This document shows, one piece after another, positions 1 to 64,000 of a stretch of DNA of 64,000 nucleotides. Numbering within the stretch: the stretch's first letter is position 1; each line of letters opens with the position of its first letter. The notes under the pieces are model-generated. The model was not told where the DNA came from. It ran no database searches and saw only the letters and a program-made list of their open reading frames with translations. The DNA comes from a virus. The DNA lies in the IMG/VR virus record IMGVR_UViG_3300020473_000021, positions 69,568 through 133,567 of that record, one strand, 5' to 3'. Position numbers and translations under genes: made by a program.

Positions 1-175
1 CGCTTGGATTGTCATGAACCCTTTAAGCATGTACATGTGTTAACTCCTACAGTGTAATTCTATGATATTTCCTAACTTACAAAATCATTACAGAGACATA
101 GTAAGTGGGTAAGAAACTTTTTACGCTCGTCATAACATGATTAACGTCGTGGGGCGATTAGATAAGATAGAAGGT

Positions 176-670
176 ATGTTTTTCGTAAAATTTGTTAAGC
201 TATTTAACACACTACGGCCATTCTTCGCGGAGATATTCTTACCGGGTGAAACCGATAAGGATAAGATCGCCAAAAATAGAACACTGACTATCATCACATT
301 GATTGTTGCGCTCAACTTGTTTTTATTCACTAATAAGATTGTTGTCTTCAACCCCCCTTGGGGGAGAGATGAAGAATCTACAAGTGATAAAAATGAAGTG
401 GTCGCTGATAGTCCAAATAAAGTGTGGTTGGATTTCTTGGAAGATCAAATGAAAGATCACGTCAATGAAATCGCAGAGTTAGAGCAGCAACTTGAAAGTA
501 GTGAAGCTGAACTCGACGCTGAGAGTGAGTTAAACAATCAACTCAGAAGAGAGATACAATCTCTCAAAGATAAAATCAGTCTACTCAAAAGTCAAATAGA
601 AAAGGGAGCAAGCTCTCGAGACATCTACGAGAGACTGAAGGAGTTAGAGGAGAATAGAAATGTTGATTAG
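176..670 (+). CDS. putative inner-membrane spanin (Rz/i-spanin-like)
   Basis: Single hydrophobic segment (TLTIITLIVALNLFLF) followed by a long coiled coil; overlaps a downstream lipoprotein gene. Start may be 137 or 176 (GAAGGT precedes 176). Confidence 0.6.
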   Translation: MFFVKFVKLFNTLRPFFAEIFLPGETDKDKIAKNRTLTIITLIVALNLFLFTNKIVVFNPPWGRDEESTSDKNEVVADSPNKVWLDFLEDQMKDHVNEIAELEQQLESSEAELDAESELNNQLRREIQSLKDKISLLKSQIEKGASSRDIYERLKELEENRNVD

Positions 671-1079
671 ACGATGTATCCTATCGATCGCATTTGTACT
701 CTCCTTGAACTCCTGTACCATTATCATGGATAGTAGCATAAATACGCCGACAGAACCCACTGCAAAAAAACCACTACCTGCATCTAAAGATCTCAACCGA
801 CAAATAACCACGTTGATAGAGAGGATTAGAGAACTTGAAGAGCAAAGACAGGATGTGGTGGAAGATACTACATCTACCCCGGTCTGTGGGAAATTTGAGT
901 TACCTAGGATACCACCCTCACCACCTATGCCAGAAATAGCCAATAGTGCTAGCGATGATGAATTCAGCCAAGCGTTAGTGGAGTATGTGGTTAAACTCGG
1001 TGAGCATTCTGATAGGGTAATAGCTCGAATAAGAACAGCATACGATCGCTATTCTGAAGCATGTAATGTCAATAATTAA
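660..1079 (+). CDS. putative outer-membrane lipoprotein spanin (Rz1/o-spanin-like)
   Basis: Signal peptide with lipobox-like LNS-C (MLIRRCILSIAFVLSLNSC); Pro-rich segment (LPRIPPSPPMP); C-terminal Cys; paired with an upstream TM/coiled-coil gene. Confidence 0.65.
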   Translation: MLIRRCILSIAFVLSLNSCTIIMDSSINTPTEPTAKKPLPASKDLNRQITTLIERIRELEEQRQDVVEDTTSTPVCGKFELPRIPPSPPMPEIANSASDDEFSQALVEYVVKLGEHSDRVIARIRTAYDRYSEACNVNN

Positions 1080-1082
1080 ATT

Positions 1083-1132
1083 TGGACAGGTTGGACTCAT
1101 CTATTGGGTCTAGCCTGCCCATTTATTATTTT
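1083..1132 (+). terminator. intrinsic terminator-like hairpin
   Basis: TGGACAGGTTGGACTCA-TCTAT-TGGGTCTAGCCTGCCCA stem (G-U pairs, one mismatch) followed by a T-rich tract. Confidence 0.55.
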
Positions 1133-1148
1133 GTTTGGAGGAAACTAA

Positions 1149-2615
1149 ATGAGCAAAAAAGAAAAGGAAGTAGAAGAGGTGAAACCGCCTGAGAAACTCA
1201 GTCTGGTCATGTATACCGATGGTGGTTGTAAACCATCACGTGGACATGGCGGATATGGTTTCCATGGCTACCTTTATACTGATGAAAAGCCAAAACAGGG
1301 TGCTGGCGCTAAAGCCGTGCCAACTAAAGAAGGTTACGTTGTTGGTGCAAAAGACAATGCTGTCACCGTCCACAACTACATTGATTGTGCTTGCCCGTTT
1401 GAAGAGATAACGACCAATAACATCACTGAGATGGAAGGCGTTAAACAAGCGATGGAAACGGCCATGCAGCAGGACGTGGAAAAGCTACTAGTCTTAACCG
1501 ATAGTAACTATGTTTTAAAGGGTCTTACTGAGTGGGTACCCGGTTGGATTAAACGCGATTGGCGTAAGCCTGATGGCGAAGAAGTTCAAAACAAGAACGA
1601 GTGGTTAAGTTTGTTATCTGTTAGAGACCGACTGGAAGCTAGTGGCATCAAACTTAAGATCGATAAGGTTCGTGGACATAGTGGTGATTTAGGTAACACC
1701 ATGGCTGATATGTTAGCGAGTGCCGCCGTTATCATGGCTCGTAAAGGGTTAAGTGATAAGATCTTTAAGGTCTCTGAAGCTAAGGGCTACTGGAATAACA
1801 AGGTTGACTACAATCGCTTACTATCAAAAGCTAACTGGTACTTCCTTGCGGGTAATGCGGACAAGATGGAGACTCGCGATGGACGTTTCGTCTATCATTT
1901 AGGTTCACATGGTCCTAAAGATGACTTGCTCGGCAAACCAATGTCTGACGCAAGCTATTCTGTCGTATACTTGAAAACTCCAGACCCAGTACTTGCAAAA
2001 GTGCGTGAAGTGATTGATGCTAATGCTGTTATCGACAATCAAGTCGTAATCGGTCGTTTATCAAACATTACAACGCCTGAGAATTATTCTTCTATCGACC
2101 AATATGGTTCAGCACTTATCGAGTGTGAGAATGGTAAGTTAGATTCTAAGAACCATGCTGGGGCTACCATCACTACAGAACAACGACCAGCTCGATTGGC
2201 ATTCCGCATGTTAGAAGCGATGAATACCATGGAAGCATTGTTAGATGACTACCTAACTGGTCGCACTGTGACAGTGACGGATATCACCGATGAAATCTTC
2301 GATAAAGAAGAGAAGAAGGGTAAGGTCAAGTGTAAGATCAAGAAAGACCTATCGGTTTCAACGCGTTATCTCGATGTAAAGGCCGACTATAACGTCGCAG
2401 GTAAGACGGATAGTATTGATGTGAGGTTACTTTTAGGTATGGATCTGCCAGACAGGAACACCTTGGCAGCTCTCGCCCCTGACCTCCCATCGGTTAAGGT
2501 GATTACTTGGAAGGAATCAGATAAGGCATTTAGATTTGCTACAGTCGTTGAATGTAACGAAGATGTAGGAATCTTCTCGTCTTTCTATTCGAACCTTAGG
2601 TTATTAATCGATTAA
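1149..2615 (+). CDS. ribonuclease HI with C-terminal extension (phiKZ-like RNase H)
   Basis: RNase HI motifs YTDGG, TNNITEMEG, LTDSNYV..G..EW..GW, KVRGHSGDLGNTMADMLA. Confidence 0.92.
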   Translation: MSKKEKEVEEVKPPEKLSLVMYTDGGCKPSRGHGGYGFHGYLYTDEKPKQGAGAKAVPTKEGYVVGAKDNAVTVHNYIDCACPFEEITTNNITEMEGVKQAMETAMQQDVEKLLVLTDSNYVLKGLTEWVPGWIKRDWRKPDGEEVQNKNEWLSLLSVRDRLEASGIKLKIDKVRGHSGDLGNTMADMLASAAVIMARKGLSDKIFKVSEAKGYWNNKVDYNRLLSKANWYFLAGNADKMETRDGRFVYHLGSHGPKDDLLGKPMSDASYSVVYLKTPDPVLAKVREVIDANAVIDNQVVIGRLSNITTPENYSSIDQYGSALIECENGKLDSKNHAGATITTEQRPARLAFRMLEAMNTMEALLDDYLTGRTVTVTDITDEIFDKEEKKGKVKCKIKKDLSVSTRYLDVKADYNVAGKTDSIDVRLLLGMDLPDRNTLAALAPDLPSVKVITWKESDKAFRFATVVECNEDVGIFSSFYSNLRLLID

Positions 2616-2639
2616 TAATATCTCTTTTGAGGTAATTCA

Positions 2640-3104
2640 ATGAAACCCCTAAAAAATGCTTTGAGGAAGACGGTGTGTCCGATACTTCATTTCATCGGGC
2701 AAATACCCATCGTTATCTTATCATTCATCGTACCTGCTAAAGGGCGGCGGTTGATGGTGAGTGCTTCTCTTTTTGCGCATTTTGATAGGCTTGATCCAGA
2801 CACGTTGAATTCAGAAGGGATGAAGGAGTACGTTCATCATGTCAATCGACTATTGCAGTTAATTGAGCGTGAAGAGCGTGCTCTGATATTCCCAATGTAT
2901 ATTCATAACCGTATCTGGGGTAAGTTGGATATCGAAGATTTGAAGCGGTTAAGTAGAGAACCGTCTGGTAAGATGGTCGAAGCAGTACTAAAACAGCTTC
3001 CGTGGTATCTGAGGTATCATCCTAAGATCATGCGTGACGACATCAACACCATCATTGAGCGCCGTTTGCTTAAAGATGTGCTGGTTTATCGCAGTGCAAC
3101 TTAG
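2640..3104 (+). CDS. hypothetical protein
   Basis: 154-aa ORF with GAGG SD, in the RNase H operon. Confidence 0.7.
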   Translation: MKPLKNALRKTVCPILHFIGQIPIVILSFIVPAKGRRLMVSASLFAHFDRLDPDTLNSEGMKEYVHHVNRLLQLIEREERALIFPMYIHNRIWGKLDIEDLKRLSREPSGKMVEAVLKQLPWYLRYHPKIMRDDINTIIERRLLKDVLVYRSAT

Positions 3105-3136
3105 GAGACTATAATGAGAAATGTGTTCTAACCGTC

Positions 3137-3175
3137 ATAAGTGGGAGGCATCAGCCTCCCACTTATTTATTTTGT
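3137..3175. terminator. hairpin between convergent genes
   Basis: ATAAGTGGGAGGC-ATCA-GCCTCCCACTTAT with T tract on the right. Confidence 0.8.
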
Positions 3176-3176
3176 C

Positions 3177-3998
3177 TTAGCTAACTACCTTAGCCGCTTC
3201 TTCAACAGAAGTCTTCAATTCTTTGTACATGAACGTATGTACCGACATGAATTCAACTTCAGTGGCAATCAAGTAGGTTAACTTGGTTAATGAGGAGATT
3301 GTAACGCCGGACATGTTATACGTCTCAGGGTCTTCTTCTAAACGCTCGATAATGACATCCAGATATTCGCTGATGGTGGTTACCATATCAACGGTATTGA
3401 TAGGATCATTATTCTCGATGCGTTTCTCAAGAGCATCCATGCGCTTGTATAATTCATCCCAATCACCCTGACGCTTAACGACATCGCCGTATGGACGTTG
3501 TTGTGCTTGATCTTTAGAGAAGTCATCATGCATTTCAGATTTAGCATCTTCAATGTCGCGACGGGCAATCTCAGATATCAACGTTGACTCAATTTGAGAC
3601 TTCATGTTATCTGGCTTATCGAGTAGTCCACCTAAGAACTTCTCGGTGGGTATCAATACCTCTGCCATCAGCGTATCGGCAAATTCTTGATTGCGTTCAA
3701 GCGTATCGAGATGTTTCAAGTAAGTTGTATTGAGACCAGCTGGAACAGGAACCTTCTTATTTCGAAGTTTCATGTAATCGTTAGCATCTTTTGCTTTGTA
3801 GAATAAACCACGGTCAACTGCACTCTCACGTTGGCGCAATGCATTTAGTTTATCTTCTACAAAGTTGGTCACATCTTTAAAGAAGTTAGGTAACTTCTGG
3901 CGGACGTTATCAATATCGGCGGTGAAGCTCATGGCTTCCTGCGAAAGTGTTAATGCTTCGTTGCCGATGTCTTCTAGTGATAGTTTTGCAGGCTGCAT
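3177..3998 (-). CDS. probable virion (inner head) protein, phiKZ gp153-like
   Basis: Helical 273-aa protein between RNase H and UvsX, as in phiKZ synteny; N-terminal S-x-E motifs (SLE, SQE). Confidence 0.55.
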   Translation of the reverse strand: MQPAKLSLEDIGNEALTLSQEAMSFTADIDNVRQKLPNFFKDVTNFVEDKLNALRQRESAVDRGLFYKAKDANDYMKLRNKKVPVPAGLNTTYLKHLDTLERNQEFADTLMAEVLIPTEKFLGGLLDKPDNMKSQIESTLISEIARRDIEDAKSEMHDDFSKDQAQQRPYGDVVKRQGDWDELYKRMDALEKRIENNDPINTVDMVTTISEYLDVIIERLEEDPETYNMSGVTISSLTKLTYLIATEVEFMSVHTFMYKELKTSVEEAAKVVS

Positions 3999-4145
3999 AT
4001 GTAAGTAACTCCGATTTAAAAACGGTATAACGTATGTTTGTTCATAGAATTAAAGGGACTTAGCATAATCGCGTTAAAAAAGACTGCTCAGCGCTATCAT
4101 CTGACAGTAACCATTTGTACAAAATAATTATTAGGAGAACCTCTA

Positions 4146-5597
4146 ATGTCAGGTTTTAATTTAGCTCCGCAATTACGTCCACGTCCTTGCATTGGGTCTC
4201 TTTTAGACATTCCAGCTGGGCGCTATCATAAGGGCGCACATGGCGATATGATCCTGAATGGTGGATTCAGTAACTTCATTGGCGTTGGTGGTCGTGGTAA
4301 CACTTTTAAGACGGCACTATCGTTGTCTCAATCAATCATCGTGCTTGATCGATACAGTCGCTCTAAGTTGACCGTTTACGATACTGAGATTACCTTCTCT
4401 TGGGATCGCATTGAAGATATCTCATCGCGTTGGGATTTAGATTACAATGAAGCTGTAGATAGTGGTCGCATCTCATTAACGTCTGCGGCAGAACACAGTG
4501 GTAACGAGTGGTGGTCTATCATTCGTGACATTTCTAAAGAGCGTGCTAAGAATGCTAAGAAAGAAAAGATCGACACGCCTTTTGTAAATAAAGATAATCA
4601 ACCGATTAAAGCATTCCCACCTGATATTCATCTATTGGACTCGATGAGCCAATTAGAAACCGATGCTATCTCAGGTATTTACGATAAAAACCAAATCGAT
4701 GATAGTGCAGCGAATACCGACGCGTTGCGTGGTGGCGCTATTAAAACACGCATGGTAATGCAGGTACCGCAGGTAACGTCGCAAGGTGGTTTGACACTCA
4801 TCGCTACTGCACACGTTGGTGATGAATTCCAACTTGACCCATACGCACCTAAGGTCAAGAAGCTTCAGTTCATGAAAAATGGCGTTAAATTCAAGAACGT
4901 GCCTGAGAAATTTACTTTCTTAAGTTCTGTGTGCTGGTATGTCAGTAGTGCGACTCCGTTGATTAACCAATCGACTAAAGCCGCTGAGTATCCATTGTCT
5001 GGCTATAATGAACATAAAGGCGATACTGACTTACAAGAGTTGGTGTTAACTAACGTTCGTAACAAACACGGTCAGACAGGACAGACACTGAACCTCATCA
5101 TCAGTCAGACTGAAGGTCTATTACCTAGCTTAAGTGAGTATCACTATCTTAAGTCTCGTAAAGATAAGTTTGGTTTAGTTGGACCTGAGGGCGTACATAA
5201 AAGCTGGCGCTTAGCCATCTATCCGGATGAGTTACTTAAACGTACTCAGTTACGTGATATGATCGATACCGATCCTAAGTTGCGTCGTGCGCTAGAAATC
5301 ACGTCTGAGATGGCTCAGATGCAGGATTATTGGCCAGACATGCCTGAACACCAGCGTGTCGATCCTCAAGACTTATATGAGCGTCTTAAGGATATGGGCT
5401 ATGATTGGGATCTACTGTTAGATACCCGTGGTTACTGGACGTTTGATCATTACACACATCCAGTAAATCCATTATCTACAATGGATCTCATTAACATGTA
5501 TAATGGGGAATACATTCCCTTCTGGTATGATAAAAGTAAAATAGATACCAGTAAAGCAGTTTCTGGAGGCAGTAAAAATGAATCTTCCGAATCGTGA
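4146..5597 (+). CDS. uvsX: UvsX/RecA-like recombinase (phiKZ gp152-like)
   Basis: Walker A-like GRGNTFKT, YDTE motif, Walker B-like HLLDSMS, RecA-type TAHVG and RNKHGQTG. Confidence 0.85.
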   Translation: MSGFNLAPQLRPRPCIGSLLDIPAGRYHKGAHGDMILNGGFSNFIGVGGRGNTFKTALSLSQSIIVLDRYSRSKLTVYDTEITFSWDRIEDISSRWDLDYNEAVDSGRISLTSAAEHSGNEWWSIIRDISKERAKNAKKEKIDTPFVNKDNQPIKAFPPDIHLLDSMSQLETDAISGIYDKNQIDDSAANTDALRGGAIKTRMVMQVPQVTSQGGLTLIATAHVGDEFQLDPYAPKVKKLQFMKNGVKFKNVPEKFTFLSSVCWYVSSATPLINQSTKAAEYPLSGYNEHKGDTDLQELVLTNVRNKHGQTGQTLNLIISQTEGLLPSLSEYHYLKSRKDKFGLVGPEGVHKSWRLAIYPDELLKRTQLRDMIDTDPKLRRALEITSEMAQMQDYWPDMPEHQRVDPQDLYERLKDMGYDWDLLLDTRGYWTFDHYTHPVNPLSTMDLINMYNGEYIPFWYDKSKIDTSKAVSGGSKNESSES

Positions 5598-5913
5598 CCT
5601 CGCGGCGGAACTCTATGAGCGCATCAAGGTGCGCTCTGTTGACCGAGCTGAGTTATGGAAACATATGTTCGTAGAAGCCCACCCCAATTGGGCATCAGGT
5701 CAATTACCTAGTGTGGAGCAACAGATCGTTGAAATGTCTAACTTCTGGCGTATCCAACTCGGTATGTTAAATGACGATACCATCAATCTTCGAAGTAAGA
5801 TAGTCGATACCGTGTCTGCGGATATTTGGCTACAGAACTTCGAAAACTACTTGATGGATACCGTAGTCAGTCAACCGATTCCTAATGGGTCATGGCAGAC
5901 GGCCATCGCATAA
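5578..5913 (+). CDS. hypothetical protein
   Basis: 111-aa ORF overlapping the uvsX stop; GGAGG SD. Confidence 0.7.
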   Translation: MNLPNRDLAAELYERIKVRSVDRAELWKHMFVEAHPNWASGQLPSVEQQIVEMSNFWRIQLGMLNDDTINLRSKIVDTVSADIWLQNFENYLMDTVVSQPIPNGSWQTAIA

Positions 5914-6305
5914 TCGTTGCTGGTAGTCGAACGTTTACCGATTATAAATACTTTAGAGAAGTCATCATTGATGTACTTAAAAAGATCAACTACAACATCG
6001 ATGTATTTATAACAGGTAGGGCATTAGATGGTCCTGACGATATGATTTATCATTTCTGTCGTTGGGACCATAAGTTTGACTATGTGGAAAAGAAAGCCAA
6101 CTGGAAGAAGTATGGTAATGCGGCAGGTATGCTTCGCAATATAGAAATGGCGGAGATAGCTACTGGGTTAGTCGCTTTCTGGGATGGTAAAAGCAAAGGC
6201 ACCAAACAAATGATCGATGAGGCTAACAAACGAGGTCTTGAGGTTTTAGTTGTTATGTTTGATGCTGACGAACAGCCAACGTTTGAATTATTTGAAGGGA
6301 CATAG
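5892..6305 (+). CDS. SLOG family protein (YspA/DUF2493-like)
   Basis: RIIVAGSRTF, ANWKKYGNAAGMLRNIEM and VAFWDGKSKGTKQMI are typical SLOG motifs. Confidence 0.85.
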   Translation: MADGHRIIVAGSRTFTDYKYFREVIIDVLKKINYNIDVFITGRALDGPDDMIYHFCRWDHKFDYVEKKANWKKYGNAAGMLRNIEMAEIATGLVAFWDGKSKGTKQMIDEANKRGLEVLVVMFDADEQPTFELFEGT

Positions 6306-6384
6306 TTCCCTTTTATTTTTTGTGTGGCGACAAATAGACTGAGAGATTTGCACATTTTCAATCTGTACGCCGTGGAGTAATCCA

Positions 6385-7053
6385 ATGAACAAAGCAAGAG
6401 AAGAAGCGACGAAGTTAGCCGTTAAGCTTCTTAGTAAGTTTGCAGGTAAGACTGCAAGCGTAAAAGAAACCGAAAAGATGTTGGGTAACCTAACCGATAA
6501 GCAGTTTGATGAATTCATGGTTGCTTTGCGGGATGGTGATGATTCACTACCATATATCCTACCTAACCTAACAAAGGAACGTTTGAGTGTCGATCGTAAC
6601 TTAGAAATAGCCGATGAGTTAGGCCACGACTTCTTCGAACAGATATGGATCACCGACCCGAGTACTGGTGTAACGCACCTCACGCCTGATAAGTACCTCG
6701 TGGTGGACTTACCACTACGTCGTCTACAGCAGCATCTTGAGAAGAAGATACGAATACCTAAACACAATAAAGCTATCGATGAGATGACTGGACAACCCAC
6801 CAGCGACTCGAAAGGTAGTAAGGTATCGTTTCCTGAACTTCAAGTGCTATATTCTCAAGGGTTGGAGTCGACCATTAAAGAACTCTTTAAGTTTCGTGGT
6901 GGTGATGAGCAAGCGTATAAGGCACTTAATGCTGATGCTCTCAGTACTGGCATTCCAAGTATGGATGCAGTAGATTCTCCAGAGTTTAGAACTAAAGCGG
7001 CGGAGACATTAAGTATCTTACTTAAAGCTGCCCATTTAAATAATAACTTATAA
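6385..7053 (+). CDS. virion RNA polymerase beta subunit, C-terminal fragment (phiKZ gp149-like)
   Basis: LPLRRLQQHLEKK, DEMTGQP..SKGSKVSFPELQVL and ELFKFRGGD resemble the RpoB C-terminus. Confidence 0.85.
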   Translation: MNKAREEATKLAVKLLSKFAGKTASVKETEKMLGNLTDKQFDEFMVALRDGDDSLPYILPNLTKERLSVDRNLEIADELGHDFFEQIWITDPSTGVTHLTPDKYLVVDLPLRRLQQHLEKKIRIPKHNKAIDEMTGQPTSDSKGSKVSFPELQVLYSQGLESTIKELFKFRGGDEQAYKALNADALSTGIPSMDAVDSPEFRTKAAETLSILLKAAHLNNNL

Positions 7054-7071
7054 AAACGCAGGAAGGGGATT

Positions 7072-7623
7072 ATGTTTAATTCAAACAGAGAAGGTGTAGA
7101 CCTCATCATTTCTGAAGCTAAGGAAATATTCTTAGCTGAGAATATGGTAAAGCCTACTGAGAAAGACTTACCCAGGGTTCTCAATGATCGCATCGTAACA
7201 GCTGTCATGAACGTCATTGCTGATGCAGGCATTATCTACCTCTCAACGAAAGAAGACGTTATCGACCTTTGGGATAGCATTCGAGCTGAAGACGAAAGTG
7301 GTCTTGGGGGATGGTTGATGCAATCAGCCATTACTTGGCGCATTCGATCAATACCTAATGGTAACTCTTGGAATACGTGGTGTACATTCTTAGCCGAAGC
7401 ATATAGTCAACAGCGGTCTGGCGTCGACAAGTCTATGGCTGCCGTTTGTGTCGATGATGATACTGTTGATAGATTGGCTAGACTGGATGAATTTAAAGAC
7501 ATCCTCATCAACAACCCTTGGTTCACATACCTAGTAACATTACAGTTAAGCTGGCATGAAATCTATGCTGACTTAGTAGAGACTGGCGTGTTAAACGGTC
7601 AAGTGGGGGAAGGTGAGTCATGA
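7072..7623 (+). CDS. hypothetical protein
   Basis: 183-aa ORF in operon. Confidence 0.7.
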   Translation: MFNSNREGVDLIISEAKEIFLAENMVKPTEKDLPRVLNDRIVTAVMNVIADAGIIYLSTKEDVIDLWDSIRAEDESGLGGWLMQSAITWRIRSIPNGNSWNTWCTFLAEAYSQQRSGVDKSMAAVCVDDDTVDRLARLDEFKDILINNPWFTYLVTLQLSWHEIYADLVETGVLNGQVGEGES

Positions 7624-8012
7624 TGGATAGAATTGATACAATCGCTAGAATACAGTTAGCTTGTTTTCCTACTGACGATTTGAATGTTCACAAAAACGTG
7701 GAAGCTTTACGTCGAGTTAGAATGGGTCACCCATCGGGAATACAAGAGAAACTAAATTCATTGATGAATGAGTGTTGTCCTAAGACGATAAGTTGTTTGA
7801 ATAATGCTGGGGTTTCTTTATTTAACATGTTAAAGGAATCGGACGAGCTTGACCAACAACAAACCTACTTCTGGTTACAACAACGCGTTCACTTACTGCC
7901 ATACTTTGATTTAACTGGTGGTAACCACATCAATAACTCTAAGCAGGTTGTGTCAGCTGCCATTGAGACACCTTGGTTCTTTTATCTACTGTATAGCGAT
8001 CCTCTGATATGA
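7620..8012 (+). CDS. hypothetical protein
   Basis: 130-aa ORF with ATGA overlaps on both sides; its end (ETPWFFYLL) resembles NNPWFTYLV of the preceding ORF. Confidence 0.65.
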   Translation: MMDRIDTIARIQLACFPTDDLNVHKNVEALRRVRMGHPSGIQEKLNSLMNECCPKTISCLNNAGVSLFNMLKESDELDQQQTYFWLQQRVHLLPYFDLTGGNHINNSKQVVSAAIETPWFFYLLYSDPLI

Positions 8013-8713
8013 AGCAATCACTCTACGTATCTTTGGATTCATTGTTGGATACTCGATTTGGTACCCTCATCAAAATGGATGAAGAAAAAGCTGCCGGACT
8101 CATAGCCAAAGGCTATCGGCAGCGACAAATCGATGACTTTTCTCAACTCGATGAAACTATCGATAACGAAGAGTTTAAACGCCTCTATGAATCAAGAGAT
8201 CAAACCACTTTAGAATTATCTAAATGTAGTAACATCGTTCCGACTGTGTGTCACATGGTCATGGAATTGAGAGATGCGGCTAAAGAAGTCCCATTTATCG
8301 ATCAAGTGACTGTTGATGTGAATATGTATCCTTATGATTTCTCAGAAGAGGTACAAAGAGAGATCGTCAACACGATTCGATATATGACTGGTGACATAGC
8401 TAAGATAAGTGCTGTTAATATACCACTTATCGGACTCATGCCCGATTATATTTCTAACCACTACGATGCGGTCATCATGTATGACTTTAATGCGTGGCTA
8501 GAAAAGCATGGTAATGCACTTAAACACAACCCAATGCCCCGCGTATCGTTTATCGTACCCGCTTTATTCCAAGGTAGGGTACCGACTGAAGACGAGTTGG
8601 ATTTTGGTGAGTTAAATACCAACGATCCGTTCTCTGCTACTGAAATGGCTTTAGCAGAATACTTAATCGTTCGGTTTGTAGACGTAAGTAAATTTAGCGT
8701 CGTTGAGTTATGA
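8009..8713 (+). CDS. conserved phiKZ-like hypothetical protein
   Basis: 234-aa ORF beginning LYVSLDSLLDTRFGTL (HAD-like N-terminal strand); translationally coupled. Confidence 0.65.
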   Translation: MKQSLYVSLDSLLDTRFGTLIKMDEEKAAGLIAKGYRQRQIDDFSQLDETIDNEEFKRLYESRDQTTLELSKCSNIVPTVCHMVMELRDAAKEVPFIDQVTVDVNMYPYDFSEEVQREIVNTIRYMTGDIAKISAVNIPLIGLMPDYISNHYDAVIMYDFNAWLEKHGNALKHNPMPRVSFIVPALFQGRVPTEDELDFGELNTNDPFSATEMALAEYLIVRFVDVSKFSVVEL

Positions 8714-8716
8714 GTC

Positions 8717-8756
8717 AAAAATAAATAGGTGGGGCATTTGCCCCACCTATGACGTC
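8717..8756. terminator. hairpin between convergent genes
   Basis: ATAGGTGGGGC-ATTT-GCCCCACCTAT with an A tract on the left. Confidence 0.8.
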
Positions 8757-8795
8757 TGTAAAATTTTACAAGTTTAACAGCATGGTATAGTTAAA

Positions 8796-9260
8796 CTATT
8801 CGTTGTCTTCACTAGGACCTTCCATTTCTTCAAGGAAGTCCTTAGAACGAGAATTACTGAGTCCCTGTTCTTTCTCTTCTTCACTGAAAGTGAGACTGGG
8901 GATTTCACTTGGGTCAGGTTCAGGAATACGATCGACTTCTTGACCTGGTTCTACACGTAAGCCATATGGATTGACCATCGATAGTTTCTTCACGATTTCT
9001 TGTGCGGCACGATCGTTCTCAATACCGTCACGATCCACATCGACTTTCTGAGATTGTATCGACGTGTGGTCCATATCTCGTAGAACACCCATTAATAGCT
9101 TAAGGTCATCTTCACTTGTTGGGATACCATTTCTGGTCATTTCAGCAGTGACTTGACGGCGGATGTTTTGACTGTGGTTGAGGAGTTTCTCAGGACTTAG
9201 CTCTTCTTCGCTATATCCACGGAGAACAACTCCTTCCTGTACTTCTTTGTCGTCAGACAT
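8796..9260 (-). CDS. hypothetical acidic protein
   Basis: 154-aa ORF with GGAG SD. Confidence 0.7.
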   Translation of the reverse strand: MSDDKEVQEGVVLRGYSEEELSPEKLLNHSQNIRRQVTAEMTRNGIPTSEDDLKLLMGVLRDMDHTSIQSQKVDVDRDGIENDRAAQEIVKKLSMVNPYGLRVEPGQEVDRIPEPDPSEIPSLTFSEEEKEQGLSNSRSKDFLEEMEGPSEDNE

Positions 9261-9287
9261 ATTTCTGTTCTCCAGAATAATTTAAAA

Positions 9288-9296
9288 ATATATCAT
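9288..9296 (+). promoter_or_regulatory. candidate early promoter motif ATATATCAT
   Basis: Same 9-mer in four intergenic regions upstream of + strand non-structural genes; resembles the phiKZ early consensus TATATTAC. Confidence 0.55.
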
Positions 9297-9345
9297 GAGA
9301 GTGAACTATTGTCCTCTCAGCTAAACTAAGTGCGCAGGTTAGTTA

Positions 9346-9891
9346 ATGCTAAAACGATTAATATGGAGATGGCTCTATAAATCCATTGTGAATAACAATA
9401 CGGAGCCCAGTGTAAGTATCTTACCGATGCTTAAACGTTATCGCAGGCTAATGCGTACAATGTCATTTAATAAGGCAGGGTATCGCGACAGAATAGGCTA
9501 TAGCGTCAATGTTAAAACAAACAATTTGGGGGAGTTTTTATCGACAATAACAAGAGTAAGAGAACTTATAGAGATCCAAGTCCATGAACTTGATTTCAAC
9601 ATAAAACTCAATGCAAGAAGAAAACTGAGACTGGATTCCTGGCTAGTCGATGAAGAAGATTTCTTGTATGATGAAATAGAAGCCTCACGATTATTACTCA
9701 ATGAACTCGAGGCTTTGGTGGTAGCGTTAGAACATGTAAAATCTAAGAAGCCGCCACTGTATGTGTATTATGAGGATGCCACTCGATATATCATTCAAGA
9801 TCTTATCGATGCAATGGACGCCCTCATCGCACTTAACTTAGGAGTCAATGATGTCAAAAGACATGCACCAAATATTATCCTTAGACGATAA
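9346..9891 (+). CDS. hypothetical protein
   Basis: 181-aa ORF downstream of a promoter-like motif. Confidence 0.65.
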   Translation: MLKRLIWRWLYKSIVNNNTEPSVSILPMLKRYRRLMRTMSFNKAGYRDRIGYSVNVKTNNLGEFLSTITRVRELIEIQVHELDFNIKLNARRKLRLDSWLVDEEDFLYDEIEASRLLLNELEALVVALEHVKSKKPPLYVYYEDATRYIIQDLIDAMDALIALNLGVNDVKRHAPNIILRR

Positions 9892-10546
9892 AGGTGTTAG
9901 TCAAGCTGTCAGTACGGCAGCGAAACTATTCCGCATGATTCTTTTGGATTTGAATATTAGTCCGATGCAATGGGACCGTATGTTACGGGAGTACTTGAAG
10001 AAGCCTATCAGCGGTGTCGCGAATGACCGCAGTAAGCTTTCAAGTCAACGAAGTAACTTTAATCGAAACCTATCGCGTCCAAGAATCACCTGGCGGAAGT
10101 TCAGGGAAGGTATTGATATCCTCAATCCGGTTAAGGTCAACTATGAGTTAGACTTAGAGTGGGACCCTAAACTTACCTTACCTAATGAACCACCCAAGCA
10201 GATCTCGATGGATCGCCAAAACCAAAGTGATGAGTTGTGCCAAATGTTCCGTTATCTTTTGATAGGAGTTGGTGCTGATCGTTATCGCATTTGGGATAAG
10301 CTTTTACGCCGTCAGATCGATAAGGATTTTAAGGGCAAAGAAGATAACCCGCCCGACAAAAGCACCGAACGTGGTAATCTGCACAAGTCGCTGATTAATG
10401 ATAAGAACTCTTATACGTGGGAAACTTTCTGCCGTGGACTGAGTGTCCTAGGCGTAATGAAAGCAACCTATCACATTAACTTAACTTGGCGCAATGGTAA
10501 ATCCACACGACACAGCTACAAGTTTATTACGGGAACAGAACGATGA
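9848..10546 (+). CDS. hypothetical protein with two internal repeats
   Basis: Halves share LFR.IL/MFR.LL, S.QRSNFNRNL/STERGNLHKSL and ITWRKFREGI/YTWETFCRGL. Confidence 0.7.
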   Translation: MMSKDMHQILSLDDKGVSQAVSTAAKLFRMILLDLNISPMQWDRMLREYLKKPISGVANDRSKLSSQRSNFNRNLSRPRITWRKFREGIDILNPVKVNYELDLEWDPKLTLPNEPPKQISMDRQNQSDELCQMFRYLLIGVGADRYRIWDKLLRRQIDKDFKGKEDNPPDKSTERGNLHKSLINDKNSYTWETFCRGLSVLGVMKATYHINLTWRNGKSTRHSYKFITGTER

Positions 10547-11022
10547 CTGAATTCAACGTTAATAATGTTGAACGACCAAATCCCGAAGAGGATGGCGTTA
10601 CACACATTCGTCTAGCTCCTGGCGCAAAAACTGAATTAGGACGGTTACTCCACATGGGCGCTCACCGCCCATTTACCGATCCTGAATACGGACAGTTTGC
10701 AAGTATTACAGCATTTTGGTGTTGGTATACTTGTAACCGTAGTGATGCGTTACGAGAGATTCACCACTCTAACATGATTCGTGCTAGTACCTATAGCAAC
10801 AATTATGTTCAGGGTGCTGAAGAGAAAACACGGGAAGTTCTTCGTAGAAGTATTGAGAACGATCCTAAATTGAAAGCTGCGTTAGAGAATAACACGTTAC
10901 CATTTATCAGTTATGATGTGGTTAACTTTCCTAAGCGCGGTCAAGATAGTAATATCGTTTATGTTAGTACTAACATCGCTTGGTATGATACAACATTGAA
11001 CGAGTTATCGAATATCGACTAA
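10543..11022 (+). CDS. NADAR-like phage protein
   Basis: EDGVTHIRL...KTELGRLL...PF..PEYGQFASITAFW resembles phage NADAR-like proteins (from memory). Confidence 0.5.
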   Translation: MTEFNVNNVERPNPEEDGVTHIRLAPGAKTELGRLLHMGAHRPFTDPEYGQFASITAFWCWYTCNRSDALREIHHSNMIRASTYSNNYVQGAEEKTREVLRRSIENDPKLKAALENNTLPFISYDVVNFPKRGQDSNIVYVSTNIAWYDTTLNELSNID

Positions 11023-11028
11023 TATTGA

Positions 11029-11057
11029 GGGAGACTTCGGTCTCCCCTTTATTTTTT
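11029..11057 (+). terminator. intrinsic terminator
   Basis: GGGAGAC-TTCG-GTCTCCC plus T tract. Confidence 0.85.
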
Positions 11058-11097
11058 GTCTTCATCCTATGGTTAAAGTAAATTATGGGTTGGTGTT

Positions 11098-12348
11098 ATG
11101 ATTAAGATCAATGAAAAAGGATCAAAAGCGATAGATACAGGAGAGAATATCTCCGAGGTATTATCGACGTTTATTGAGACTGGACCCAAAGACGAATTAA
11201 GTGCAATCGATGGTTATCGTGCACCATCTCCAGATGCTTTAGAAAAACTTAAAGGTACAGACTGTGAGTGCGACACTCCAGCTAGTGAAGTTGCAAGCTC
11301 CAGTGGTTTATTCGGTGGATCTGGTGGTAGTGGTTCTGGTGGTAGTGGTGCCTCAGACACTAATGGTGAAGGCGGTATACCCGGCACGAATGGTCTTTGG
11401 ACAGCATTGTTGTGTGGTGGCCGAAGTGGCGTTGGTAGGAACACTATACCTACAGGACGACAAGCAGCCGCTGTATCGCTTTGGATGCGTTTATTGGGTT
11501 GTAGCGCTAGTGATATACTCAAGCTCGTAGATACCCGTTCAGGTGAACCTCAGATTAATGTGGGTGTACTACAGAGTCGATTAAGTAATGCGCTTGGTCA
11601 ATCGATCAATGAGTTAAGTAGTGAAGATAAAGAACGACTTGTCTCTAACCTCAAAAATGAAGAAGAGTCTCAAAGTGGGGATTCTGAAGTTGAAGAGGAT
11701 GATTCAACATTAAGTATCGGTGGCGTTAAACGTGCTTTCAGTGCAGTATCTCTAGACGATGCGAAAAGCTTCGCTAAACTATTGCAATCTTCAGGTGATG
11801 ATGAAGTATCTGTAGAAGTAGAAGATAATTCCTCTAAGTCTCAAATACAGCTGGCTACGTTTGATAAAGCAATAAAGATGAATGATCCTGAATCGTTCGG
11901 TCGAATTGCTAGCAACATAGAACGTACGCCGAAGAATCGTCGTCTATTTCTAGGTAAGACTAATGATGTTGCTAAAAGTGGTAATCTAGAGATGATGAAT
12001 CATCTGTTAGATATTGTCGGTGTAGACATGGTTTTATCGCGCTATCCCGATATACTTCGCGATATCATACGCTATTATGTCATACCTAAGGGACTGAGGC
12101 CCTCTCAAGCGCTTCCTGAGCTCTTAACTACACTTAATCGAATAGACAGTGGTTGGAATAGTTCAGGAGCATATGGTGCTTCTCAGAGCGATATAGAACC
12201 ATACACTTGGTGTAGTCCTGATGCGGAATCTGTATTTATGTCATCAGACGATCATCGAACTCAAGTGATGATCGCATCGTCTTATCGTTCTACTGATAAA
12301 AGAACGTTGATAAATCAATATCACGATTACTTTGCGATGACAGCATAA
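11098..12348 (+). CDS. probable virion structural protein
   Basis: 416 aa with Gly/Ser linker; upstream TATG; adjacent to tail genes. Confidence 0.5.
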   Translation: MIKINEKGSKAIDTGENISEVLSTFIETGPKDELSAIDGYRAPSPDALEKLKGTDCECDTPASEVASSSGLFGGSGGSGSGGSGASDTNGEGGIPGTNGLWTALLCGGRSGVGRNTIPTGRQAAAVSLWMRLLGCSASDILKLVDTRSGEPQINVGVLQSRLSNALGQSINELSSEDKERLVSNLKNEEESQSGDSEVEEDDSTLSIGGVKRAFSAVSLDDAKSFAKLLQSSGDDEVSVEVEDNSSKSQIQLATFDKAIKMNDPESFGRIASNIERTPKNRRLFLGKTNDVAKSGNLEMMNHLLDIVGVDMVLSRYPDILRDIIRYYVIPKGLRPSQALPELLTTLNRIDSGWNSSGAYGASQSDIEPYTWCSPDAESVFMSSDDHRTQVMIASSYRSTDKRTLINQYHDYFAMTA

Positions 12349-12380
12349 GTAGGAGGGCATTAGCCCTCCTACTTATTTTT
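12346..12380. terminator. hairpin between convergent genes
   Basis: TAAGTAGGAGGGC-ATTA-GCCCTCCTACTTA plus T tract. Confidence 0.8.
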
Positions 12381-12383
12381 GCT

Positions 12384-14378
12384 TTACTGACCACGCTCAG
12401 CTTCACGTGCCAAGGCGGATATTAACTGTCCCGGCATGGTTTGTGATACCCACTGTGCGTAATGACCTGGACTACTCCAACGTCTCCACGATGCTCTTTC
12501 TCTAGCAAGATTAAGTCGCAGACGACTTCCCGCCCACACTTGATCTGCTAAAGATAGACTACCCAACACCGCTAAGTAATCGGTATATGCATTGTCTTCA
12601 TCGAAGATACCCGGTGAAGAGTTGATTGGCATATGCATGATACTACTTAGATCCACAACAGAGAACGACACATCAATACCTAAAGGCCGTTCATCTCTCG
12701 TCCATCCTAAGTTACCTACACCACGAGTAATGCTGATTGAATCGATAATACCCAATCGAGTCTGAGCTTTACCTTTGTCGTATATCTCAACGAGGAATGG
12801 CGCGTCGTAAGAATGTTTACCCGTTGACTTAGGTAATGCACCTGCCAGCAACATAGATAATGGAACCATCAGGTTCTGATAGATCGACATCTTGTTGCCA
12901 TAAGGCGTTCTAAGTTCGATGGTGTAATCGTTCTTAGGTAGATCCACACTTGAATCTTGCCATACCTCAGGAATGTCCACAAACGCATTACCAGCAAAGG
13001 CCATTAGACCACCCATGCCAATAGAATCTAGTCCACCACCAATTAGATCAGTCACACTAGACATTGCGCTTTTTAACATATCCCCGATAAAACCACCACC
13101 TAGGTTACCTTCTGCTAAGTTGAATCGCTTATTCCTTACATCGGCAGACGTACCGTTAACCATACTAGATATACCCGACTCACCAGTACTATTGTTTACC
13201 GATTCGCCTGTAGTCCCGGTGTGGTTAACACGAAATGATACAAACTGACCACCATCTCTTATCTCTGCTGCTGCGAATTCAGCAAACGTATCCCAAATGC
13301 TGGGGTCATCTACAGGTGCTGATTCTGTGGTATCTATAGCGTCGTCTTCACCCGTAGGTTTGGGATCAGACATCGACTTTTGATTATTCCACGCTGCTAA
13401 ATAAGCATTGATGCCAGTCTCTGAACTTGTGTTGAATTCACCTTTAGGAATATCCATATCAGATAGGTTTTCTTGATACTCCTTCATTCTAGCCCGGAGC
13501 TCTTCAAGTGTATTCACCGACGAGTAGGCTTTCTCTTGACGCTTTCTAGCGGCGTCCGCAACACGCTGTTGTCTAGATGCAATCGCATACACATCAACAC
13601 CACCACCCTCGTGGTAAACGTGTGGAAGCAACTCGTGATATGCTCGAATGTCTTCAGCTGTATACTCGGGACCATCCATTTTATCGCGAGTATTATAAAC
13701 AAAATCATTATCGTCATCATTCTTATCGGAAGTGGTTATCTCCGATGTAGCAGCATTGCTAGCATCCGATAGAACAAGTGGGATGATTCCCATGTTAACA
13801 CCAATACCGTTTGCGATGGTATTTACTGCGTTCCAATACAACGGCATAGCTGGTTTTGAAAAGTAGTACTTACTCGATGGTTCATTCGCCATAAAGCTAT
13901 AAATCTTACCTGCGAGTAAGAGTGGTTGCAATGGTAGCGTTACCACGAATCCAGCTACCTTACCAAGCTTATAAAAGAAACCCGGCGCTCGACCAGTTCT
14001 GGATAACACACCAGCCTCGTATGAATATGCCCCACCAAAGAATCTTGTTAATGGGTTATACTGAGGTACTCCAAAACGCATGTGAATGAGTTGACTATGA
14101 TCATCAATCATCTCACTATATTTACGACCCATTCCGTAGCTATATGCTCTACCTTGCGATCCACGACCTGCAAATGCTCCAGCGACTTTCAGGTCAGCAT
14201 AGCGAGTCCATTGTGGTGGTGGATTAATTGCAAAGTTACCACCGAGTGTTGTGTCTGTGTATTTGTTAAAAGCAGTTGTGTCACTGCGATCCGAAACCAT
14301 CGTCGTCGCAGACTTAGGCAACATAAAACTTGTCTTGACCCACTGCGAATCTGTAATTCTTGGCATGACGATCTCCAT
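12384..14378 (-). CDS. tail/baseplate structural protein (phiKZ gp182-like)
   Basis: Directly downstream of the tape-measure gene; tail-tube-like C-terminal half (GIIDSISITRG..GW...PLGIDVSFSVVDLS). Confidence 0.7.
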   Translation of the reverse strand: MEIVMPRITDSQWVKTSFMLPKSATTMVSDRSDTTAFNKYTDTTLGGNFAINPPPQWTRYADLKVAGAFAGRGSQGRAYSYGMGRKYSEMIDDHSQLIHMRFGVPQYNPLTRFFGGAYSYEAGVLSRTGRAPGFFYKLGKVAGFVVTLPLQPLLLAGKIYSFMANEPSSKYYFSKPAMPLYWNAVNTIANGIGVNMGIIPLVLSDASNAATSEITTSDKNDDDNDFVYNTRDKMDGPEYTAEDIRAYHELLPHVYHEGGGVDVYAIASRQQRVADAARKRQEKAYSSVNTLEELRARMKEYQENLSDMDIPKGEFNTSSETGINAYLAAWNNQKSMSDPKPTGEDDAIDTTESAPVDDPSIWDTFAEFAAAEIRDGGQFVSFRVNHTGTTGESVNNSTGESGISSMVNGTSADVRNKRFNLAEGNLGGGFIGDMLKSAMSSVTDLIGGGLDSIGMGGLMAFAGNAFVDIPEVWQDSSVDLPKNDYTIELRTPYGNKMSIYQNLMVPLSMLLAGALPKSTGKHSYDAPFLVEIYDKGKAQTRLGIIDSISITRGVGNLGWTRDERPLGIDVSFSVVDLSSIMHMPINSSPGIFDEDNAYTDYLAVLGSLSLADQVWAGSRLRLNLARERASWRRWSSPGHYAQWVSQTMPGQLISALAREAERGQ

Positions 14379-14382
14379 TAGA

Positions 14383-14413
14383 GAAAATAACGGGAGGGCA
14401 CTCAGGCCCTCCC
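14383..14413 (-). terminator. hairpin after tape-measure gene
   Basis: GGGAGGGC-ACTCAG-GCCCTCCC with an A-rich left flank. Confidence 0.6.
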
Positions 14414-14421
14414 TAATAGCG

Positions 14422-17400
14422 TCAACGATTCATATTTACGGCAGGTTTAACATCACCGTTACCGGTTGTGTTTTGCCGCTGTTTAGGTTTGTTGTCTTTT
14501 TTGTCTTTCGACTGAGACTCATCCTTCTTAGCAGCACCTGTACTATCTCTTAAGTAACTACTTATCTGAGACAGTTGATCCACCATAGTTTTCTGAACGC
14601 CAACGCTTTGATTCAGGATTGATACCATACGATTGGTGTTCTCTGTTAACTTGGTGTTATGTACTTGGTTCTGAGCAGCAGCAGCTGCTACTGAACGTTC
14701 TTGACGTCTAGCGTCTCGATCAAGTACCTGTCTCGCTACAGCAGCTCGCTCATCCCGCTCATCGTCTACCGCAGTCGGTTTAGCATATTGACTACCATAT
14801 ACGCCGCGCTCTAACTCATTAGCTTTACGCAACATCATCTGTTTAGCACGCGGATTAGTTTGTCTCTCAGCAGCCGCACGTAATCTATCGGCAGCGCCGC
14901 GAGGGTCTAATCCACCATCAGATTCTTGGTCTCCCTCAACCCTTTGGGTGTCCCCTTGAGTATCGTTAGGTTCGTTTGGTTTAGAACCAGGAGATTCGAA
15001 ATCTGCAAACAATGCTGCATCGGTTTGATAACCGTCAGCCTTCTGACCACCCAAGCGACCGAGCTCTTCTGTTTCATCCTTACCGAAGTCTGGACGACTC
15101 TTCTGAACATCAGCCTGACTTGATTGATCTTTACGCGTTAAGAGTTCATTTAAAAACTCCCTTACTTGCGCTGAGTTATCACTTAGCTTGTAGTCTGGCC
15201 ATGGTGGCGCAAAGACTGTCCATACAGACATCTGCGAACCATTAACCGCACTACGCATATTTGAAGCAACTTCATAAGGTCCTTGACCTTTAAGTGACAT
15301 AGGACTATAAAACGAGCCTTTCATAGCACTCATCTTACTCATGTATGTTGCTAACACGGGTATGAATCGTTTAGTGAACCATTCGGTCCATATCGTCCGA
15401 TCTTTGTCAGACTCAGGATCACGACCAAACATGGAAGCGTATTCGTTGAATAGCTTCACACGAGACCCCTTAAACGTAGCCTTACCATTTGATATTTGCA
15501 TCATTGGTTTGACGACACGTTCAAGTTCTAGTAAGTGTTGAACCTTTTCAGTTTCATCTGTCGATTGTAGGCCGTATGTAACTATACGAGTTTTACCAAC
15601 AGCATCATTCACTAGACTCGCGTCTGGTAATTCAGCTACTTGACCCTCTTGGAGTTGTAACTCAATTGGACCCTCACCGTTTGCGGCAATTGCCATACCG
15701 GCTAAAGTTGTACCTTTAGAACCTTGACGTTTCTCCAACCGATTTGCAGCGTCTAACATCTTACGCTTTATTCGCGGATTATCCTGACGACTAGCGGATG
15801 CTCGCAACCGTTCGGCTGGCGTCATTGCCATGAGTTCTTCTTTGGTATGCTCAGTCTTCTCAGTCTGAGCTTCGGCTGTAGACGTATCCGTTGACTCACC
15901 CTCGCCTTCATCTTCAAGTTGTGACTCTAATAACTCCATCACTTCATTGTAGACTCTATCGACTTGTGAGAAGCCAACGACACCACTATCTTCCTTGTAT
16001 GGTGAGGTCATTTTACGATAGGGTGAATCTGGTCCATCTTCGAACTTCGACCGTTTCATCACCTCGATCTTTTCTTTAACCTCTAGCTGATCCTCCATAT
16101 CCTCAACATCGAAATCTTCCATGTAAGGTTGGCCTGCTGCAATCCACGATAGATAGACTGGCTTAAAGCGATCATTCAACCACTGGTAGAACCGCTCTAT
16201 CTGCTCTTCATCCTCTTCAGGATCAAGGTCGATTTCATCCAACAGATCTTCAGGATCAACACCTTCAAGTTTAGGTGGTTGGTCTTTTGGCATGACGACG
16301 TAGTCTTGGAAAAAGTTTTCCAGCTTGTACATCATACCAACATGCTCATCGTTCTCTAGGTCTGCACCGTATTGAGTATAACGAGCACGGTTGACATCGT
16401 CTAGATCGGCCTGATCTGCCCACTTATACAAGAAGTAAGCTCCAGCACCGATCGCAACAGCTGCACCGACTGCAAGTGCTACAGGAGCACCTAAGATGGA
16501 TACTGCTGCTGTACCCAATGCCCATAGACCACGTATGGCCCAAGAGGTACCTGAGCGAATGACATTATTCCAAAGGAAACTACCAGCGGTTTTCAAACCC
16601 CCACCGATAGCATTTAGACCCAATGCCCCACCGACTCTACTACCGACGTTCTTGACACCTTGCCAAAGTTTACCAAGTTTAGTCTTAGGCTTATTGTTCT
16701 TGTTATTGCGGTTCTTATCGCGATCCTTATCATTATCGCCATCACCACCGACATCGACGTAGCTATAATCGTTACCATCATCGCCACCGTCTCCGCCGCC
16801 AAGACCAAATAACCCACCAAGCTTACTTAGGATGCTATTTCCTTTATCGGCAAACTCACCTTTATCCTTACCATCTTTACCCTCGGCATCATCTTTCGAT
16901 TTATCACCGTAAAGTTTAGAACGCCAACCGCCATCGCGTAGTCCGTCATCATCTTGATCGAAGAACTTATCAGGCGGATTAACGCGCTCGTTAATCAGGT
17001 CACGGATTTCAGTAAGTAATTGAGTTTGCTGTTCTGAATCAGACAGTAGTTTCTCAGCGTTTTCACCTTTCAGTTTACCGCCGAACATTCCACCGAATAA
17101 TCCACCTACAGCACCACCGATACCTTTAACAACGCTCTTACTAGCCTTGAAGACACCTTTGGTTAACCCAACTGTCATATCTAGACCCTTACGGGTTAGG
17201 TTCATCGCATGTTGAACAAGACCATTACTTTTGCCAGTTGATAGATCCAACGGTTTCCCTCTGGAGTCAACTAAACCTTTCTTAATGTCTTCATGCGACA
17301 ACACGACATTGCCATCGAGATCTAACACCTCACCATCGATATCTTGGATGGTTCTAATGGGCTCCTCAGTTTCAGCCGATAGATAACCACCGGTTTTCAT

Positions 17401-20400
17401 GATCACTGCACGGAGTCTAGGTTCTGTCTCACCTTTAACGTAAACGTCTTTAGCGGACTTCTCTTTTTCCTTACCAAATAACAAGCCTGGTAAGAAACCA
17501 CCGACTTTCTTCACCGCAGTAAAAATACCGCTTTGAATAGAACGTGCAGCATTCCAATATCCACCGAATAAACCTTTAGCGCCTTTACCAAGTAATGATG
17601 CACCACCCTTTAAGAAATCAGCAATGGGTCGTGTTTCTTTTCCTGAAAGGACATACAACTTACCCTGCTCTACATCTTCGGATGTAATTACAACATCCCC
17701 ATCGGAATTTATAACGGCACCATCGATATCATCGAATGAATGTATCGGATCACCAGATTCGAGGTCACTATATAACCCGCGCTTAAGGTCTCTAGCTAGG
17801 ATGATGGGTTCTTCGACACCTTCAAGGTAGATATCCGCAACCGTACTACTTCCCGATTGCTTCTCTCTTTTATTGAATAACCCACCAAGTAGATTACCCG
17901 CACCTTGTCCAGCGCCTTTGAATAGACTACCAATACCGCTAAACGTTTTACCATAATAACCCATGAGGTTACTACCTACGCTAGCTGCACCAGAACGCAA
18001 TGTATCGAAGGTCTTACCCAATACACCTCGGTTATCTTGAGCTGCTATGGCGCGTATCAACATTTCAGTCTTAACATCCAAATGTTGTTTCAGCTCATCC
18101 AACCATGGTCTAAATGGTTCATCAGTTGCACTATAGCGACCGCCTGACGATGGTTCACTATCACTAGGGTGTGGGAGTTCACCTGTTGGAGGCTCGTCGC
18201 CACCACCACCAAAGAAACGCGACTTCGCATTATTCAGCAATCGATTAAACGATGCTCTAAACCGAGCAGTACCCGCAAGCTCATCTACCTTATCTGGCGA
18301 TATGTCCGAATCGTCTAACTGACCAACGACCTCATCCACCTCACCATTTGAGTTACCGAAATGCTCCGTTAGGTAAGAACGTAATTGCTCTACCTTACTA
18401 CCGGCATTCTCTTTAAGGTCTGAAAATGAGTCTTGCATGGAAGCTCTAGCATCATCAAAACGACCTTTAGCTTCGTCCAGTTTAGGTTTGAACTTAGTGA
18501 ACGTTTCCGATTGCTCTACGCGCTTACGTAGATCACCATAACGAGTCGATAAGTCGTCAACCTTCGGACTGAACTTAGTGTATATATCCGAACTTTCCAC
18601 ACGACCTTTAATGTCATCGAAACGATCAGATATACCACTCACGAGATCATCTTTAACGAAACCAGCTCGACGAGCGAGTTCACGACGACCCTCTTCAGTT
18701 TGCATGTGATCGTAGATGCTTTCGCTTAAATTAACCGCGTTTTCTTTAGCAGTATTTAGACTATCGAGAGCCTTATCCTTAGCATCTTGATATATCTCAC
18801 CACGAGCATCTTTGTCAGACAAGATCTCCAATGCTTCGGAAGAGAAATCACTCAAAGCACCTAACCGTTTTTCTAACTCCTCGACGTACGGTTGGCCTTT
18901 AGCTTGTGCATCCTGATAAAGTCCTTGTATGTAAGCTTCACCATCTTCGGCTAACTTAACAACGTCGATACCGTTGTCCAATAAAAACTCATTGACATCA
19001 CTCGAAACTTCATCAAACTTAGAACGCGCCTTACCAACGTAGCCTTGCAGTTTAGATCCCTCATAACGCTCTGAGAGGTCGGCTCTTGCTTGATCCCACT
19101 TTCCCTTGGCTGAGTCGGTTAATCGACTTGCATCGCCTTTGAGTTCGTCTAACACTGATTCAGAACTACGATAGCGACGGTAAGTACTCTCTACTTCACC
19201 GAGAGCTCTGTTTCCATACTCAGACGCCTTAGAACGTAGACCTTCGGTCTTATCTTTAGCTTTACTGAATAGGTTTCCAGCCATAGTACCTAATTTCTCA
19301 CCCATGGAACCTTCGCTATTGGGATTATAGGTACTTTCACTAAAACCAACGTTAGGTTGTGGTTGACCAACGTCTCTATCCCAAGGCGACGTCACCATCG
19401 ATTTAAATGAACCTACCGCTCTGTCCCAAGGAGAACTACCGCTAGGACCAGTCCAAGTTGGTCGATCCCAAGGGGAGCCGCCCGGTGGTGGTGTTCCGCC
19501 GCCTGATCCATCAGGTGGATCGCCATCAAAACGTTCTATAAGGAAATCGTAAATCCCTTCAATGAACGCTTTAGACTCATCCATCGTTTCCCACAGTACT
19601 TGTAGGTAAGGTTCTACCCACTGTTTAGCACTATCCATCAGTTTGTCCCAACGTGAGACATCGACTTCAGGTTGTGGGGCGTATACAGGTTCACTGGACC
19701 CTACATCAGCGTTAGATATGTCATCTAGAACATTGCGCTGACTACCTTGGACTTCAGTACGTACAACATTGCGATTGTCGTCTAGGTCTTTAAAGATGTC
19801 TCTTACAGTTTCAGAACGAGTTTCATGTAACCCATCCTTACCTGTATATTCAGACAACCCAGCACGCTCAAGGACTCCAGAGCCATAGGTACTCGCACTT
19901 CTAGCAATAACCTCTTTATAGTTAGGTACACCCCGCTTAGCATCACCATACACCTTAGATGCATCCTTACGGATTTCACTAGCCTTTCTGTCTTTCTTAA
20001 ACTTACCATCTTCCATGTATTGGTTGTTGATAAGTTGTGTAACTTTATCGGCTTCATCGCTTGATAACATATCGAGGTTATCAGCGTCGGCGTAATTTTC
20101 GATAGTAAACGCTTTGTTTTGGAAAACGTCTTTCTCAATCTGGTCTGCTAATTTAGCACGAGTCTCATTATCGAGTTTACCTTCACCATCTAAAAGGTCG
20201 ACTACTTTGTTAACCTTTTCAGTTAGACCTCGAACATCACCCGAATCGACAATCTTCTGACGAATGTCATCCTGTAATTGAGACTCTCTTACTACCTGTC
20301 CCTTATCGAAATCATAGACTTGTCGCTCTGCATCGCTTGATCCTGTGCGGATCATTTCAGCTTCACGTAAGATTTCAGAAAGTAAGTTAGGGATAGTTTC

Positions 20401-21783
20401 GGTAATCGTCTTATCGGTAAGTTCCGTATACGTCGATACTTCTTCAGCTAACGTATCTGATGACATCCCGAATCGGCCTTCCTCCGTATAACGAGGAATC
20501 ATGTCAGCGATACGCTCTAATAACGCCAGTTCGCCTCTCTCTCGAAAACTGACCTTCTCACCCTCTAACTCTTTACGATCGATCTCCTTACGGAGCGACT
20601 CTACTCGAGCATCGACATTACCTGCAACTGATTGGGCTGCCCTATCTGTACCGCCTTGAGCAAGATATTCAAGGTCAGAACCTACTCTAGCTAAGGTATC
20701 GTTATCCTTAGTAAAGCGACCGATAAGTTTACCGATTTTACCAGCAGCCCAATTACCACCCTCACTACCTACAAGGTTACCTGCTAGGTCTAACGGGTCA
20801 ACACCATCCCCTGCCATATCCATCGTTTCGGCAGTTTCAGTAATGTTATCCGCTATCGATTGGGTAAAGTCGCTGACCTTACCTTTTATATTCTCAAATA
20901 GGTTACCAGTGAAATCTTGACTAAAGCCATATAGGCTATCGCCGATCTTACCTAGGGTTTTATCCCTAAGCATTTCACGTACCCGCTCAGAACCACGCAT
21001 CTTAAGAAATTCAGGCAGGGCTGTATTCTTACGAATATCAACCAATGACTGACCTGACTCTTCAGCATATTCCTTTAATAGCGAGTATTGGTCTTTAGCG
21101 ACGAAGTATTGACGGAATTGAAGTTCTAAAGATTTCTTTTGGAACTTCGATGCAATATCTTCTTGATAACCCACGACACGACCAATAGCTTCTTGGATGT
21201 GTTCAAGCTGGCTCTTATTGTCCAGATGACGCGCATCTTCTAAAGCACGGTCGGTCTGCTTCTCCGTTTGTTCCTCTACGTCATCCTGAGCTTTCTGCTC
21301 TTGTTGCGTTTGGAATATTTCACCTAACGTCGTTTGGATTTCATTTTCTTGAGGATCATAAGCTTCACCACGACTATCGTCTGGATCTTCTTTAGTCCAA
21401 CTATCAAGTTTATCATCCAACCACTTAGGGATATAAGGAGAAGCCTTTTCTCTTACTTTTCTCCCGATCTTTTTAGCATCTTTAGCCGCAGGTCTGAGTC
21501 GATCTTTTGCGGTATCGTATAGATCCTCGGCAGCATCGGCAGCATCAGTTACGCCTTGATACGCACTACCATAACCTTTCGGTAATGCATTATCTAACAG
21601 TTTCTTTTGTGTGCTGCGACTTATTGCCGACTGCTTGATGCCGTCAGCAAACCCACGACTTGCTCGATCGACGGGCGATCGGTCGGAGGGGTCTGATTCG
21701 GGATCATCAAAATCGAGATCGGGGAGATCCAGATCATCATCTAAATCATCATCTAGATCGAGGTCATGGTCTTCGTTAGCCAT
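14422..21783 (-). CDS. tape-measure-like tail protein (phiKZ gp181-like)
   Basis: ~2450 aa, helical and Gly-rich, with hydrophobic segment and two D(I/V)Y..G..EP repeats; divergent from the vRNAP genes as in phiKZ. Start at 21783 (AGGAG SD). Confidence 0.8.
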   Translation of the reverse strand: MANEDHDLDLDDDLDDDLDLPDLDFDDPESDPSDRSPVDRASRGFADGIKQSAISRSTQKKLLDNALPKGYGSAYQGVTDAADAAEDLYDTAKDRLRPAAKDAKKIGRKVREKASPYIPKWLDDKLDSWTKEDPDDSRGEAYDPQENEIQTTLGEIFQTQQEQKAQDDVEEQTEKQTDRALEDARHLDNKSQLEHIQEAIGRVVGYQEDIASKFQKKSLELQFRQYFVAKDQYSLLKEYAEESGQSLVDIRKNTALPEFLKMRGSERVREMLRDKTLGKIGDSLYGFSQDFTGNLFENIKGKVSDFTQSIADNITETAETMDMAGDGVDPLDLAGNLVGSEGGNWAAGKIGKLIGRFTKDNDTLARVGSDLEYLAQGGTDRAAQSVAGNVDARVESLRKEIDRKELEGEKVSFRERGELALLERIADMIPRYTEEGRFGMSSDTLAEEVSTYTELTDKTITETIPNLLSEILREAEMIRTGSSDAERQVYDFDKGQVVRESQLQDDIRQKIVDSGDVRGLTEKVNKVVDLLDGEGKLDNETRAKLADQIEKDVFQNKAFTIENYADADNLDMLSSDEADKVTQLINNQYMEDGKFKKDRKASEIRKDASKVYGDAKRGVPNYKEVIARSASTYGSGVLERAGLSEYTGKDGLHETRSETVRDIFKDLDDNRNVVRTEVQGSQRNVLDDISNADVGSSEPVYAPQPEVDVSRWDKLMDSAKQWVEPYLQVLWETMDESKAFIEGIYDFLIERFDGDPPDGSGGGTPPPGGSPWDRPTWTGPSGSSPWDRAVGSFKSMVTSPWDRDVGQPQPNVGFSESTYNPNSEGSMGEKLGTMAGNLFSKAKDKTEGLRSKASEYGNRALGEVESTYRRYRSSESVLDELKGDASRLTDSAKGKWDQARADLSERYEGSKLQGYVGKARSKFDEVSSDVNEFLLDNGIDVVKLAEDGEAYIQGLYQDAQAKGQPYVEELEKRLGALSDFSSEALEILSDKDARGEIYQDAKDKALDSLNTAKENAVNLSESIYDHMQTEEGRRELARRAGFVKDDLVSGISDRFDDIKGRVESSDIYTKFSPKVDDLSTRYGDLRKRVEQSETFTKFKPKLDEAKGRFDDARASMQDSFSDLKENAGSKVEQLRSYLTEHFGNSNGEVDEVVGQLDDSDISPDKVDELAGTARFRASFNRLLNNAKSRFFGGGGDEPPTGELPHPSDSEPSSGGRYSATDEPFRPWLDELKQHLDVKTEMLIRAIAAQDNRGVLGKTFDTLRSGAASVGSNLMGYYGKTFSGIGSLFKGAGQGAGNLLGGLFNKREKQSGSSTVADIYLEGVEEPIILARDLKRGLYSDLESGDPIHSFDDIDGAVINSDGDVVITSEDVEQGKLYVLSGKETRPIADFLKGGASLLGKGAKGLFGGYWNAARSIQSGIFTAVKKVGGFLPGLLFGKEKEKSAKDVYVKGETEPRLRAVIMKTGGYLSAETEEPIRTIQDIDGEVLDLDGNVVLSHEDIKKGLVDSRGKPLDLSTGKSNGLVQHAMNLTRKGLDMTVGLTKGVFKASKSVVKGIGGAVGGLFGGMFGGKLKGENAEKLLSDSEQQTQLLTEIRDLINERVNPPDKFFDQDDDGLRDGGWRSKLYGDKSKDDAEGKDGKDKGEFADKGNSILSKLGGLFGLGGGDGGDDGNDYSYVDVGGDGDNDKDRDKNRNNKNNKPKTKLGKLWQGVKNVGSRVGGALGLNAIGGGLKTAGSFLWNNVIRSGTSWAIRGLWALGTAAVSILGAPVALAVGAAVAIGAGAYFLYKWADQADLDDVNRARYTQYGADLENDEHVGMMYKLENFFQDYVVMPKDQPPKLEGVDPEDLLDEIDLDPEEDEEQIERFYQWLNDRFKPVYLSWIAAGQPYMEDFDVEDMEDQLEVKEKIEVMKRSKFEDGPDSPYRKMTSPYKEDSGVVGFSQVDRVYNEVMELLESQLEDEGEGESTDTSTAEAQTEKTEHTKEELMAMTPAERLRASASRQDNPRIKRKMLDAANRLEKRQGSKGTTLAGMAIAANGEGPIELQLQEGQVAELPDASLVNDAVGKTRIVTYGLQSTDETEKVQHLLELERVVKPMMQISNGKATFKGSRVKLFNEYASMFGRDPESDKDRTIWTEWFTKRFIPVLATYMSKMSAMKGSFYSPMSLKGQGPYEVASNMRSAVNGSQMSVWTVFAPPWPDYKLSDNSAQVREFLNELLTRKDQSSQADVQKSRPDFGKDETEELGRLGGQKADGYQTDAALFADFESPGSKPNEPNDTQGDTQRVEGDQESDGGLDPRGAADRLRAAAERQTNPRAKQMMLRKANELERGVYGSQYAKPTAVDDERDERAAVARQVLDRDARRQERSVAAAAAQNQVHNTKLTENTNRMVSILNQSVGVQKTMVDQLSQISSYLRDSTGAAKKDESQSKDKKDNKPKQRQNTTGNGDVKPAVNMNR

Positions 21784-21839
21784 AGACGATCTCCTTTGTG
21801 AAAAATACAATTTGTCATAGCATTTAAAGTGAGGACGCT

Positions 21840-23477
21840 ATGAGTATAGAGCGCTTACCCTTTAACATTAGTTTGTTAAAGTTAACTCCAGGACAGATAC
21901 GTTTATTAAAACCGATCACGAGTTTAGATACCGTAGATGCCCCCGGTTCAAGTGACTTTCATTCTGAAGGTCTTTTTTCAACTGAAATATTTGGGCGTGT
22001 AGGTGAAGACGCACGTGATGAGACCTTCGCTTATATACCACTTAAGACTAAGATACTTCATCCAATTGTTTATCAACGGCTTGAGCGTTTGAAGCGTCTA
22101 TATGCTGGGATATTATCAGGCAAAACCTATGCGGTTTGGGATGATAAAGAAAAAGACTTTGTGCAAAGTACTGAGGTGGAAGGAAAAACTGGTTTCCACT
22201 TCTTCATGTCTAAGTGGAAAGATATTGTCTTTAAGAAAGGCGATAGTGAGATACGTAACCAACGAATCGACTTGATCAATAAGTATCGAGAGGAAGCGGT
22301 CATCAGCGACGTACTTGTTATGCCTGCTGGGTTACGGGATGCTGAGATAGATGCTATCGGTCGAACTCAAGAAGATGAGATCAACACACACTACCGTCGA
22401 TTGATTGGTATTGTAAACACCATTGGTGATGGTAATAAGAATGATGGACCCATCCTTGATAATGCTCGGTACTCACTACAGATGACGTTTAATGAAATCT
22501 ACTTTACCATTGAGAAAATGTTAAGTGGTAAGAAAGGTTTCATTCAGAACAAATATGGTTCACGTCGAATCATGAATGGTACTCGTAACGTTATATCGGC
22601 GATGGAGTTGTCACCACCTGACTTAGATGAGTCTAACTTCCCTGAAGCAGACGATACAGTAGTGGGTCTATTCCAGTGTTCAAGAGGCGCACTCCCAATC
22701 ACCATCAATCGTTTGATGAACAATATTCTGCAACCGGCTTTTGGTGATGAGGAAGGTCAGGTAAAACTTATCGATCGAAAAACACTTCGTTCTGAGTTCG
22801 TTAATGTGTCTGCACAAACGTTTGACCGTTGGACTACTACTGAGGGTTTAGAAGCAGTTATCTCATCTCAAGAAATGACTGAGGCCCGTGCTAAACCTGT
22901 GGTTGTGGAAGATCGCTATTTAGCTTTGGTGTATAAACCTAAAGATCGTAAAGTGTTTAAGGTATTCTACGACATCGATGAGCTACCTGATGACTTTGAT
23001 AAAGATGACGTATATCCAATCACATTACATGAAATGATTTATTTGTGTAACTATAGTGGTTGGAATGATTTACGCATCCAATCAACTCGTTATCCGGTGA
23101 CCGGTGAAGAGAGTTCTTATCTATCGCGTGTCTTTGTACGAACCACAGTTAAGAGTGAAGAACGTGTCGAGTTGAACTCTAACTGGGAAGATCAAGAACC
23201 CAGTAAAGAGAATACAGCTTACGTTTATCCCGTATTCGAACCTGAGTCTTATATCGATTCTCAAATGGTTCATAGCTATCGCTTGGGTGGACTCGGTGGT
23301 GACTTCGACGGTGATACGGTATCGGGTAACATCATTTATACAAAAGAAGCAAAAGAAGAAGTTGATAAGTATCTCAACTCAAGAGAAGCCCACGTAGATC
23401 CATCAGGGGGACTGCGTGCGTCTGCCTCGATTGATACGATTCAGCTTGTTATGCACAATATGACTGGAGACGCGTGA
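21840..23477 (+). CDS. virion RNA polymerase beta' catalytic subunit (phiKZ gp180-like)
   Basis: EGLFSTEIFG, SGKKGFIQ, GTRNVIS and catalytic GGDFDGD motif. Confidence 0.92.
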   Translation: MSIERLPFNISLLKLTPGQIRLLKPITSLDTVDAPGSSDFHSEGLFSTEIFGRVGEDARDETFAYIPLKTKILHPIVYQRLERLKRLYAGILSGKTYAVWDDKEKDFVQSTEVEGKTGFHFFMSKWKDIVFKKGDSEIRNQRIDLINKYREEAVISDVLVMPAGLRDAEIDAIGRTQEDEINTHYRRLIGIVNTIGDGNKNDGPILDNARYSLQMTFNEIYFTIEKMLSGKKGFIQNKYGSRRIMNGTRNVISAMELSPPDLDESNFPEADDTVVGLFQCSRGALPITINRLMNNILQPAFGDEEGQVKLIDRKTLRSEFVNVSAQTFDRWTTTEGLEAVISSQEMTEARAKPVVVEDRYLALVYKPKDRKVFKVFYDIDELPDDFDKDDVYPITLHEMIYLCNYSGWNDLRIQSTRYPVTGEESSYLSRVFVRTTVKSEERVELNSNWEDQEPSKENTAYVYPVFEPESYIDSQMVHSYRLGGLGGDFDGDTVSGNIIYTKEAKEEVDKYLNSREAHVDPSGGLRASASIDTIQLVMHNMTGDA

Positions 23478-26400
23478 TGGTTGTTTATCCAACTTTCTAT
23501 CGCAAACACGGTATTTGGAAATCTCAGGATGTCGCTAGCCCAAGCGTTAGCGACTACTCTGAATTGGTTATGCCAAAAGAAAGTATCCTTCATTATCTTA
23601 CTTTTGAAGATTCTTCTATTGGTCCAGATCCAAATGATCCGTTCTTTGTGAATTCAGATAACCGAGTATTGGTAGAGCATGTGACTCAACATATCAAACC
23701 GATCGGTAATCCAAAACCCAATAAAGGCGTAACAGAAGAACGCCTTAAACGCGACTACCATCGTCGTTATCGTAAGATGCGTCCACTTAACGATTTCTCT
23801 CGTTCATTGAGAGATGAGAAAACACTTATCGTTGAGAACTACGCTGGGTTAAGTGACTTGTATATTTACATGCGTTCTGTTTATGGTCTTTACTATCGCA
23901 ACTACAACATTTTAAACACATTGTTTAAAGTAGTCAATGATCGTTGTAAAGATAATGAACGTCAACACTTTATTCCAGTAACGTTACCGCGTCGTTTACC
24001 TTCACTACAAATGTTGAAGAAAGCATCGGGTGAATATTCAAAGATACCACGCGACCTACTGACTGTATTCTCACAACCACAATACTTGATGGTTCTTGAG
24101 ATTTTCAAATGGTTAGGTGAAGATAGACAATATTCTACTTTGTCAAACATCGATCCTCAGAATTATGATAAGGTTAACTTCATTTGGATGGAGTCTGGTA
24201 AGTTTGTCGTATTCAATTTGGGTAAAGTCTTAGAGGTTACCCAAAACGAAGTTGGGGAAGATGACGAAGATGTAGGATCTAGTAAACTACAGCGTCTATT
24301 CCTACGTATGCTCATTTCTTTATTTGAACTTAGAAACGCTGGTGTCAAAACAAGTGTTAATGAGGGTGAGGAAGAAAAGCCGGAGGATTCTGATGAGGTT
24401 GAGGGTGTCTCGGTTAAAGGTAAATCGGAAGCGCAGGTTGATGAGGAGAAGATTGAGAAGGATATCGAGAAGTTAAGTGAGATATCTGATCGAGAAGTTC
24501 CCGAAGAAGAATTAACCTTTGATGATATTCCAGGCGACGTTAAAGATCCGACTGACTCATTAACCCAACGCATTCAACAGTTGGCAGAAGAAGGTGGTTT
24601 ATCTCCCGCTCAAGTTCGTCGTTATGAAAAGATCATTGAGAAGACACGCAATATACCTAACCCCTATGGCGATGGTAAATTGTTAGACTTCTCTAAGATT
24701 ACAGACGAAGATTTACAACTGTCAGAGGAAGAGATAAAACTTCCCGATGTGGCTGGTGTAACCGATGAGTCAATGACCGAATCGACACTTAAAGCGTTTG
24801 ATAGTAAATACCTAAATGAAGTATTGAAGAAAGACATCGTTAATTGCGCGATGGATATTCAGCGTGCAGGTGTAACGGTTTTAGCTTACGATGTGGAAGA
24901 AGTTAAAGACGCTGCTAACGATTATCAAGTCGTCACTATGCAGTTGTCACCTGTTGATGGTGAGACGTCTACCATCCGGTTTAAGGTTCCTAATGTTAAA
25001 GAAAATGGCGAGTTCGTTTCTAACAACGTTAAGTATCGTCTACGTAAGCAGAGGGCCGATAAACCCATCCGTAAAGTTTCGCCGTCGACCGTGTCGTTAA
25101 CGTCTTACTACGCTAAAGTGTTTGTTGATCGTTCTGAAAAGTCAGTGGTGAACTATCCACGCTGGATCATTAAACAGACGCTTGGTTTGTCTGAACAAGA
25201 GAATCCAGTCGTAACCGGAACTCGATTGGTTAATTGTTTCGACAATACTGTACGACTTCCTCGCATATACACCATTATGTCTGAACGCTTCCGAGAGTTC
25301 ACTGTTAATGGTCAATATCGTTTGTTTTTCGACTACAATAAACGTACCGAAGAGTTTGGTGAAGATTTCATCAAACAACACGAGCAGGAAGGATTCGTCG
25401 TTGCGGGCGTTAGTCTAGAACGTGGTAAGGCACCTATCTTGGTTGATGAGAATAATGTATTCTACATCAAGAAAGGCGACCAATTGGATATCCTAGGTCC
25501 TATCGAAACGATCTTGGGTCTCGATCCAAGTAAAGCACCGGTTGAGATTGCAGAGTTCCGTCTATTCTCTAAAACTATACCTGTGGCTATGGTGTTAGGT
25601 TTCCGTTTTGGTCTAAGTCGCCTCATGTCTTTGTTAGGCGTACAACCACGTCGAGTACCTGTTGGTTCTCAAGTGAACATGTCTGACAATGAGTTCGGCA
25701 TTCGCTTTGCTGATGAAACTTTGGTATTGACTAAAGACGACCCTAAAGCACAACTCATCTTAGCGGGATTTAATCGTTACCATAAAACCATTGCTCGATA
25801 TAACGTTGACAGTTTTGATGATCCTGAGATCTATGAAAATGTCTTAGAGGACAATGGTCTTCGCGTTGGCTTCATTCGAGAGCTTGAGCTTGCAATGGAT
25901 ATGTTTGTCGATCCTATCACTCGTGACTTACTTGAGCAGATGGGTGAACCTACCGCATTGGACCGTCTTCTCATTCGTGCTTGTGAATTGTTAACGATTG
26001 ATTGGCATCCAGATGAGACAGATATGGAAGCAATGCGTATTCGTGGATACGAACGTATGGCTGGTGCTGTGTTCTCAGAAATCACGCGAGGCGTCCGGCG
26101 CTATCGTTCTCGTGGTGTAGGTAGTAAAGCTAAGATCGAGATTAACCCTGAAGCCGTATGGCAGGTCATCAACCAAGATCCTAGTATTTCTCAAGTCGAA
26201 GAATCTAACCCGATTCAAAACTTGAAAGAAAAGGAATTGGTGACTTACATGGGTACGGGTGGCCGTAGTACACGAAGTATGGTTAAACATACTCGTCGCT
26301 ATCACCCATCTGACATGGGTGTAATCAGTGAGGCTACACCAGACTCAGGTGCGGTGGGTGTTAATACTTACCTGACAGCAAATCCACAGTTTGCTAACTT

Positions 26401-27625
26401 GCGTGGTTTAACCAACAAATATGAGTCGGGTAAAACGGGTGCGGCATCAATGTTGAGTACGTCTGCATTGTTAGCACCAGGTTCTGATATCGATGATCCT
26501 AAACGTGTTAACTTCGTGTCTATTCAAAATACTCACGTGGTTTCTGCTGAAGGCTATGAAACTATTCCACTGCGTACTGGCTATGAGCGGGTTATTGCGC
26601 ATCGCGTTGATGATCTGTATGCATATACAGCTAAGGCAGATGGTGAGATTGTAGCGGCAGATGATGAGCACGTTAAGGTGAAATATAAAGATGGTACTGA
26701 AGTTGCTGTCGAAATAGGGACTCGTTACGGTAGTGTTACTGGAACGACTGTACCACACCAAGTACGTTCTAACGTCAAGGTGGGCGATAAAGTCAAAGAA
26801 GGTAATGTCATTACGTATAACTCTGGGTTCTTTAGTGTCGATCCACTCGATCCTAAACAAGTACTTATGAAAGGCGGTATCTTAGTTAAGACGGCCATCA
26901 TGGAGCGTTCACACACGTTTGAAGATGCGTCAGTTATTTCTGAGAAACTATCTGCTCGATTAGGTACTAAAATAACTAAGGTAAGAACCGTGTTGGTTTC
27001 GTTTGACCAAAACATTCGTAACTTGGTTAAACCTGGAGATGAAGTCGACATCGATAGTCTTCTGTGTATGATCGAAGATTCATCAACAACAGACACTGAC
27101 TTGTTTAGTGAGGATAGCCTCGACAGCTTGAAGTTAATGTCGTCTAATGCACCAAAGGCTAAAGTGGCTGGTAAGGTCGAAAAGATCGAAGCGTTCTATC
27201 ATGGTGACATGGAAGATATGCATGAATCAGTTAAGTCTATTGCTAAACGTTCTGATCGTCAGAGAGTTAAGCGATTAAAAGCATTGGGTGAAAAGGCAAC
27301 GACAGGACAAGTAGATGGTACTGTTCGCATCGAGAAAGATCCTTTAGATATCGACACCATGGCGATTAAGATTTATATCACAAAAACGTTAGGTGCTGGT
27401 ATTGGCGATAAGGGCGTTCTTGGTAATCAGATGAAAACCGTCTTTAGTAGTGTCATGACAGGTACCAACCAAACTAAGTCAGGTACTGACCTTGATATGT
27501 TGTTTGGTTACATGAGTATCAACAACCGGATTGTGTTAAGTCCGGAACTCATGGGTACGACAAATACACTACTGAAACTTATGTCTAAGAAGGTTGCCGA
27601 CAAATACTTCGCCACGAAAAAGTAA
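23474..27625 (+). CDS. virion RNA polymerase beta subunit (phiKZ gp178-like)
   Basis: SEATPDSGAVG, DDPKRVNF, FEDASVIS and GDKGVLGNQMKT RpoB-like motifs. Confidence 0.92.
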   Translation: MMVVYPTFYRKHGIWKSQDVASPSVSDYSELVMPKESILHYLTFEDSSIGPDPNDPFFVNSDNRVLVEHVTQHIKPIGNPKPNKGVTEERLKRDYHRRYRKMRPLNDFSRSLRDEKTLIVENYAGLSDLYIYMRSVYGLYYRNYNILNTLFKVVNDRCKDNERQHFIPVTLPRRLPSLQMLKKASGEYSKIPRDLLTVFSQPQYLMVLEIFKWLGEDRQYSTLSNIDPQNYDKVNFIWMESGKFVVFNLGKVLEVTQNEVGEDDEDVGSSKLQRLFLRMLISLFELRNAGVKTSVNEGEEEKPEDSDEVEGVSVKGKSEAQVDEEKIEKDIEKLSEISDREVPEEELTFDDIPGDVKDPTDSLTQRIQQLAEEGGLSPAQVRRYEKIIEKTRNIPNPYGDGKLLDFSKITDEDLQLSEEEIKLPDVAGVTDESMTESTLKAFDSKYLNEVLKKDIVNCAMDIQRAGVTVLAYDVEEVKDAANDYQVVTMQLSPVDGETSTIRFKVPNVKENGEFVSNNVKYRLRKQRADKPIRKVSPSTVSLTSYYAKVFVDRSEKSVVNYPRWIIKQTLGLSEQENPVVTGTRLVNCFDNTVRLPRIYTIMSERFREFTVNGQYRLFFDYNKRTEEFGEDFIKQHEQEGFVVAGVSLERGKAPILVDENNVFYIKKGDQLDILGPIETILGLDPSKAPVEIAEFRLFSKTIPVAMVLGFRFGLSRLMSLLGVQPRRVPVGSQVNMSDNEFGIRFADETLVLTKDDPKAQLILAGFNRYHKTIARYNVDSFDDPEIYENVLEDNGLRVGFIRELELAMDMFVDPITRDLLEQMGEPTALDRLLIRACELLTIDWHPDETDMEAMRIRGYERMAGAVFSEITRGVRRYRSRGVGSKAKIEINPEAVWQVINQDPSISQVEESNPIQNLKEKELVTYMGTGGRSTRSMVKHTRRYHPSDMGVISEATPDSGAVGVNTYLTANPQFANLRGLTNKYESGKTGAASMLSTSALLAPGSDIDDPKRVNFVSIQNTHVVSAEGYETIPLRTGYERVIAHRVDDLYAYTAKADGEIVAADDEHVKVKYKDGTEVAVEIGTRYGSVTGTTVPHQVRSNVKVGDKVKEGNVITYNSGFFSVDPLDPKQVLMKGGILVKTAIMERSHTFEDASVISEKLSARLGTKITKVRTVLVSFDQNIRNLVKPGDEVDIDSLLCMIEDSSTTDTDLFSEDSLDSLKLMSSNAPKAKVAGKVEKIEAFYHGDMEDMHESVKSIAKRSDRQRVKRLKALGEKATTGQVDGTVRIEKDPLDIDTMAIKIYITKTLGAGIGDKGVLGNQMKTVFSSVMTGTNQTKSGTDLDMLFGYMSINNRIVLSPELMGTTNTLLKLMSKKVADKYFATKK

Positions 27626-27707
27626 GCTTAGTGCTTTAAGCTGAACAATCGTATGGTATTGTCGCGGTAAGCTTGACAAACACGTTTATCCATTCATGGG
27701 GTGTACA

Positions 27708-27956
27708 ATGAGTACTGAAAACAAAAATACAGTCGGGTCAGTTCCTACTGGCTCGGCGGGGGTGTCTAAGTTTGGCACCCTTACCGTCCTGTGTAACGCT
27801 ACTCAGTTAGGCAGTAACGTAATTAAAAATATCGCTGGTAACGACATCGCCAGTGGTTTTGATGGAGAAGAGATTTCTCCACGTGAGCTTCACAACATTT
27901 TCTCAGCTAAGTTGTCGAGCTACGTCAACAAAGGTAAGAGTGGGGGTCAACAATAA
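27708..27956 (+). CDS. small hypothetical protein (head-assembly operon)
   Basis: Coupled (TAATG) to the next gene; start at 27696 or 27708. Confidence 0.6.
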   Translation: MSTENKNTVGSVPTGSAGVSKFGTLTVLCNATQLGSNVIKNIAGNDIASGFDGEEISPRELHNIFSAKLSSYVNKGKSGGQQ

Positions 27957-29398
27957 TGCTCACTAATCAAGCACTGAATGCGGTTATGTTACCCGCTGAT
28001 AAACTCGAAGAATCTGGTCGGAGTCTATCTCCGATCCCAGGTACTGAATTGGCGAAGCTGTTTGATGCTTCGATTACCGCATCGACTGCGGCGAGCATCA
28101 GTACGATGGATACTGAGATTGCCGTACAAGAAATGATCGAAGGAAGTCAAGTAACTGATAATGGCGCAGTAACCCACGATGAGGTTATGGCGAACTCAGT
28201 TAACTTGGTTTCTAAAGTTGTATTGGCTAACCTCGACTTAGCTCGTAACCACGTTATCCCAACGACTAAGACACTCCGTGAAAAGTATCAAACTTACATG
28301 GAACGTGCTGAGTTGGATATCGCACAACCGGTTATGGTTATTCCAAATGTCTACCATGACATCTGGTCAACAAGTGAATTGCATGGTTTGGTAACCCGTT
28401 TTGAAAACGTACCGGTTAACCAATACAGTATGCGTTTCTCACTACCGCGTGTAACTGGTGATGAACTTCGCGCCATGATGAAAACTGGCATTGGTCAGTT
28501 AGATGAAATGGTTGATGGTTGGATTGAAGACATGCAAACTGATAAATTATTGCATGCTTACGATCGCATCTTCATCGAGGGTACACCAATCGGTAAAGTT
28601 CCTGGTGCTAACCACTTAACGGATACTGGACTTGATCGCAATGATCTATTGATCGCACACTTGATCAGTATTGGGTTTGAAGAAGAGATGCCGGATGGCG
28701 TTAACGCTGATCTATCGAGTCTGCGTGAAGCGTTGTCTAATGTACGTCGTCAAAGCGGTCGTGCCATCGTTGGTATCTTAAATCGTCGCGAGCGTGACAT
28801 TCGTCAGAAGATTCTTTCTTTTGCGGTAACAAACGTTCCTTGGGAATTCGCTACCAACAAGACTCGTGTAACCGTCCAACTGAACAATGATGTTTATATC
28901 AAGTTCCTTGAAGAAGGTGGTTCGGTAGAAACTATTTATGGTGCGGCACTTAAAGGTGATCGTGTAGACTACAATGCGTTGCTTGAGAAGAAAGCGATGT
29001 ATGAGCAGTTCTATGAGCGTCGCATTAGCTTACATCGCCAGGAGGTAGGTTCTAAAGTCTATATGGCTCAACAGGAAGCTGCTCGCCTTGCGATGCGTGA
29101 CCTTGTTAATGAACTGGAAGAAGATCAACTACCTTATAGTCGTTCTGACTTACACGCTAAAGCACGTGAGCGTTTAGGTTGTTATGAACCTCGCTACTTT
29201 AAAGATGAAGTCTATGTACTTCGTAGTTTGGTATGCGAAGTTCTATATTCTGACACCAACGTTAAGATGGTACTGGATGCTATGGATGCTGCTGAACAAA
29301 GCGATCCTGAGATCAGTCCACGTGAGTGTGCATTACACGCAACAATCGATTTAATTGCTCGTTGGTTAGCAAGTCAAATCAACGTCAACTACAAATAA
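27956..29398 (+). CDS. conserved phiKZ-like protein (gp177-like position)
   Basis: 480-aa ORF between the vRNAP and protease genes. Confidence 0.65.
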   Translation: MLTNQALNAVMLPADKLEESGRSLSPIPGTELAKLFDASITASTAASISTMDTEIAVQEMIEGSQVTDNGAVTHDEVMANSVNLVSKVVLANLDLARNHVIPTTKTLREKYQTYMERAELDIAQPVMVIPNVYHDIWSTSELHGLVTRFENVPVNQYSMRFSLPRVTGDELRAMMKTGIGQLDEMVDGWIEDMQTDKLLHAYDRIFIEGTPIGKVPGANHLTDTGLDRNDLLIAHLISIGFEEEMPDGVNADLSSLREALSNVRRQSGRAIVGILNRRERDIRQKILSFAVTNVPWEFATNKTRVTVQLNNDVYIKFLEEGGSVETIYGAALKGDRVDYNALLEKKAMYEQFYERRISLHRQEVGSKVYMAQQEAARLAMRDLVNELEEDQLPYSRSDLHAKARERLGCYEPRYFKDEVYVLRSLVCEVLYSDTNVKMVLDAMDAAEQSDPEISPRECALHATIDLIARWLASQINVNYK

Positions 29399-29408
29399 GG
29401 AGTAAGCG

Positions 29409-30125
29409 ATGAACTTAGATGCATACAAACGCGATGCTTCCAAAGTTCAAGCCTATCTCAAAGAGTTGAAAGATGGTAGTGTGATTACGACGAAGGGATG
29501 TAAGATCTACATCCCGACTCGTTTTCGCGATAAGAGTCTTGCGACAATCGGTAAGGAGACCTATATTCTAGGTCTCTTTATGATCGCTGTTGAAGATAAG
29601 TATTATGCGGTTAATAATGTTAATGCAATGATCCGCATCGAACCGAGTTCCATCAATACGGTATCGATTGATAACAAAGACTATTTTGAATTTGTATTCG
29701 AACAAAACGATACGGTATTTCCATCGACCGATTTAGTTAAAGACGATACGCTTTTGTATTACATCTTTGATGAGGTCGTTAGTAAGGGTAACATTCCTGC
29801 TTACCTTAACTATTTGGACTTGGGACATCTATTTGACACCGCACAAGAGTTTGCTGGGGTTAAATTAGTTAGCACACCAACAGTCATGCATATGCTACTT
29901 TCTAAGTTAGCACGTGATCCAGGTGATCTAAATACTTATTTCCGACAGGTATCCAACGGCGATGATTTGGATAATGCAAAATTCTTACAACTTCGAAGCA
30001 GTACGCATGGCGCTACCAACACCACAGCCCGAATGATGGGTAGTTACTTCTCAGATAACATCACCAGCGCTTTGGTCAACCCGGCTGGTCGAGAAGAAAA
30101 CATTGAACGCATCTTAAGAAGTTAA
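29409..30125 (+). CDS. conserved phiKZ-like protein (gp176-like)
   Basis: 238-aa ORF immediately upstream of the prohead protease; AGGAG SD. Confidence 0.65.
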   Translation: MNLDAYKRDASKVQAYLKELKDGSVITTKGCKIYIPTRFRDKSLATIGKETYILGLFMIAVEDKYYAVNNVNAMIRIEPSSINTVSIDNKDYFEFVFEQNDTVFPSTDLVKDDTLLYYIFDEVVSKGNIPAYLNYLDLGHLFDTAQEFAGVKLVSTPTVMHMLLSKLARDPGDLNTYFRQVSNGDDLDNAKFLQLRSSTHGATNTTARMMGSYFSDNITSALVNPAGREENIERILRS

Positions 30126-30135
30126 GGAATTTACA

Positions 30136-30897
30136 ATGGCCGATAAAGTTACCTATGGTAATACTGTCTTAAAAGGCATTAATAAGGCAGGCAATTTAAA
30201 ACCTGATGAGAACGGTTACTATACTGTTGTATTGGGCGCTATCGGTGTTATGAACTCTGGGGGTGAATGTTACCCAGATACTGAAAAGGCTCGTAACACG
30301 TTTAACCGTAGCAGCAGCTTACTACGTCGGATTAACCAAGGATTACTTCGTGGTGAATATGCTCACCCAGATCCTGCTGGTTATCCCAACATGATCGCCT
30401 TTGAACGTCGTGTTCGTCAAATCAAAGAAGACCGCATCTGCATGCACATTGCCGATGTTTGGTTGGAAGAGATTGAACATGAGGGTAAGAAACTTACTGG
30501 TATCCTAGGACGCATTCGTCCGACCGGTCCTTATGGTAAGGTTCTTAAAGAAATGTTAGACAACCCTGAAGAGAACGTTACTTTCTCTGGGCGTTACTAC
30601 AGTGATGTCTACATGAAGAACGGTGTGCGCCATCGTGAGATTCATACGGTAGGTACTTGGGACTTTGTTTCTGAACCTGGCGTAGCAGCATCACAGAAGT
30701 ATTGTTCACCGACACTTGAGTCAGCTGACGATACAGTCTTCTACCGCACTCAGTTAGAAGGTGCTGTTGTTGCTGAAGAAAACGATAAAGAGATGGCCAT
30801 GAGTATGGAGTCATCTGGCATCACAGCTCAAACACTAGTTGAAGAACTTGGTTTTAGTCGTAAGACTAAAGGTAGTCGCGCTTCTTTAGACTGGTAA
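30136..30897 (+). CDS. prohead maturation protease (phiKZ gp175-like)
   Basis: LRGEYAHP (His), TFSGR (Ser), TWDFVSEPG (Asp), PTGPYG; C-terminal TLE/SME possible self-cleavage sites. Confidence 0.88.
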   Translation: MADKVTYGNTVLKGINKAGNLKPDENGYYTVVLGAIGVMNSGGECYPDTEKARNTFNRSSSLLRRINQGLLRGEYAHPDPAGYPNMIAFERRVRQIKEDRICMHIADVWLEEIEHEGKKLTGILGRIRPTGPYGKVLKEMLDNPEENVTFSGRYYSDVYMKNGVRHREIHTVGTWDFVSEPGVAASQKYCSPTLESADDTVFYRTQLEGAVVAEENDKEMAMSMESSGITAQTLVEELGFSRKTKGSRASLDW

Positions 30898-30930
30898 TAT
30901 GTGGGGAGGGTAATCCTCCCCATATGCCGA
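30898..30930 (+). terminator. hairpin after protease gene
   Basis: ATGTGGGGAGG-GTAAT-CCTCCCCATAT followed by GCCGA rather than a U tract. Confidence 0.6.
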
Positions 30931-30948
30931 TTGCTCAAATTTATAGAC

Positions 30949-30957
30949 ATATATCAT
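30949..30957 (+). promoter_or_regulatory. candidate early promoter motif ATATATCAT
   Basis: Recurrent intergenic 9-mer upstream of accessory genes. Confidence 0.55.
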
Positions 30958-31027
30958 TGATGTGACTTGTAGTTAATCTAGATGTATGCAACACATGTAT
31001 TGATGTAATTTAATTTAAGGATATCTC

Positions 31028-31372
31028 ATGTCTAATCGAAATAGCATTTTGGAGATTAGTGATAAGCTTGCGTTAAAGGCAGCTATCAATACTTTGATCC
31101 ATGATTTGGGTTTAGTAAAAGAGAAATGTACCGATCTGATGAATGATGAAAATTGTTCTGAAGAGGATAAGGTTGCATGTGAAACAATACTGAAAGATTA
31201 CGACGGTCACCTTGAAGACCTTCAAGATCAAATGGACTCTGTTTATCTAACGCGTGGTGAGGAACAATTTAAAGTTGCTTTGAATCGTTTCGCTGATACT
31301 GCGCAGGCAATAACGGACCTGATTAGTGATAATCTGGGAGCTAGCAATGATGAGGAAAACTCAGAACGCTGA
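31028..31372 (+). CDS. hypothetical acidic helical protein
   Basis: 114-aa ORF, AAGGA SD. Confidence 0.7.
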   Translation: MSNRNSILEISDKLALKAAINTLIHDLGLVKEKCTDLMNDENCSEEDKVACETILKDYDGHLEDLQDQMDSVYLTRGEEQFKVALNRFADTAQAITDLISDNLGASNDEENSER

Positions 31373-31562
31373 CTTCCTTAAACAATTACATGATGTACTT
31401 GATTTAGACGAGGATGCGAAAGTATCCTCTATTCAAGAGATATTGGATAAGGACGTCGGTCCAATCGGTGGTACTCGAAGAAAGAATGAACGTCGCTTTT
31501 TATGTGGCGAGATTACTTTCGATGAATACCTTGAATTATTAGAAAATCCATTAGGAGGTTAA
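31347..31562 (+). CDS. small hypothetical protein
   Basis: ORF 31326-31562; ATG at 31347 follows GGGAG. Confidence 0.55.
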   Translation: MMRKTQNADFLKQLHDVLDLDEDAKVSSIQEILDKDVGPIGGTRRKNERRFLCGEITFDEYLELLENPLGG

Positions 31563-31602
31563 TTATGACGTTTATTTTAAATTAATAAAAATAGGAGAAA
31601 CT

Positions 31603-31983
31603 ATGAAAAAATACGAAAACACTACAATAAAAACTATTGCAACAACACTATTCGGCATCTTGATGTATGATGCGTTAAAGTCTGTGGGAATAATCCCAAT
31701 GCTTATAACCGTACTCGTATGTTTGGGTGTCTTGATTTTATTCACAATAACAACGTGGATAGATTCACCTCGTGAAAAGCGAAGTGATAACCTGATAGCT
31801 ATTAATCAATTGATGATATTACCGATACTAGATTTCATGTGTAATACAGTCATTGGACTATCTATAGCCATATTGACTGACGATGGAATCGTTCTTGATA
31901 CCTATCACGTTGTCACTCTCCCGTTGTTGACCGCGACGTTAGCTCTATTTACGATCTATGCGTCACGTAAGCTGCAAGAGTAA
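31603..31983 (+). CDS. small membrane protein (3-4 hydrophobic segments)
   Basis: AGGAG SD; multiple hydrophobic stretches. Confidence 0.7.
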   Translation: MKKYENTTIKTIATTLFGILMYDALKSVGIIPMLITVLVCLGVLILFTITTWIDSPREKRSDNLIAINQLMILPILDFMCNTVIGLSIAILTDDGIVLDTYHVVTLPLLTATLALFTIYASRKLQE

Positions 31984-31991
31984 TGCGTATC

Positions 31992-32021
31992 GAGGAACCT
32001 TCGGGTTCCTCTTTTTTTTTT
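31992..32021 (+). terminator. intrinsic terminator
   Basis: GAGGAACC-TTCG-GGTTCCTC plus T10. Confidence 0.9.
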
Positions 32022-32069
32022 GACATGACTGCATTATCTAGTGACTAATAATAACTCTAGGGAAATGTC

Positions 32070-32642
32070 ATGGAACCGAAATATCGCCATTTAGATATTG
32101 ATCGAGAAAAACCCGTTGTATTTTTAGATTTATGTGGGGTCGTTAACCATGTGCTAGCCTTTAGACCATGGTGGATGACTGTGGCTAATATGTCGGTAAG
32201 TAAACACGATTGGGCTGATACACACATGATCAAGTTACTCGGGGAGATATTCAGACAAACCAACACACAGATAGTCATCGTATCCTCTTGGGCACCAAGC
32301 TTTAAAGGTCCGGAACATGAGACCATCCGGCGGATCGCTAAAGATCTTGAATTGGATAATGTATTGGGTAGCGCACACACAGGTGGTGGCGACTTTAGAG
32401 CGCAGTGCATATTGGAGTGTGTTGCTGAGAAAAAGCTAGAGAAGTACCTTATCATTGATGACGCGATGCCGATGTACGAGAAATCGACAGATCTGCATGA
32501 CAATCTAATTTCTCCAGATGGTCGTTGGGGCATCACATACCGTGAACTCGATGAGATCTACATCACGTTAAAGCGTATGTTGGGTGAAGAACTCAACCAA
32601 GATGAGGAGTTTACTGCTAACGTAATCGATAATGGTAGGTAG
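32070..32642 (+). CDS. HAD-superfamily protein (HAD_SAK-like)
   Basis: VVFLDLCGVVN (motif I variant), IVIVSSW (motif II), YLIIDD (motif IV). Confidence 0.75.
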   Translation: MEPKYRHLDIDREKPVVFLDLCGVVNHVLAFRPWWMTVANMSVSKHDWADTHMIKLLGEIFRQTNTQIVIVSSWAPSFKGPEHETIRRIAKDLELDNVLGSAHTGGGDFRAQCILECVAEKKLEKYLIIDDAMPMYEKSTDLHDNLISPDGRWGITYRELDEIYITLKRMLGEELNQDEEFTANVIDNGR

Positions 32643-32743
32643 GAGCTCCTGTATGCGCCTGTACGAGGTTTAAACTCTTAACTCGACAACTTATGCATCT
32701 TTTGATTATATCTCCTTAGAATGTAAATAAAACAATGTGAGAT

Positions 32744-32752
32744 ATATATCAT
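32744..32752 (+). promoter_or_regulatory. candidate early promoter motif ATATATCAT
   Basis: Recurrent 9-mer in a 250-bp AT-rich intergenic region. Confidence 0.5.
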
Positions 32753-32894
32753 CAATTTGATTCTGCGTTAAAGAATCTCCTTATAAATACCAATTATAAA
32801 ACATACGTGTAAAGTTTTACACGACTGCATCGTTATATAGCGACGATAGTGTCGCATCGTTAAATCAACAAACCATAATTAAGGAAAAAGACAC

Positions 32895-33350
32895 ATGTCT
32901 GATATCAGTCCAAATGTAAACAAGCTTGCCGAACAATTCCAGGGTCAAATGGAACAAGGCGAGGGTGGTGTACTTAACCTTCCGGCTAAAGCCTATGAGC
33001 AGAGTCTTCCTGAAGATCTGTCTATGGATACCGTAAAGCGTGTCAAATCACATGACGAAGATGTGGTCGCAGCACTGACTCTGGCAACCGGTCGTCAGGG
33101 TGAGCAGATGATGAAGAATGACAAAGGCCTTCAGTCTGTATCGTCTTCTATGAAGTTTGGTAAGTTCGGTGATGTTAACGTACAGTATGACCGCGCTAAG
33201 GTTGGTCCTAAGTCAATCACTGACCGCACTGAAGTTACTCGCTATGGTCAGACGCAAGCCCGCGTTCGCACGTTCGCTGGTAAACCTCGCGGTGATCTGA
33301 AGAAGGTCCGTGAGACTCTGGCGTCTAATGCTGAGAAACTATTCGGTTAA
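32895..33350 (+). CDS. hypothetical protein
   Basis: 151 aa; AAGGA SD; own promoter-like region and terminator. Confidence 0.75.
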   Translation: MSDISPNVNKLAEQFQGQMEQGEGGVLNLPAKAYEQSLPEDLSMDTVKRVKSHDEDVVAALTLATGRQGEQMMKNDKGLQSVSSSMKFGKFGDVNVQYDRAKVGPKSITDRTEVTRYGQTQARVRTFAGKPRGDLKKVRETLASNAEKLFG

Positions 33351-33365
33351 GTTTCCTGCGTAGGT

Positions 33366-33408
33366 GGACCTACCTCTTCGGAGGTGGGTCTGCCAACTTT
33401 TATTTTTT
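33366..33408 (+). terminator. terminator-like hairpin
   Basis: GGACCTACCTC-TTCG-GAGGTGGGTCT followed by a T-rich tract. Confidence 0.75.
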
Positions 33409-33421
33409 GAGGTGACTCATC

Positions 33422-34006
33422 ATGAATGTTAAAATACACTTTTTGTTAAATCCACAAGTCATCACCATGATGTCTAATACCTATTCTTGGGCGCTCAAGT
33501 CTAAAGAGGAATTTGATGAGTTGCCCGATAAAGAAAAATCAGAAATACGAGATGTACGTGGTAAATTCAATTACATCGATCAAGCTGTTGAACTTATCAA
33601 CTTAGAATTAGAAGATCAATATCGATATGTCGGTCTTAAACGTATCGATGAGACTGACTTAAAACGGGCCTATCGAATTCAACTGGGTCAAGAACCCGAT
33701 GACCGCTTAGGTACTATCTACAACTGGGTTATGGCTAAATTCCCATTATTGCTTCCATATGAGGGCAACAAGTGCGTTAAACATCTATGTGACTGCAACA
33801 CTAAGCATGAAGTACAACTCAAGCTCTATGACGATTTCATAGAGGATATGGAAGATCGTGGTAAGTTAACCTCCATCACTCGTATTCCCGGTGGATATTT
33901 AGACGCACACACCATCGAGCAGTTATTCTTAGATGTATTGGAAGTTATTGAAGATTATAATCCTGAGATGGCTAAGATCTATGACTTTAACATGGTGAAG
34001 GAATGA
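33422..34006 (+). CDS. hypothetical protein
   Basis: 194-aa ORF, GAGGT SD. Confidence 0.7.
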   Translation: MNVKIHFLLNPQVITMMSNTYSWALKSKEEFDELPDKEKSEIRDVRGKFNYIDQAVELINLELEDQYRYVGLKRIDETDLKRAYRIQLGQEPDDRLGTIYNWVMAKFPLLLPYEGNKCVKHLCDCNTKHEVQLKLYDDFIEDMEDRGKLTSITRIPGGYLDAHTIEQLFLDVLEVIEDYNPEMAKIYDFNMVKE

Positions 34007-34383
34007 TTGAGTTATATACTGTTCAGATTAGTAATGTAAACAATATTGACGATGAGACGATTGAGGTATTGGATACAACAGTAAAGTCTGGCTACGGTAT
34101 GTTAGCGCCCACTTGGAATATGGTCTGGGATTTTAAGTCAGGAGAATTAAGCTGGCGGGACTATACAAGGCGTTACTTAGAGATGATGCGCGAGTCATTA
34201 AGTGCGAATCGTCCGTTGTGGTCTAAGTTGTTTTCGAATAACACCAGTGGCAATAGGAAAATAGCACTTGCTTGTTATTGTAAACCTAACGCTTGTTGTC
34301 ATCGTTATCTGTTAAGGGACTTTATCATTGACTGGAAAAGTTCGGAAGGTGAGGAGATTCTAGATATGGGTGAATTGCTATAA
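34003..34383 (+). CDS. DUF488-like protein
   Basis: LAPTWNMV...F..G..SW..Y..RY and IALACYCKPNACCHRYLL pattern. Confidence 0.7.
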   Translation: MIELYTVQISNVNNIDDETIEVLDTTVKSGYGMLAPTWNMVWDFKSGELSWRDYTRRYLEMMRESLSANRPLWSKLFSNNTSGNRKIALACYCKPNACCHRYLLRDFIIDWKSSEGEEILDMGELL

Positions 34384-34385
34384 TC

Positions 34386-34415
34386 AAAAAAAAAAGAGGG
34401 AGGTGTTACCCTCCC
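34386..34415 (-). terminator. terminator for the tail tube/sheath transcript
   Basis: A10 run left of GGGAGG-TGTTAC-CCTCCC. Confidence 0.65.
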
Positions 34416-34474
34416 CCAAATCAGTCAGACACTCGCCAGGGATCGAGTGCCTATACCATTAAGGCGGATAAAGA

Positions 34475-34504
34475 GGGAGGCCGAAGCCTCCCCTTTATTT
34501 TTTG
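34475..34504 (+). terminator. intrinsic terminator
   Basis: GGGAGGC-CGAA-GCCTCCC plus T tract. Confidence 0.75.
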
Positions 34505-34506
34505 TC

Positions 34507-35382
34507 TTACTGACCTGTTCCAACGCCAGACTCGCTCGCACGCTGGATACTTTCACGGTAACCATTGTTTTGAGCGCGGATGTCTGCTTGAATCTGATCA
34601 ACGAATGCTGGGCGCTGATGCGGTCCGGCATTGATATAGTTGATTTCATCAAGACGTGCTTGGGCAAAGTCCATAACACCACGCGATTGAACTGGGATAC
34701 CAGTAAACTCGATTGACAACTCCGGTACTTCTTGACCAGTAGTTAAGTCACGAGTAGACTCGATGATACCAGAACTCAGAGGGAACATGTTAGTTACCAT
34801 CCAAGCGTGGACAACTTTACGACGCAACGGATCTGGTTCGATGTACAACGTAGTGAAGCTGTACATGTCTGCCAACTGATCGTCGATAGCATCAGGGTTG
34901 ATCGTCATGATACCCGGTTGCTTAGTCGTTGGATCAGCAATCAAGTTGCGGATGAAGTAAGACCAGAAGGTACTGATCGCTGCACCGTAACGCTCGTCGT
35001 AAGCGTGAGTCGGTGTGATCTGTTCTTCCGTCACATTGTTAGGGTCACGTTGCATGTGGCCTGCACCACCAATTTGACGTTCACCTGCTTCAACCGTCAA
35101 ACCACGAGAGATGCCCGTGATGTTCTTCGATTGAGTTTCAATAAGAGACTTCAGAGTAGCTACCAATTGATCAGAATCCGGTAACCCAGAGAAACCACGA
35201 GGAGCCTCAACAAGTAATGGGATAAGATTCTGTGGTACGTAACCTGTGTTAGAAACGTACGTATCAATATCAGGCTGGTAGCCATACTGACCGTCTACGG
35301 CAAGGTTGACTTGGGGAGCGAGATTCTCGCGTCCCCGTGTATGACCTACGCCGCGTTTGAAAATGTCTTTAGTTCTGCTCAT
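34507..35382 (-). CDS. tail tube protein (phiKZ gp30-like)
   Basis: Directly downstream of the sheath gene; LYIEPDP...W...NMFP...ELSIEFTG tube-like pattern. Confidence 0.8.
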   Translation of the reverse strand: MSRTKDIFKRGVGHTRGRENLAPQVNLAVDGQYGYQPDIDTYVSNTGYVPQNLIPLLVEAPRGFSGLPDSDQLVATLKSLIETQSKNITGISRGLTVEAGERQIGGAGHMQRDPNNVTEEQITPTHAYDERYGAAISTFWSYFIRNLIADPTTKQPGIMTINPDAIDDQLADMYSFTTLYIEPDPLRRKVVHAWMVTNMFPLSSGIIESTRDLTTGQEVPELSIEFTGIPVQSRGVMDFAQARLDEINYINAGPHQRPAFVDQIQADIRAQNNGYRESIQRASESGVGTGQ

Positions 35383-35407
35383 ATTTCAACGCTCCGTAAT
35401 CGGTGTA

Positions 35408-37465
35408 TTAACCAGCGAAATCGGCACGACGACGCGCGACGATTGTGTACGATCCAACACTACGCATGTTGTTCATGTATAGCTCGATGGTCGTAGACCA
35501 TGCATAACCCAGCTCTTCATCGATGTCAGTGAATTCTGTGCGAGGCACAACAATCACACGATCATCAAAACGACCTTGGGTCATGTCAGCGATGAGGTCA
35601 TCACTGCGCTCAATGAACTGATCGGCAGTAAGTTTACTGTTACCAGTAAGCTGACGCCATGCGCGCTCTGCAACTTTCTCAACTTCAGCAACAATGAACA
35701 TGTTGATAGCTGAGTTCAACGTTGAAGTTGAATCATCATAAACAGTTTGAATTGCTGGGAAGAACAAGCTGCGACGATCGAAGTTCTGTACCCAAACCAG
35801 ACCAGCGTCCCAATCATTGTCGTAGACGTTTTGTGGTTTGTAGGTAGCGTTGACGTTCTTGAACATGTCAACTTGGTTGTATGGTGCAGTATCGAAACCA
35901 CGATCGGCTTTCCAGATACCATCACCAGCACCCATGAAGCTCGAACACATATCTGCAAACTGGATAGTCAACGGCAATAGACCTTTGTAAGGGCTACGCA
36001 GTAATTCACCAGAGTGACCGATAACAACGGCACGACAGACAGATGTACCATAAACTTCTGACTCAGGGAAAGCACGAGCAGCTGCACGTAACGTGGTAGC
36101 CATTGCACTTTCTTGCTCGGCAGTGTTCTGCGGTAGCAATACATCTTGTGTAGACAAGATGGTCACGACGTCTTTCCGGCGAGACATTGGGATAAGCATT
36201 GCTTTCTTAGTATCCAAGTCAAAACCAGTGTCGTAGAATACGCTGTGTGGGTACATCGCTGTATCCAACAGTGGGAATTCACCGTCACCATATTGCTCAC
36301 ATTCGTTCTTAACTAACTTGTTAAGGTTTTCGAATGAGATGGTACCATCAGAACCGCCAGCGGCATAATGGTTGGTGTTTGGTGTAAATACTGCACCGCC
36401 ACCTGCTACGCCTTCAAGTTTCAGCGTATGGTAAGCATTACCTTCCAGATCTTCACCACCAACGAAGTTAAATAGATATTTAGCTTCTTCAGGGTCAGTA
36501 GGCCAATCCGGTTGTTGTGGCTGCTCGGCAGTGTACAGCATTTCTAAAACAGTATCGATATCGTCTTGGTAGACGTGCAGTCCATTGAATGGACCATACT
36601 GTTTAGGCAATACATCCAGGTCACGGTAAGCATCCAACAGGATGTCGCCAGCATAAAGCTCTGCATCGAAGTTCTTATCGATACTACCTGGTTTCAATGA
36701 GAACTCAACCGTTTGAGAACCGCGTTTGGTCTCAATGATGTTTGGTTGAGAACGGGCGTCTGGACGCTCGATCATCTGCATACGGAATAAGAATGCAGAT
36801 TGGTCAACGATGGCTGACTCGTTAGCAACCTGAGAAGAACTCAGTGTTGGAGCAAACATACGCAGACCTTTCAGGTTGCCGTGTGCACCAAAATCGCTAA
36901 CTTGTAAATCCATGATTGGATATACAGTAGACTGCTCGTCGTTGGCATTTAACATTTCACCGGCTTGCGCTTGCGCATTGCCGATTTCGCCAGTCTCAGA
37001 ATGAGTAACCAACCAACGCGCGCGATTACCGGCGACAGTATCACCAGTTTCGATTGGTTTGCCGTCAACGTCTAATGCGACGCTACCGTCTGGGTTACGC
37101 TGATAAACTGGAACCTGATCAGATACAACTTCAAGAGACAAACGAATCGTCGCTGGAGCATTTGCATCTTCAGGCTTAAGACGCTGAACCATCATCGCGT
37201 TGCCGTTGCCATTTAAGACACTAGCCAACACAGTCTGATGCGTTGCGTACTTACTGCGCAAGTCGAAGGACTTCGAACCATACATGCGCTGAGCTGAAGA
37301 GCCAGACACGATTTGAGGTTCTAATGGTCCTTTTTCTGTGAATAGGAATACATGAGGTAAATGCGTGGGGATTTGCTCGGGGATAACTGGAAGGTTACCA
37401 CCGGACTCATCACGCACCCCTTTTAAGATCGCCTTTGGGGCGGCTTTTAACTTGTTGGTGCTCAT
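35408..37465 (-). CDS. contractile tail sheath protein (phiKZ gp29-like)
   Basis: PTHLP...EKGP, YG..SFD..SKYATHQT, YDTGF, FFPAIQTVYDD; start at 37465 after AAAGGAGG. Confidence 0.88.
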   Translation of the reverse strand: MSTNKLKAAPKAILKGVRDESGGNLPVIPEQIPTHLPHVFLFTEKGPLEPQIVSGSSAQRMYGSKSFDLRSKYATHQTVLASVLNGNGNAMMVQRLKPEDANAPATIRLSLEVVSDQVPVYQRNPDGSVALDVDGKPIETGDTVAGNRARWLVTHSETGEIGNAQAQAGEMLNANDEQSTVYPIMDLQVSDFGAHGNLKGLRMFAPTLSSSQVANESAIVDQSAFLFRMQMIERPDARSQPNIIETKRGSQTVEFSLKPGSIDKNFDAELYAGDILLDAYRDLDVLPKQYGPFNGLHVYQDDIDTVLEMLYTAEQPQQPDWPTDPEEAKYLFNFVGGEDLEGNAYHTLKLEGVAGGGAVFTPNTNHYAAGGSDGTISFENLNKLVKNECEQYGDGEFPLLDTAMYPHSVFYDTGFDLDTKKAMLIPMSRRKDVVTILSTQDVLLPQNTAEQESAMATTLRAAARAFPESEVYGTSVCRAVVIGHSGELLRSPYKGLLPLTIQFADMCSSFMGAGDGIWKADRGFDTAPYNQVDMFKNVNATYKPQNVYDNDWDAGLVWVQNFDRRSLFFPAIQTVYDDSTSTLNSAINMFIVAEVEKVAERAWRQLTGNSKLTADQFIERSDDLIADMTQGRFDDRVIVVPRTEFTDIDEELGYAWSTTIELYMNNMRSVGSYTIVARRRADFAG

Positions 37466-37600
37466 TAAGAGCCCTCCTTTGTCTAATCTGGACCAGATTC
37501 TATGGATAATGTTGATCATACATCATCATAGAATTAACGCTATATTGATGGTAATGTGATTTTTTACACAACCTTCTAATAGGACGGAGTAACAAAAACT

Positions 37601-38500
37601 ATGTTTACCACACCTTACCAGACTACGGTTTGCCGATCACATAAAGTGGACGACATCGTAAAAGAATTAAAAGAACGGATTATCGCGCATACGTTGCACA
37701 GTACCAATCCCTACATTCTATTTGTAACACAGCAGGATACCGAAGTAAAACCCTTCGTACATCCCATGCTCATAGAGATGGACAGGGACGAGCGGTACAT
37801 TGTATCCGACCTTCGTCCAGTAAGCCGCATTAATTCAAATGGAGAGATCGTCCAGACGAGTGATTTCCAATACATGAACTACCGTTGTGTTCTGATGAAA
37901 GAAGCATGGATTGATGGTAATGTAGAAGATCTATTGAACTTGGGTGATTACCAAATAAAAGTATTCAGTAAGTTGATGGCTGAGAACTTAGGTCGCCGGA
38001 TGAACCTTAAGATTGAAACACAGCTTCGCATCCAAGTTCTATCTTGCTTCTACTACTTATCTTTGTTTGAAGAGCAAGACGATTATGATTACAACGATGA
38101 AGACCAGTTGATGCGTCGTGCTAAACGTTGTAGTCGAATTTCTGGTTTGCCGATTCAAGACGTGTTAGAGATCATTGATTCTCTTCCAAATATCGGAACA
38201 ATGAATATGTTCACTGAAGCATTGCGTGAACGCACTCAAAGTGTTCGACTTGAAAAGTTATCTGCGGGTGTGATCTACACCATGTTAGGTGGTGTATGGT
38301 TTGGCAATAATGCATCTGAGCAGGTAGCTGTAGCACTTGAACATCCGCCGACGTGGTGCGCCATGTTGTATATGGCTACTGTAAATCGTGGTTATCGTAA
38401 AACCATCTTGGGACAACTGACACAACAAATGAATAAACGAAGTGACTTAGGTGACACATTTATTCGCAACTTCGGTGCGTTGACTCGAGACTACTCCTAA
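37601..38500 (+). CDS. virion structural protein (phiKZ gp28-like)
   Basis: Divergent from the sheath gene; MFTTPYQTT start and VAVALEHPPTW; phiKZ synteny. Confidence 0.7.
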   Translation: MFTTPYQTTVCRSHKVDDIVKELKERIIAHTLHSTNPYILFVTQQDTEVKPFVHPMLIEMDRDERYIVSDLRPVSRINSNGEIVQTSDFQYMNYRCVLMKEAWIDGNVEDLLNLGDYQIKVFSKLMAENLGRRMNLKIETQLRIQVLSCFYYLSLFEEQDDYDYNDEDQLMRRAKRCSRISGLPIQDVLEIIDSLPNIGTMNMFTEALRERTQSVRLEKLSAGVIYTMLGGVWFGNNASEQVAVALEHPPTWCAMLYMATVNRGYRKTILGQLTQQMNKRSDLGDTFIRNFGALTRDYS

Positions 38501-38509
38501 GGAGTACCC

Positions 38510-41071
38510 ATGTTAGAATATTTAATTGATCATGCGAGGGACAATATCTGGTGCTCACCAGATCAAGATTATCAGTCCATCGTAGCACCTCACCGACTTA
38601 GCGGTCGGTTTGGTGCGCTCGACTATCAAGTGGTCATGTGGGATAAAGTCTATCTACCAACTTGGGATGAACGTTATCACGTTTTCCAAATTGGACACAT
38701 CCACCCCAAATTGTTGGGTATGTTAACCATTAGCGATAAATGGCAGAAGCTGACAGACTTGATCAACGATTCAGATCTAACGGCTGAAGTCTATTTTGAA
38801 GATGGCGTTCAAGTACCTCGTTGTGAGTGTTGGTTGCGTTATGGCCGCCATCGCAATCTTATCATGGCTGTAAAAGACCATGTCCGCATCCCTAAGATCA
38901 AAACTGAAGCACCCTACATTCGAGTTTATACCAATGCATATTACAAATCGGATCGCTTCGATGGAGTACCTGCTACAACTACAACGCAGGGTCGTGTTGT
39001 ATCCACGTCAGATGAGATACTTGCGTTCCAACGTAAGTTCCACGACGCTCTTCAGTTAGAAGGTGCGGCTTTAGCGTTTTGTAATGGTCGACTGGTTAAC
39101 GACTTAAGTCCTTTTAATGTACGAAATGGCGACTATGTTGAATTCGTACAAGACAATTCGGTCTACCGGACGGTTGACTTTAAAGTATCTGATCTACAAT
39201 CGTTTGAAAGTGAGTTAGATAACAAACGTAAGTTCTTACTGAGTTATCCTGAATTTGGAAACGATACGATCGACTTTGAAGATGATATCGATTTGTATAT
39301 CTATAAACCAGGTGAGCAGGGTCGATATTGGGGTGTTTATTATCATAACAACCAAAAAGATGCAATCCGCATGCTAACACATAAGGACTATTCTGTTCCT
39401 GTGTCTTACGTACAAGGTTATGCTAACGATAATGGTTGGGGCGACATAAACGATCTAGTCATTCGGATGTATGTTCGTAAATCTGGATTTAAACGCCAGT
39501 TGGTTCAAGAAGCTAACCGCATCTTTGAGCTATATCGCTTGAGTCACGATAAAGTGAAACAAGCGATGTTGGGCATTGACTCCACAGTACCTAATTGGAG
39601 AGCTGAACACCTCGAGCAATCACCTTACGTTAAGATCATGCGTTCGATTTCATCCGACCTTGATCCTATCATGGTTCAAAAGACCTTCGGCTACAATGCA
39701 ATGTCTCGCCTACTAGGTGATACACCAACCGAAGTTCAGTTTGAAGAGAACTGGCCTTATGTGGAACTGCCACCGGGTTTGTACGTCGACTCAACTGCAT
39801 ACGAGTATGATGAAGATGGTTTATTGTTAGGTTTCTACCACCATCAAAATGGCGTTACGTATCGTTGTAATAACAAGGCGGCGAGAACCGTGGAGATGTT
39901 GGGCGGTATTGGCGACTCTTCTTTGGATGTAGAATTCCATAAAAGTGAGTTAACCATTGATCCTACCTACGACTACCGCGTTTACCTTTGTACGTTATTG
40001 GGTAATCAGCCTGCTTGGGATTGGGTGGATATATCGAATACGAACATCGTCTCTATTATCAACGACGAGATGTCACTCAACATCAATCCGTTAGTTGACT
40101 ACTCCGCTATTGTAAGTAACAAGAAGTTCCTTTCTTACGAAATGCAATTGGAACCAGTCAACGGTGTGATGATATTTAGCGTCAACGTCGATGAAGAACA
40201 CTTCGGTGTTAATGAGAAGATGGTATCGACCATACCACCACGTCGAATCGATCTGTGGATGAATAAACACCCGTTGATTGAAGGGCTTGATTTCCACGTA
40301 AAATGGCCTGAAGTCGTCATCTGTAATAAGCAATATCACGACGAATCTAAAGCCAAACAAGACATCGTAGTTCGCTGTACAGGTTTCTGCAATGAAGACC
40401 TAACTTTAGATAATCAAAGAGAGTTTGGTTTTGTTGAACACGGTTACTTAAGTGCGGATCGCCGCTATGATGTTCGAGACGATAAAGTATTGTCTTGTAT
40501 TGTTGGTGGTAAGCTAGTTCATCGTGATAACTTGGAGTTTGCAGAAGACAACTTAGGTGTGAGTATTCCGGGGATTGATAATGGTACACCATATTCAGTT
40601 CGTGAGAATATCGTGCCGATGCGTGGGGAGATGATGGATGACACGTATGTCATGCGTGAACGGTCTATGGAAGTGGATACAATCATCAGTGACTACATGA
40701 CGGTCAAATATCCAGAACCAGAAATCCCTGAAGTAAACGCCATCCCTCAGCGGTATCGTTTGTACAGTCCGTTTCTATCGCGGTTGATTAATAACTTACT
40801 GGAGGGTCACATCGACAATGAACCATTGAAGGAGCACTTTTCAAACTCCGATATGGTTGACATGGTCAAAGAGTATGAGTACTTGTTAGAATTTGATCCT
40901 GCACATTTAGGCTACAATGAAGATTATGTAACGGTACATCCACACCGTTATACTGGTAAGATTCAGCTTGATGTCTACCAGAATAATTTCATCCGCAGAA
41001 TCATTCAGTATTACTTTGACGATAAGATTGATGCAAGTCGCTTCATCGAAGTGACCTTACCGATAAATTAA
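38510..41071 (+). CDS. virion structural/baseplate protein (phiKZ gp27-like)
   Basis: 853 aa starting YLIDHA..NIWCSPDQD; synteny. Confidence 0.72.
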   Translation: MLEYLIDHARDNIWCSPDQDYQSIVAPHRLSGRFGALDYQVVMWDKVYLPTWDERYHVFQIGHIHPKLLGMLTISDKWQKLTDLINDSDLTAEVYFEDGVQVPRCECWLRYGRHRNLIMAVKDHVRIPKIKTEAPYIRVYTNAYYKSDRFDGVPATTTTQGRVVSTSDEILAFQRKFHDALQLEGAALAFCNGRLVNDLSPFNVRNGDYVEFVQDNSVYRTVDFKVSDLQSFESELDNKRKFLLSYPEFGNDTIDFEDDIDLYIYKPGEQGRYWGVYYHNNQKDAIRMLTHKDYSVPVSYVQGYANDNGWGDINDLVIRMYVRKSGFKRQLVQEANRIFELYRLSHDKVKQAMLGIDSTVPNWRAEHLEQSPYVKIMRSISSDLDPIMVQKTFGYNAMSRLLGDTPTEVQFEENWPYVELPPGLYVDSTAYEYDEDGLLLGFYHHQNGVTYRCNNKAARTVEMLGGIGDSSLDVEFHKSELTIDPTYDYRVYLCTLLGNQPAWDWVDISNTNIVSIINDEMSLNINPLVDYSAIVSNKKFLSYEMQLEPVNGVMIFSVNVDEEHFGVNEKMVSTIPPRRIDLWMNKHPLIEGLDFHVKWPEVVICNKQYHDESKAKQDIVVRCTGFCNEDLTLDNQREFGFVEHGYLSADRRYDVRDDKVLSCIVGGKLVHRDNLEFAEDNLGVSIPGIDNGTPYSVRENIVPMRGEMMDDTYVMRERSMEVDTIISDYMTVKYPEPEIPEVNAIPQRYRLYSPFLSRLINNLLEGHIDNEPLKEHFSNSDMVDMVKEYEYLLEFDPAHLGYNEDYVTVHPHRYTGKIQLDVYQNNFIRRIIQYYFDDKIDASRFIEVTLPIN

Positions 41072-41083
41072 TGGAGTCACCAA

Positions 41084-42751
41084 ATGGCTAACAGTAATGT
41101 TGTACCAATCGTAGATCCGGATCGCGGATTTAAGATGTGGCACATAGATGAAATCTTCACAGGTCAGGCCGGTATGACTGAAGATGATAAGCGCTACGTC
41201 CCGAATGAACGGGACTTAGTCTTTTCAGCTACCGAAGGTTTCTTCGTAGTCGAAGAAGTCGACTACACCACCGGATTAAGTGTATTGAAGCCTTGGGATG
41301 AGGTACGTGAAACAGGGTTTGGTGAAAACGATCGTGATCTTTTATTAGGTCAAGGACCGGGTAAGATATCTGAGTCCTATCGCGTGTATCTCGATACATC
41401 TGTTACACCACATACTTTAGCATTCGATGCCCGTCTCAAGGTCTACGGTACCACAACGAAATACGTTAAAGTGTTTAAAGGTACCCGCATTGAAAATGGT
41501 GATGTCATATCCCGTCAGTATGACCAGAACGGTTCTCTGTTAGGTGAAGACATTCCACTTGAGATGGCTCGTACTGAGGACGCTAGCAATTTAGCGATTA
41601 AAGCACCTCAGGTTGGATACAGCGCTAAAGCGATGGAAGATGGTGAAATCGTAACGGCTGTATTCTACGATGATGCAGGCGATGTTGTATCGATCTCACA
41701 TCTGCTTGTGAAGAATACTTCTTTCATTCGCACGATGAATGAATCGACGAAGTATATCACAAGTATCGAAATCGAGTCTCCGTTCTTGTCTAAGTCTGAC
41801 AACCGTGTATTGGAATGTCCTATCAATATCCCAATCGAAGCTATTGCTCGTATGGGTATTGTTAAGTACAGCAACGGTGAAGAAGCGCGCATGCCGATCG
41901 ATGGTACTAAATTCGATCTGTACGGCCTCAGACGCTTCGTTTCCACCATACTGGGACAACGACAGCCAATTACGCTTACATACCGCCTGTCGCCTAATGA
42001 GGTGGCGTACGGGTCAGTTCCAGGTGCCACTAATCACATCACCGAAGATTATCTGGCAACAACGACTAAAGTTGATGGTGCATACAGCGTTAAGTTGTTT
42101 AGCTACCCTACTTGGGTTGATGAAACGAGCGGTTATCGTTTAGAGCACTTCTTGTACAACTTGGAACGCGATGAAGTCTTCAACGTAACTCAGTATGTAG
42201 AGCTAGCTGCTAACTCAAAAGCATTCGAACCAAAAGAATACGGTGTAGCGCAAGATATCACATTTGCGGTTGACCTTTCTAAAGTATCGAATCGCTTTAA
42301 GAACTATCGCCACCTTCAAACGACGCGTATCGTTCTACGTCGTCCTGGTTTAGATACCAATACGACCAACTGGACTGTACAGTTTGATCGGGGCGAGGAA
42401 GCTTATGGTGAAGGCCTCAAGGCAGAACTTGAATTCGTTAACTCAAACTTATGGAACCTGAGAGTCGATAATGACTTTGGTTCTATGGAACATTGGTTGC
42501 GTGAAGTGTATGAGAAAACCTTACCGCTTTACGATAAAACGTCTGAAGACAAACCACCGACACCGACTCACTTCCGTCTGATTGCAGGCAACTACTCTAA
42601 CGAGTGGCCTGTCAGTATGTGGAATGAAGTATTTACCTTGAATACGATTCAAGAAGCAGGTGAAAACGTTTACTTGCAATTCTTCCGTCGCACATCGCAG
42701 ACTGATTTAGAGTTGAGTACGGCTGGTTTAATCATCCGTCAAATCAACTAA
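41084..42751 (+). CDS. virion structural/baseplate protein (phiKZ gp26-like)
   Basis: 555 aa, beta-rich, immediately upstream of terminase; synteny. Confidence 0.72.
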   Translation: MANSNVVPIVDPDRGFKMWHIDEIFTGQAGMTEDDKRYVPNERDLVFSATEGFFVVEEVDYTTGLSVLKPWDEVRETGFGENDRDLLLGQGPGKISESYRVYLDTSVTPHTLAFDARLKVYGTTTKYVKVFKGTRIENGDVISRQYDQNGSLLGEDIPLEMARTEDASNLAIKAPQVGYSAKAMEDGEIVTAVFYDDAGDVVSISHLLVKNTSFIRTMNESTKYITSIEIESPFLSKSDNRVLECPINIPIEAIARMGIVKYSNGEEARMPIDGTKFDLYGLRRFVSTILGQRQPITLTYRLSPNEVAYGSVPGATNHITEDYLATTTKVDGAYSVKLFSYPTWVDETSGYRLEHFLYNLERDEVFNVTQYVELAANSKAFEPKEYGVAQDITFAVDLSKVSNRFKNYRHLQTTRIVLRRPGLDTNTTNWTVQFDRGEEAYGEGLKAELEFVNSNLWNLRVDNDFGSMEHWLREVYEKTLPLYDKTSEDKPPTPTHFRLIAGNYSNEWPVSMWNEVFTLNTIQEAGENVYLQFFRRTSQTDLELSTAGLIIRQIN

Positions 42752-42761
42752 GACTAATAAT

Positions 42762-42790
42762 GGGAGGGCAGTAGCCCTCCTTTATTTTTT
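42762..42790 (+). terminator. intrinsic terminator
   Basis: GGGAGGGC-AGTA-GCCCTCCT plus T tract. Confidence 0.8.
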
Positions 42791-42838
42791 GAAATGGTAT
42801 GATTCTTAGAAGAATAACGCATTTAAAGGTATTAGAAA

Positions 42839-44983
42839 ATGATCGTTTTTAAACAAGATTGGAGAAAATACCCTAAAGCGATTGTGGATACCAAGACGCC
42901 CAATAAATCATTCCTTAACATGGCGGCCCTACTTAGGGATATGGGCGTCGATCATTACTATTTCCACTTGGCTCTTTTACAGCCAGAGCTCCAGGGAGTT
43001 AATCCTCACGCAGAGGGTCTTACTCGAGATGAAAGAGCACGCGTTTTATACGAGTGTGATAATAATCCTTGGTATTACCTTCGTGAGATTGTTATTGACC
43101 ACGGTGCCGGTATTGAGATAGACGATAAACGCTTCAGAGCGAATCGTGCGAATATCGCTGCTATGTGGTTACTGTTAGCCTGTATCGATTATATCCAGAT
43201 CCAACCCCGTCAGACGGGTAAGTCCTATGGTACGGATAATAACTCGTTATGGCTGATGTATTTCTGTTATACAGACACACAACTTAACTTGATTACTAAA
43301 GATGAGTCGTTGCGTAAAAACAACATTGCTCGTCTAAAGAAACTTAGAGATGGTTGGCCTGATTGGCTAAACCGTAATACAAAGAAAGATGATAACAACC
43401 AAATCTCTTTGAGTTGCCAAGATCGCAACAATAAGTATTATACTCACGTATCTCAAAGTTCAGAAAAAGCAGCCAACAACCTTGGTCGTGGTATGACGTC
43501 GCCGTTCATACACATCGATGAGGGTCCGTTCATCAATCACATTGAGACAACTGTTTCTGCGGCAATGGGTTCAACCAACACGGCTCGTGAGATAGCGAAA
43601 CGAAAAGGTGTTCCTTATTGCACTATCTTTACCACAACAGCTGGTAACCAAGAAGATAGAGACGGGCGTTATGTCTACAACCTGATGAACGAGGCAGCAG
43701 TTTGGACTGAGCGTTTCTACGATTGCTTTGATCGAGATGATCTTGTTAAGCTGATTAAGACTAACTCATCTGGACGTTCGGTTATGGTTAACCTGACTAT
43801 GTCCGCATTGCAGTTAGGATTTAGTAAACAATGGTTGTATGAAGCTATTGCTAACGCACGCAGTGATGGTGATAATATCGATCGTGACTATTTCAACGTT
43901 TGGACGTCGAGTAGTAACTCATCGCTTATCCCTCAACATTTAGCTAAGCAAATACGTGCTTCTGAAATGCTACCGACCGATCAATGGATATCAAAAGAAA
44001 ACTACATCTTCCGTTGGTATGAAGATGTCGATCCATCTACATGGTACGTCCTGTGTGTGGATACTTCCGATGCCATTGGTCGAGATGATATTGCTGTTAC
44101 GCTGTTGAATTCTAAAACGGGAGCCACTGCTGGTTCTGCTACGTTTAATGAAACAAACCTAATGCGTTTTGCACAGTGGTTGTTAGAGTTCATGCTAACT
44201 TACAAGAACAGCGTATTGGTAATCGAACGTCGGTATAACGCGCAAACGATCATTGACTACTTGTTGTTAAAACTACCTGTCAATGGAGAAGATCCTTTTG
44301 TTCGGATTTTTAATCAGATCGTTCAAAAGCGTGATGAGCGTGGTGATGACTTTAGTAAGATATCCACTACGAATGTTTCGCGCCCTAAACATGTATACGA
44401 TCGATATCGTCGTGATTTTGGTTTTCTCACTAATAGCGATACTCGTAAATTACTTTATAATAACGTTATGATGAACGCTGCCAAGGACGTAGGTAGTAAG
44501 GTTCGCGATAAAACGTTAATTCACCAAATGCTTAACCTAGTTATTAAGAACAACCGCATCGATCATGGGTCGGGTGGTCATGATGACTTAGTCATTAGTT
44601 GGCTCATGGGTCATTGGTTCTTAAACTACGGTATCAATCTGAGTCATTATGGTTTAGATTCTAAGATGGTGATGATCGACAGAAATAGTGGTGGTAAGAA
44701 AATGTCTCCTAAAGAACGGATGGAGAGAGAAGAGCAGGAAGCTCTCATGAGTAAAGTTAAGACACTACACGAGAAGCTGAAAGAAGCAACCAGTCAGTTG
44801 GATATCATTCGATTGGAGATGGAACTTTCCTCAGTAATGTCGAAAGTGAAATCAACCGAGGATGATGGTATGACTCTAGACGCTTTATTGCAAGAAGCTA
44901 ATGAAGCGAGAGACGTTCGTCGTAATAACAAATATGGCGGTCGCAACCGACAGGCTTCCGAGCTTTTGCGATATCATAGCTAA
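42839..44983 (+). CDS. terL: terminase large subunit (phiKZ gp25-like)
   Basis: Walker A PRQTGKS, Walker B IHIDE, TTTAG coupling motif, nuclease CVDTS...HDDLVISW. Confidence 0.92.
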   Translation: MIVFKQDWRKYPKAIVDTKTPNKSFLNMAALLRDMGVDHYYFHLALLQPELQGVNPHAEGLTRDERARVLYECDNNPWYYLREIVIDHGAGIEIDDKRFRANRANIAAMWLLLACIDYIQIQPRQTGKSYGTDNNSLWLMYFCYTDTQLNLITKDESLRKNNIARLKKLRDGWPDWLNRNTKKDDNNQISLSCQDRNNKYYTHVSQSSEKAANNLGRGMTSPFIHIDEGPFINHIETTVSAAMGSTNTAREIAKRKGVPYCTIFTTTAGNQEDRDGRYVYNLMNEAAVWTERFYDCFDRDDLVKLIKTNSSGRSVMVNLTMSALQLGFSKQWLYEAIANARSDGDNIDRDYFNVWTSSSNSSLIPQHLAKQIRASEMLPTDQWISKENYIFRWYEDVDPSTWYVLCVDTSDAIGRDDIAVTLLNSKTGATAGSATFNETNLMRFAQWLLEFMLTYKNSVLVIERRYNAQTIIDYLLLKLPVNGEDPFVRIFNQIVQKRDERGDDFSKISTTNVSRPKHVYDRYRRDFGFLTNSDTRKLLYNNVMMNAAKDVGSKVRDKTLIHQMLNLVIKNNRIDHGSGGHDDLVISWLMGHWFLNYGINLSHYGLDSKMVMIDRNSGGKKMSPKERMEREEQEALMSKVKTLHEKLKEATSQLDIIRLEMELSSVMSKVKSTEDDGMTLDALLQEANEARDVRRNNKYGGRNRQASELLRYHS

Positions 44984-44998
44984 ATTAGGTACCTAAGT

Positions 44999-47900
44999 AT
45001 GAATATCGAACAACTCTCTAAAGAGATAAATAAAGTCGTCCGAGTACTGGGCGATAAGCTATCGGCTAGACATAATGAATTGGATAACCGAATAGCTTCA
45101 CATGAGCAACGTACTGATAATCCACATGCCGTTACTAAACAGCAAGTGGGCTTAGGTGAACTACCTAATGCAACTACCATCAGTCGGAGTGATGAGTCGA
45201 CGGACAAGTTACTCCTTGCTAGATCGCTCGCCGATCACACGAATAATAGTACCGATCACGACGATCGGTATTATACTCAAGTGCAAGTCGACGATAAGGA
45301 TACGTCAGTTCTAAATGCGGCTAAGGGATATACTGACACTAATGTCAATAATACCAATGAAGCATTGGAATTCCATAAATCGTCTACTGACCATGATGAC
45401 CAGTATTACACTCAAAGTCAAGTAGACGATAAAGATGCGTCTGTATTGTCGCAAGCAAAACAACATGCAGATAACGTATCTCAACAAAATTCCACTGAAG
45501 TAAACAACAGTCTAGAAACCCATAAGTCGTCAAACGACCATGATACGCGTTACTATACTCAACTTCAATTGGATGATCGTTTTGAAGGTCTTGTTGGGGA
45601 CATTAATTCTGCGTTGTCTAATCGTGACGAAGCATTCGAGACACACAAAGACTCGAATGATCACGATGAGCGTTATTATACGAAAACTCAAATCGATAGC
45701 CAAGTAAGCACTATCAATACGACTATTTCCGATAATGATACTGCACAAACGCAGGCGCTTGAGACACATAAAACATCGACAGATCACGATTATCGTTACT
45801 ACACTAAAACGCAGATCGACGATCAGATGTCTTTGGTAAATCAAACGATCAACCAGAACGATACCGATCAAACTCAAGCTCTGACAACACACAAAGGGTC
45901 TGGCGACCATGATGGTCGCTATTATACTCAGACACAAGTGGATACGTTAGCCTCGACTATACGGGATGAAATATCTCAAACTGGAAGTTCGGCTACGACT
46001 GATCTAGAAAACCACAAGACTTCAACAGACCACGACTATCGTTATTATACGAAAGCACAGGCGGATGCTCAGCTTGCTCTTAAAACGGATATCAGTAGCA
46101 TTGTAGATAATTTAACATCTACATTAGTGGATGTTCCTTTAAGTGCTAATCAGGGTCGAGTGTTGAAAGGTTTAGTCGATCAAATCAACGCCACTATTAT
46201 GTCCGACGATGCAACCCTTGATGAGTTGCAAGAGATTGTGGACTTCATTAAACTCAATCGAAATGAGTTAGATGCATTGTCGATATCTGGTGTAGCTGGA
46301 CTACAAACTGCACTTGATGGTAAAGTTGATAAGGTCACTGGTAAAGCGTTGTCGACTAACGACTTAACTGACGTGTTGTTAGCTAAATTGCAAGGCATTG
46401 AAGATGGTGCTCAAGTAAACCGACCCATCACCAATAGTCGCACTACAAACAGTGCTGAGACAGCATTATCGGCCAAGGGCATGAATGATCACGTGATGAG
46501 TGGTGATCATGATGGTCGCTACTACACGCATACTCAGGTAGATAGTAAAGATGCTGCTACTTTACAATCAGCAAAAGAATACGCCGATAGCGTTGGGTCA
46601 AATACCGGTACACAGGCTACTCAAGACTTAGATGCGCATAAAACGTCTACTGATCATGATACTCGTTATTATACACATCAACAAGTAGATGATGCGATTG
46701 CCGCTGCAAAGAGTGAGGCTATTTCATCTGCGAACAGTTCTTTGACGACACATAAATCGTCAACAGATCACGATAGTAGATACTACACACAGACTCAAGT
46801 TGAGTCTATGTTGGCTGATACTCAAAGTGCGGCTGAAAGTACCGCTAGTGGTGCATTGACTACACATAAGAGTTCGGGCGATCACGATGGTCGATATTAC
46901 CGTAAAGGTGAAATCGATACGAAATTATCTCAAACTCAATCTGCTGCGGAAAGTACTGCAAGCACTGCGCTATCGAATCACAAATCTTCTGGCGATCACG
47001 ATGGGCGTTACTATACGCAATCTCAAATCGATCAGAAGTTTGCGGATGTTCAATCCACTATCGACCAAGGTGTGGCCGACGACCTTAATGCTCACAAATC
47101 TTCAAGTGACCATGATAGTCGTTACTACACTCAAAGTCAGGTGGATGCGAAAGTATCTGGTGCAGAAAGTCGAGCTACATCATTGACTGAAACTCGTTAC
47201 GAGCAAGTCCTATCGGAATTCGTTAAGACGGATGTTAAGATAGCTGCGCGTGGTGATGATGTTGAGGCGATGAAAGGTACTGAGCAATCTTTCCAAGAGA
47301 TATTTAACTCTTGGATGAGATTCAGTCGTAGTACTAGTGGTTTAGGTAATGAAGCCAATCCAGCAGAACTCACTGAATGGATCTACAATTCAACAGACGA
47401 CACGATCGAGTGTGCTATAAACTCAGGCTCTTACATTGGGTTTATTTCACCCGATAAGTTTGAAGAATATGTGTTTGAAGTTAAGATGAGTTCGACCAGT
47501 ACTGATGACGATTGGATTACTGTTGTTGCGGCTTATGCTGAAGACAATAATGGTAATGGCTTCACGCTTGACGTTGTTCGTGCTCTCAATGGCGATGCAC
47601 CTATGGTTATTAATTATAATCATAGTTCGCAGGGCACCATTAAGTTGGCTGAAGTGCTTGACCCACTACACTGGGGTGATGGAAATATCGCTACTGGCCC
47701 AATCGGTGGTAATACGCTACCGGGTTGGGGTAATGGTTCACCCAACGGTGTTCGTGTTAAAGTTACTCGCAATGGTGACATATTCACTATTGAGACAACT
47801 CAAACGAATGATGGTAGCGACAACTACCTACCGGGTGCTACAGTAACGATTGACTTAAATAGTCGACCTGAACTATCGGTGTTTAAAGGTCCTAAGCAAT

Positions 47901-48271
47901 ACGGTATCGGTGCACAATCTCAGGCTAACTCAACTTGGGATTTCATTCAGAAACCAAGTTCACTAGAAGACATCGTGGATGTCGTCAATGGTGTAGTTTG
48001 GCGGTATGATTCGGTCAGCGGGTGGACTTCTTCAGCGATCACTGATGCAACTCAATACGTTACACCAGATCGTGTTTATCGAAATGATGGACGCATATTT
48101 GTATCGGATGGCGAAGGAAACATCTTAGAGGTTGCTACAAAAGATCCTCTAACTGGTAGTATTCATGCTGGCGACAGCGTGACCCTCGGTGGACCCGACG
48201 CTTCGGGTGCTCGTTATAGCGTTTCCTATGACAGCGACACCGATTCTTTGGATGTTACCCATTTGGGATAA
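44999..48271 (+). CDS. tail fibre protein with His/Asp repeats and C-terminal lectin-like domain
   Basis: NPHAVTKQQVGLG motif, 13 H-x4-DHD-x-(R/Q)YY repeats, LDELQEI and GKVDKVTGK fibre motifs, beta-rich C-terminus. Confidence 0.8.
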   Translation: MNIEQLSKEINKVVRVLGDKLSARHNELDNRIASHEQRTDNPHAVTKQQVGLGELPNATTISRSDESTDKLLLARSLADHTNNSTDHDDRYYTQVQVDDKDTSVLNAAKGYTDTNVNNTNEALEFHKSSTDHDDQYYTQSQVDDKDASVLSQAKQHADNVSQQNSTEVNNSLETHKSSNDHDTRYYTQLQLDDRFEGLVGDINSALSNRDEAFETHKDSNDHDERYYTKTQIDSQVSTINTTISDNDTAQTQALETHKTSTDHDYRYYTKTQIDDQMSLVNQTINQNDTDQTQALTTHKGSGDHDGRYYTQTQVDTLASTIRDEISQTGSSATTDLENHKTSTDHDYRYYTKAQADAQLALKTDISSIVDNLTSTLVDVPLSANQGRVLKGLVDQINATIMSDDATLDELQEIVDFIKLNRNELDALSISGVAGLQTALDGKVDKVTGKALSTNDLTDVLLAKLQGIEDGAQVNRPITNSRTTNSAETALSAKGMNDHVMSGDHDGRYYTHTQVDSKDAATLQSAKEYADSVGSNTGTQATQDLDAHKTSTDHDTRYYTHQQVDDAIAAAKSEAISSANSSLTTHKSSTDHDSRYYTQTQVESMLADTQSAAESTASGALTTHKSSGDHDGRYYRKGEIDTKLSQTQSAAESTASTALSNHKSSGDHDGRYYTQSQIDQKFADVQSTIDQGVADDLNAHKSSSDHDSRYYTQSQVDAKVSGAESRATSLTETRYEQVLSEFVKTDVKIAARGDDVEAMKGTEQSFQEIFNSWMRFSRSTSGLGNEANPAELTEWIYNSTDDTIECAINSGSYIGFISPDKFEEYVFEVKMSSTSTDDDWITVVAAYAEDNNGNGFTLDVVRALNGDAPMVINYNHSSQGTIKLAEVLDPLHWGDGNIATGPIGGNTLPGWGNGSPNGVRVKVTRNGDIFTIETTQTNDGSDNYLPGATVTIDLNSRPELSVFKGPKQYGIGAQSQANSTWDFIQKPSSLEDIVDVVNGVVWRYDSVSGWTSSAITDATQYVTPDRVYRNDGRIFVSDGEGNILEVATKDPLTGSIHAGDSVTLGGPDASGARYSVSYDSDTDSLDVTHLG
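45236..47135 (+). repeat. 13 copies of HKxSxDHDxRYYT spaced by helical segments
   Basis: Counted in the translation; boundaries approximate. Confidence 0.85.
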
Positions 48272-48281
48272 AAACAATAAT

Positions 48282-48324
48282 CGTGTGTGGGGTGGGCTGG
48301 TCCTACCCTACACGCGTTATTTTT
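48282..48324 (+). terminator. terminator-like hairpin
   Basis: CGTGTGTGGGGTGGG-CTGGT-CCTACCCTACACGCG then TTATTTTT. Confidence 0.65.
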
Positions 48325-48337
48325 CTGTGAGGCAAAA

Positions 48338-51190
48338 ATGGCTATCAAATACCACTTACCCTTGAATGGTAACCTGGACGAGGTTATATCTGGACACCCC
48401 ATTACTTCAGTGGGTAATGTTCGGTTTGTAGATGGTCCAGGATTGCAAGTTTTAGAACAAACGAGTAATGACCCATGTGGCGTTACTTTAGAAGATCCAG
48501 ATATTAACATATTGAATTTCTGTGTAGCTTTTTGGGTAAGACCAACAGTTGTACCGGATACCGAATTCGATATGGTCATGAGTGGTGTAGACCAACAAGG
48601 CGAGCGCATAATCCAAGTTGATACACGGACTCCCGATAATGCGTTTTTACTTGCTGCGTTTAAATCTAACAGCGAACGAGTTTGGACAACGCACAACCTA
48701 TCCACTACGTCTGAATTAAATCAATTCAGATGGATGCATATTGTGATTGGTGTGAGTGAAGGTCACGCATATTTCTATCGCGATGGAGAATTAGTTGGCC
48801 GTAAAGAAATGAACCACCTTTACAATGAAAACACACCGCTTAAAGAATTGCGATTAGTGGAAGTCAACGCAACAAACGATTTTAATGGTGCGTCTGAAGT
48901 ACGTGGTGGTGACTTTGAAGTGAGTGACTTCAGAGTTTACGATTCCATGCTATCGCAACAACAAGTCTTCACGTTGTATAAGCGACCCATATTCCACTTC
49001 CCACTGATAGATGAACAATCGGTTAATTCGGGAACATTCGTTTATAGTGAGAATCAAGGTTCAGCATTTAATCATCTGTTAAAAGGTCATGATTTCACTA
49101 ACGGTGGGATTGTTACAGATTGGAATCCAAGATATTTACCGGGGCAAATCCATTTCACCATGTCTGCTGAGGTTAAATTGGAATCTGCTGGAGATGGTAG
49201 GATATTGGAAGTTAGAGATGCTAACAAGCCGGGTGCTCCTTTGATAACGTTTCGTCAAGAAAGCGGCACCATATACGCTCTATTAAGGGATGATGCGGGC
49301 GGTAGAAAAGACTTGACTCATTCAATGGAAGTCGATGGTAAATGGCATACTGTAACCATTGTTGTTTTAGATGGTAGAGCATCCATATACATCGATGGAG
49401 AATTTATTAAGTCACACCCAGATAAGTTAGCTGGGACTATCGATCTTAGGGGTCAGTATTTTGTTGTTGGCGCTAGAAATATTGACGGTACGATAGATTA
49501 TCCTTATCAGTCGGTACTTAGAAATGTCTTTTGGTTCGATACAGCATTGACTAAATCTGAGATAAGAAAATTAATCATCAATGGTAACGGTAACGATGGT
49601 GAAGGCGGTTTCATGGTTAAGAAAGGGTTGTGGGAGCAACCTGTATATGATCCTCTTGTAGATGGATATAACTTGCTGATGGCGGGTGATGAGGAATATG
49701 GATATCGCCATGCTAACGACTCTTTCCAATACATCCCTAGAGAAGATGGCAATCACGAATATATCGTCGATATACAACACGCAGTCATCTGGTTTGATCA
49801 AGCCATTGAGGTTTATGGAAATGGTCTAGATACATTTGACAACTACGGTATTTATAGCGAAGTAAAAGCGCTTGATGTTGTTTCACAAACTTACTTCATG
49901 ATTGTCTGTTACGATAAAAACATGCGTAGAATAGCCATTCAAGATGTAAATATTCAAAGTGGAACGACCACGACGGTGACGCAGCAGGTGAACCCCGGAG
50001 ATCAATGGGTGTATGTCGATAATGTAGCTGGTTGGACAACGGGTAGTACTAGACCAAGTACATATCACAACATGGTTTATTGGCTAGATGATCCGTCACC
50101 TTATGATGTCTATAAATACGCTCGTCGTCGGGAGAATTACACATCTACCGATGTAGACAACAATCGTGTCTATTTTGAAAACGGTTGGCCTGGACCCACA
50201 CTACCTGCTGGGACTCCAGTAGCTAATTCTTTTTCAGGTGGAACGTTCTCTTACATCGGTGCTTCGGGAAGAAACCTCAATCCGACTGAGGGTTGGGTAG
50301 GTCTTGAAGGACAGACTGGTAACTCCGATAGCGTCGGCGGACTACGCTATGGTACTAAATTCATCAAAGTGGGTTGGTTACTAAACCGGTATACGAGTGA
50401 ACACTCGAGGTCTGCACTTCGACGCATTCGCTGTTGGAATAAAGACTCACATCAACGTATTGACTTCCTTAAAGGTAAGTTCTTTGCCGATAGAGAAGGT
50501 CGAACTAATATCTACGAGTTGAATGAAGGTGGGTCAATAAACGAACCCGACCACTGGTTTCCATTCATTGGGAACGTGGATGACTATGGTAAGTCATCCT
50601 CAGTATCTAACGTTGATGTTTATTACGATTACGAGAGTGTCTACTTTAACGGTACGTCGTCTCACGTAACTATCGAGGACCACGTACCATTAGGGGTGGA
50701 GTTTACGGTATTTACTTGGTACAAGATGAGTTCTAATGATAAATATACTCATTTACTGTCTAACAACAACCAATATGTCTTCGCGTTCAAGATAGGTATT
50801 ACTGACCCGTACGATGCTGATGCGTACATACACACCGGTAAAACCGGTAGTAAACGATTTGGCATAAAGGTACCTGTAGATGAATGGGTATCGTTGGCGG
50901 TGACCTATAAAGACGGTGCGTTGAAACAATACTACAATGGTAAACTGGTTAACACGCACTACGTTAACTTCGACTCCATACCTGGTGGTAGATACCAAAT
51001 CGGAAGAAATGGTCAGACGACTGGGGAATGGTCACATGGCAACCAAAAAGATCTCTTTGTCTACACTAAGAAATTAGAAGACATAGATCTTGCCAGACTA
51101 CATTCTTCAACTGGACCTAGTAAGAAGAATAAGATATCTCACGTGCAAGATAAACTACTCGTAACTGGGGAAGTTTATAGTACAGTTTAA
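48338..51190 (+). CDS. LamG/concanavalin-like multi-domain putative adhesin
   Basis: Repeated LamG-type patterns (W.H...YFYRDGELV, WHTVT...IYIDG, WVSLAVTY...YYNGKLV). Start at 48338 (GAGG SD). Confidence 0.72.
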   Translation: MAIKYHLPLNGNLDEVISGHPITSVGNVRFVDGPGLQVLEQTSNDPCGVTLEDPDINILNFCVAFWVRPTVVPDTEFDMVMSGVDQQGERIIQVDTRTPDNAFLLAAFKSNSERVWTTHNLSTTSELNQFRWMHIVIGVSEGHAYFYRDGELVGRKEMNHLYNENTPLKELRLVEVNATNDFNGASEVRGGDFEVSDFRVYDSMLSQQQVFTLYKRPIFHFPLIDEQSVNSGTFVYSENQGSAFNHLLKGHDFTNGGIVTDWNPRYLPGQIHFTMSAEVKLESAGDGRILEVRDANKPGAPLITFRQESGTIYALLRDDAGGRKDLTHSMEVDGKWHTVTIVVLDGRASIYIDGEFIKSHPDKLAGTIDLRGQYFVVGARNIDGTIDYPYQSVLRNVFWFDTALTKSEIRKLIINGNGNDGEGGFMVKKGLWEQPVYDPLVDGYNLLMAGDEEYGYRHANDSFQYIPREDGNHEYIVDIQHAVIWFDQAIEVYGNGLDTFDNYGIYSEVKALDVVSQTYFMIVCYDKNMRRIAIQDVNIQSGTTTTVTQQVNPGDQWVYVDNVAGWTTGSTRPSTYHNMVYWLDDPSPYDVYKYARRRENYTSTDVDNNRVYFENGWPGPTLPAGTPVANSFSGGTFSYIGASGRNLNPTEGWVGLEGQTGNSDSVGGLRYGTKFIKVGWLLNRYTSEHSRSALRRIRCWNKDSHQRIDFLKGKFFADREGRTNIYELNEGGSINEPDHWFPFIGNVDDYGKSSSVSNVDVYYDYESVYFNGTSSHVTIEDHVPLGVEFTVFTWYKMSSNDKYTHLLSNNNQYVFAFKIGITDPYDADAYIHTGKTGSKRFGIKVPVDEWVSLAVTYKDGALKQYYNGKLVNTHYVNFDSIPGGRYQIGRNGQTTGEWSHGNQKDLFVYTKKLEDIDLARLHSSTGPSKKNKISHVQDKLLVTGEVYSTV

Positions 51191-51205
51191 AGTAGGAGAT
51201 AAATA

Positions 51206-54200
51206 ATGTCATTAGTAGCAAGATGGCCACTCAATGGTCATGCTAGAGACATAGTGGGTGGCTTAGATGCCACCCGAGTTTCTGGATCTGGCCTAACTTG
51301 GAATACGTCGCCTATTGGGCTAGGTGCACAATTTAATGCAAACGATGACCGCATCATCATTCCACATGACGACTATATAAACAACCGCTGTTTTGGTAAA
51401 TCAAAAGAATTTTCAGTATCGTTCTTTTATTACCCGATAAGTTATTCGGATTATGGGTGTGTCATTCAAAAAGCAAGAGCAGGTAGTTGGTCTAACAGCA
51501 CGATGGGTGTCTGGATATATAGTGGTGGAATAAGATTCATCATGGGATCTGATGTATCGGGTAATCCATCGGCTAGCTATACTGCCATAACTAAAAAACC
51601 CCCAGTCAATCAATGGGTTCATGTAACGTGTATCGCCGATAGTAAAGAGATGGGGATGTACCTAAATGGTGAATTGGTAGGTAGAGTGGATATATCCACC
51701 ATATCACACCCTAGGACGTCCAACGACGCACCCATCACCATAGGTCCAAGATACGATAATGATGGCACCTACAGTAGTCTTAGGGGCGTTATAGCAGACA
51801 TCAAGTTATATGATCACGTTTTAAGTAAACAAGAGATAATGGAAAATGGACTTGGGTTAATGTCTCATTGGCCGTTAACCAATCCACCCATTAATGGTGA
51901 GATATCTGGCGATTGTATAAACTCATCAAATGCAACGTTGTTACCGGACTACCTATATAAAGGAGGTATACCGGGTGAAATAACGTCTTACATTGAATTT
52001 ACTGGAACGTTAAATGGTGGCGTATCGTTACCTAAAGATGATTTCTCTCAGAACTCAAAGTGGGGATCTGTTAGTTTTTGGTTTAAGATAGATCAGCTAA
52101 CAAACTACAAACAATGGTTGTGGCATACCTATGTAAACCGAGATCGTGGAACCTATATCTCGGAAACAGGTGAAATAGTTGGTTTAGTTATACGTGGCGG
52201 TACTGATCCTAGTGCAGGTGAGTTTGCGACAGGTAAAACAATAAATGTTGGTGAGTGGCACCACCTAACGATGAGTTGGAATATATCCACTGGTGCAATC
52301 CATTTACATCTAGATGGTGTGTTAATACATACTGAGAATACTGGAAGTTGGACTGATGTTGAAAATGGCGATGAGACAACTATAGGTACCAGTACTGTGG
52401 GCGGTAGAACCATATTAGGTAAAGTTGCACACTTTAAAACGTTTGCTAGTCCACTTAGCTCACATCAAGTTAAGTTGTTGTATAAAAAGAGAACATCTAT
52501 GTCAATGGAGGGTGCTCTCAATATCGAGAACTTAGATGAGGGATATGATCGAATTGCCGCAAAGGGTGAATTTCTTGTTGTAGATAGTGGGTTTTATGGT
52601 GACATACCCATATACGCCTATGAGGACAATACAGACCTTTATATCGGTGGGTATAAGGTAGCTACCCTATCACGAGGGGAGAGTTATACGTTACCTACGT
52701 CGATGCAGTCAGTTGGATTATCGATAAGTGCTTTTGGCAAACCCATCAGTATCGGCGGTACCCGCAACTGCATTTCAACACGTTGGGCCGGTAAAGCATT
52801 TGGTGTATGGGTCGATAGAGATCCAGGTGAAATTGTTATATTCGCACCTTTCTCAGATGCGACTGTAGAGGTCGTTAGTACTCCGTTTGCAGATGCGACA
52901 GAGACAATCTCAACCATAACCATTCCGGCTGGAGAAAGTCATGCGGTGCCAAATGAGATACAGTACTTATATTTCATTCGATCGAATGTTGATATATGCG
53001 TTTATGCGATGGGTGTGAATTACGATAATCGACCCGTATATCCCGCATCTAAAGAGCTGTATGGTATCGCCAGTGGACACGCGGATCTCGTTTCTCTAAC
53101 TGATGGTGATGTTGAGGTATTTGGATCTGACGGTAGTTATGTCGACTATGGATTCAAAAGAAAGAATAGTGGTACCGGGAATGTAGCGGCGACTGGGGGT
53201 CTTTATACTGGGGCATCTAGTTTAATAAAAGCTACCGGGTTAGTTTGCGTACATGCACAAGCAGATAGTGACGGTGGTGAAATAACCCCGTTTATAACTA
53301 AAGACGCTATGTCAACACATTTCTTACTCCCTAGCGATTGTGACTTTGTTGCATTTGTAGGATTGGAAGATAACGTCGCAGTTAAACATCTCGATACTAA
53401 CATGATTGAACAACAATCCACCACAGCCATTTCTAATGGTGAAGGATTCCCGAGTAAGGCTAGGTTAGAAGGTGGTCTTTTAGCTGGACATTGGATTATC
53501 TGTGATCGTCCCGTGTACGCTATAATGCAACCTACAGCAACAGACGACGAAACTGTCCTTTATGGATATAATCCGGATGTAGACAACGTATATCGTGAAC
53601 ACATCGATAAGTTTAGTGAAAACGGTTTATTCCCACAGGAATACATAGCCTACTTACCATTACACTCCGATGTGGTTGATCATGGCGTAAATGGTTTATA
53701 TCACGATTCTATCAGCAAACCAGTTAAGTCAGATCGTGGATTCACGTTCGATGGGATAGATAACTACTTAATGGTCTTATCTAACCAAGAAGCTGCCGAT
53801 TTTATCGGTCAACCGGAAACTCAGTCAATCACGATAGCTATGTCGTTTAAGAGTCTTGGCTCTTTAGCAACGAGCTCTGCATCGGCTAGGTTAATAACGA
53901 GGGATGCTTCCGACTATTGGGCTGTTGGTATCGACCAGACGTCTGGGTTCCCACAACGCTTGAGGTGGTGGGATGCTTCTTCTGCATATAGTGAAGTCGG
54001 AGCAATAACTGATGGTTGGCACCGCTTGGTTATGATTAGAGATTTGAATACTAATGTCGGTAAAATGTATCTCGATGGTAACTTACTTGGTGAATTTGTC
54101 GCTAGCTCAGGACCCGGTTCAAGTAGACCGATCTTAATTGGAGCCAATACCGAACAACAAATCAATAACACCGGAGATGCTTTCTACGGTGACATCGAAG

Positions 54201-54331
54201 ATGTTCACGTTGTGGCTGGAGTTGTATCGGAACAACATGTTAAGTCTGACTATCAGAGATTCGTGAAAAGAAATCGATCTTTATCGTTTGATAGATCTAG
54301 CAAAAATGTATATCAATTAATCGAGAGGTAA
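51206..54331 (+). CDS. LamG/concanavalin-like multi-domain putative adhesin
   Basis: Three LamG-like units (WVHVT..MYLNGELV, WHHLT..LHLDGVL, WHRLV..MYLDGNL) plus a central IgGFc-binding-like segment. Confidence 0.75.
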   Translation: MSLVARWPLNGHARDIVGGLDATRVSGSGLTWNTSPIGLGAQFNANDDRIIIPHDDYINNRCFGKSKEFSVSFFYYPISYSDYGCVIQKARAGSWSNSTMGVWIYSGGIRFIMGSDVSGNPSASYTAITKKPPVNQWVHVTCIADSKEMGMYLNGELVGRVDISTISHPRTSNDAPITIGPRYDNDGTYSSLRGVIADIKLYDHVLSKQEIMENGLGLMSHWPLTNPPINGEISGDCINSSNATLLPDYLYKGGIPGEITSYIEFTGTLNGGVSLPKDDFSQNSKWGSVSFWFKIDQLTNYKQWLWHTYVNRDRGTYISETGEIVGLVIRGGTDPSAGEFATGKTINVGEWHHLTMSWNISTGAIHLHLDGVLIHTENTGSWTDVENGDETTIGTSTVGGRTILGKVAHFKTFASPLSSHQVKLLYKKRTSMSMEGALNIENLDEGYDRIAAKGEFLVVDSGFYGDIPIYAYEDNTDLYIGGYKVATLSRGESYTLPTSMQSVGLSISAFGKPISIGGTRNCISTRWAGKAFGVWVDRDPGEIVIFAPFSDATVEVVSTPFADATETISTITIPAGESHAVPNEIQYLYFIRSNVDICVYAMGVNYDNRPVYPASKELYGIASGHADLVSLTDGDVEVFGSDGSYVDYGFKRKNSGTGNVAATGGLYTGASSLIKATGLVCVHAQADSDGGEITPFITKDAMSTHFLLPSDCDFVAFVGLEDNVAVKHLDTNMIEQQSTTAISNGEGFPSKARLEGGLLAGHWIICDRPVYAIMQPTATDDETVLYGYNPDVDNVYREHIDKFSENGLFPQEYIAYLPLHSDVVDHGVNGLYHDSISKPVKSDRGFTFDGIDNYLMVLSNQEAADFIGQPETQSITIAMSFKSLGSLATSSASARLITRDASDYWAVGIDQTSGFPQRLRWWDASSAYSEVGAITDGWHRLVMIRDLNTNVGKMYLDGNLLGEFVASSGPGSSRPILIGANTEQQINNTGDAFYGDIEDVHVVAGVVSEQHVKSDYQRFVKRNRSLSFDRSSKNVYQLIER

Positions 54332-54335
54332 TAAG

Positions 54336-54755
54336 ATGGCTAATCTAAAAGATACCACGGTCAATGGTGAGTTGCGCGTGACGCGTGGTGTTAAAATGCT
54401 AGGGCCTCTCTTGAGGTTTTTCAAGAGTCCGACGTATGGTACTGGTGAGCCAATAGAATATGTTAAGGTCGTCGATACTGACGTCAATATCGGTGCCAAT
54501 ACGAATATCCAATATAACTTAGGCGATTACGTTAGTGATGTTTCTAAGTTTGATATTCGAGGGGCTCGTATTGAAGTTACCGCCTTGGATACCGAAACGG
54601 GGTCTCCTACAAATGGCGACTACGTAAACTCAGAAGCAATGATCACTAAAGCTATCTCTGGTGGTAATGCTGTTAAACTACATAACTACTCTAACGCAAC
54701 TGCTCAATGTAAGGTATATATCGCACTTCCCATTAAAGCAAGGGCTAATGCATGA
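54336..54755 (+). CDS. small fibre-associated protein
   Basis: 139-aa beta-rich ORF coupled (ATGA) to the next gene. Confidence 0.65.
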   Translation: MANLKDTTVNGELRVTRGVKMLGPLLRFFKSPTYGTGEPIEYVKVVDTDVNIGANTNIQYNLGDYVSDVSKFDIRGARIEVTALDTETGSPTNGDYVNSEAMITKAISGGNAVKLHNYSNATAQCKVYIALPIKARANA

Positions 54756-57700
54756 TAGTAAAACCGAATAAGGTACCGGGACACTACCCGGTACCCATCG
54801 ACTTGAGATTAAAAGGCGAGTCGTTAGTAGACACTGTTGCATTGTCTAAAAACGCTGCGCCTCCGGCTAACTCTAAATACATCGGGTATGATGAGTTAAC
54901 GCCACCTAATCCATTTCTTGCTGTTACTCAAGATGGTAAAGGTAATGTTGTATATGACGGTGGTTTTCCTAAGTTCTACAATACTAGATCTTTACCTGCT
55001 GGAACACCTTTCAGTGAGTTGAATGCACAACATAAATTCCTTTGGAATGCTGTAAACTTTATTGCCAATAAGCAAAAGGTTGCATCTGGTAATAAGGAAG
55101 TGTTGTTAATTGGCGATCGAACTGCCGATAATTACTGGGTGAAGTCGACCATCGGTAATGGTTTTAAGACCACATTCACCAACGTCATTACGACGATGGG
55201 TTACAATCTAACCATTAAGGATGCAAACGATTACGGTGGTATCATCGATGCGACCTTAAGTGAGTTGGAACAATACTGTTGCGTTATCTTCATGTCGTCT
55301 TGGTATACAGACCAGCCAAAGATAACACAAGCATGTATCAATAACTTCCTGACATATCGTCAAAACGGTAGTGGTTTGTTTTTCATCACTGACCACGGTA
55401 ACGTCATTAATGATTTTGATACAGCAGTTAACGGTAGTTATAGTGGTTTCTTTAGAACTGCCAATGCCATTACGGTTAACTTTGGTGCTTGGTTCTCTGG
55501 GAACTACGATAGAACGAGTGTAAATGTTGGTTACCTACGAAACAACTATGGCGATCACCCACTTTATAGTGGTTTGTCTGATGCTGAAAACATTTCTGCG
55601 GGTGGTAGTGAGTCTGAGGTTGTTTTGGCGAGTAATGACACATTCTCGGGTGATGCGATACCTGACATAAACATAAACTCTAGTGGCGTCAATACAGTCA
55701 ACGTTTTATCAGTTACAAAAGATGGTGAGGTTGTCACTGAGCGATATCTATACACCATTGGTAGTAATCCGCTTGTTAGCGTTAAAACTCAAGGTACGAG
55801 AATTCCATTCGGTGGAACTATTGAGACCTATAAAAAGTTTGCTGACTTTGACTTCATCAATAACTTTCCTGAACTGGGTACGCTAGTGGGTGAAGTTTAC
55901 ATCGATGGCGTTTATCTGGGTACGGTGAATATAGACGGTAATAGATCCACCTACAAGTGGATAACCGATCCATTGACACCGATTATATCTGGTAGCGATC
56001 TACGGCTTGAAATCATACAACCATATCGCTATACGTTAAATTGGACCATCAATCAGTTGAGTACTGGTTTTGGCGATGCTAGAAGTAAATGGCGGTTGTT
56101 TGATACTGATTTCATAAAAGGTAGGGGTTTGGGTTTAATACGCAACATAAACTCTCACTTTGCCGAATCAATCAAACCGACATATCGTCCGGATAGCGCG
56201 AGTGTACTTGATGATTTGGAAGTGTATGAAAGTGGTGAGGTTGACTTTGGATCAATCGAGGTTTACTTAGTTGGTGATTTTCAGGAGATATTCAACAACA
56301 GACTATTCAGTCCAACCGAGAAAGTCACTGTGGTGAACAGAAACACTCGGGAGGTATATCTACCTACTGATAATGGTTGGGTTTTATCCGATAAGTCCGC
56401 TGGTGAACTTTTGGGCGTGGGAAGGACATTGATTGATAAGTACAATCGTTCCACTTACGTAACAACAGATCAACCTAGAGTTAACGTTACTTATCCAGAA
56501 CAGACACCGCTTTACGATGACCAAAAGAAATATGGTTACTGTAGCATCGTCCAATCTCCGTATCTAACTTGGTGGGTTCCAATTGAAGTATTGACCGCCA
56601 AATGGATCTGGGATAGAACTACAGCAGGTAGTACAGCTCCTGTAAATGAATCTGTACATTTAAGAAAGTGGTTCAATAGCCCCTATACTGGAACGGCAAC
56701 TTTAAAAGTTGGTTGTGATGATGCTGTAAACGGTCTGTGGGTAAATGGTGAGCTGGTTAAATCTGGTAGTATAAACCATCAACTGGGTGAAACGCACACC
56801 ATTAACGTAAGGCAAGGCATGAATTTGATTCATGCAGAATGTTACAACAGTGGTGGACCTGCTGGTTTCTTAGCCTACATCTTAAGTAGAGATGGTGACT
56901 TACTTACTAAGACCGATTCTAGTTGGTTGAAGTACTCGATCCCCAATAAGGACATTGGTGCCATTCGCGTTACTAACGATGACGATATATCGATTCCTTA
57001 CGATGAAAATATGGTTTTATCGCCAGATGACGTCATTGAGTATGAAGTCGATTTTCGTTCCAATGGACCACCTGGTGGGTGTCTGGTATCTATACACTAT
57101 TACAGGGATTCTGTTGGTGGTACACACCGTGGATTAGATATCTATAGTGGTAGCGGTAGTTCATCGTTAGCGGCTCACCTAATACATAATTGGGAAAGTT
57201 CTGGTGGCGATCAGGCCATTCGCATAAATACCGATGTGGGTGGTAATGGTTTTGTAGATGTCTGGGATAATCAATGGCACAATATTAAAGTTGTCTACGA
57301 TGGTTCTAGATTGGAAAGTGGTTTGTCGATGTATGTCGACGGAGTAAAACAACCACTACAGACTGCTCCAGACAACCCAAGAGCGGGAAACCAGTCATTG
57401 TTGAATGCTGGTGTTCTAAGTGCTAAAGGGGCACCCGTTAGAGTTGGGGGTAGAACTAATGTGGACGACACACCTTACTATCCATTAAATACGGGCGACT
57501 ATAAGAACTTTAAGATAAAGCGCAATGGTGTAGTGATTGGTTACTACCCGATGCATGAGTCTTATAATGGTCGTTTCTTCGACTATGGTGTATATAGCGT
57601 CCATTCAGATGTTGCTCCACCAACGACCACATCATGGACGACTAGCTGGAATACGTCCAGATCTACCGAATGGACAACAAGTTGGACGAGTAATAAAACA

Positions 57701-58666
57701 ACGAGTTGGACGACGTCGGTGGATACAAGTCGTGGTACATCACACACGACAAATTGGACAAGTAGCTATACCACAAGTTGGGGAACTTCAAGAGGAACAA
57801 GTCGTAGTACTACGATAAGTACATCTTGGAGTACATCAAGGACAACCACTTGGGATAGTAGTCGTACGACAAGTTATACTACTAGCTGGACTGGTAGTCG
57901 GACTACGAGTCGGGTGGAATCTAAAACCACTAGTTGGACAACCAGTTGGTCGGGTAGTCGCAGTACTAGTCGAACTGAGTCTAGGACGACATCGTGGACT
58001 ACGTCATGGAGTGCCAGCAGAAGTACCAGTCGAACCACTAGTAAGAGTTACTCTCGTTCTACTTCGAAAGGTACTTCATGGACGACGAGTTGGACTGGTA
58101 GTCGTGGTACTAGTCGTAGTACTAGTAAGAGTACTTCTAAATTGACGAGTCGATCTACCTTTATCGGTCCTATCGACGTTTGTATTTCTTTAGATACTAA
58201 ATTAATGTTAGCGTCTGGGGAAACAATGGATGCGAGACACGTTAAAGTTGGTGATGTCCTTAAGGGTGTTGATATCGAAGGTATGATCGATGAATCAGAC
58301 CCACGTTGGGAAAGTTGGTCTACTCGATATTTAGAAAACCCTAGGATAAAAGACGTAACTGTAAAACACGTTAGATTTGGGTCATTTAGGGCTATCTATC
58401 TCGTTAACAACAAGTTAGCTATAACCAAGCAACATAAGGTACTAGCTAAACACAACGGACGGTGGTCTTGGTGGGATATACGAGATATTGAACTTGGCGA
58501 TATCATGTTGGATCAAAACCTAGGTGAGGTAGAGGTAGAAAAATTAGACTATTTAGATGGTGACGTAGAAACCGTAACTATTGATGTTGAAGAGTCTGAT
58601 ACTTACTTTGCTGGTGGGTTGTTGGTTCACAACATACCCGGTGGCGGAAGCCAAGTTAAGAGATAA
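54752..58666 (+). CDS. multi-domain putative virion appendage protein: carbohydrate-binding/LamG-like domains, 44 TTSX repeats and C-terminal Hint domain
   Basis: Jelly-roll-like AKWIW...GCDD..WVNG...GPAGF; LamG-like WHNIKVVYDG..MYVDG; Thr/Ser/Trp/Arg tetrapeptide tract; CISLDT...VKVGD...TYFAGGLLVHN. Confidence 0.8.
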   Translation: MIVKPNKVPGHYPVPIDLRLKGESLVDTVALSKNAAPPANSKYIGYDELTPPNPFLAVTQDGKGNVVYDGGFPKFYNTRSLPAGTPFSELNAQHKFLWNAVNFIANKQKVASGNKEVLLIGDRTADNYWVKSTIGNGFKTTFTNVITTMGYNLTIKDANDYGGIIDATLSELEQYCCVIFMSSWYTDQPKITQACINNFLTYRQNGSGLFFITDHGNVINDFDTAVNGSYSGFFRTANAITVNFGAWFSGNYDRTSVNVGYLRNNYGDHPLYSGLSDAENISAGGSESEVVLASNDTFSGDAIPDININSSGVNTVNVLSVTKDGEVVTERYLYTIGSNPLVSVKTQGTRIPFGGTIETYKKFADFDFINNFPELGTLVGEVYIDGVYLGTVNIDGNRSTYKWITDPLTPIISGSDLRLEIIQPYRYTLNWTINQLSTGFGDARSKWRLFDTDFIKGRGLGLIRNINSHFAESIKPTYRPDSASVLDDLEVYESGEVDFGSIEVYLVGDFQEIFNNRLFSPTEKVTVVNRNTREVYLPTDNGWVLSDKSAGELLGVGRTLIDKYNRSTYVTTDQPRVNVTYPEQTPLYDDQKKYGYCSIVQSPYLTWWVPIEVLTAKWIWDRTTAGSTAPVNESVHLRKWFNSPYTGTATLKVGCDDAVNGLWVNGELVKSGSINHQLGETHTINVRQGMNLIHAECYNSGGPAGFLAYILSRDGDLLTKTDSSWLKYSIPNKDIGAIRVTNDDDISIPYDENMVLSPDDVIEYEVDFRSNGPPGGCLVSIHYYRDSVGGTHRGLDIYSGSGSSSLAAHLIHNWESSGGDQAIRINTDVGGNGFVDVWDNQWHNIKVVYDGSRLESGLSMYVDGVKQPLQTAPDNPRAGNQSLLNAGVLSAKGAPVRVGGRTNVDDTPYYPLNTGDYKNFKIKRNGVVIGYYPMHESYNGRFFDYGVYSVHSDVAPPTTTSWTTSWNTSRSTEWTTSWTSNKTTSWTTSVDTSRGTSHTTNWTSSYTTSWGTSRGTSRSTTISTSWSTSRTTTWDSSRTTSYTTSWTGSRTTSRVESKTTSWTTSWSGSRSTSRTESRTTSWTTSWSASRSTSRTTSKSYSRSTSKGTSWTTSWTGSRGTSRSTSKSTSKLTSRSTFIGPIDVCISLDTKLMLASGETMDARHVKVGDVLKGVDIEGMIDESDPRWESWSTRYLENPRIKDVTVKHVRFGSFRAIYLVNNKLAITKQHKVLAKHNGRWSWWDIRDIELGDIMLDQNLGEVEVEKLDYLDGDVETVTIDVEESDTYFAGGLLVHNIPGGGSQVKR
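57626..58153 (+). repeat. 44 tandem tetrapeptides (T/S-T-S-X), outbound tract
   Basis: Direct parse of the translation from TTSW TTSW NTSR to STSK LTSR, with no register break. Confidence 0.92.
58181..58633 (+). other. Hint (intein-like/BIL-type) autoprocessing domain, 151 aa, no endonuclease
   Basis: Cys1 (CISLDTKL), block B-like ITKQH, block F-like TIDVEESDTYF, terminal His-Asn; +1 residue is Ile. Confidence 0.88.
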
Positions 58667-58677
58667 CGGGAGCTACT

Positions 58678-59241
58678 ATGGCAACAACGAGTTGGACGAC
58701 GTCTTGGAGTACGTCTAAAGGTACGTCGTGGAATACAAGCGTTGGAAAAAGTAGGGGGACGAGTCGTTCCACGTCGAAGGGGACGTCTTGGAGTTCTAAC
58801 GTAACAACCTCTTGGACTACTCGATGGACAGCATCTCGCGGTACTAGCGTGACGACGTCGTGGTCGACGTCTTGGAACACTTCGGTTAGTTATAGTCGCT
58901 CGACATCTAGGTCGACCGATAAAACAACTAGTTGGAGTACCAACGTTGCATATAATCGTACGACAAGCTATACGACGACTTGGTCTAATAGTCGAACGAC
59001 AACATGGAACACTAGTATAAGTACCACGATCACTACCTCATGGACAACTAGTTGGAATACGTCTAAAACTACTTCGGTGGCGAAGAGTAAGACAACGAAC
59101 TATAGTACATCGTGGAATACTAGCTGGACTACATCTAAGACGACATCGGTTAGTGGTTCTAGGTTGACTTCAAGGACGACGACGTTTCAGACGTCTAAAT
59201 CGACATCGACTACATTAGGTATAAAGCAACTAACGCTGTGA
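58678..59241 (+). CDS. protein composed almost entirely of TTSX repeats (putative partner strand)
   Basis: GGGAG SD; MA + 44 tetrapeptide units + TLGIKQLTL. Confidence 0.8.
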   Translation: MATTSWTTSWSTSKGTSWNTSVGKSRGTSRSTSKGTSWSSNVTTSWTTRWTASRGTSVTTSWSTSWNTSVSYSRSTSRSTDKTTSWSTNVAYNRTTSYTTTWSNSRTTTWNTSISTTITTSWTTSWNTSKTTSVAKSKTTNYSTSWNTSWTTSKTTSVSGSRLTSRTTTFQTSKSTSTTLGIKQLTL

Positions 59242-59247
59242 TATAGT

Positions 59248-59278
59248 AGGGAGGGCGAGTGCCCTCCCTCTATGATGT
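59248..59278 (+). terminator. hairpin after the 187-aa gene
   Basis: AGGGAGGGC-GAGT-GCCCTCCCT followed by TATGATGT. Confidence 0.6.
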
Positions 59279-59329
59279 CTTTAATCCTATGGCCAATGTA
59301 TACCTATATTAACGTTAATAGGGTGTTTT

Positions 59330-62041
59330 ATGAGTGAATTAAATTTCAAATACCCTCTAGATCTAACTGGTGTTGATTCTGTCAACCGGGTCTTAGGGGA
59401 AGGACACTCAATAGGCGAAGGTTTTAATCGACTAATCGTTCCTATTGAAGGTGCTTTTTATACCGACGGGTTGATTGTTCGAGATACCGTGAATGGCGGT
59501 GAACTTGTTCCTAAAGATCAATACCTACCTATTTTATTCTACCAAGAACCTTCCGAGCGAAGTGGTAAGGAAGTATGTTGTGCTATCGCTATCGTTGATC
59601 GTAGCGTTAGTACAGAAGTTGAGATTGAGTACCAAGCGGTAGGTGATGTTTACTCTAACATCACTAGTTTGATACTTGATAAAGTAACCGACATTAACCT
59701 CGATGACTATAATCTCATCTGGGGTGATCTACTGGGAAACCTAGATGTTTTTCCCGGTGATGGCGATCTTAGAGAGTTGGGCGCAATATATGGCTTTGAG
59801 TTCGTAGCTAAAGCACTCAATGATTTAAGGGATGCGATCTTCTTTGGTGATATCGATGATCACGATCGATTAAAGCAAGTGATAGAAAATAAATATCAGT
59901 TAGCTTACAACAAAGCTGTCAACATCAATGATGAGGCTGAAGCCCATTATGCTCGCACTGACGATCCTCATGATGTTACTAAACATCAGATTGAGTTAGG
60001 TAAAGTTGACAATCATCCAACTGCATCGGTTGAAGATGATGTTCAGGGTACGAATAATCAGAAATATAGTACGCCTGCTGGTATTCGTGATTCTATTCGC
60101 ATCAACGCTATAGAGCCTTTGAATTCCCACATCAACAATACTGACGATCCTCATGATGTAACGCAAACGCAAATAGGTTTGTCTCGGTTGCATAACTGGT
60201 CGACTCCAGATAAAGCAACGGCTGAACTGGGTGAGTCTACCGAACACTACATGACGCCATTGTCGTTATCTCAAGCGATTGCGGCTCAACTTGGTGATGC
60301 GATAGAAGAACATGTAGCAAATAAGAGCAACCCACACCAAGTGACAAAAGCGCAAGTGGGACTATCACGTTTGGGTAACTATCCACCCGCTAGTGAAGCT
60401 GAAGCTGTCGAGGGTGTCCGGTATGATCGGTTAATAACTGTTAAGAATGCGGGCGATGCAATAAACGCTAGCGCTAAACCTCTTCTAGAGGAGCACGTTA
60501 ACGATTTCAATAACCCACATGAGGTTACTGCTGCTCAAGTAGGGTTGGGTAATGTGGATGATGTATCGTTTGCTCAAATGCAAAACCGATATATTGAGAA
60601 AGGGAAAGCATCGACCGTTACTGTTGTGGGACCAACTCAAGCTCTGCAAGGTGAAACTGTAGAATGGGTTATCACCAATTACGATATCTTTACCAATTAT
60701 GATATCTCCGGTGATTTCGGTGACCTTACAGTTAATGGTGATACCATCAGTAAAACTATTGATTCGTCAACACCAACGGGCGATCGGACGCTGTCTATTC
60801 GTGTGGGTAATAATACTCGTGAATTACCAATTAAGATCATTGGTCGTGGTGTTAATAAACCAAGTATCACTAGTCCGAATGATGATGCTCGCGGCATCTC
60901 ACTTAACACGACGATGACGAGTAGTTCATTTACAACAACACCTTCTGGTATCGATAGTCATGAGTCTAGTCAATGGCAACTATCTAAAGTAGTTGACTTT
61001 AGTAGTATTGCTGTCAACGAAACTGTGGGTGGTAGTGAACGTACAGCTTGGAGTACACCTACACTCGATAGAAACTCTGTGTATTATGCACGTGTTCGAT
61101 ATAAGGGTGCTGGATCTGGTTGGAGTCCTTGGTCTGATGTAATCATGTTTAAGACTGCCGATATCACAACGACTAGTTTCTCCACTAGTCGCACCACCGA
61201 TAAGGCAACTAACTGGAATAGTAGTTACACTACTCAATGGCAGAGCTCTCGGGCAACGAGTCGTACGACTAGTCGTCAGACTGTTGTGGGTAATGTGTAT
61301 ACTACTCAATATCAGACTAACTTCACTACAAGTTGGACTGGTAGTCGCAACACTAGTGTACCGCAATCTAAACAAACATCTAGAACGGTAAGTCGTACAA
61401 CGAGTTGGACGACAACTTACTCAGTTAGTCGTAGTACTACGAAAACTACGAGTAGGTCAACTTCGGTGGCTACCACTAGAATTACATCGGTAACCACGTC
61501 AAGAACTACGAGTAAGACTACGAGTAAGACTACTAACTACACCACTTCGTACATGTACGATGATGGTCGAAGCCCCAGTAGTTGTTTGCAGGGTTACTAC
61601 GATGGTCCTTACTATAGATGTATGGAACCTGGTGTACCTAAGCGGACATATTACACTACGCAGAAATCTACTAGTTACACCACTTCTTGGACTACTAGTT
61701 GGAGTACGAATAGATCAACATCCATTAGCGTCAATAAGACAACCTCTTGGAGTTATAGTGCCAACACCAGTGTGCAGACGACAGAAACGTTATCTCGCAA
61801 TACTAGTTGGACTACGACATATACAACCAATTGGTCTGTCGATAGATCAACAGATGTTAATTATAGTCGCAGCACCAGTAGAACGACCGAACAAATATTG
61901 GACAACAGTGATGTTCGTACAACATCATGGACCACCAATTATACTTCGTCGTGGACAAACTCTAGAACAACAGAGTCAGCCACAAATCGCACTACTGCTA
62001 AGACGACAACGTTCCAAACTTCACGCCCAACCGAAGTTTAA
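59330..62041 (+). CDS. tail fibre-like protein with FN3 domain and C-terminal TTSX hairpin
   Basis: phiKZ-type fibre N-terminus (YPLDLTG..N), four (D/N)PHxVT..Q(V/I)xL repeats, FN3-like YYARVRY..GWSPWS, then 32+32 tetrapeptides around a Cys-Cys loop. Confidence 0.8.
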   Translation: MSELNFKYPLDLTGVDSVNRVLGEGHSIGEGFNRLIVPIEGAFYTDGLIVRDTVNGGELVPKDQYLPILFYQEPSERSGKEVCCAIAIVDRSVSTEVEIEYQAVGDVYSNITSLILDKVTDINLDDYNLIWGDLLGNLDVFPGDGDLRELGAIYGFEFVAKALNDLRDAIFFGDIDDHDRLKQVIENKYQLAYNKAVNINDEAEAHYARTDDPHDVTKHQIELGKVDNHPTASVEDDVQGTNNQKYSTPAGIRDSIRINAIEPLNSHINNTDDPHDVTQTQIGLSRLHNWSTPDKATAELGESTEHYMTPLSLSQAIAAQLGDAIEEHVANKSNPHQVTKAQVGLSRLGNYPPASEAEAVEGVRYDRLITVKNAGDAINASAKPLLEEHVNDFNNPHEVTAAQVGLGNVDDVSFAQMQNRYIEKGKASTVTVVGPTQALQGETVEWVITNYDIFTNYDISGDFGDLTVNGDTISKTIDSSTPTGDRTLSIRVGNNTRELPIKIIGRGVNKPSITSPNDDARGISLNTTMTSSSFTTTPSGIDSHESSQWQLSKVVDFSSIAVNETVGGSERTAWSTPTLDRNSVYYARVRYKGAGSGWSPWSDVIMFKTADITTTSFSTSRTTDKATNWNSSYTTQWQSSRATSRTTSRQTVVGNVYTTQYQTNFTTSWTGSRNTSVPQSKQTSRTVSRTTSWTTTYSVSRSTTKTTSRSTSVATTRITSVTTSRTTSKTTSKTTNYTTSYMYDDGRSPSSCLQGYYDGPYYRCMEPGVPKRTYYTTQKSTSYTTSWTTSWSTNRSTSISVNKTTSWSYSANTSVQTTETLSRNTSWTTTYTTNWSVDRSTDVNYSRSTSRTTEQILDNSDVRTTSWTTNYTSSWTNSRTTESATNRTTAKTTTFQTSRPTEV
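61169..62026 (+). repeat. two 32-unit TTSX tracts flanking a 30-aa loop (61553-61642)
   Basis: Direct parse: TTSF...TTSY / MYDDGRSPSSCLQGYYDGPYYRCMEPGVPK / RTYY...QTSR. Confidence 0.9.
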
Positions 62042-62044
62042 TAT

Positions 62045-62090
62045 ACGGCATATGTGGGAGGGGTCAAACCCTCCCACTATTATGTCTGTC
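62045..62090. terminator. hairpin between convergent genes
   Basis: GTGGGAGGG-GTCAAA-CCCTCCCAC with TATG-type flanks on both strands. Confidence 0.7.
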
Positions 62091-62095
62091 TTACC

Positions 62096-63370
62096 TTACA
62101 GGAGGCTGTCAAGAAGACCAGGTTCCGCGTTCTCCATCGAACCCCCACCACTATAGTAATCCATGGTAAAAGTCCTTAGAACGATATACAGAAGCAATCC
62201 TGTTCGTACTGCTGCTAACAATGAACTGTTGTTTGACTTAACAGACTTCTCAACAACTCCCAATGCTAACTCACGTATCTTAAGTAGCGATGGATTCGTC
62301 GAACGAGACGACATGTAAAGCGAACGTAGTCGAGATAACAATAAGGCTAAGTTCAAGTTTCGATTAAACTCTTTCTTATTTGCATTGATAAAGTCAAACG
62401 CATGTAGTACAGTTTCCTCTACAAGCTCCTCAACGCGTCTGTCACCACGATAACCGTAGTTGTCTGACATATACTCCAATGCCGACACTAAATGTCTCTC
62501 AGGCATCGTGTGCATGCCATCACCGATGATCGATACTAAGTCATCCCGGATAAAAGAACGCTTCTCAGAAATCACCGAGTGGATGTATCGCTTATACTGA
62601 CTATGTTTACGGATCAAGTGTCTAACGTGGATATCGCCATCAATATCAATCGTAGATGACTTCGTGTTGACACGACTTCCAGATTGTGCTACCTCAACGA
62701 ATACCCGATACATCTTTTTAACGACTTCACGGATACGACCCTGCGTATCAGACAATAAATACTGGATACGCTCATCATCGTTAAACTTAGCAATCGCATC
62801 TCTATGGATATTGCCTGCTGAGATAATATCTTGAGCACGTGCTTCAATCAATTTGGCCCAACTACCATAGCGCTTCAGTGAGAACTTATAGTTAAGCTCT
62901 GCATACACTGCTTCCAATATACGCCGATCAGGCTCGTACTTGAAGTAGTGCGCCATCAGTGAAGATAAGAAACGATAATGTAAGATCTTAAGTGCCGCCA
63001 TCATACCTGATTCTTTTTGCGAGGCACTGATGTCTTTTGAATTGAAAAGTGCATGTAGAACCCAAGCGACCGATAGATTCAATACATCACTAATAACCTT
63101 GTGCTCCGGATTCACACTCGGTAAAGCATGGATCTCGTTTTTAAGGATCACGTCATCTGTTTGGATAACTTCATCAAACCACTCATGGCGATCTGATGTG
63201 TGGAAGCGTAGCGGTGGTGATCCAAGTAGGACACCACCTAAGAACTCAATATGGTCTTCTGATCGATTCACGAAGTCACGCTCGTACTGCATGATGCGCT
63301 TAACGAACCGACTGTCTATCTTTAAGTGACCACACTCAGACTTAAAGACATCTTTAATACTGTTTGCCAT
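62096..63370 (-). CDS. conserved phiKZ-like protein, possibly virion-associated
   Basis: 424-aa helical ORF with GAGG SD; function not recognised. Confidence 0.7.
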   Translation of the reverse strand: MANSIKDVFKSECGHLKIDSRFVKRIMQYERDFVNRSEDHIEFLGGVLLGSPPLRFHTSDRHEWFDEVIQTDDVILKNEIHALPSVNPEHKVISDVLNLSVAWVLHALFNSKDISASQKESGMMAALKILHYRFLSSLMAHYFKYEPDRRILEAVYAELNYKFSLKRYGSWAKLIEARAQDIISAGNIHRDAIAKFNDDERIQYLLSDTQGRIREVVKKMYRVFVEVAQSGSRVNTKSSTIDIDGDIHVRHLIRKHSQYKRYIHSVISEKRSFIRDDLVSIIGDGMHTMPERHLVSALEYMSDNYGYRGDRRVEELVEETVLHAFDFINANKKEFNRNLNLALLLSRLRSLYMSSRSTNPSLLKIRELALGVVEKSVKSNNSSLLAAVRTGLLLYIVLRTFTMDYYSGGGSMENAEPGLLDSLL

Positions 63371-63408
63371 GGTAAGCCTCTTATGTGAGTAAAAGCTGCT
63401 ATACGATA

Positions 63409-63811
63409 CGGCGCGGCGACCGTTGCCGCCACTGCCTTTCTAATTGGTATCTTTTATCTCTTTTAGGGTTCTATGAAATTTAAGATTAAATGTAAAATGA
63501 TTTATATCTAAATACCATTTGTCATTATGATTAACTTTTTACTGATGACTTTTTATAATTTGAACTTAAAGGATGGAATGAGTGAACGGTAGTGAACGAA
63601 TGACAACACTTTCCCTTTGGGGGGAAAGGGGGGTTGAGAGAAGAGAGGATTTAAAGGAGAGAAGAGAGAAGGGGGAAAACCCCCCTTATGGTTTTAGCTA
63701 TAACAGTCAAGCGATAGGAGGTACCTCAAGTACCGACCTCTAAGCGTAGCATGCACTGTACATATCAAAATTTTTCTAATTTTTTTGATTTCGCATTTCC
63801 CCGCCGCGCCG
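63409..63811. repeat. 10-bp all-GC inverted repeat enclosing a non-coding AT-rich and purine-rich region
   Basis: CGGCGCGGCG at 63409-63418 and CGCCGCGCCG at 63802-63811. Confidence 0.7.
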
Positions 63812-63830
63812 ATCCTACCTAAGGTCAAGC

Positions 63831-63839
63831 ATATATCAT
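63831..63839 (+). promoter_or_regulatory. candidate early promoter motif ATATATCAT
   Basis: Recurrent 9-mer upstream of the ORF at 63885. Confidence 0.55.
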
Positions 63840-63884
63840 CTCGTTGAGTACTCGAAACGTATAAACAAATAAGGATAACGTATC

Positions 63885-64000
63885 ATGGATAAATTACCAC
63901 CTTATCCACTTAGACCACAGTTCCCATTTGAAAAAGACATAACCGATCAGATCAGATCAAGATTACCAGCCCACGTCTTAAGCGATGTCCAATGCATACA
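63885..64000 (+). CDS. hypothetical protein, partial (runs off the window)
   Basis: AAGGA SD; MDKLPPYPLRPQFPFEKD... open to the window end. Confidence 0.6.
   Translation, partial: MDKLPPYPLRPQFPFEKDITDQIRSRLPAHVLSDVQCI

What the first reader, a model, noticed from the sequence alone, without database searches (positions are those of the whole stretch)
57626..59241. Split 'protein zipper': a separate gene encodes the reverse-complementary partner of a 44-unit repeat tract capped by a Hint domain
Seen: the 1304-aa protein has 44 in-register tetrapeptides followed by a Hint domain, and the next gene is essentially 44 such tetrapeptides. The 4th residues of the first tract read backwards are RKKRRWWKRKRRWWRRRWWKRRWYRWRWIRRWYWHRVWKWWRWW. 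Those of the second read forwards are WWKWVRRKWVWWRVWWVRRKWVRYWRWIIWWKVKYWWKVRRFKT. By my hand count, 33 of 44 ungapped positions pair R/K with W/Y/F/V, plus one H-Y. Every Arg faces an aromatic or aliphatic residue and no R-R pair occurs. Inference: the two polypeptides zip into a register-specific antiparallel beta-ribbon of about 176 residues per strand (roughly 55-60 nm if extended), held by cross-strand cation-pi pairs. This would display the Hint domain or its cleavage product at the tip. I know of no described system like this.
Basis: partly seen in the sequence, partly recalled or inferred. Interest (0 to 1): 0.95.

Follow-up and report, generated by a model that had tools for sequence, protein, structure and literature searches.

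The report
Two-gene tryptophan–arginine zipper fibre
Two neighbouring genes of a marine jumbo phage encode long Thr/Ser repeat strands whose large residues match in mirror order, as if they zip into one thin fibre with a self-cutting domain at its tip, and the same unnamed design recurs in other viral sequences.

Summary
Gene A (54752-58666) carries 44 in-register tetrapeptides followed by a Hint domain. Gene B (58678-59241) carries 44 more. Read antiparallel at offset 0, 33 of 44 fourth residues pair R/K with W/Y/F/V (3 of 100,000 shuffles reach this). All 26 pairs that contain Arg face W, V or F.

Independent data support the reading:
- A paralogous split pair (D/E) and a single-chain hairpin (C) in the same phage give the best antiparallel diagonals of 9,360 tested. 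All lie at the hairpin-tip offset.
- Two unrelated viral contigs have the same tract-Hint plus tract layout at about 1,000 residues per strand. They score z = 14-15 antiparallel and z = -6 parallel.
- Length changes between these orthologues are mirrored at the paired positions of the partner gene.

The Hint is a bacterial-intein-like domain with catalytic residues intact and no +1 nucleophile. It sits exactly at the turn.

The three-dimensional structure, the oligomeric state and the cleavage are inferred, not shown; structure prediction of the tracts failed. My literature searches, Pfam and the PDB found no description of such tracts. I rate it a new kind of protein architecture. Other first-stage notes on this same genome flagged the related genes; none was found on other DNA.

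The parts
54752..58666 (+). Gene A, 1304 aa: virion structural N-terminal domain, middle domains, strand-1 tract, Hint domain and short tail
   Evidence: ORF. phrog_11065 'virion structural protein', E = 3.2e-130 over residues 3-436. 29-46% identity to proteins of phiKZ-like jumbo phages.
57626..58153 (+). Strand 1: 44 tetrapeptides x-T-S-(W/R/K...), A residues 959-1134
   Evidence: W/Y/F/R/K are spaced by 4 in 36 of 42 steps.
58154..58180 (+). Nine-residue linker between the last unit and the Hint Cys (A residues 1135-1143). Inferred to be the C-terminal end of strand 1 after cleavage, at the hairpin turn.
   Evidence: Alignment A1. Pairing register: the last paired residue of A is R1134, facing W6 of B.
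58181..58633 (+). Hint (bacterial-intein-like) domain, Cys1144 to Asn1294, with Cys1, block-B T..H and terminal His-Asn
   Evidence: Invariant C10, T91, H94, H159 and N160 in 4 of 4 sequences. Profile against PDB: BIL2 E = 2e-14, BIL 2lwy E = 3.5e-11. AF2 pLDDT 91.7. Foldseek top hits are BIL2 (TM 0.71/0.79), then 2lwy, inteins and hedgehog.
58634..58663 (+). Ten-residue tail after His-Asn. It begins with Ile (no +1 nucleophile) and contains Lys.
   Evidence: In relatives, 118 of 123 such tails hold a Lys.
58668..58672 (+). GGGAG Shine-Dalgarno in the 11-nt spacer between the stop codon of A and the ATG of B
   Evidence: The paralogous D/E junction has the same 11-nt spacer, with TAGGAG.
58678..59241 (+). 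Gene B, 187 aa: strand 2, 44 tetrapeptides (residues 3-178, nt 58684-59211) plus a short C-terminal end
   Evidence: phrog_30374, E = 3.2e-7. Contigs of RNA libraries cover 58825-59246.
59330..62041 (+). Gene C, 903 aa: tail-fibre N-terminus, then a single-chain version of the same module. Outbound tract nt 61154-61552, Cys/Tyr-rich knob 61553-61636, return tract 61637-62038.
   Evidence: 25 complementary and 1 like pair in an ungapped 127-residue antiparallel alignment, z = 5.0. phrog_2163 and tail-fibre PHROGs.

Best explanation
A and B are the two strands of one heteromeric fibre module. Each strand is a run of x-T-S-Z tetrapeptides. Z, every fourth residue, is either aromatic/aliphatic (W, Y, F, V, I) or basic (R, K).

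The aperiodic order of these two classes along A is mirrored, in reverse and with the classes swapped, along B. The strands therefore fit only antiparallel and only in one register: Trp over Arg/Lys on one face, small Ser/Thr/Gly/Asn residues on the other.

The C-terminal end of strand 1 and the N-terminus of strand 2 meet at the far tip. The start of strand 1 (next to the globular body of A) and the C-terminal end of B meet at the base. The result is a thin projection of 176 residues per strand on a tail-fibre or baseplate protein of a marine phiKZ-like jumbo phage.

A bacterial-intein-like Hint domain sits exactly at the turn. It most likely forms a thioester at Val1143-Cys1144 and removes itself by cleavage at both ends. 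Strand 1 is then left with a processed C-terminus at the tip.

B is translated separately from its own ribosome-binding site, 11 nt after the stop codon of A.

The same phage makes a second split pair (D/E) and a single-chain hairpin (C). Their codes do not match each other's strands, so the residue order also acts as a partner address.

Shown: the sequence complementarity, its register, its conservation and its co-evolution; the Hint fold and motifs.
Inferred: beta-ribbon geometry, cleavage, presence in the virion, and function as an adhesive or receptor-reaching fibre.
For: (1) A/B. 33 of 44 complementary at offset 0; 3 of 100,000 shuffles reach this. All other offsets and the parallel orientation score lower. 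26 of 26 Arg pairs face W, V or F; 1 of 200,000 shuffles does so.

(2) Same genome. Gapped alignment with 60 permutations each gives C1-C2 antiparallel z = 5.0, D-E antiparallel z = 4.9 and A-B antiparallel z = 3.4. All 12 cross pairs, in both orientations (24 combinations), stay below z = 3. On ungapped diagonals, the top 3 of 9,360 are A-B (33 complementary/9 like, offset -4), C1-C2 (25/2, offset +5) and D-E (26/7, offset +4).

(3) Unrelated IMG/VR contigs with the same 'tract-Hint gene, then tract gene' layout.
- L016: antiparallel z = 13.7, parallel z = -5.9.
- L020: antiparallel z = 15.1, parallel z = -6.3.
- L020 aligns without a gap over 895 residues, 144 complementary against 7 like. 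L016 gives 154 against 9, with 9 gap positions.
- The best of about 2,000 diagonals is tip-anchored: offsets -1 and -10, with 150/13 and 145/12. The next best are 89/26 and 82/21.

(4) Other forms.
- Single-chain L034 with a Cys-rich knob: 30 complementary, 0 like.
- Two-gene pairs without a Hint: L014 24/0 and L053 23/0.

(5) Co-evolution.
- L053 lacks one 4-residue unit in P1 and one in P2 at the paired place, relative to L014. Both pairs stay gapless.
- Between L016 and L020, strand-1 indels of +36, -2 (four times), +4, -6, +11 and +3 have strand-2 indels of +36, -2, +4, -6, +10 and +4 within 0-12 residues of the paired position. A further +44 is matched by 18+18+8.

(6) Consistent with beta-strand pairing. 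Large residues are spaced evenly, by 4 in 36 of 42 steps in A. G-Y cross pairs occur 16 times in L016.

(7) Hint domain.

(8) Separate genes. A stop codon, an 11-nt spacer with a Shine-Dalgarno sequence and an ATG occur at both the A/B and D/E junctions.

(9) No DNA-level cause. Inverted DNA repeats in 57500-62100 are only 18-33 nt long, and reverse complements of Trp codons do not encode Arg or Lys.
Against: - No structure. AlphaFold2 of the single-chain hairpin of C gave pLDDT 37.8, so strand geometry and oligomeric state rest on sequence logic alone.
- A-B alone is the weakest of the three pairs in this genome (z = 3.4). It has 9 like pairs.
- A can also pair with itself: 15 complementary and 4 like in 20 pairs.
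- D-E also scores well in parallel: z = 4.4 and 23/7.
- No R<->W double swap was seen among 643 consistently mapped positions of L016 against L020.
- The partners of the A and D orthologues P0050 and P0006 could not be fetched.
- RNA-library contigs cover parts of A and B, but DNA carry-over is not excluded.
- Cleavage by the Hint and virion location were not tested.
Confidence: 0.8

Rival explanations
1. Chance or periodicity artefact. Both tracts are W/R-rich with runs (WW, RR), so some alignment will always look complementary.
For: Runs inflate scores. A parallel offset of -19 gives 20 of 25. The best non-cognate diagonals reach a net score of 17 against 24 for A-B. A pairs with itself at 15 of 20.
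Against: - The best diagonal is the a-priori expected tip-anchored one in all three pairs of this genome.
- The same holds in L016 and L020 among about 2,000 diagonals each.
- z = 14-15 in the long homologues, with the parallel orientation below its own null.
- Indels are matched between the partner genes.
Confidence: 0.03
2. The tracts pair, but within one chain or between like chains. A folds back on itself or forms homo-oligomers (for example a trimeric shaft), and B is a separate small fibre or an assembly factor.
For: A self-hairpin gives 15 complementary and 4 like in 20 pairs. Phage fibres are commonly trimers (general knowledge, not from a call).
Against: - B pairs poorly with itself: best 8/3 in 12 pairs.
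- A-B is better than A-A: net 24 over 44 pairs against net 11 over 20.
- In L016 and L020 the two genes match each other end to end.
- Unit deletions are mirrored between genes.
- Homo-oligomerisation of A-B hairpins into a thicker shaft is not excluded and fits the main reading.
Confidence: 0.08
3. One polypeptide after all. A frameshift, read-through or protein splicing joins A and B, so that the Hint is a true intein in a single-chain hairpin.
For: - The single-chain form exists (C, L034).
- The Hint keeps the terminal His-Asn needed for C-terminal cleavage.
- The spacer is only 11 nt. Note e1-6149145 points to a narrow -1 window.
Against: - A stop codon plus a Shine-Dalgarno sequence plus an ATG is conserved at D/E with other letters.
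- Spacers in L016 and L020 are longer, about 40 and 75 nt by the ORF coordinates.
- The +1 residue is Ile, Ile, Arg and Asn in the four sequences, not Cys/Ser/Thr.
- L014 and L053 are split without any Hint.
Confidence: 0.04
4. Unstructured Ser/Thr-rich, mucin-like linkers that serve mainly as glycosylation substrate for the neighbouring enzyme-like protein (phrog_26179). In this view there is no defined duplex.
For: - The tracts are about 60-70% Ser/Thr by inspection.
- A conserved companion gene with a K-x-H-P motif lies next to tract genes in 8 of 8 records.
- There are weak pointers to KpsC-type or polysialyl-type glycosyltransferases.
- AF2 confidence on the C hairpin is low.
Against: - Disorder would not select for mirror-image order of W and R, nor for matched indels between two genes.
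- Glycosylation of the small-residue face could coexist with the duplex.
- PF05159 itself finds nothing in 5 of 5 records.
Confidence: 0.05

Closest known systems
Tryptophan-zipper hairpins and designed cross-strand Trp-Arg/Lys pairs (recalled, not from a call)
   Same: Antiparallel two-stranded beta structure, stabilised by large side chains that face each other across the strands on one face.
   Different: Those are designed peptides of 12-16 residues with 2-4 pairs. Here there are 44 pairs (up to about 150 in relatives), natural, encoded by two genes, with an aperiodic order that fixes register and partner.
Trp-Arg ladders of thrombospondin type-1 repeats and the WSXWS motif of cytokine receptors (recalled)
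   Same: Alternating stacked Trp and Arg from neighbouring antiparallel strands; the motif is Ser/Thr-rich.
   Different: Those are small disulfide-bonded domains with W spaced by 3 and R by 2. There is no Pfam hit here. Spacing here is 4, there are no cysteines in the tracts, and the length is tens of nanometres.
Out-and-back needle of the phage T4 long-tail-fibre tip, gp37 (recalled)
   Same: A phage fibre in which the chain runs to the tip and returns antiparallel; the tip is the distal end.
   Different: gp37 is a single-chain homotrimer with His-Fe in the core. There is no sequence relation and no tetrapeptide code, it is not split into two genes, and it has no Hint.
Bacterial intein-like (BIL) domains, especially BIL2 of the Tetrahymena BUBL locus (PDB 6tmm/6y75) and the Clostridium thermocellum BIL (2lwy)
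   Same: Best profile and fold matches. Cys1, T..H and His-Asn are present, with no +1 nucleophile. BIL domains cleave at either end (PMC7765530, passages of section 3). BIL2 passes the N-flank onto a lysine as an isopeptide (PMC8616854, passages of section 2.4).
   Different: Here the domain is C-terminal on virion proteins, followed by a tail of only 1-11 residues in most relatives. In this subfamily it is placed at the turn of a two-gene hairpin.
Self-cleaving C-terminal intramolecular chaperone domains of tailspikes and fibres, as in endosialidases and T5 pb1 (recalled)
   Same: A C-terminal domain on a phage fibre that is expected to cut itself off after assembly.
   Different: Different fold and chemistry: Ser-Lys peptidase S74 against a Cys thioester Hint. 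There is no Pfam hit to that family.

Membership tests
Hint superfamily (hedgehog/intein), BIL-like | Nucleophilic Cys (or Ser) as first residue of the domain | tested here: met
   Cys1144 of A. The column is invariant in 4 of 4 aligned sequences: A, D, L016 and L020.
Hint superfamily (hedgehog/intein), BIL-like | Block-B T-x-x-H motif | tested here: met
   T91 and H94 are invariant in 4 of 4. H94 is invariant in 25 of 25.
Hint superfamily (hedgehog/intein), BIL-like | Hint fold | tested here: met
   AF2 with a 25-sequence alignment gave pLDDT 91.7. Foldseek against the PDB gave 62 matches at E <= 0.001. The top ones are BIL2 (E = 1.8e-9, TM 0.71/0.79) and 2lwy, followed by inteins and hedgehog 1at0.
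Hint superfamily (hedgehog/intein), BIL-like | Significant sequence-profile match | tested here: met
   Profile A2 against the PDB: 6tmm/6y75 E = 2e-14, 2lwy E = 3.5e-11. Pfam models alone stay under their cut-offs: Intein_splicing 16.9 bits against 35.8 for A, though matched by 17 of 25 members at E <= 0.01.
Hint superfamily (hedgehog/intein), BIL-like | Autocatalytic cleavage or transfer at the N-terminal junction | not testable with these tools
   Needs expression and mass spectrometry.
Canonical intein (protein splicing) | Cys/Ser/Thr at +1 after the terminal Asn | tested here: not met
   The +1 residue is Ile in A and D, Arg in L016 and Asn in L020.
Canonical intein (protein splicing) | Inserted within a host protein that continues as a functional C-extein | tested here: not met
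   Only 10 residues follow before the stop codon. In 123 of the 150 best relatives, His-Asn lies within 40 residues of the C-terminus.
Thrombospondin type-1 repeat / WSXWS Trp-Arg ladder | WxxW spacing with an RxR partner strand and conserved cysteines; a Pfam TSP_1 match | tested here: not met
   No Pfam family at E <= 0.01 for A, B or C. Spacing is 4. There is no Cys in the tracts.
Peptidase S74 C-terminal chaperone of phage fibres | Pfam/sequence match to the family | tested here: not met
   No Pfam hit on A.
Proposed family: antiparallel tetrapeptide zipper of viral fibres | Two tracts of x-T-S-Z units whose large residues are complementary in antiparallel, tip-anchored register | tested here: met
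   A/B. Also C, D/E, L016, L020, L034, L014 and L053.
Proposed family: antiparallel tetrapeptide zipper of viral fibres | Neighbouring phrog_26179 gene | tested here: inconclusive
   Present next to tract genes in 8 of 8 records examined. In this phage the single copy lies beside D/E (G000:C1:50456-51295), not beside A/B.

The most novel reading that the evidence does not exclude
The order of Trp-type and Arg-type residues is a protein-level pairing code. It addresses each strand to one partner and one register, so a single virion can build several non-crossing fibres (A/B, D/E, C).

The Hint at the turn is not merely cut off. The zipper brings an amine next to its thioester, either a Lys of the short tail or the partner strand's N-terminal region. 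The hairpin tip is then closed or capped covalently, as BIL2 does with lysine.

The conserved neighbour phrog_26179 then decorates the Ser/Thr face with sugars.
Probability: 0.2. Interest if true: 0.95.

Novelty: categorically new. Interest (0 to 1): 0.9.

Why it matters
If two polypeptides recognise each other residue by residue over 44 to about 250 repeat units through a two-letter side-chain code, this would be a natural protein analogue of strand complementarity.

- It could serve as a programmable, orthogonal, nanometre-ruler building block for protein design.
- It would explain a widespread, unnamed class of low-complexity genes in marine viral metagenomes.
- It gives a concrete role to C-terminal Hint domains, which are common on viral surface proteins (5,880 cluster representatives at E <= 0.001).
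- For phage biology, it defines a new type of fibre whose length is set by repeat number in two genes that must change together.

Tried and rejected
Structure.
- Complex prediction of A residues 951-1143 with B returned 'no answer': score 0.00, controls not folded, partner pLDDT under 50. This is no evidence either way.
- AF2 of the C hairpin without an alignment gave pLDDT 37.8 and is not usable.

Homologue searches that led nowhere.
- megablast of 54752-62041 and tblastn of B against phages: no match. The low-complexity filter is on.
- The search for homologous proteins with B: 0 hits at E <= 1e-3 and 3 meaningless hits at E <= 10, of 560 candidates.
- phmmer of B and of the Hint alone against the PDB: nothing significant.
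- The search for related loci with the Hint in IMG/VR: none.
- The search for related loci with the A orthologue P0050 in IMG/VR and in JGI metagenomes: none. As a result, the partner genes of P0050 and P0006 were not obtained, and R<->W swaps in close orthologues could not be counted.
On inspection none held a real tract ORF; the hits were other frames of GC-rich DNA or TWTTTW runs.

ESM Atlas for B: only unnamed viral clusters, with scores below 0.9.

Companion gene as a glycosyltransferase. The pointers are weak:
- KpsC in the PDB at E = 1.1;
- Pfam A-2_8-polyST at 0.021 and Capsule_synth at 0.14, each in 1 of 8 members;
- an Atlas cluster with Capsule_synth in 58% of members, at 0.95.
PF05159 found nothing in 5 of 5 records.

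DNA-level inverted duplication as a cause was considered and rejected (and the codon argument).

Parts of the stretch without cover in the RNA-library contigs say nothing.

Literature.
- Searches found no paper on such tracts.
- PMC3556154 and PMC5259590 (passages only) concern terminase inteins and were not relevant.
- Supplements were not consulted.

Full report
WHAT IS THERE.

The window is the last 64 kb of a 133,567-nt viral record. CheckV rates the record 48% complete. It is found in marine metagenomes.

Gene A (54752-58666, 1304 aa) starts with a domain of phrog_11065, 'virion structural protein' (E = 3.2e-130). This domain is 29-46% identical to proteins of phiKZ-like jumbo phages of Ralstonia and Pseudomonas (80 records). 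The neighbours are a LamG-rich protein (Laminin_G_3, E = 5.8e-46) and gene C, which matches tail-fibre PHROGs. This is therefore a tail-fibre or baseplate module.

Residues 959-1134 of A are 44 in-register tetrapeptides of the type T-T-S-W / x-T-S-R. Residues 3-178 of the next gene, B (58678-59241, 187 aa), are 44 more. At the DNA level the units are only 60-77% alike, and Tandem Repeats Finder reports no array in A or B. The repeat is thus kept at the protein level.

THE OBSERVATION.

Results:
- Reversed A against B at offset 0 gives 33 of 44 R/K-to-W/Y/F/V pairs.
- Shuffles of unit order give 20.0 +/- 3.1. 3 of 100,000 reach 33.
- The other 48 antiparallel offsets reach at most 24 of 38.
- The parallel register gives 18 of 44.

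All 26 pairs with an Arg face W, V or F; 1 of 200,000 shuffles does so. The exceptions are three K-K pairs and six hydrophobic-hydrophobic pairs.

Shuffles overstate significance because W and R come in runs. A short parallel overlap reaches 20 of 25, and A folded on itself reaches 15 of 20. I therefore looked for independent tests.

INDEPENDENT TESTS IN THE SAME PHAGE.

A scan of the whole record found further tracts.

- Gene C (59330-62041) ends in tract, a 28-residue Cys/Tyr-rich knob, then tract.
- Outside the window, on the minus strand, gene D (G000:C1:47293-50388) has a C-like N-terminus, a tract, seven Gly and a Hint that is 60% identical to that of A.
- After the same 11-nt spacer with a Shine-Dalgarno sequence comes gene E, a 147-aa tract protein.

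I ran a gapped alignment that rewards basic-hydrophobic pairs. The null model permutes the large residues among their own positions (60 permutations). The three cognate antiparallel pairs lead 30 pair/orientation combinations: C1-C2 z = 5.0, D-E z = 4.9, A-B z = 3.4. D-E parallel is also high at z = 4.4. Every cross pair is below z = 3.

I also scored ungapped diagonals, which needs no parameters. The three best of 9,360 are again A-B (33 complementary/9 like), C1-C2 (25/2) and D-E (26/7). They lie at offsets -4, +5 and +4. So the end of the first tract meets the start of the second, as in a hairpin. The best non-cognate diagonals lie at arbitrary offsets and score lower. A does not match E, and D does not match B.

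TESTS IN OTHER VIRUSES.

A degenerate DNA pattern for the repeat found 72 IMG/VR loci. 35 ORFs in 27 of them passed a tract filter. By inspection, at least 14 loci hold real tract proteins.

Two contigs, L016 and L020, have exactly the layout of A/B, but with about 940-1,040 residues per strand: a gene that is tract plus Hint, then a gene that is tract.
- Antiparallel z = 13.7 and 15.1. Parallel z = -5.9 and -6.3.
- L020 aligns without any gap over 895 residues, 144 complementary against 7 like pairs. L016 gives 154 against 9, with 9 gap positions.
- Among about 2,000 diagonals each, the best is the tip-anchored one: offsets -1 and -10, with 150/13 and 145/12. The next best are 89/26 and 82/21.
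- The pairs are R-W, K-W, F-R, F-K, Q-W, H-Y, and G-Y on the other face.

Other forms show the same pattern:
- A single-chain form with a Cys-rich knob (L034) gives 30 complementary and 0 like.
- Two-gene forms without any Hint (L014, L053) give 24/0 and 23/0.

The flanking genes of L016 and L014 are tail-fibre, major-head and amidase genes.

CO-EVOLUTION.

L016 and L020 are 61% identical. Among 643 positions mapped consistently through both strands, no pair switches orientation.

Length changes, however, are mirrored.
- L053 lacks one unit in the small gene and one unit in the large gene, at paired places, relative to L014.
- Between L016 and L020, strand-1 indels of +36, -2 (four times), +4, -6, +11 and +3 have strand-2 indels of +36, -2, +4, -6, +10 and +4 within 0-12 residues of the paired position. 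A further +44 is matched by 18+18+8.

Tandem duplication gives parallel similarity, not antiparallel similarity. An inverted DNA copy would turn Trp codons into Pro codons. Only selection on physical antiparallel contact explains these data.

THE HINT.

Pfam gives only sub-threshold hits. A 25-sequence profile, however, matches BIL2 of Tetrahymena (E = 2e-14), the C. thermocellum BIL domain (3.5e-11) and inteins. The AF2 model (pLDDT 91.7) matches the same structures first.

Cys1, T..H and His-Asn are invariant. The +1 residue is Ile. It is therefore not a splicing intein.

A search of 1.84 billion representatives finds 5,880 relatives at E <= 0.001. Among the best 150:
- 123 have His-Asn within 40 residues of the C-terminus, and 26 pass a loose tract filter. 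About ten show a clear tract directly before the Hint, among them an A orthologue (P0050) and a D orthologue (P0006).
- The tails after His-Asn are mostly 1-11 residues long.
- 118 of the 123 tails hold a Lys; it is at +1 in 27 and at +2 in 53.

BIL domains cleave at either end (PMC7765530, passages). BIL2 transfers its N-flank to a lysine (PMC8616854, passages of section 2.4).

I infer cleavage at Val1143/Cys1144. Whether the thioester is hydrolysed or passed to an amine is open.

MECHANISM AND LIMITS.

The even spacing of the large residues, the beta-prone composition and the G-Y pairs fit a two-stranded antiparallel beta-ribbon. Trp/Arg pairs alternate with Thr pairs on one face, and the other face is small and polar. 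At about 3.3 A per residue (textbook value), 176 residues give roughly 58 nm.

Neither the geometry nor the oligomeric state is shown. Hairpins may bundle, as in the T4 gp37 needle (recalled).

Contigs of three RNA-library runs of one study are at least 99% identical to parts of the A tract, the Hint and B. This is weak evidence of expression, because DNA carry-over is possible.

COMPANION GENE.

A phrog_26179 gene with an invariant K-x-H-P motif lies next to tract genes in 8 of 8 records examined (own genome, beside D/E; L014, L016, L020, L022, L034, L037/L049, L053). It is found in 0 of 14 control genomes. Pointers to KpsC-type or polysialyl-type glycosyltransferases are weak.

NOVELTY.

Pfam, PHROG annotation, the PDB, the ESM Atlas and five literature searches give no name or description for the tracts. 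The nearest concepts share the contact type or the topology, but not the two-gene, register-coded, repeat-built design. They are tryptophan zippers, the Trp-Arg ladders of TSR and WSXWS, and the T4 out-and-back needle.

Noticed in passing
G000:C1:50456-51295 (-), outside the window; also L016:9898-10806, L014:7136-7939, L076-L080: A phrog_26179 protein (about 280-300 aa; invariant LxG.N, K.HP and SE motifs) lies directly beside tract genes in 8 of 8 viral records examined. It is absent from 14 control genomes. 256 database relatives are all unnamed. There are weak hints of a KpsC-like or polysialyltransferase-like glycosyltransferase.
   Followed up: partly
G000:C1:46838-50388 (-), about 19-23 kb before the window start: A paralogous cassette. 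Fibre gene D has a tract, Gly7 and a Hint. Tract gene E follows after an identical 11-nt spacer. D and E are antiparallel-complementary to each other but not to A or B.
   Followed up: yes
window 61154-62038 (gene C): A single-chain version of the module: tract, a 28-residue knob with two Cys and many Tyr, and a return tract. It shows 25 complementary and 1 like pair without a gap.
   Followed up: yes
Proteins P0002-P0151: A large family of C-terminal BIL-like Hint domains on viral surface or fibre proteins. The domain is often preceded by a Gly run and is followed by a very short Lys-containing tail (118 of 123). This suggests a shared chemistry beyond the tract proteins.
   Followed up: partly
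L074 (Phage NCTB, LT598654.1) 1224-8483: Collagen-like and large tail proteins end in the same type of Hint (40.6% identity to that of A), without any tetrapeptide tract. One of them is also 1304 aa long but is otherwise different.
   Followed up: partly
window 59187-59241, 62000-62041; E in L073: B, C and E share an ending of the type T-(T/S)-F-Q-T-S-(R/K) near the C-terminus. This is at the base of the inferred hairpin and may be a docking or stop motif.
   Followed up: no
L016 and L020 hairpin alignments: Besides W-R/K pairs, the long relatives use H-Y (36 and 14), Q-W (20 and 28) and G-Y (16 in L016) pairs. Large residues are spaced 4+6, so the code has more than two letters.
   Followed up: partly
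window 57600-59300: An independent marine DNA run carries six substitutions here. These include two at codon 1135, right after the last unit of A, and N93S in B. None is at a fourth position of a unit.
   Followed up: partly
window 51206-54331: A 1041-aa protein with three Laminin_G_3 stretches (E = 5.8e-46) lies directly upstream. It fits a glycan-binding fibre cluster.
   Followed up: no
L022 (IMG/VR) 2454-6299: A 1,269-aa single ORF is almost wholly tract. It uses W and F with few basic residues and has a short non-repeat stretch near its middle. My basic-aromatic score does not capture its pairing rule, if it has one.
   Followed up: no

What the first reader, a model, noticed from the sequence alone, without database searches (positions are those of the whole stretch)
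58154..58695. Non-canonical Hint domain sits exactly where the hairpin tip should be: cleavage, cargo attachment or trans-ligation?
Seen: Cys1, TxxH and terminal His-Asn are intact, but +1 is Ile and only 10 residues (IPGGGSQVKR) follow. Established: canonical protein splicing needs Cys/Ser/Thr at +1, while BIL and Hedgehog-type Hint domains lacking it cleave or transfer the N-terminal part onto an external nucleophile. Inference: the predicted register places the partner's N-terminus (M-A-TTSW) next to the Val-Cys thioester (STFIGPIDV/C). The Hint could ligate the two gene products into one hairpin, attach a small molecule or host-surface amine to the stalk tip, or simply release itself after assembly.
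Basis: partly seen in the sequence, partly recalled or inferred. Interest (0 to 1): 0.85.

Follow-up and report, generated by a model that had tools for sequence, protein, structure and literature searches.

The report
Self-processing Hint domain capping phage fibre
A jumbo-phage fibre protein ends in an intein-like (BIL-type) self-processing domain followed by a ten-residue tail with a single lysine, a design shared by hundreds of phage fibre proteins and probably used to cut the domain off, and perhaps cap the fibre tip, after assembly.

Summary
ORF 54752..58666 (1304 aa) ends in a 151-residue Hint domain: Cys1144, T1225-x-x-H1228, His1293-Asn1294, +1 Ile, tail IPGGGSQVKR. The single sequence misses Pfam thresholds. 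A family profile, however, hits solved BIL domains (6Y75 E 8e-15, 2LWY 2e-12) ahead of inteins and Hedgehog, and an AF2 model (pLDDT 92) agrees.

It belongs to a large family with no Pfam model of its own (962 clusters). The domain usually sits at the extreme C-terminus of phage fibre-like proteins. Catalytic residues are kept in 123-146 of 148 copies. A nucleophile at +1 is rare (12/117).

A new point is that 114 of 117 short tails carry a lysine, usually exactly one near the end (control 41±5). The closest solved relative, Tetrahymena BIL2, splices onto a lysine to form an isopeptide.

The "hairpin" premise gains support. The same genome holds a second [repeat arm-Hint-11 nt-partner] pair and a fused paralogue without Hint. 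Arm lengths match in all three (188/187, 142+7/147, 129/131).

Best reading: self-excising BIL cassette, possibly resolved by its own tail lysine. Trans-ligation to the 187-aa partner is not excluded, but the family-wide pattern does not favour it. No experimental evidence was found.

The parts
54752..58666 (+). Fibre/virion structural protein, 1304 aa. N-terminal phrog_11065 domain (aa 3-436), a weak LamG-like stretch, the period-4 repeat arm, the Hint domain and the tail.
57617..58180 (+). Arm 1: 188 aa (956-1143) of period-4 repeat x-T-S-[W/R/K/Y], ending ...STFIGPIDV
   Evidence: autocorrelation 0.44-0.48 at multiples of 4 against about 0.1 elsewhere
58181..58633 (+). BIL-type Hint domain, Cys1144 to Asn1294 (151 aa)
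58181..58183 (+). Cys1 codon (C1144), the predicted thioester-forming nucleophile
   Evidence: conserved in 123 of 148 copies, and 18 of the rest are N-truncated fragments
58424..58435 (+). Block-B T1225-K-Q-H1228 (TxxH)
   Evidence: T in 135 of 148 and H in 139 of 148
58628..58633 (+). Terminal His1293-Asn1294
   Evidence: each in 146 of 148
58634..58663 (+). Ten-residue tail IPGGGSQVKR with one Lys (K1303, nt 58658-58660)
58668..58672 (+). GGGAG ribosome-binding site of the partner gene. The partner frame has a stop at 58657-58659, so the partner is translated on its own.
   Evidence: read directly
58678..59241 (+). 187-aa all-repeat partner (arm 2 equivalent), M-A-TTSW...TTTFQTSK...
59330..62041 (+). 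903-aa fibre paralogue with both arms fused and no Hint: arm 612-740, two-Cys loop 741-772 (nt 61550-61645), arm 773-903

Best explanation
Residues 1144-1294 form a catalytically competent bacterial-intein-like (BIL, A-type-like) Hint domain. It is used as a removable C-terminal cassette on a phage fibre.

Inferred mechanism:
1. Cys1144 attacks the Val1143 carbonyl (N-S acyl shift), giving a thioester at the end of repeat arm 1.
2. With no +1 nucleophile, the thioester is resolved by an amine or by water. The favoured candidate is the epsilon-amine of the single lysine in the domain's own flexible tail (K1303). That would leave the ten-residue tail isopeptide-linked to Val1143.
3. Asn1294 cyclises and frees the Hint domain.

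The net result is a mature fibre without the 151-aa domain. Arm 1 pairs with the separately translated 187-aa partner, as the two arms do in the fused paralogue.

What is shown: domain identity, fold, conservation of the catalytic residues, the lysine-tail signature, the paired-gene architecture and the matching arm lengths. What is inferred: every chemical step, the removal itself, and arm pairing.

Sub-confidences: competent BIL-type Hint 0.9; self-removal from the fibre 0.65-0.7; the tail lysine as the resolving nucleophile about 0.35.
For: (1) Sequence relatives among solved structures. A profile of 49 family members hits solved BIL domains first: Tetrahymena BUBL1 BIL2 6Y75/6TMM at E 8e-15, and the C. 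thermocellum BIL 2LWY at 1.7e-12. Inteins follow from 2.7e-7 and Sonic hedgehog at 0.008.

(2) Fold. AF2 gave pLDDT 91.9. The top Foldseek PDB hits are 6Y75 (E 6.9e-10, TM 0.69/0.76) and 2LWY (TM 0.68/0.83), then mini-inteins, then Hedgehog 1AT0.

(3) Conservation over 148 near-full copies taken from 152 proteins (the best 150 plus P0004 and P0005): Cys1 123 (18 further copies are truncated), T 135, H 139, terminal H 146, N 146. That argues for catalysis, not a relic.

(4) Architecture. 117 of 148 copies are followed by only 1-16 residues. C/S/T at +1 occurs in 12 of 117. Residue -1 is Gly in 66 of 123, often within a poly-Gly linker.

(5) Lysine tail. 114 of 117 short tails contain Lys. The expectation is 23.8 from composition, and 41.2±4.8 (maximum 57 in 2000 draws) from C-termini of the 91 ORFs of at least 150 aa in the own genome. 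108 of 117 have exactly one Lys, and the last Lys is the final or penultimate residue in 72 of 114.

(6) Precedent. BIL2, the closest solved relative, forms an isopeptide (Lys epsilon-NH2 to C-terminus) using a nucleophilic lysine of its C-extein (passages of PMC8616854). BIL domains lack the +1 nucleophile and give mainly N- and C-cleavage products (passages of PMC7664689).

(7) Phage-fibre context. 40 of 49 members match phrog_38766, annotated 'virion structural protein'. Others match tail-fibre PHROGs and Collagen, PASTA, Ig, fn3 or GP38 Pfam families.
Against: No experiment bears on processing. I found no virion proteomics or biochemistry for any member. The Erwinia phage Y3 paper, which may hold mass-spectrometry coverage, is not in the library.

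The window's own tail has its Lys at +9, whereas most family members have the first Lys at +1 to +6. Its -1 residue is Val, which is rare (4 of 123).

Lysine enrichment could reflect docking or charge rather than nucleophilic attack.

Isopeptide capping with a ten-residue peptide has no obvious benefit, and why a fibre needs a removable Hint is unexplained.

The single sequence fails the Pfam and NCBIfam thresholds.

The fused paralogue suggests that a covalently closed tip is the functional state, which would favour ligation over simple removal.
Confidence: 0.6

Rival explanations
1. Trans-ligation closes the hairpin. The thioester at Val1143 is attacked by the alpha-amine of the partner's N-terminus (Ala2 after Met removal). 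This joins arm 1 and the 187-aa protein into one chain equivalent to the fused 903-aa paralogue.
For: The gene pair occurs twice in the genome with the same 11-nt spacing and an own ribosome-binding site. Both partners begin M-(A/P)-TTSW. Arm lengths match (188/187, 142+7 Gly/147), and the fused paralogue has 129/131 around a 32-aa loop. Partners and arm 2 of the fused form share a T(T/S)FQTS(R/K) motif near their C-terminal ends. The title of Aranko et al. 2013, seen only in the reference list of PMC7664689, reports BIL ligation without nucleophilic side chains.
Against: The same cassette, with its lysine tail, ends hundreds of unrelated fibres. These include Y3-type collagen-like chains whose downstream partner chains are N-terminal paralogues of the Hint-bearing chain, so on the inferred parallel collagen-type packing their N-termini would lie at the far end. 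Both copies in this genome keep the Lys-bearing tail. Pro as the N-terminal amine in the second pair is a poorer nucleophile.
Confidence: 0.12
2. Hedgehog/BUBL-like conjugation to an outside nucleophile. The Hint stays on the assembled fibre until the thioester is captured by a lysine of another virion protein, giving a covalent staple, or by an amine on the host surface, giving covalent adsorption.
For: The closest solved relative, BIL2, conjugates its N-extein to lysines of several substrates (passage of PMC8616854). The flexible poly-Gly stretch before Cys1 in much of the family resembles a conjugation handle. The domain would lie at the distal tip if the hairpin model holds.
Against: The near-invariant terminal His-Asn (146 of 148) and the own-tail lysine point to a self-contained reaction. 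Hedgehog-type transfer does not need the terminal Asn. No candidate acceptor was identified.
Confidence: 0.12
3. N-terminal cleavage by hydrolysis only, a plain autoprotease. The tail and its lysine serve folding or docking, and Asn cyclisation merely trims the tail.
For: BIL domains give predominantly cleaved products (passage of PMC7664689). It is the simplest chemistry. This is a sub-case of self-removal and is counted within the best explanation's 0.65-0.7 for removal.
Against: It does not explain why 114 of 117 tails keep a lysine, usually exactly one.
Confidence: 0.25
4. A retained, non-catalytic knob, or the decayed remnant of a true intein.
For: A free-standing degenerate copy lacking Cys1 and TxxH exists in Phage NCTB. 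Only a sub-threshold single-sequence Pfam hit was found.
Against: All four catalytic positions are conserved in 83-99% of 148 diverse copies. There is no homing endonuclease, no +1 nucleophile and no conserved host-protein insertion site.
Confidence: 0.05

Closest known systems
Tetrahymena thermophila BUBL1 BIL2 domain (PDB 6Y75, 6TMM)
   Same: Best sequence-profile hit (E 8e-15) and best fold hit. It has the Hint fold with Cys1 and a terminal Asn. It is reported to splice onto a lysine, forming an isopeptide, which matches the lysine-tail signature found here.
   Different: It is eukaryotic and flanked by ubiquitin-like domains that are the cargo and the acceptor. Here the N-extein is a phage fibre and the C-extein is a 10-residue peptide. 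Structural-alignment identity is only 12-13%. No zinc-site comparison was made.
A-type bacterial intein-like (BIL) domain, Clostridium thermocellum (PDB 2LWY)
   Same: Second-best hit (E 1.7e-12; TM 0.68/0.83). It lacks a +1 nucleophile and gives mainly cleavage products.
   Different: Recalled, not tested here: bacterial BILs sit inside variable secreted proteins with sizeable C-terminal flanks. Here the domain is terminal, on virion fibres, with a 1-16 residue Lys tail.
Canonical class-1 mini-inteins (for example gp41-1, Ssp/Npu DnaB)
   Same: Same fold and the same A, B, F and G block residues (Cys1, TxxH, HN).
   Different: No Cys/Ser/Thr at +1 (Ile here; 12 of 117 in the family). No functional C-extein to restore, no homing endonuclease, and no insertion in a conserved enzyme site.
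Hedgehog C-terminal autoprocessing (Hog/Hint) domain (1AT0)
   Same: Hint fold (E 2.9e-6). It uses only the thioester step to transfer the N-terminal part to an outside nucleophile.
   Different: Hedgehog lacks the terminal His-Asn and carries a sterol-recognition extension (recalled). Here HN is near-invariant and only a short tail follows.
PT-HINT (PF07591) of polymorphic toxins, for example Streptomyces UmbC (8W20; named from the search listing of PMC11062931)
   Same: It is the Pfam family hit most often by family members (25 of 49 at E<=1e-3).
   Different: PT-HINT precedes a C-terminal toxin domain that it is thought to release. No toxin or any other domain follows here. The window's own domain does not hit PF07591.
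C-terminal intramolecular chaperone (peptidase S74) of phage tailspikes and fibres (recalled; Schulz et al. 2010 seen only in a reference list)
   Same: Functional analogy only: a C-terminal module of a phage fibre that cuts itself off after assembly.
   Different: Unrelated fold and chemistry (serine-lysine dyad against Cys thioester and Asn cyclisation). No sequence match was found.

Membership tests
Hint superfamily | Hint fold | tested here: met
   AF2 pLDDT 91.9. Foldseek found 63 PDB matches at E<=1e-3; of the 42 rows listed, 40 are inteins or BIL domains and 2 are Hedgehog.
Hint superfamily | Match to Hint-clan sequence profiles | tested here: met
   The single sequence is sub-threshold only. 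In the first scan, 10 of 10 members gave sub-threshold hits to PT-HINT, Intein_splicing, Hint, Hom_end_hint, Hint_2 or Vint, and none reached a gathering score. The family profile against the PDB is significant.
BIL domain (A-type) | N-terminal Cys, block-B TxxH and C-terminal His-Asn | tested here: met
   C1144, T1225/H1228, H1293-N1294; conserved family-wide.
BIL domain (A-type) | No nucleophile at +1 | tested here: met
   Ile1295. C/S/T at +1 in 12 of 117 short-tailed copies.
BIL domain (A-type) | Closer to known BILs than to inteins or Hedgehog | tested here: met
   6Y75 at 8e-15 and 2LWY at 1.7e-12, against 2.7e-7 for the best intein. Foldseek gives the same order.
BIL domain (A-type) | Autocatalytic N- and C-terminal cleavage or splicing | not testable with these tools
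   Needs expression and mass spectrometry.
Canonical class-1 intein | Cys/Ser/Thr at +1 | tested here: not met
   Ile1295.
Canonical class-1 intein | Interrupts a host protein whose C-extein is restored by splicing | tested here: not met
   Only 10 residues follow. The partner gene is in another frame behind its own ribosome-binding site, with a stop in that frame at 58657-58659.
Hedgehog/Hog Hint | Ends without His-Asn and carries a sterol-recognition region (features recalled) | tested here: not met
   HN is present and near-invariant. There is no extension.
PT-HINT (PF07591) | Reaches the Pfam gathering score and precedes a C-terminal toxin domain | tested here: not met
   No PF07591 hit for this domain at E<=1. 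No domain follows.
Peptidase S74 intramolecular chaperone | Sequence or fold match | tested here: not met
   No such Pfam or PHROG hit. The fold is Hint.

The most novel reading that the evidence does not exclude
The Hint cassette is an ATP-independent, ubiquitin-conjugation-like ligase built into phage fibres. It activates the fibre's C-terminus as a thioester and forges a new amide bond. That bond either closes the two-gene beta-hairpin by joining Val1143 to the partner's N-terminus, or links the fibre tip through an isopeptide to a lysine of another virion protein or of the host surface. The single-lysine tail would be the default acceptor. This would make covalent tip chemistry a widespread feature of phage fibres (962 clusters).
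Probability: 0.2. Interest if true: 0.9.

Novelty: new variant of a known kind. Interest (0 to 1): 0.66.

Why it matters
Hint domains at the ends of jumbo-phage tail proteins are noted in a few GenBank annotations ('contains intein domain'). I found no paper that treats them.

This work shows three things:
- They form one large family with no Pfam model of its own, closest to BIL domains.
- All catalytic residues are kept.
- They carry a previously unremarked single-lysine mini-tail, which matches the lysine-directed isopeptide splicing reported for the closest solved relative.

That turns 'odd intein annotation' into a sharp hypothesis that can be tested cheaply about how phage fibres mature.

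The genome also offers a natural experiment: the same fibre type exists once as a fused two-arm chain and twice as a split pair with a Hint at the break. If the chemistry is confirmed, the cassette could serve as a compact tool for C-terminal protein capping or ligation.

Tried and rejected
- **Single-sequence PDB search** gave nothing meaningful. Only the family profile worked.
- **NCBIfam:** no hit for the window's domain. The second copy reaches 14.1 bits against a 15.6 cut-off for intein_Cterm.
- **megablast against phages:** no match.
- **The search for related loci in viral contigs:** no relatives with the single protein or with the 4-sequence alignment A3.
- **Metagenome scan**: 33 distant loci at 24-35% identity. 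Most belong to a 431-aa clade in which about 106 residues follow the Hint. None has the period-4 repeat, so they say nothing about the partner gene.
- **The search for homologous proteins with the 187-aa partner:** no hit. The protein-atlas search gave only leads below 0.9 to viral hypothetical proteins.
- **AF2 of the fused two-arm region of ORF903 without an alignment:** pLDDT 35, uninterpretable.
- **Complex prediction of arm 1 with the 187-aa partner:** verdict 'no answer', score 0.00. This is not evidence either way.
- **Read-through or frameshift** joining ORF1304 to the partner was rejected. The frames differ, and the partner frame has a stop at 58657-58659, leaving no room for a shift.
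- **Literature:** the Y3 paper is not held. One search failed on a term that was too short.
Full report
**What is there.** ORF 54752..58666 (+) encodes a 1304-aa protein.
- Its first 436 residues match phrog_11065, annotated 'virion structural protein'.
- Residues 956-1143 are a strict period-4 repeat, x-T-S-[W/R/K/Y]. Autocorrelation is 0.44-0.48 at multiples of four against about 0.1 elsewhere.
- The chain then reads ...STFIGPIDV-C1144-ISLDT..., I-T1225-KQ-H1228...LLV-H1293-N1294, and IPGGGSQVKR-stop.
- Eleven bases later, behind a GGGAG site, starts a 187-aa protein made wholly of the same repeat (M-A-TTSW...).
- The partner's frame has a stop at 58657-58659, so the partner is translated independently. 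Read-through or frameshifting into it is not credible.

**Setting.** The window is the last 64 kb of a 133,567-base virus record, estimated 48% complete. Nearby genes match a tail sheath, a large terminase and a phage RNA polymerase beta subunit. That points to a phiKZ-like jumbo phage. The genes from about 45 kb to 62 kb are large fibre-like proteins.

**Is it a Hint domain?**
- The single sequence only grazes Pfam (Intein_splicing, E 0.0059, 16.9 bits against a cut-off of 35.8). It hits nothing in NCBIfam or, as a single sequence, in the PDB.
- Relatives settle the matter. tblastn finds the domain in 52 phage records: 48 Erwinia jumbo phages, 2 Dickeya, 1 Yersinia and Phage NCTB. Some are annotated 'putative phage tail protein, contains intein domain'.
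- phmmer against 1.84 billion representatives gives 962 clusters at E<=1e-3 and 222 at E<=1e-10.
- A profile of 49 members hits the Tetrahymena BUBL1 BIL2 domain (6Y75/6TMM, E 8e-15) and the Clostridium thermocellum BIL domain (2LWY, 1.7e-12). Inteins follow from 2.7e-7 and Sonic hedgehog at 0.008.
- The AF2 model built on that alignment is confident (pLDDT 91.9, pTM 0.87). Foldseek ranks the same two BIL structures first, then mini-inteins, then the Hedgehog domain.
- In a first scan, 10 of 10 members gave only sub-threshold hits spread over six Hint-clan Pfam families. Over 49 members, 25 hit PT-HINT and 15 hit Intein_splicing at E<=1e-3.

The family lies inside the Hint superfamily, nearest to BIL domains, and has no Pfam model of its own.

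**Family anatomy.** I re-aligned 148 near-full copies. They come from 152 proteins: the best 150 plus P0004 and P0005.

| Position | Copies conserved (of 148) |
|---|---|
| Cys1 | 123 (18 further copies are N-truncated fragments; 7 carry another residue) |
| Block-B Thr | 135 |
| Block-B His | 139 |
| Terminal His | 146 |
| Terminal Asn | 146 |

- The +1 residue is K 31, A 25, I 17, L 10, V 10 and so on. Among the 117 copies followed by only 1-16 residues, C/S/T is at +1 in 12.
- Residue -1 is Gly in 66 of 123, often at the end of a poly-Gly run.
- So the domain is nearly always the last thing in the protein, it keeps a full catalytic set, and it lacks the canonical splicing nucleophile.
- 29 copies have longer C-terminal extensions or stand in tandem arrays separated by 3-5 residues.
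- N-terminal partner domains include collagen repeats, PASTA, Ig, fn3 and GP38-type adhesin domains. 40 of 49 members match phrog_38766, and others match tail-fibre PHROGs. Foldseek against viral models returns many 'uncultured Caudovirales' proteins.

- 114 of 117 short tails contain lysine. Lys is 16% of tail residues against 3.6% in the same proteins overall.
- The expected count is 23.8 from composition. It is 41.2±4.8 (maximum 57 in 2000 draws) when the C-termini of the 91 ORFs of at least 150 aa in the own genome are used as control.
- 108 of 117 tails have exactly one Lys. The first Lys is mostly at +1 to +6. The last Lys is the final or penultimate residue in 72 of 114.
- The window's tail (IPGGGSQV-K-R) and its paralogue's (IPGGGVVV-KK) fit, with an unusually long spacer.
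- BIL domains in general lack the +1 nucleophile and mostly give N- and C-cleavage products (passages of PMC7664689).

**The 'hairpin tip' premise.** The same record holds a second copy of the Hint (62% identical).
- It closes a 1027-aa protein whose first 610 or so residues are paralogous to the window's ORF 59330..62041 (E 7e-106).
- That protein has a 142-residue period-4 arm, seven glycines, Cys1, the Hint and the tail IPGGGVVVKK. After 11 nt and an AGGAG site comes a 147-aa all-repeat protein starting M-P-TTSW.
- The window's 903-aa paralogue carries no Hint. Its two arms (129 and 131 residues) are joined by a 32-residue, two-Cys, aromatic-rich loop.
- Arm lengths therefore match in 3 of 3 cases: 188/187, 142+7 Gly/147 and 129/131.
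- Both free partners and arm 2 of the fused form share a T(T/S)FQTS(R/K) motif near their C-terminal ends.
- The repeat occurs only at these three loci in the record.

This is good comparative evidence that the downstream protein is the second arm, and that the Hint sits where the fused form has its loop. It is not structural proof. AF2 on the fused region without an alignment gave pLDDT 35.

**Which reaction?** The cassette is general.
- In Erwinia phage Y3 and its relatives it ends a collagen-like chain (gp110). Two paralogous collagen-like chains without a Hint follow (gp109, gp108). Their N-terminal regions are paralogous to that of gp110, so on the inferred parallel collagen-type packing their N-termini lie at the opposite end from the Hint.
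- A role that needs the partner's N-terminus cannot be the family's common function. The own-tail lysine, the near-invariant Asn and the flexible linker all point to a self-contained reaction.

I therefore rank the readings as follows:
1. Self-excision of the Hint, with the thioester resolved either by the tail lysine (an isopeptide cap, by analogy with BIL2) or by water.
2. Trans-ligation to the partner, attractive here because a fused paralogue exists.
3. Transfer to an outside lysine or host amine.
4. A non-catalytic knob, which the conservation makes unlikely.

All chemical steps are inferred. No proteomic or biochemical study of any member turned up. The Y3 paper is not held.

**Novelty.** The domain type (BIL) and the bare annotation 'intein domain' on some jumbo-phage tail proteins are known. 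Three points appear not to be in print, within the limits of those searches:
- the size and coherence of the family;
- its terminal position with a single-lysine mini-tail;
- the split-versus-fused fibre pair in one genome.

I class it as a new variant of a known kind, of moderate to high interest, because one simple expression experiment would decide among the mechanisms.

Noticed in passing
window 57617-58180, 58678-59241, 61163-62041; G000:C1 about 46800-48100 (L006 8836-10220): A strict period-4 protein repeat, x-T-S-[W/R/K/Y], runs 130-190 residues with almost no indels and occurs only in three fibre loci of the record. Its fold is unknown. Single-sequence AF2 gave pLDDT 35, and no Pfam or solved relative was found.
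   Followed up: partly
window 57583-57747(-), 57874-58038(-), 58656-58880(-): Antisense ORFs rich in V, Q, L and D across the repeat DNA look like by-products of the repeated codons rather than genes.
   Followed up: no
L001 2744-3205 (Phage NCTB BN7874_135): A free-standing 153-aa degenerate Hint copy lacks Cys1 and TxxH but keeps VHN-K. It sits directly after a Hint-ended collagen-like tail protein.
   Followed up: partly
L002 6975-9545 (Erwinia phage Y3 gp110, gp109, gp108); L003 likewise: Three consecutive paralogous collagen-like chains, each with one Cys in the Gly-X-Y region. Only the first carries the extra domain and the Hint. This suggests a heterotrimeric collagen-like fibre in these phages; Y3's paper title calls it a 'hairy' myovirus (reference list).
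   Followed up: partly
proteins P0009, P0035, P0078, P0087, P0088, P0129: Tandem arrays of two or three Hint copies separated by only 3-5 residues (for example HN-IPPK-C), reminiscent of poly-BIL loci.
   Followed up: no
loci L010-L037: A freshwater-metagenome clade of 431-aa proteins in which the Hint is followed by a conserved extension of about 106 residues, starting with K at +1 in related representatives (P0082, P0116, P0150).
   Followed up: no
window 51206-54331: A 1041-aa protein with three Laminin_G_3/concanavalin-like stretches (E 5.8e-46) lies just upstream of the fibre genes. It is probably another receptor-binding protein.
   Followed up: no
window 14422-21810 (-) and 23474-27625 (+): A 2462-aa ORF of unexamined function lies next to a phiKZ-type RNA polymerase beta subunit gene (phrog_3148, E 0).
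   Followed up: no
L001 4569-11053 (Phage NCTB 132 and 131): The NCTB Hint-ended protein is also 1304 aa long but has an unrelated N-terminal part. It and the next gene share an '...ETFKVVISNPS...' stretch seen by eye; I recall this as Calx-beta-like but did not test it. So the gene after a Hint-ended gene again shares a module with it.
   Followed up: no

What the first reader, a model, noticed from the sequence alone, without database searches (positions are those of the whole stretch)
61169..62041. Single-chain version: giant self-complementary beta-hairpin stalk with a Cys-Cys, Tyr-rich knob
Seen: after an FN3-like domain come 32 tetrapeptides, a 30-aa loop (MYDDGRSPSSCLQGYYDGPYYRCMEPGVPK) and 32 more tetrapeptides. 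The outbound 4th residues reversed are YYKKRVRVRKRYWRRKVRWFYYVRRRWYWKRF; the inbound are YKYWWRIKWAVERWYWRVRRQNRWYWRSRKFR. 25 of 32 positions pair basic with aromatic or aliphatic (26 counting K-A). Even the irregular stretches (QTVVGNVY and TTEQILDNSDVR) fall opposite each other. This reproduces the pairing rule with a different code. Inference: a stalk of about 40 nm carrying a small disulfide-closed binding tip, loosely analogous to the stalk-and-knob of bovine ultralong antibody CDR H3, perhaps for reaching through capsule or EPS to a receptor.
Basis: partly seen in the sequence, partly recalled or inferred. Interest (0 to 1): 0.88.

Follow-up and report, generated by a model that had tools for sequence, protein, structure and literature searches.

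The report
Giant self-pairing beta-hairpin phage fibre
The end of a tail-fibre protein of an uncultured giant phage consists of two 128-residue threonine-rich stretches that match position by position when one is read backwards, so the chain very probably folds back into a long thin two-stranded stalk with a small variable loop at its tip, a fibre design I could not find described.

Summary
Window 61169-62041 encodes residues 614-903 of a 903-aa fibre protein: 32 T-T-S-X tetrapeptides, a 30-aa loop with two Cys and five Tyr, then 32 more tetrapeptides. In the loop-anchored antiparallel register, 25 of 32 fourth residues pair basic with aromatic or aliphatic. None of 200,000 shuffles reaches that, and no other register comes close. 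A scoring matrix learnt from an unrelated two-gene pair picks the same register.

The design recurs in uncultured phage contigs. Fold-back proteins there have arms of about 213 to 795 residues, always matched in length, with varied tips. Neighbouring gene pairs pair the same way as two chains.

AlphaFold2 models the central 158 residues as one long hairpin, mean pLDDT 69.5, in 2 of 5 models. The loop is the least conserved part against the one close homologue (16/30 versus 698/869).

Fold, oligomeric state, disulfide and receptor binding are untested. Pfam, solved-structure sequences and seven paper searches gave no description. This scan noted the same code earlier on other DNA; those are unchecked AI notes.

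The parts
59330..62041 (+). Whole gene, a 903-aa fibre protein (P0001)
   Evidence: ORF, translation. One homologue of the same length at 80% identity, P0003. Lies in a run of large co-oriented structural or fibre genes after the terminase.
59330..60886 (+). N-terminal anchor and shaft (aa 1-519) with repeated ..NPH(D/Q/E)VT.. motifs
   Evidence: phrog_2163 'virion structural protein', E 8.2e-97 on aa 1-280, plus several tail or tail-fibre PHROGs on aa 200-420. tblastn hits at 31-40% identity over aa 1-~440 to annotated tail-fibre or virion proteins of cultured jumbo phages: Xoo-sp14, Goslar, PhiEaH1, RP12.
60887..61168 (+). FN3-like domain (aa 520-613)
   Evidence: No Pfam hit on the protein itself. 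Proteins P0004-P0007 that align to this part carry PF00041, PF16656 and PF25788. The single-sequence AF2 model shows short strands at low confidence.
61169..61552 (+). Outbound arm: 32 T-T-S-X tetrapeptides (aa 614-741)
   Evidence: Position 2 is conserved 29/32 against P0003.
61277..61300 (+). Irregular stretch QTVVGNVY in the outbound arm (aa 650-657)
   Evidence: Faces in-arm residues 859-866 in the register. Kept as QTVVGQVY in P0003.
61553..61642 (+). Tip loop of 30 aa (aa 742-771) with Cys752 (61583-61585), Cys764 (61619-61621) and 5 Tyr
   Evidence: Same length and both Cys kept in P0003, but only 16/30 identical. AF2 puts a small hairpin at aa 755-758 / 761-764.
61643..62026 (+). Inbound arm: 32 tetrapeptides (aa 772-899), complementary to the outbound arm read backwards
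61883..61918 (+). Irregular stretch TTEQILDNSDVR in the inbound arm (aa 852-863)
   Evidence: Faces out-arm residues 653-664. Kept as TTEEILDTSDVR in P0003.
62027..62041 (+). C-terminal PTEV and stop codon. The chain ends level with the start of the outbound arm.
54752..59241 (+). Context: the two-chain version next door. A 1304-aa fibre with a T-rich arm and a C-terminal Hint-like domain (54752-58666), plus a 187-aa all-repeat partner (58678-59241).
   Evidence: Antiparallel pairing of 33/44 fourth residues. 120 bits at one register against 24.2 for the next and 35.6 for the best parallel register.

Best explanation
The last 290 residues of this tail-fibre protein fold back on themselves. Residues 614-741 run outward and residues 772-899 run back alongside them as an antiparallel partner strand. 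The result is a two-stranded beta-ribbon of about 125-128 residue pairs.

The sequence sets the register.
- On one face, every fourth residue meets its opposite number: Trp, Phe, Val or Ile on one strand faces Arg or Lys on the other. Thr:Thr pairs lie in between.
- The other face is made of Thr/Ser:Ser pairs.

The 30-residue Tyr-rich loop with two Cys sits at the far end. The chain's C-terminus returns to the FN3-like domain.

The N-terminal 520 residues attach the protein to the virion like other jumbo-phage fibres. The ribbon holds the loop some tens of nanometres away, about 42 nm if the ribbon is straight (128 x 0.33 nm). The loop, the fastest-changing part, is the likeliest contact with the host surface.

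What is shown: the complementarity, its register, its recurrence elsewhere, and the relative divergence of the loop.

What is inferred: the beta-ribbon fold, pairing within one chain, the length, the disulfide and the binding role.
For: (1) 25 of 32 complementary pairs occur only in the loop-anchored antiparallel register; 0 of 200,000 shuffles match it.

(2) A matrix learnt from an unrelated two-gene duplex gives +46.6 bits at that register. All 48 other registers are negative, and 1 of 100,000 tetrapeptide shuffles reaches it. A scan of the whole protein puts the best fold-back centre at aa 758.0: 48.4 bits, next 25.4.

(3) 21 of 21 Trp/Phe/Val/Ile at position 4 face R/K, and T:T holds at 20 of 32 position-2 pairs.

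(4) The irregular stretches lie opposite each other and are kept in P0003.

(5) The design recurs. Of 35 T-rich ORFs from IMG/VR loci, 7 (5 distinct proteins) have one dominant fold-back centre lying on a central loop or knob:
- L043/L017/L070, 313-362 bits
- L080, 299 bits
- L041, 238 bits
- L051, 198 bits
- L046, 125 bits
In complete genes the arms are equal: 213/213, ~417/410, ~424/416, >=542, 795/795.

(6) Five of five adjacent gene pairs tested pair antiparallel at one sharp register. For example, L026 has 185 basic:aromatic pairs against 111 for the next register and 61 for the best parallel one.

(7) AF2 on aa 678-835 with a 2-row alignment gives strands 679-741 and 770-833 and mean pLDDT 69.5.

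(8) The loop is 16/30 identical to P0003 against 698/869 elsewhere, p 0.001.

(9) No DNA palindrome explains the pattern.
Against: - No experimental or high-confidence structural evidence exists.
- Three of the five AF2 models of the mini-hairpin had pLDDT 38.7-45.7. The model of aa 519-903 had pLDDT 34.7. The Atlas ESMFold model has pLDDT 0.54.
- The tool gives no coordinates, so I could not check that the AF2 strands use the predicted register. The strand limits (741 and 770) do not obviously fit it.
- 7 of 32 pairs do not follow the rule, and Tyr faces a basic residue in only 4 of 10 cases.
- P0003 has fewer rule-keeping pairs, 21 of 32. One change (R:Y to V:F) breaks the rule rather than compensating.
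- There is only one close homologue, so loop variability and arm co-variation within this family rest on n = 1.
- 28 of the 35 surveyed T-rich ORFs show no dominant fold-back peak. Many of these are partners of two-chain pairs or are cut by locus ends.
- One fold-back protein (L033) uses aromatic:aromatic pairs, 80 of 116, so the code is not universal.
- A ribbon with no hydrophobic core may need oligomerisation to be stable.
Confidence: 0.7

Rival explanations
1. The hairpins do not stand alone. The fibre is a homotrimer like most tail fibres, and the three hairpins bundle into one six-stranded rod or narrow barrel, as in the needle of T4 gp37. The Thr/Ser face would point inward and the aromatic:basic face outward, or the reverse. 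This refines the best explanation rather than excluding it.
For: - The N-terminal part is homologous to tail-fibre and virion proteins of jumbo phages. Tail fibres are typically trimers, as stated in the abstract and passages of PMC12143355.
- In T4 gp37 the distal needle is a trimer in which domain D10 is formed from residues 811-881 and 1010-1026, so each chain goes out and returns (PMC6957217 passages).
- Solved long two-stranded hairpins found by Foldseek are all staves of oligomeric barrels: phi29 tail, lysenin, aerolysin, anthrax PA, CDTb. TM-scores are only 0.11-0.25.
- A coreless two-stranded ribbon would gain stability from bundling (inference).
Against: - Nothing in the sequence marks a third, inter-hairpin contact. 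Both faces are already accounted for by pairs within the hairpin.
- There is no His in the 290 residues, so gp37-type metal sites are absent.
- Stand-alone fold-back proteins with only 12-24 residues outside the arms exist, so no trimerising domain is needed for the design.
- The oligomeric state was not determined here.
Confidence: 0.3
2. The arms pair between chains rather than within one chain. Two extended copies would lie antiparallel, with the out arm of one on the in arm of the other and the loops in the middle. This is a domain-swapped dimer twice as long as the hairpin.
For: The sequence complementarity is equally satisfied by a symmetric antiparallel homodimer. Two-chain antiparallel pairing demonstrably exists in this protein class.
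Against: - It would place virion-anchoring N-terminal domains at both ends of the rod.
- The register is anchored exactly on a short loop of 30-33 residues, and the chain ends level with the start of the first arm. That is expected for a hairpin and has no reason in a swapped dimer.
- AF2 folds the monomer as a hairpin.
- Some relatives have no loop at all at the turn, such as L099 with centre at residue 427.
Confidence: 0.07
3. The stalk is not a passive spacer. Its flat Thr/Ser-rich and Trp/Tyr/Arg-studded surface is itself the adhesin, binding along polysaccharide chains (capsule, EPS, cell wall). The loop would be a mere turn.
For: - Several relatives have no knob (L099, L080) or quite different tips. 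The arms are the conserved and expandable element, from 128 to ~795 residues.
- Aromatic and hydroxyl-rich surfaces are typical of carbohydrate-binding sites (general knowledge, recalled).
- The arms make up 256 of the 290 residues.
Against: - The aromatic residues are already engaged with basic partners.
- The loop, not the arms, is the divergent part against P0003.
- In this protein and in L043 and L046 the tip carries conserved Cys and many Tyr or Asn, like a small folded module.
- No binding data exist.
Confidence: 0.2
4. The tract is a low-complexity, disordered and perhaps O-glycosylated Thr/Ser linker, or a beta-solenoid. On this view the complementarity has no structural meaning.
For: - 142 of 290 residues are Thr or Ser.
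- Structure predictors give low confidence for the full tract.
- A first-stage note proposed a glycosyltransferase-like gene beside a sister cassette (e1-6149122).
Against: - A disordered linker or a solenoid gives no reason for register-specific antiparallel complementarity (0 of 200,000 shuffles; 1 of 100,000). Nor does it explain matched arm lengths across proteins.
- Parallel registers show no signal.
- The proposed glycosyltransferase gene has no Pfam support; its best hit is DUF2254 at E 0.2.
- Position-specific conservation (position 2, 29/32 and 31/32) is not that of a linker.
Confidence: 0.04

Closest known systems
Needle (domains D10-D11) of the phage T4 long-tail-fibre tip protein gp37. 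Read as passages of PMC6957217; the original 2010 crystal-structure paper is recalled, not read.
   Same: It is the distal end of a tail fibre. Each chain runs out to the tip and comes back: D10 is made of residues 811-881 and 1010-1026. Residues at the tip contact the receptors. It is thin and elongated.
   Different: - gp37 is an obligate trimer held by seven iron atoms bound by His. The 290 residues here contain no His.
- gp37 has no tetrapeptide repeat and no aromatic:basic facing rule.
- gp37 needs chaperones gp38 and gp57A.
- There is no sequence similarity to any PDB chain.
- The arms here are about twice as long, and in relatives up to about 12 times.
Two-gene 'mirror-coded' Thr-rich fibre pairs of uncultured phages. 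I found no published name.
   Same: Same composition, same antiparallel facing rule (aromatic opposite basic, Thr opposite Thr), and same fibre-gene context. The matrix learnt from one such pair picks the register of this hairpin.
   Different: Those are two separate polypeptides of ~950-1200 aa. Here one chain supplies both strands, joined by a loop, and is fused to a conventional fibre N-terminus. This protein also uses Val/Ile opposite basic (7 of 32 pairs), which the L026 pair does not.
Stalk-and-knob of bovine ultralong antibody CDR H3
   Same: A two-stranded beta-ribbon stalk presents a small disulfide-bonded knob away from the body of the protein.
   Different: The stalk there is only about a dozen residues per strand and the knob has several disulfides. 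It sits in an immunoglobulin and diversifies somatically. It is an analogy of shape only.
Long beta-hairpin staves of oligomeric barrels: phi29 tail (6qz9), lysenin pore (5ec5), aerolysin, anthrax PA and CDTb stems (Foldseek hits)
   Same: They are the only solved structures with two-stranded hairpins tens of residues long that Foldseek returned for the AF2 model.
   Different: TM-scores are 0.11-0.25, so there is no fold-level match. Those hairpins exist only inside 7- to 24-stave barrels and are amphipathic, whereas here both faces are polar.
Cross-strand aromatic-basic pairs in small proteins: Trp-Arg layers of thrombospondin type-1 repeats and WSXWS motifs, designed Trp-zipper and cation-pi hairpins, and the coreless single-layer sheet of OspA (all recalled, not read)
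   Same: Aromatic side chains face Arg/Lys across neighbouring strands, and a beta-sheet can be stable without a hydrophobic core.
   Different: Those span 2-6 pairs. None uses the pairs as a position-by-position register code over more than 100 residues.

Membership tests
Jumbo-phage tail-fibre / virion structural protein (phrog_2163 group) | N-terminal domain homologous to the family profile | tested here: met
   phrog_2163 E 8.2e-97 on aa 1-280. tblastn at 31-40% identity over aa 1-~440 to annotated tail-fibre or virion proteins of Xoo-sp14, Goslar, PhiEaH1 and RP12.
Jumbo-phage tail-fibre / virion structural protein (phrog_2163 group) | Location among virion or fibre genes | tested here: met
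   The gene follows the terminase (42839-44983) and four large genes, some with tail-fibre or structural PHROG hits.
Jumbo-phage tail-fibre / virion structural protein (phrog_2163 group) | Presence in the virion; trimeric state | not testable with these tools
   The phage is an uncultured IMG/VR contig, 48% complete. No proteomics are available.
T4 gp37-type needle | His-X-His motifs binding iron along the axis | tested here: not met
   0 His in aa 614-903.
T4 gp37-type needle | Sequence similarity to gp37 or other solved fibre tips | tested here: not met
   phmmer against PDB sequences: 0 hits at E<=0.01 for the whole protein. For the tail, one chance hit at E 1.6.
T4 gp37-type needle | Chain runs to the tip and returns | tested here: met
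   Inferred from loop-anchored complementarity and the AF2 hairpin. Not a solved structure.
Thr-rich mirror-coded beta-zipper class (unnamed; defined here from IMG/VR loci) | One sharp antiparallel register with aromatic opposite basic/polar and Thr opposite Thr, and no such parallel register | tested here: met
   for this protein. for the class.
Thr-rich mirror-coded beta-zipper class (unnamed; defined here from IMG/VR loci) | The two paired segments have equal length | tested here: met
   128/128 here. 213/213, ~417/410, ~424/416 and 795/795 in complete relatives.
Thr-rich mirror-coded beta-zipper class (unnamed; defined here from IMG/VR loci) | Common descent with the other members (alignable homology) | tested here: inconclusive
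   HMMER against 1.84 billion representatives finds only its own cluster and P0011 (E 4.8e-4). phrog_30374 matches at E 1.7e-4. Repeats of this composition cannot be aligned reliably, so convergence is not excluded.
Beta-solenoid / parallel beta-helix fibre shaft | Constant-lag parallel stacking of repeat units | tested here: not met
   The best of 17 parallel registers reaches 0.64 on 25 pairs, within the noise range. The signal is antiparallel only.
Fibronectin type III domain (aa 520-613) | Match to the PF00041 profile | tested here: inconclusive
   No Pfam hit at E<=0.01 on P0001. Homologues of this segment carry PF00041, PF16656 and PF25788 in precomputed annotations.

The most novel reading that the evidence does not exclude
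Phages have a natural, readable side-chain code for beta-strand pairing: aromatic or aliphatic opposite basic, Thr opposite Thr, with sub-codes such as Q:W, H:Y or F:W in other lineages. The code fixes the register of two antiparallel strands over 10^2 to 10^3 residues, the beta-sheet counterpart of the coiled-coil heptad code.

This genome alone uses it in three formats:
- a one-chain hairpin (this finding)
- a two-chain duplex
- two duplexes whose junction sits at a Hint-type domain that may close the tip covalently

Fibre length would then be set simply by the number of mirrored repeat units.
Probability: 0.55. Interest if true: 0.92.

Novelty: categorically new. Interest (0 to 1): 0.86.

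Why it matters
If the fold is as inferred, this is a fibre shaft built on a principle not among the known ones (coiled coil, triple beta-helix, beta-spiral, gp37 needle). It would be a coreless two-stranded ribbon whose register is written in the sequence and can be read by eye.

- It would explain a sizeable set of very large phage proteins with no family assignment: no Pfam family for the four I scanned and no solved relative by sequence for the window's protein.
- It gives a way to predict which end of such a protein touches the host, namely the turn.
- It offers protein designers a natural rule set for long, length-programmable beta-duplexes.
- The one-chain form here is the smallest and most tractable example (290 residues). 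It is the obvious construct for the first structure.

Tried and rejected
Structure prediction
- AF2 on aa 519-903 without an alignment gave pLDDT 34.7 and was unusable.
- Complex prediction with three copies of aa 614-903 returned no verdict. I draw nothing from it.
- The ESM Atlas gave feature scores of at most 0.80 to unnamed viral clusters, and TM of at most 0.37 to outer-membrane barrels. This says only 'long strands'.
- Foldseek on the mini-hairpin model returned pore-toxin and phi29 hairpins at TM 0.11-0.25. These are shape analogues, not relatives.

Homologue searches
- megablast, tblastn and blastn of the gene or its tail against 50,697 phage records found no match for the tail. BLAST's low-complexity filter may hide such repeats.
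- The search for related loci in IMG/VR found none.
- HMMER against 1.84 billion representatives found 2 proteins.
- Two cultured relatives were scanned for the back-translated repeat. Xoo-sp14 gave 1 isolated match and FLC4-3B gave 0.

Rejected explanations
- A DNA palindrome as the source of the protein complementarity.
- Recent tandem duplication.
- A neighbouring glycosyltransferase.

Literature
- Of each search I saw only the listed titles and abstract starts (10 to 15 papers per search, out of 55 to 2,289 that held the terms). None of those describes Thr-rich mirrored repeats.
- I read passages of PMC10743442 (tentaclins, unrelated), PMC6957217 (gp37 needle) and PMC12143355 (tail-fibre atlas; 0 occurrences of 'hairpin' or 'threonine').
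- Supplements were not consulted. Subscription journals are not covered.


Full report
WHAT IS THERE

The window is the last 64 kb of a 133.6-kb IMG/VR viral contig estimated 48% complete. It is a jumbo phage. The fibre's N-terminal half is 31-40% identical to tail-fibre or virion proteins of cultured jumbo phages: Xoo-sp14, Goslar, PhiEaH1, RP12.

The finding lies in ORF 59330-62041 (+), 903 aa. This is the last of a run of large co-oriented structural genes that follows the terminase. Its parts are:
- aa 1-519: phrog_2163 'virion structural protein' (E 8.2e-97) and several tail-fibre PHROGs
- aa 520-613: aligns to proteins that carry FN3-type Pfam families, though Pfam gives nothing for this protein itself
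- aa 614-903: the finding

CHECK OF THE OBSERVATION

The parse is exact: 32 tetrapeptides, a 30-aa loop (Cys752, Cys764, five Tyr), 32 tetrapeptides, then PTEV.

In the register where residue i faces residue 1516-i, 25 of 32 fourth residues pair R/K with W/Y/F/V/I.
- Shuffles average 13.5, and 0 of 200,000 reach 25.
- Sixteen other antiparallel registers give 0.24-0.52 of pairs. Seventeen parallel registers give at most 0.64.

- 1 of 100,000 shuffles of tetrapeptide order reaches it.

By residue:
- All 11 Trp, 3 Phe, 6 Val and 1 Ile at position 4 face a basic residue.
- Tyr is promiscuous (4 of 10).
- Thr faces Thr at 20 of 32 position-2 pairs.
- The other face is Thr/Ser against Ser.

The two irregular stretches overlap in the register, with about one tetrapeptide of offset, and are conserved in the homologue.

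The arms share no DNA inverted repeat beyond 25 nt at 72%. The DNA is not a recent tandem array. The pattern is therefore maintained at protein level.

IS IT A GENERAL DESIGN?

A back-translated TTSWTTSWxTS pattern found 89 stretches in IMG/VR, many with several matches. They hold 56 ORFs with at least 8 T-[TS]-[ST]-X motifs. I analysed the 35 with at least 25 motifs and dropped the rest.

Two-chain pairs. Five adjacent gene pairs were tested against each other. All five have one sharp antiparallel register:

| Locus | Proteins (aa) | Basic:aromatic pairs, best register | Next register | Best parallel |
|---|---|---|---|---|
| L026 | 1212 + 1042 | 185 | 111 | 61 |
| L005 | 1152 + 975 | 158 | 94 | not noted |
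| L031 | 1119 + 941 | 153 | 92 | not noted |
| L009 | 955 + 975 | 122 | 84 | not noted |
| L084 | 579 + 574 | 33 | 25 | not noted |

Printed out, the L026 pair matches along about 1000 residues. Its commonest pairs are T:T 308, S:T 106, R:W 47, H:Y 42, K:W 37 and Q:W 22.

Fold-back scan. I used the log-odds matrix from that pair to scan each of the 35 ORFs and the window protein for fold-back.
- Seven ORFs (five distinct proteins) have a dominant centre.
- The other 28 do not. Many of them are members of two-chain pairs or are cut by locus ends.

Arm lengths. In complete genes the arms are equal and the chain ends lie level:

| Locus | Arms (aa) | Tip |
|---|---|---|
| L046 | 213 / 213 | about 103 aa, six Cys, many Tyr and Asn |
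| L098 (L041 gene) | ~417 / 410 | 42-aa hydrophobic tip |
| L099 (L051 gene) | ~424 / 416 | no insert at the turn; 301.5 bits against 7.0 for the next centre |
| L080 | >= 542 | about 170 aa of weaker, still T-rich pairing around a short GGDAKAKAAE stretch |
| L043 | 795 / 795 | 78-aa knob with four Cys; only 24 and 12 residues outside the arms |

Aromatic never faces aromatic in these: 0 of 179 aromatic-containing pairs in L043. L033 is a fold-back protein that uses aromatic:aromatic pairs instead, 80 of 116. The code therefore has dialects.

Neighbours of these genes hit tail-fibre or virion PHROGs where anything is hit.

Within the protein's own family only one homologue exists.

THE CLOSE HOMOLOGUE

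P0003 is 903 aa with no gaps against P0001. Identity by region:

| Region | Identical |
|---|---|
| N-terminal part | 425/519 |
| FN3-like | 73/94 |
| Out arm | 99/128 |
| In arm | 101/128 |
| Loop | 16/30 |

- The loop differs from the rest at Fisher p 0.001.
- Both Cys and the loop length are kept.
- Position 2 of the tetrapeptide is the most conserved: 29/32 and 31/32.
- Most position-4 changes stay within class (K/R, Y/F).
- P0003 keeps the rule at only 21 of 32 pairs, and one change (R:Y to V:F) breaks it.

STRUCTURE PREDICTION

- AF2 on aa 519-903 alone failed, with pLDDT 34.7, though it placed strands on either side of the loop.
- On aa 678-835 with the two-row alignment, the best model has mean pLDDT 69.5. 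It has two uninterrupted strands, aa 679-741 and 770-833, and a small hairpin inside the loop at aa 755-758 / 761-764.
- A second model scored 67.8. Three scored 38.7-45.7.
- The tool gives no coordinates, so the register could not be checked.
- Foldseek finds only long hairpin staves of oligomeric barrels, at TM 0.11-0.25.

HOW IT MOST LIKELY WORKS

Shown: two equal segments whose side chains are complementary in one antiparallel register centred on a short loop, and the same design in unrelated phage contigs.

Inferred: the chain forms a two-stranded beta-ribbon.
- In an antiparallel ribbon, residues i and 1516-i lie side by side on the same face.
- One face then carries alternating aromatic:basic and Thr:Thr pairs. 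The other carries Thr/Ser:Ser pairs.
- Stability would come from the high beta propensity of Thr and from cross-strand aromatic-cation contacts (general knowledge, recalled), not from a hydrophobic core.
- At 0.33 nm per residue, 128 pairs give about 42 nm.

The N-terminal half anchors the protein. The loop, at the far end and the fastest-evolving part, is the likeliest receptor contact.

I could not decide whether three such ribbons bundle, as the gp37 needle does.

COMPARISON WITH WHAT IS KNOWN

The nearest published thing is the T4 gp37 needle. It is a fibre tip in which each chain goes out and returns, is trimeric, and carries seven iron atoms (passages of PMC6957217). Membership fails: there is no His and no sequence similarity to any PDB chain.

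- No Pfam family matches this protein or three of the IMG/VR proteins.
- A tail-fibre structure atlas of 16 classes does not mention hairpins or threonine.
- Among the papers that seven full-text searches listed for me (10-15 each), none describes such repeats.
- I therefore rate it as a new kind of fibre shaft. The caveats are that the fold is inferred and that subscription literature and supplements were not searchable.

EARLIER NOTES OF THIS SCAN

The same code was noted before on other DNA. Examples are two-gene zippers (e1-5741737, e1-6074650) and one fold-back protein of about 340-residue arms (e1-6125728). These are unchecked AI notes and I do not count them as evidence. My own tests on IMG/VR loci agree with them.

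IN PASSING

- The neighbouring 1304-aa fibre and the 187-aa protein pair antiparallel: 120 bits against 24.2 for the next register. The small protein's residue 3 faces residue 1137, seven residues before the Cys that opens the Hint-like domain.
- A second cassette 18 kb upstream of the window does the same: 45.5 bits against -12.7, with residue 3 facing residue 861, six residues before the Cys.
- The Hint domain has only a sub-threshold Pfam match (Intein_splicing, E 0.0059).

Noticed in passing
window 54752-59241 (+): This is the two-chain version of the same design. The T-rich arm of the 1304-aa fibre (aa ~959-1137) pairs antiparallel with the 187-aa protein encoded next: 33/44 fourth residues, and 120 bits against 24.2 for the next register. 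The partner's N-terminus (residue 3) faces residue 1137, seven residues before Cys1144, which opens a C-terminal Hint-like domain (weak Pfam Intein_splicing, E 0.0059). The tip of this duplex therefore sits at a self-cleaving-type domain. That fits cleavage or covalent closure of the tip, which is untested.
   Followed up: partly
L094 1836-5374 (-) = G000:C1:46835-50373, about 19 kb before the window: A second cassette of the same kind lies in the same phage. A 1027-aa fibre has a T-rich arm, a Gly7 linker and a Hint-like end, followed by a 147-aa T-rich protein. They pair antiparallel (45.5 bits against -12.7), with partner residue 3 facing residue 861, six residues before the Hint Cys867. 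The arm shows no fold-back of its own. The 311-aa upstream gene, which a first-stage note called glycosyltransferase-like, has no Pfam support; its best hit is DUF2254 at E 0.2.
   Followed up: partly
L043 3230-8335 (-): A 1701-aa protein is nothing but a hairpin: 795-residue arms, a 78-aa knob with four Cys, and 24 and 12 residues outside the arms. If it is a straight ribbon it would be about 260 nm long. No Pfam family matches.
   Followed up: partly
L033 2453.. (+), 1282-aa ORF: This fold-back protein has almost no basic residues (16 R/K/H against 234 W/Y/F). Aromatic faces aromatic, mostly F opposite W, in 80 of 116 aromatic-containing pairs. This is a different dialect of the pairing rule.
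   Followed up: no
L098 (G001:C1:51500-58500) and L099 (G003:C1:62000-69000): Stand-alone hairpin proteins begin with M-x-x-G-F-F-x-(V/I)-(F/Y)-x-W-S-T and end with N-(Y/F)-Y-Q. The two chain ends lie together at the base and may form the attachment site to the virion.
   Followed up: no
window 61277-61300 and 61883-61918: A conserved non-repeat zone sits about two thirds of the way from tip to base (QTVVGNVY facing ..EQILDNSDVR..). It brings Val/Ile/Leu together in an otherwise polar ribbon and may be a hinge or a docking site.
   Followed up: partly
L073 7905.. (+), 398-aa ORF: A short T-rich repeat arm (TTSW/TTSR units) is followed by a Gly-rich C-terminal half (GGGGSGG.. runs). The repeat is combined here with yet another kind of tail.
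   Followed up: no
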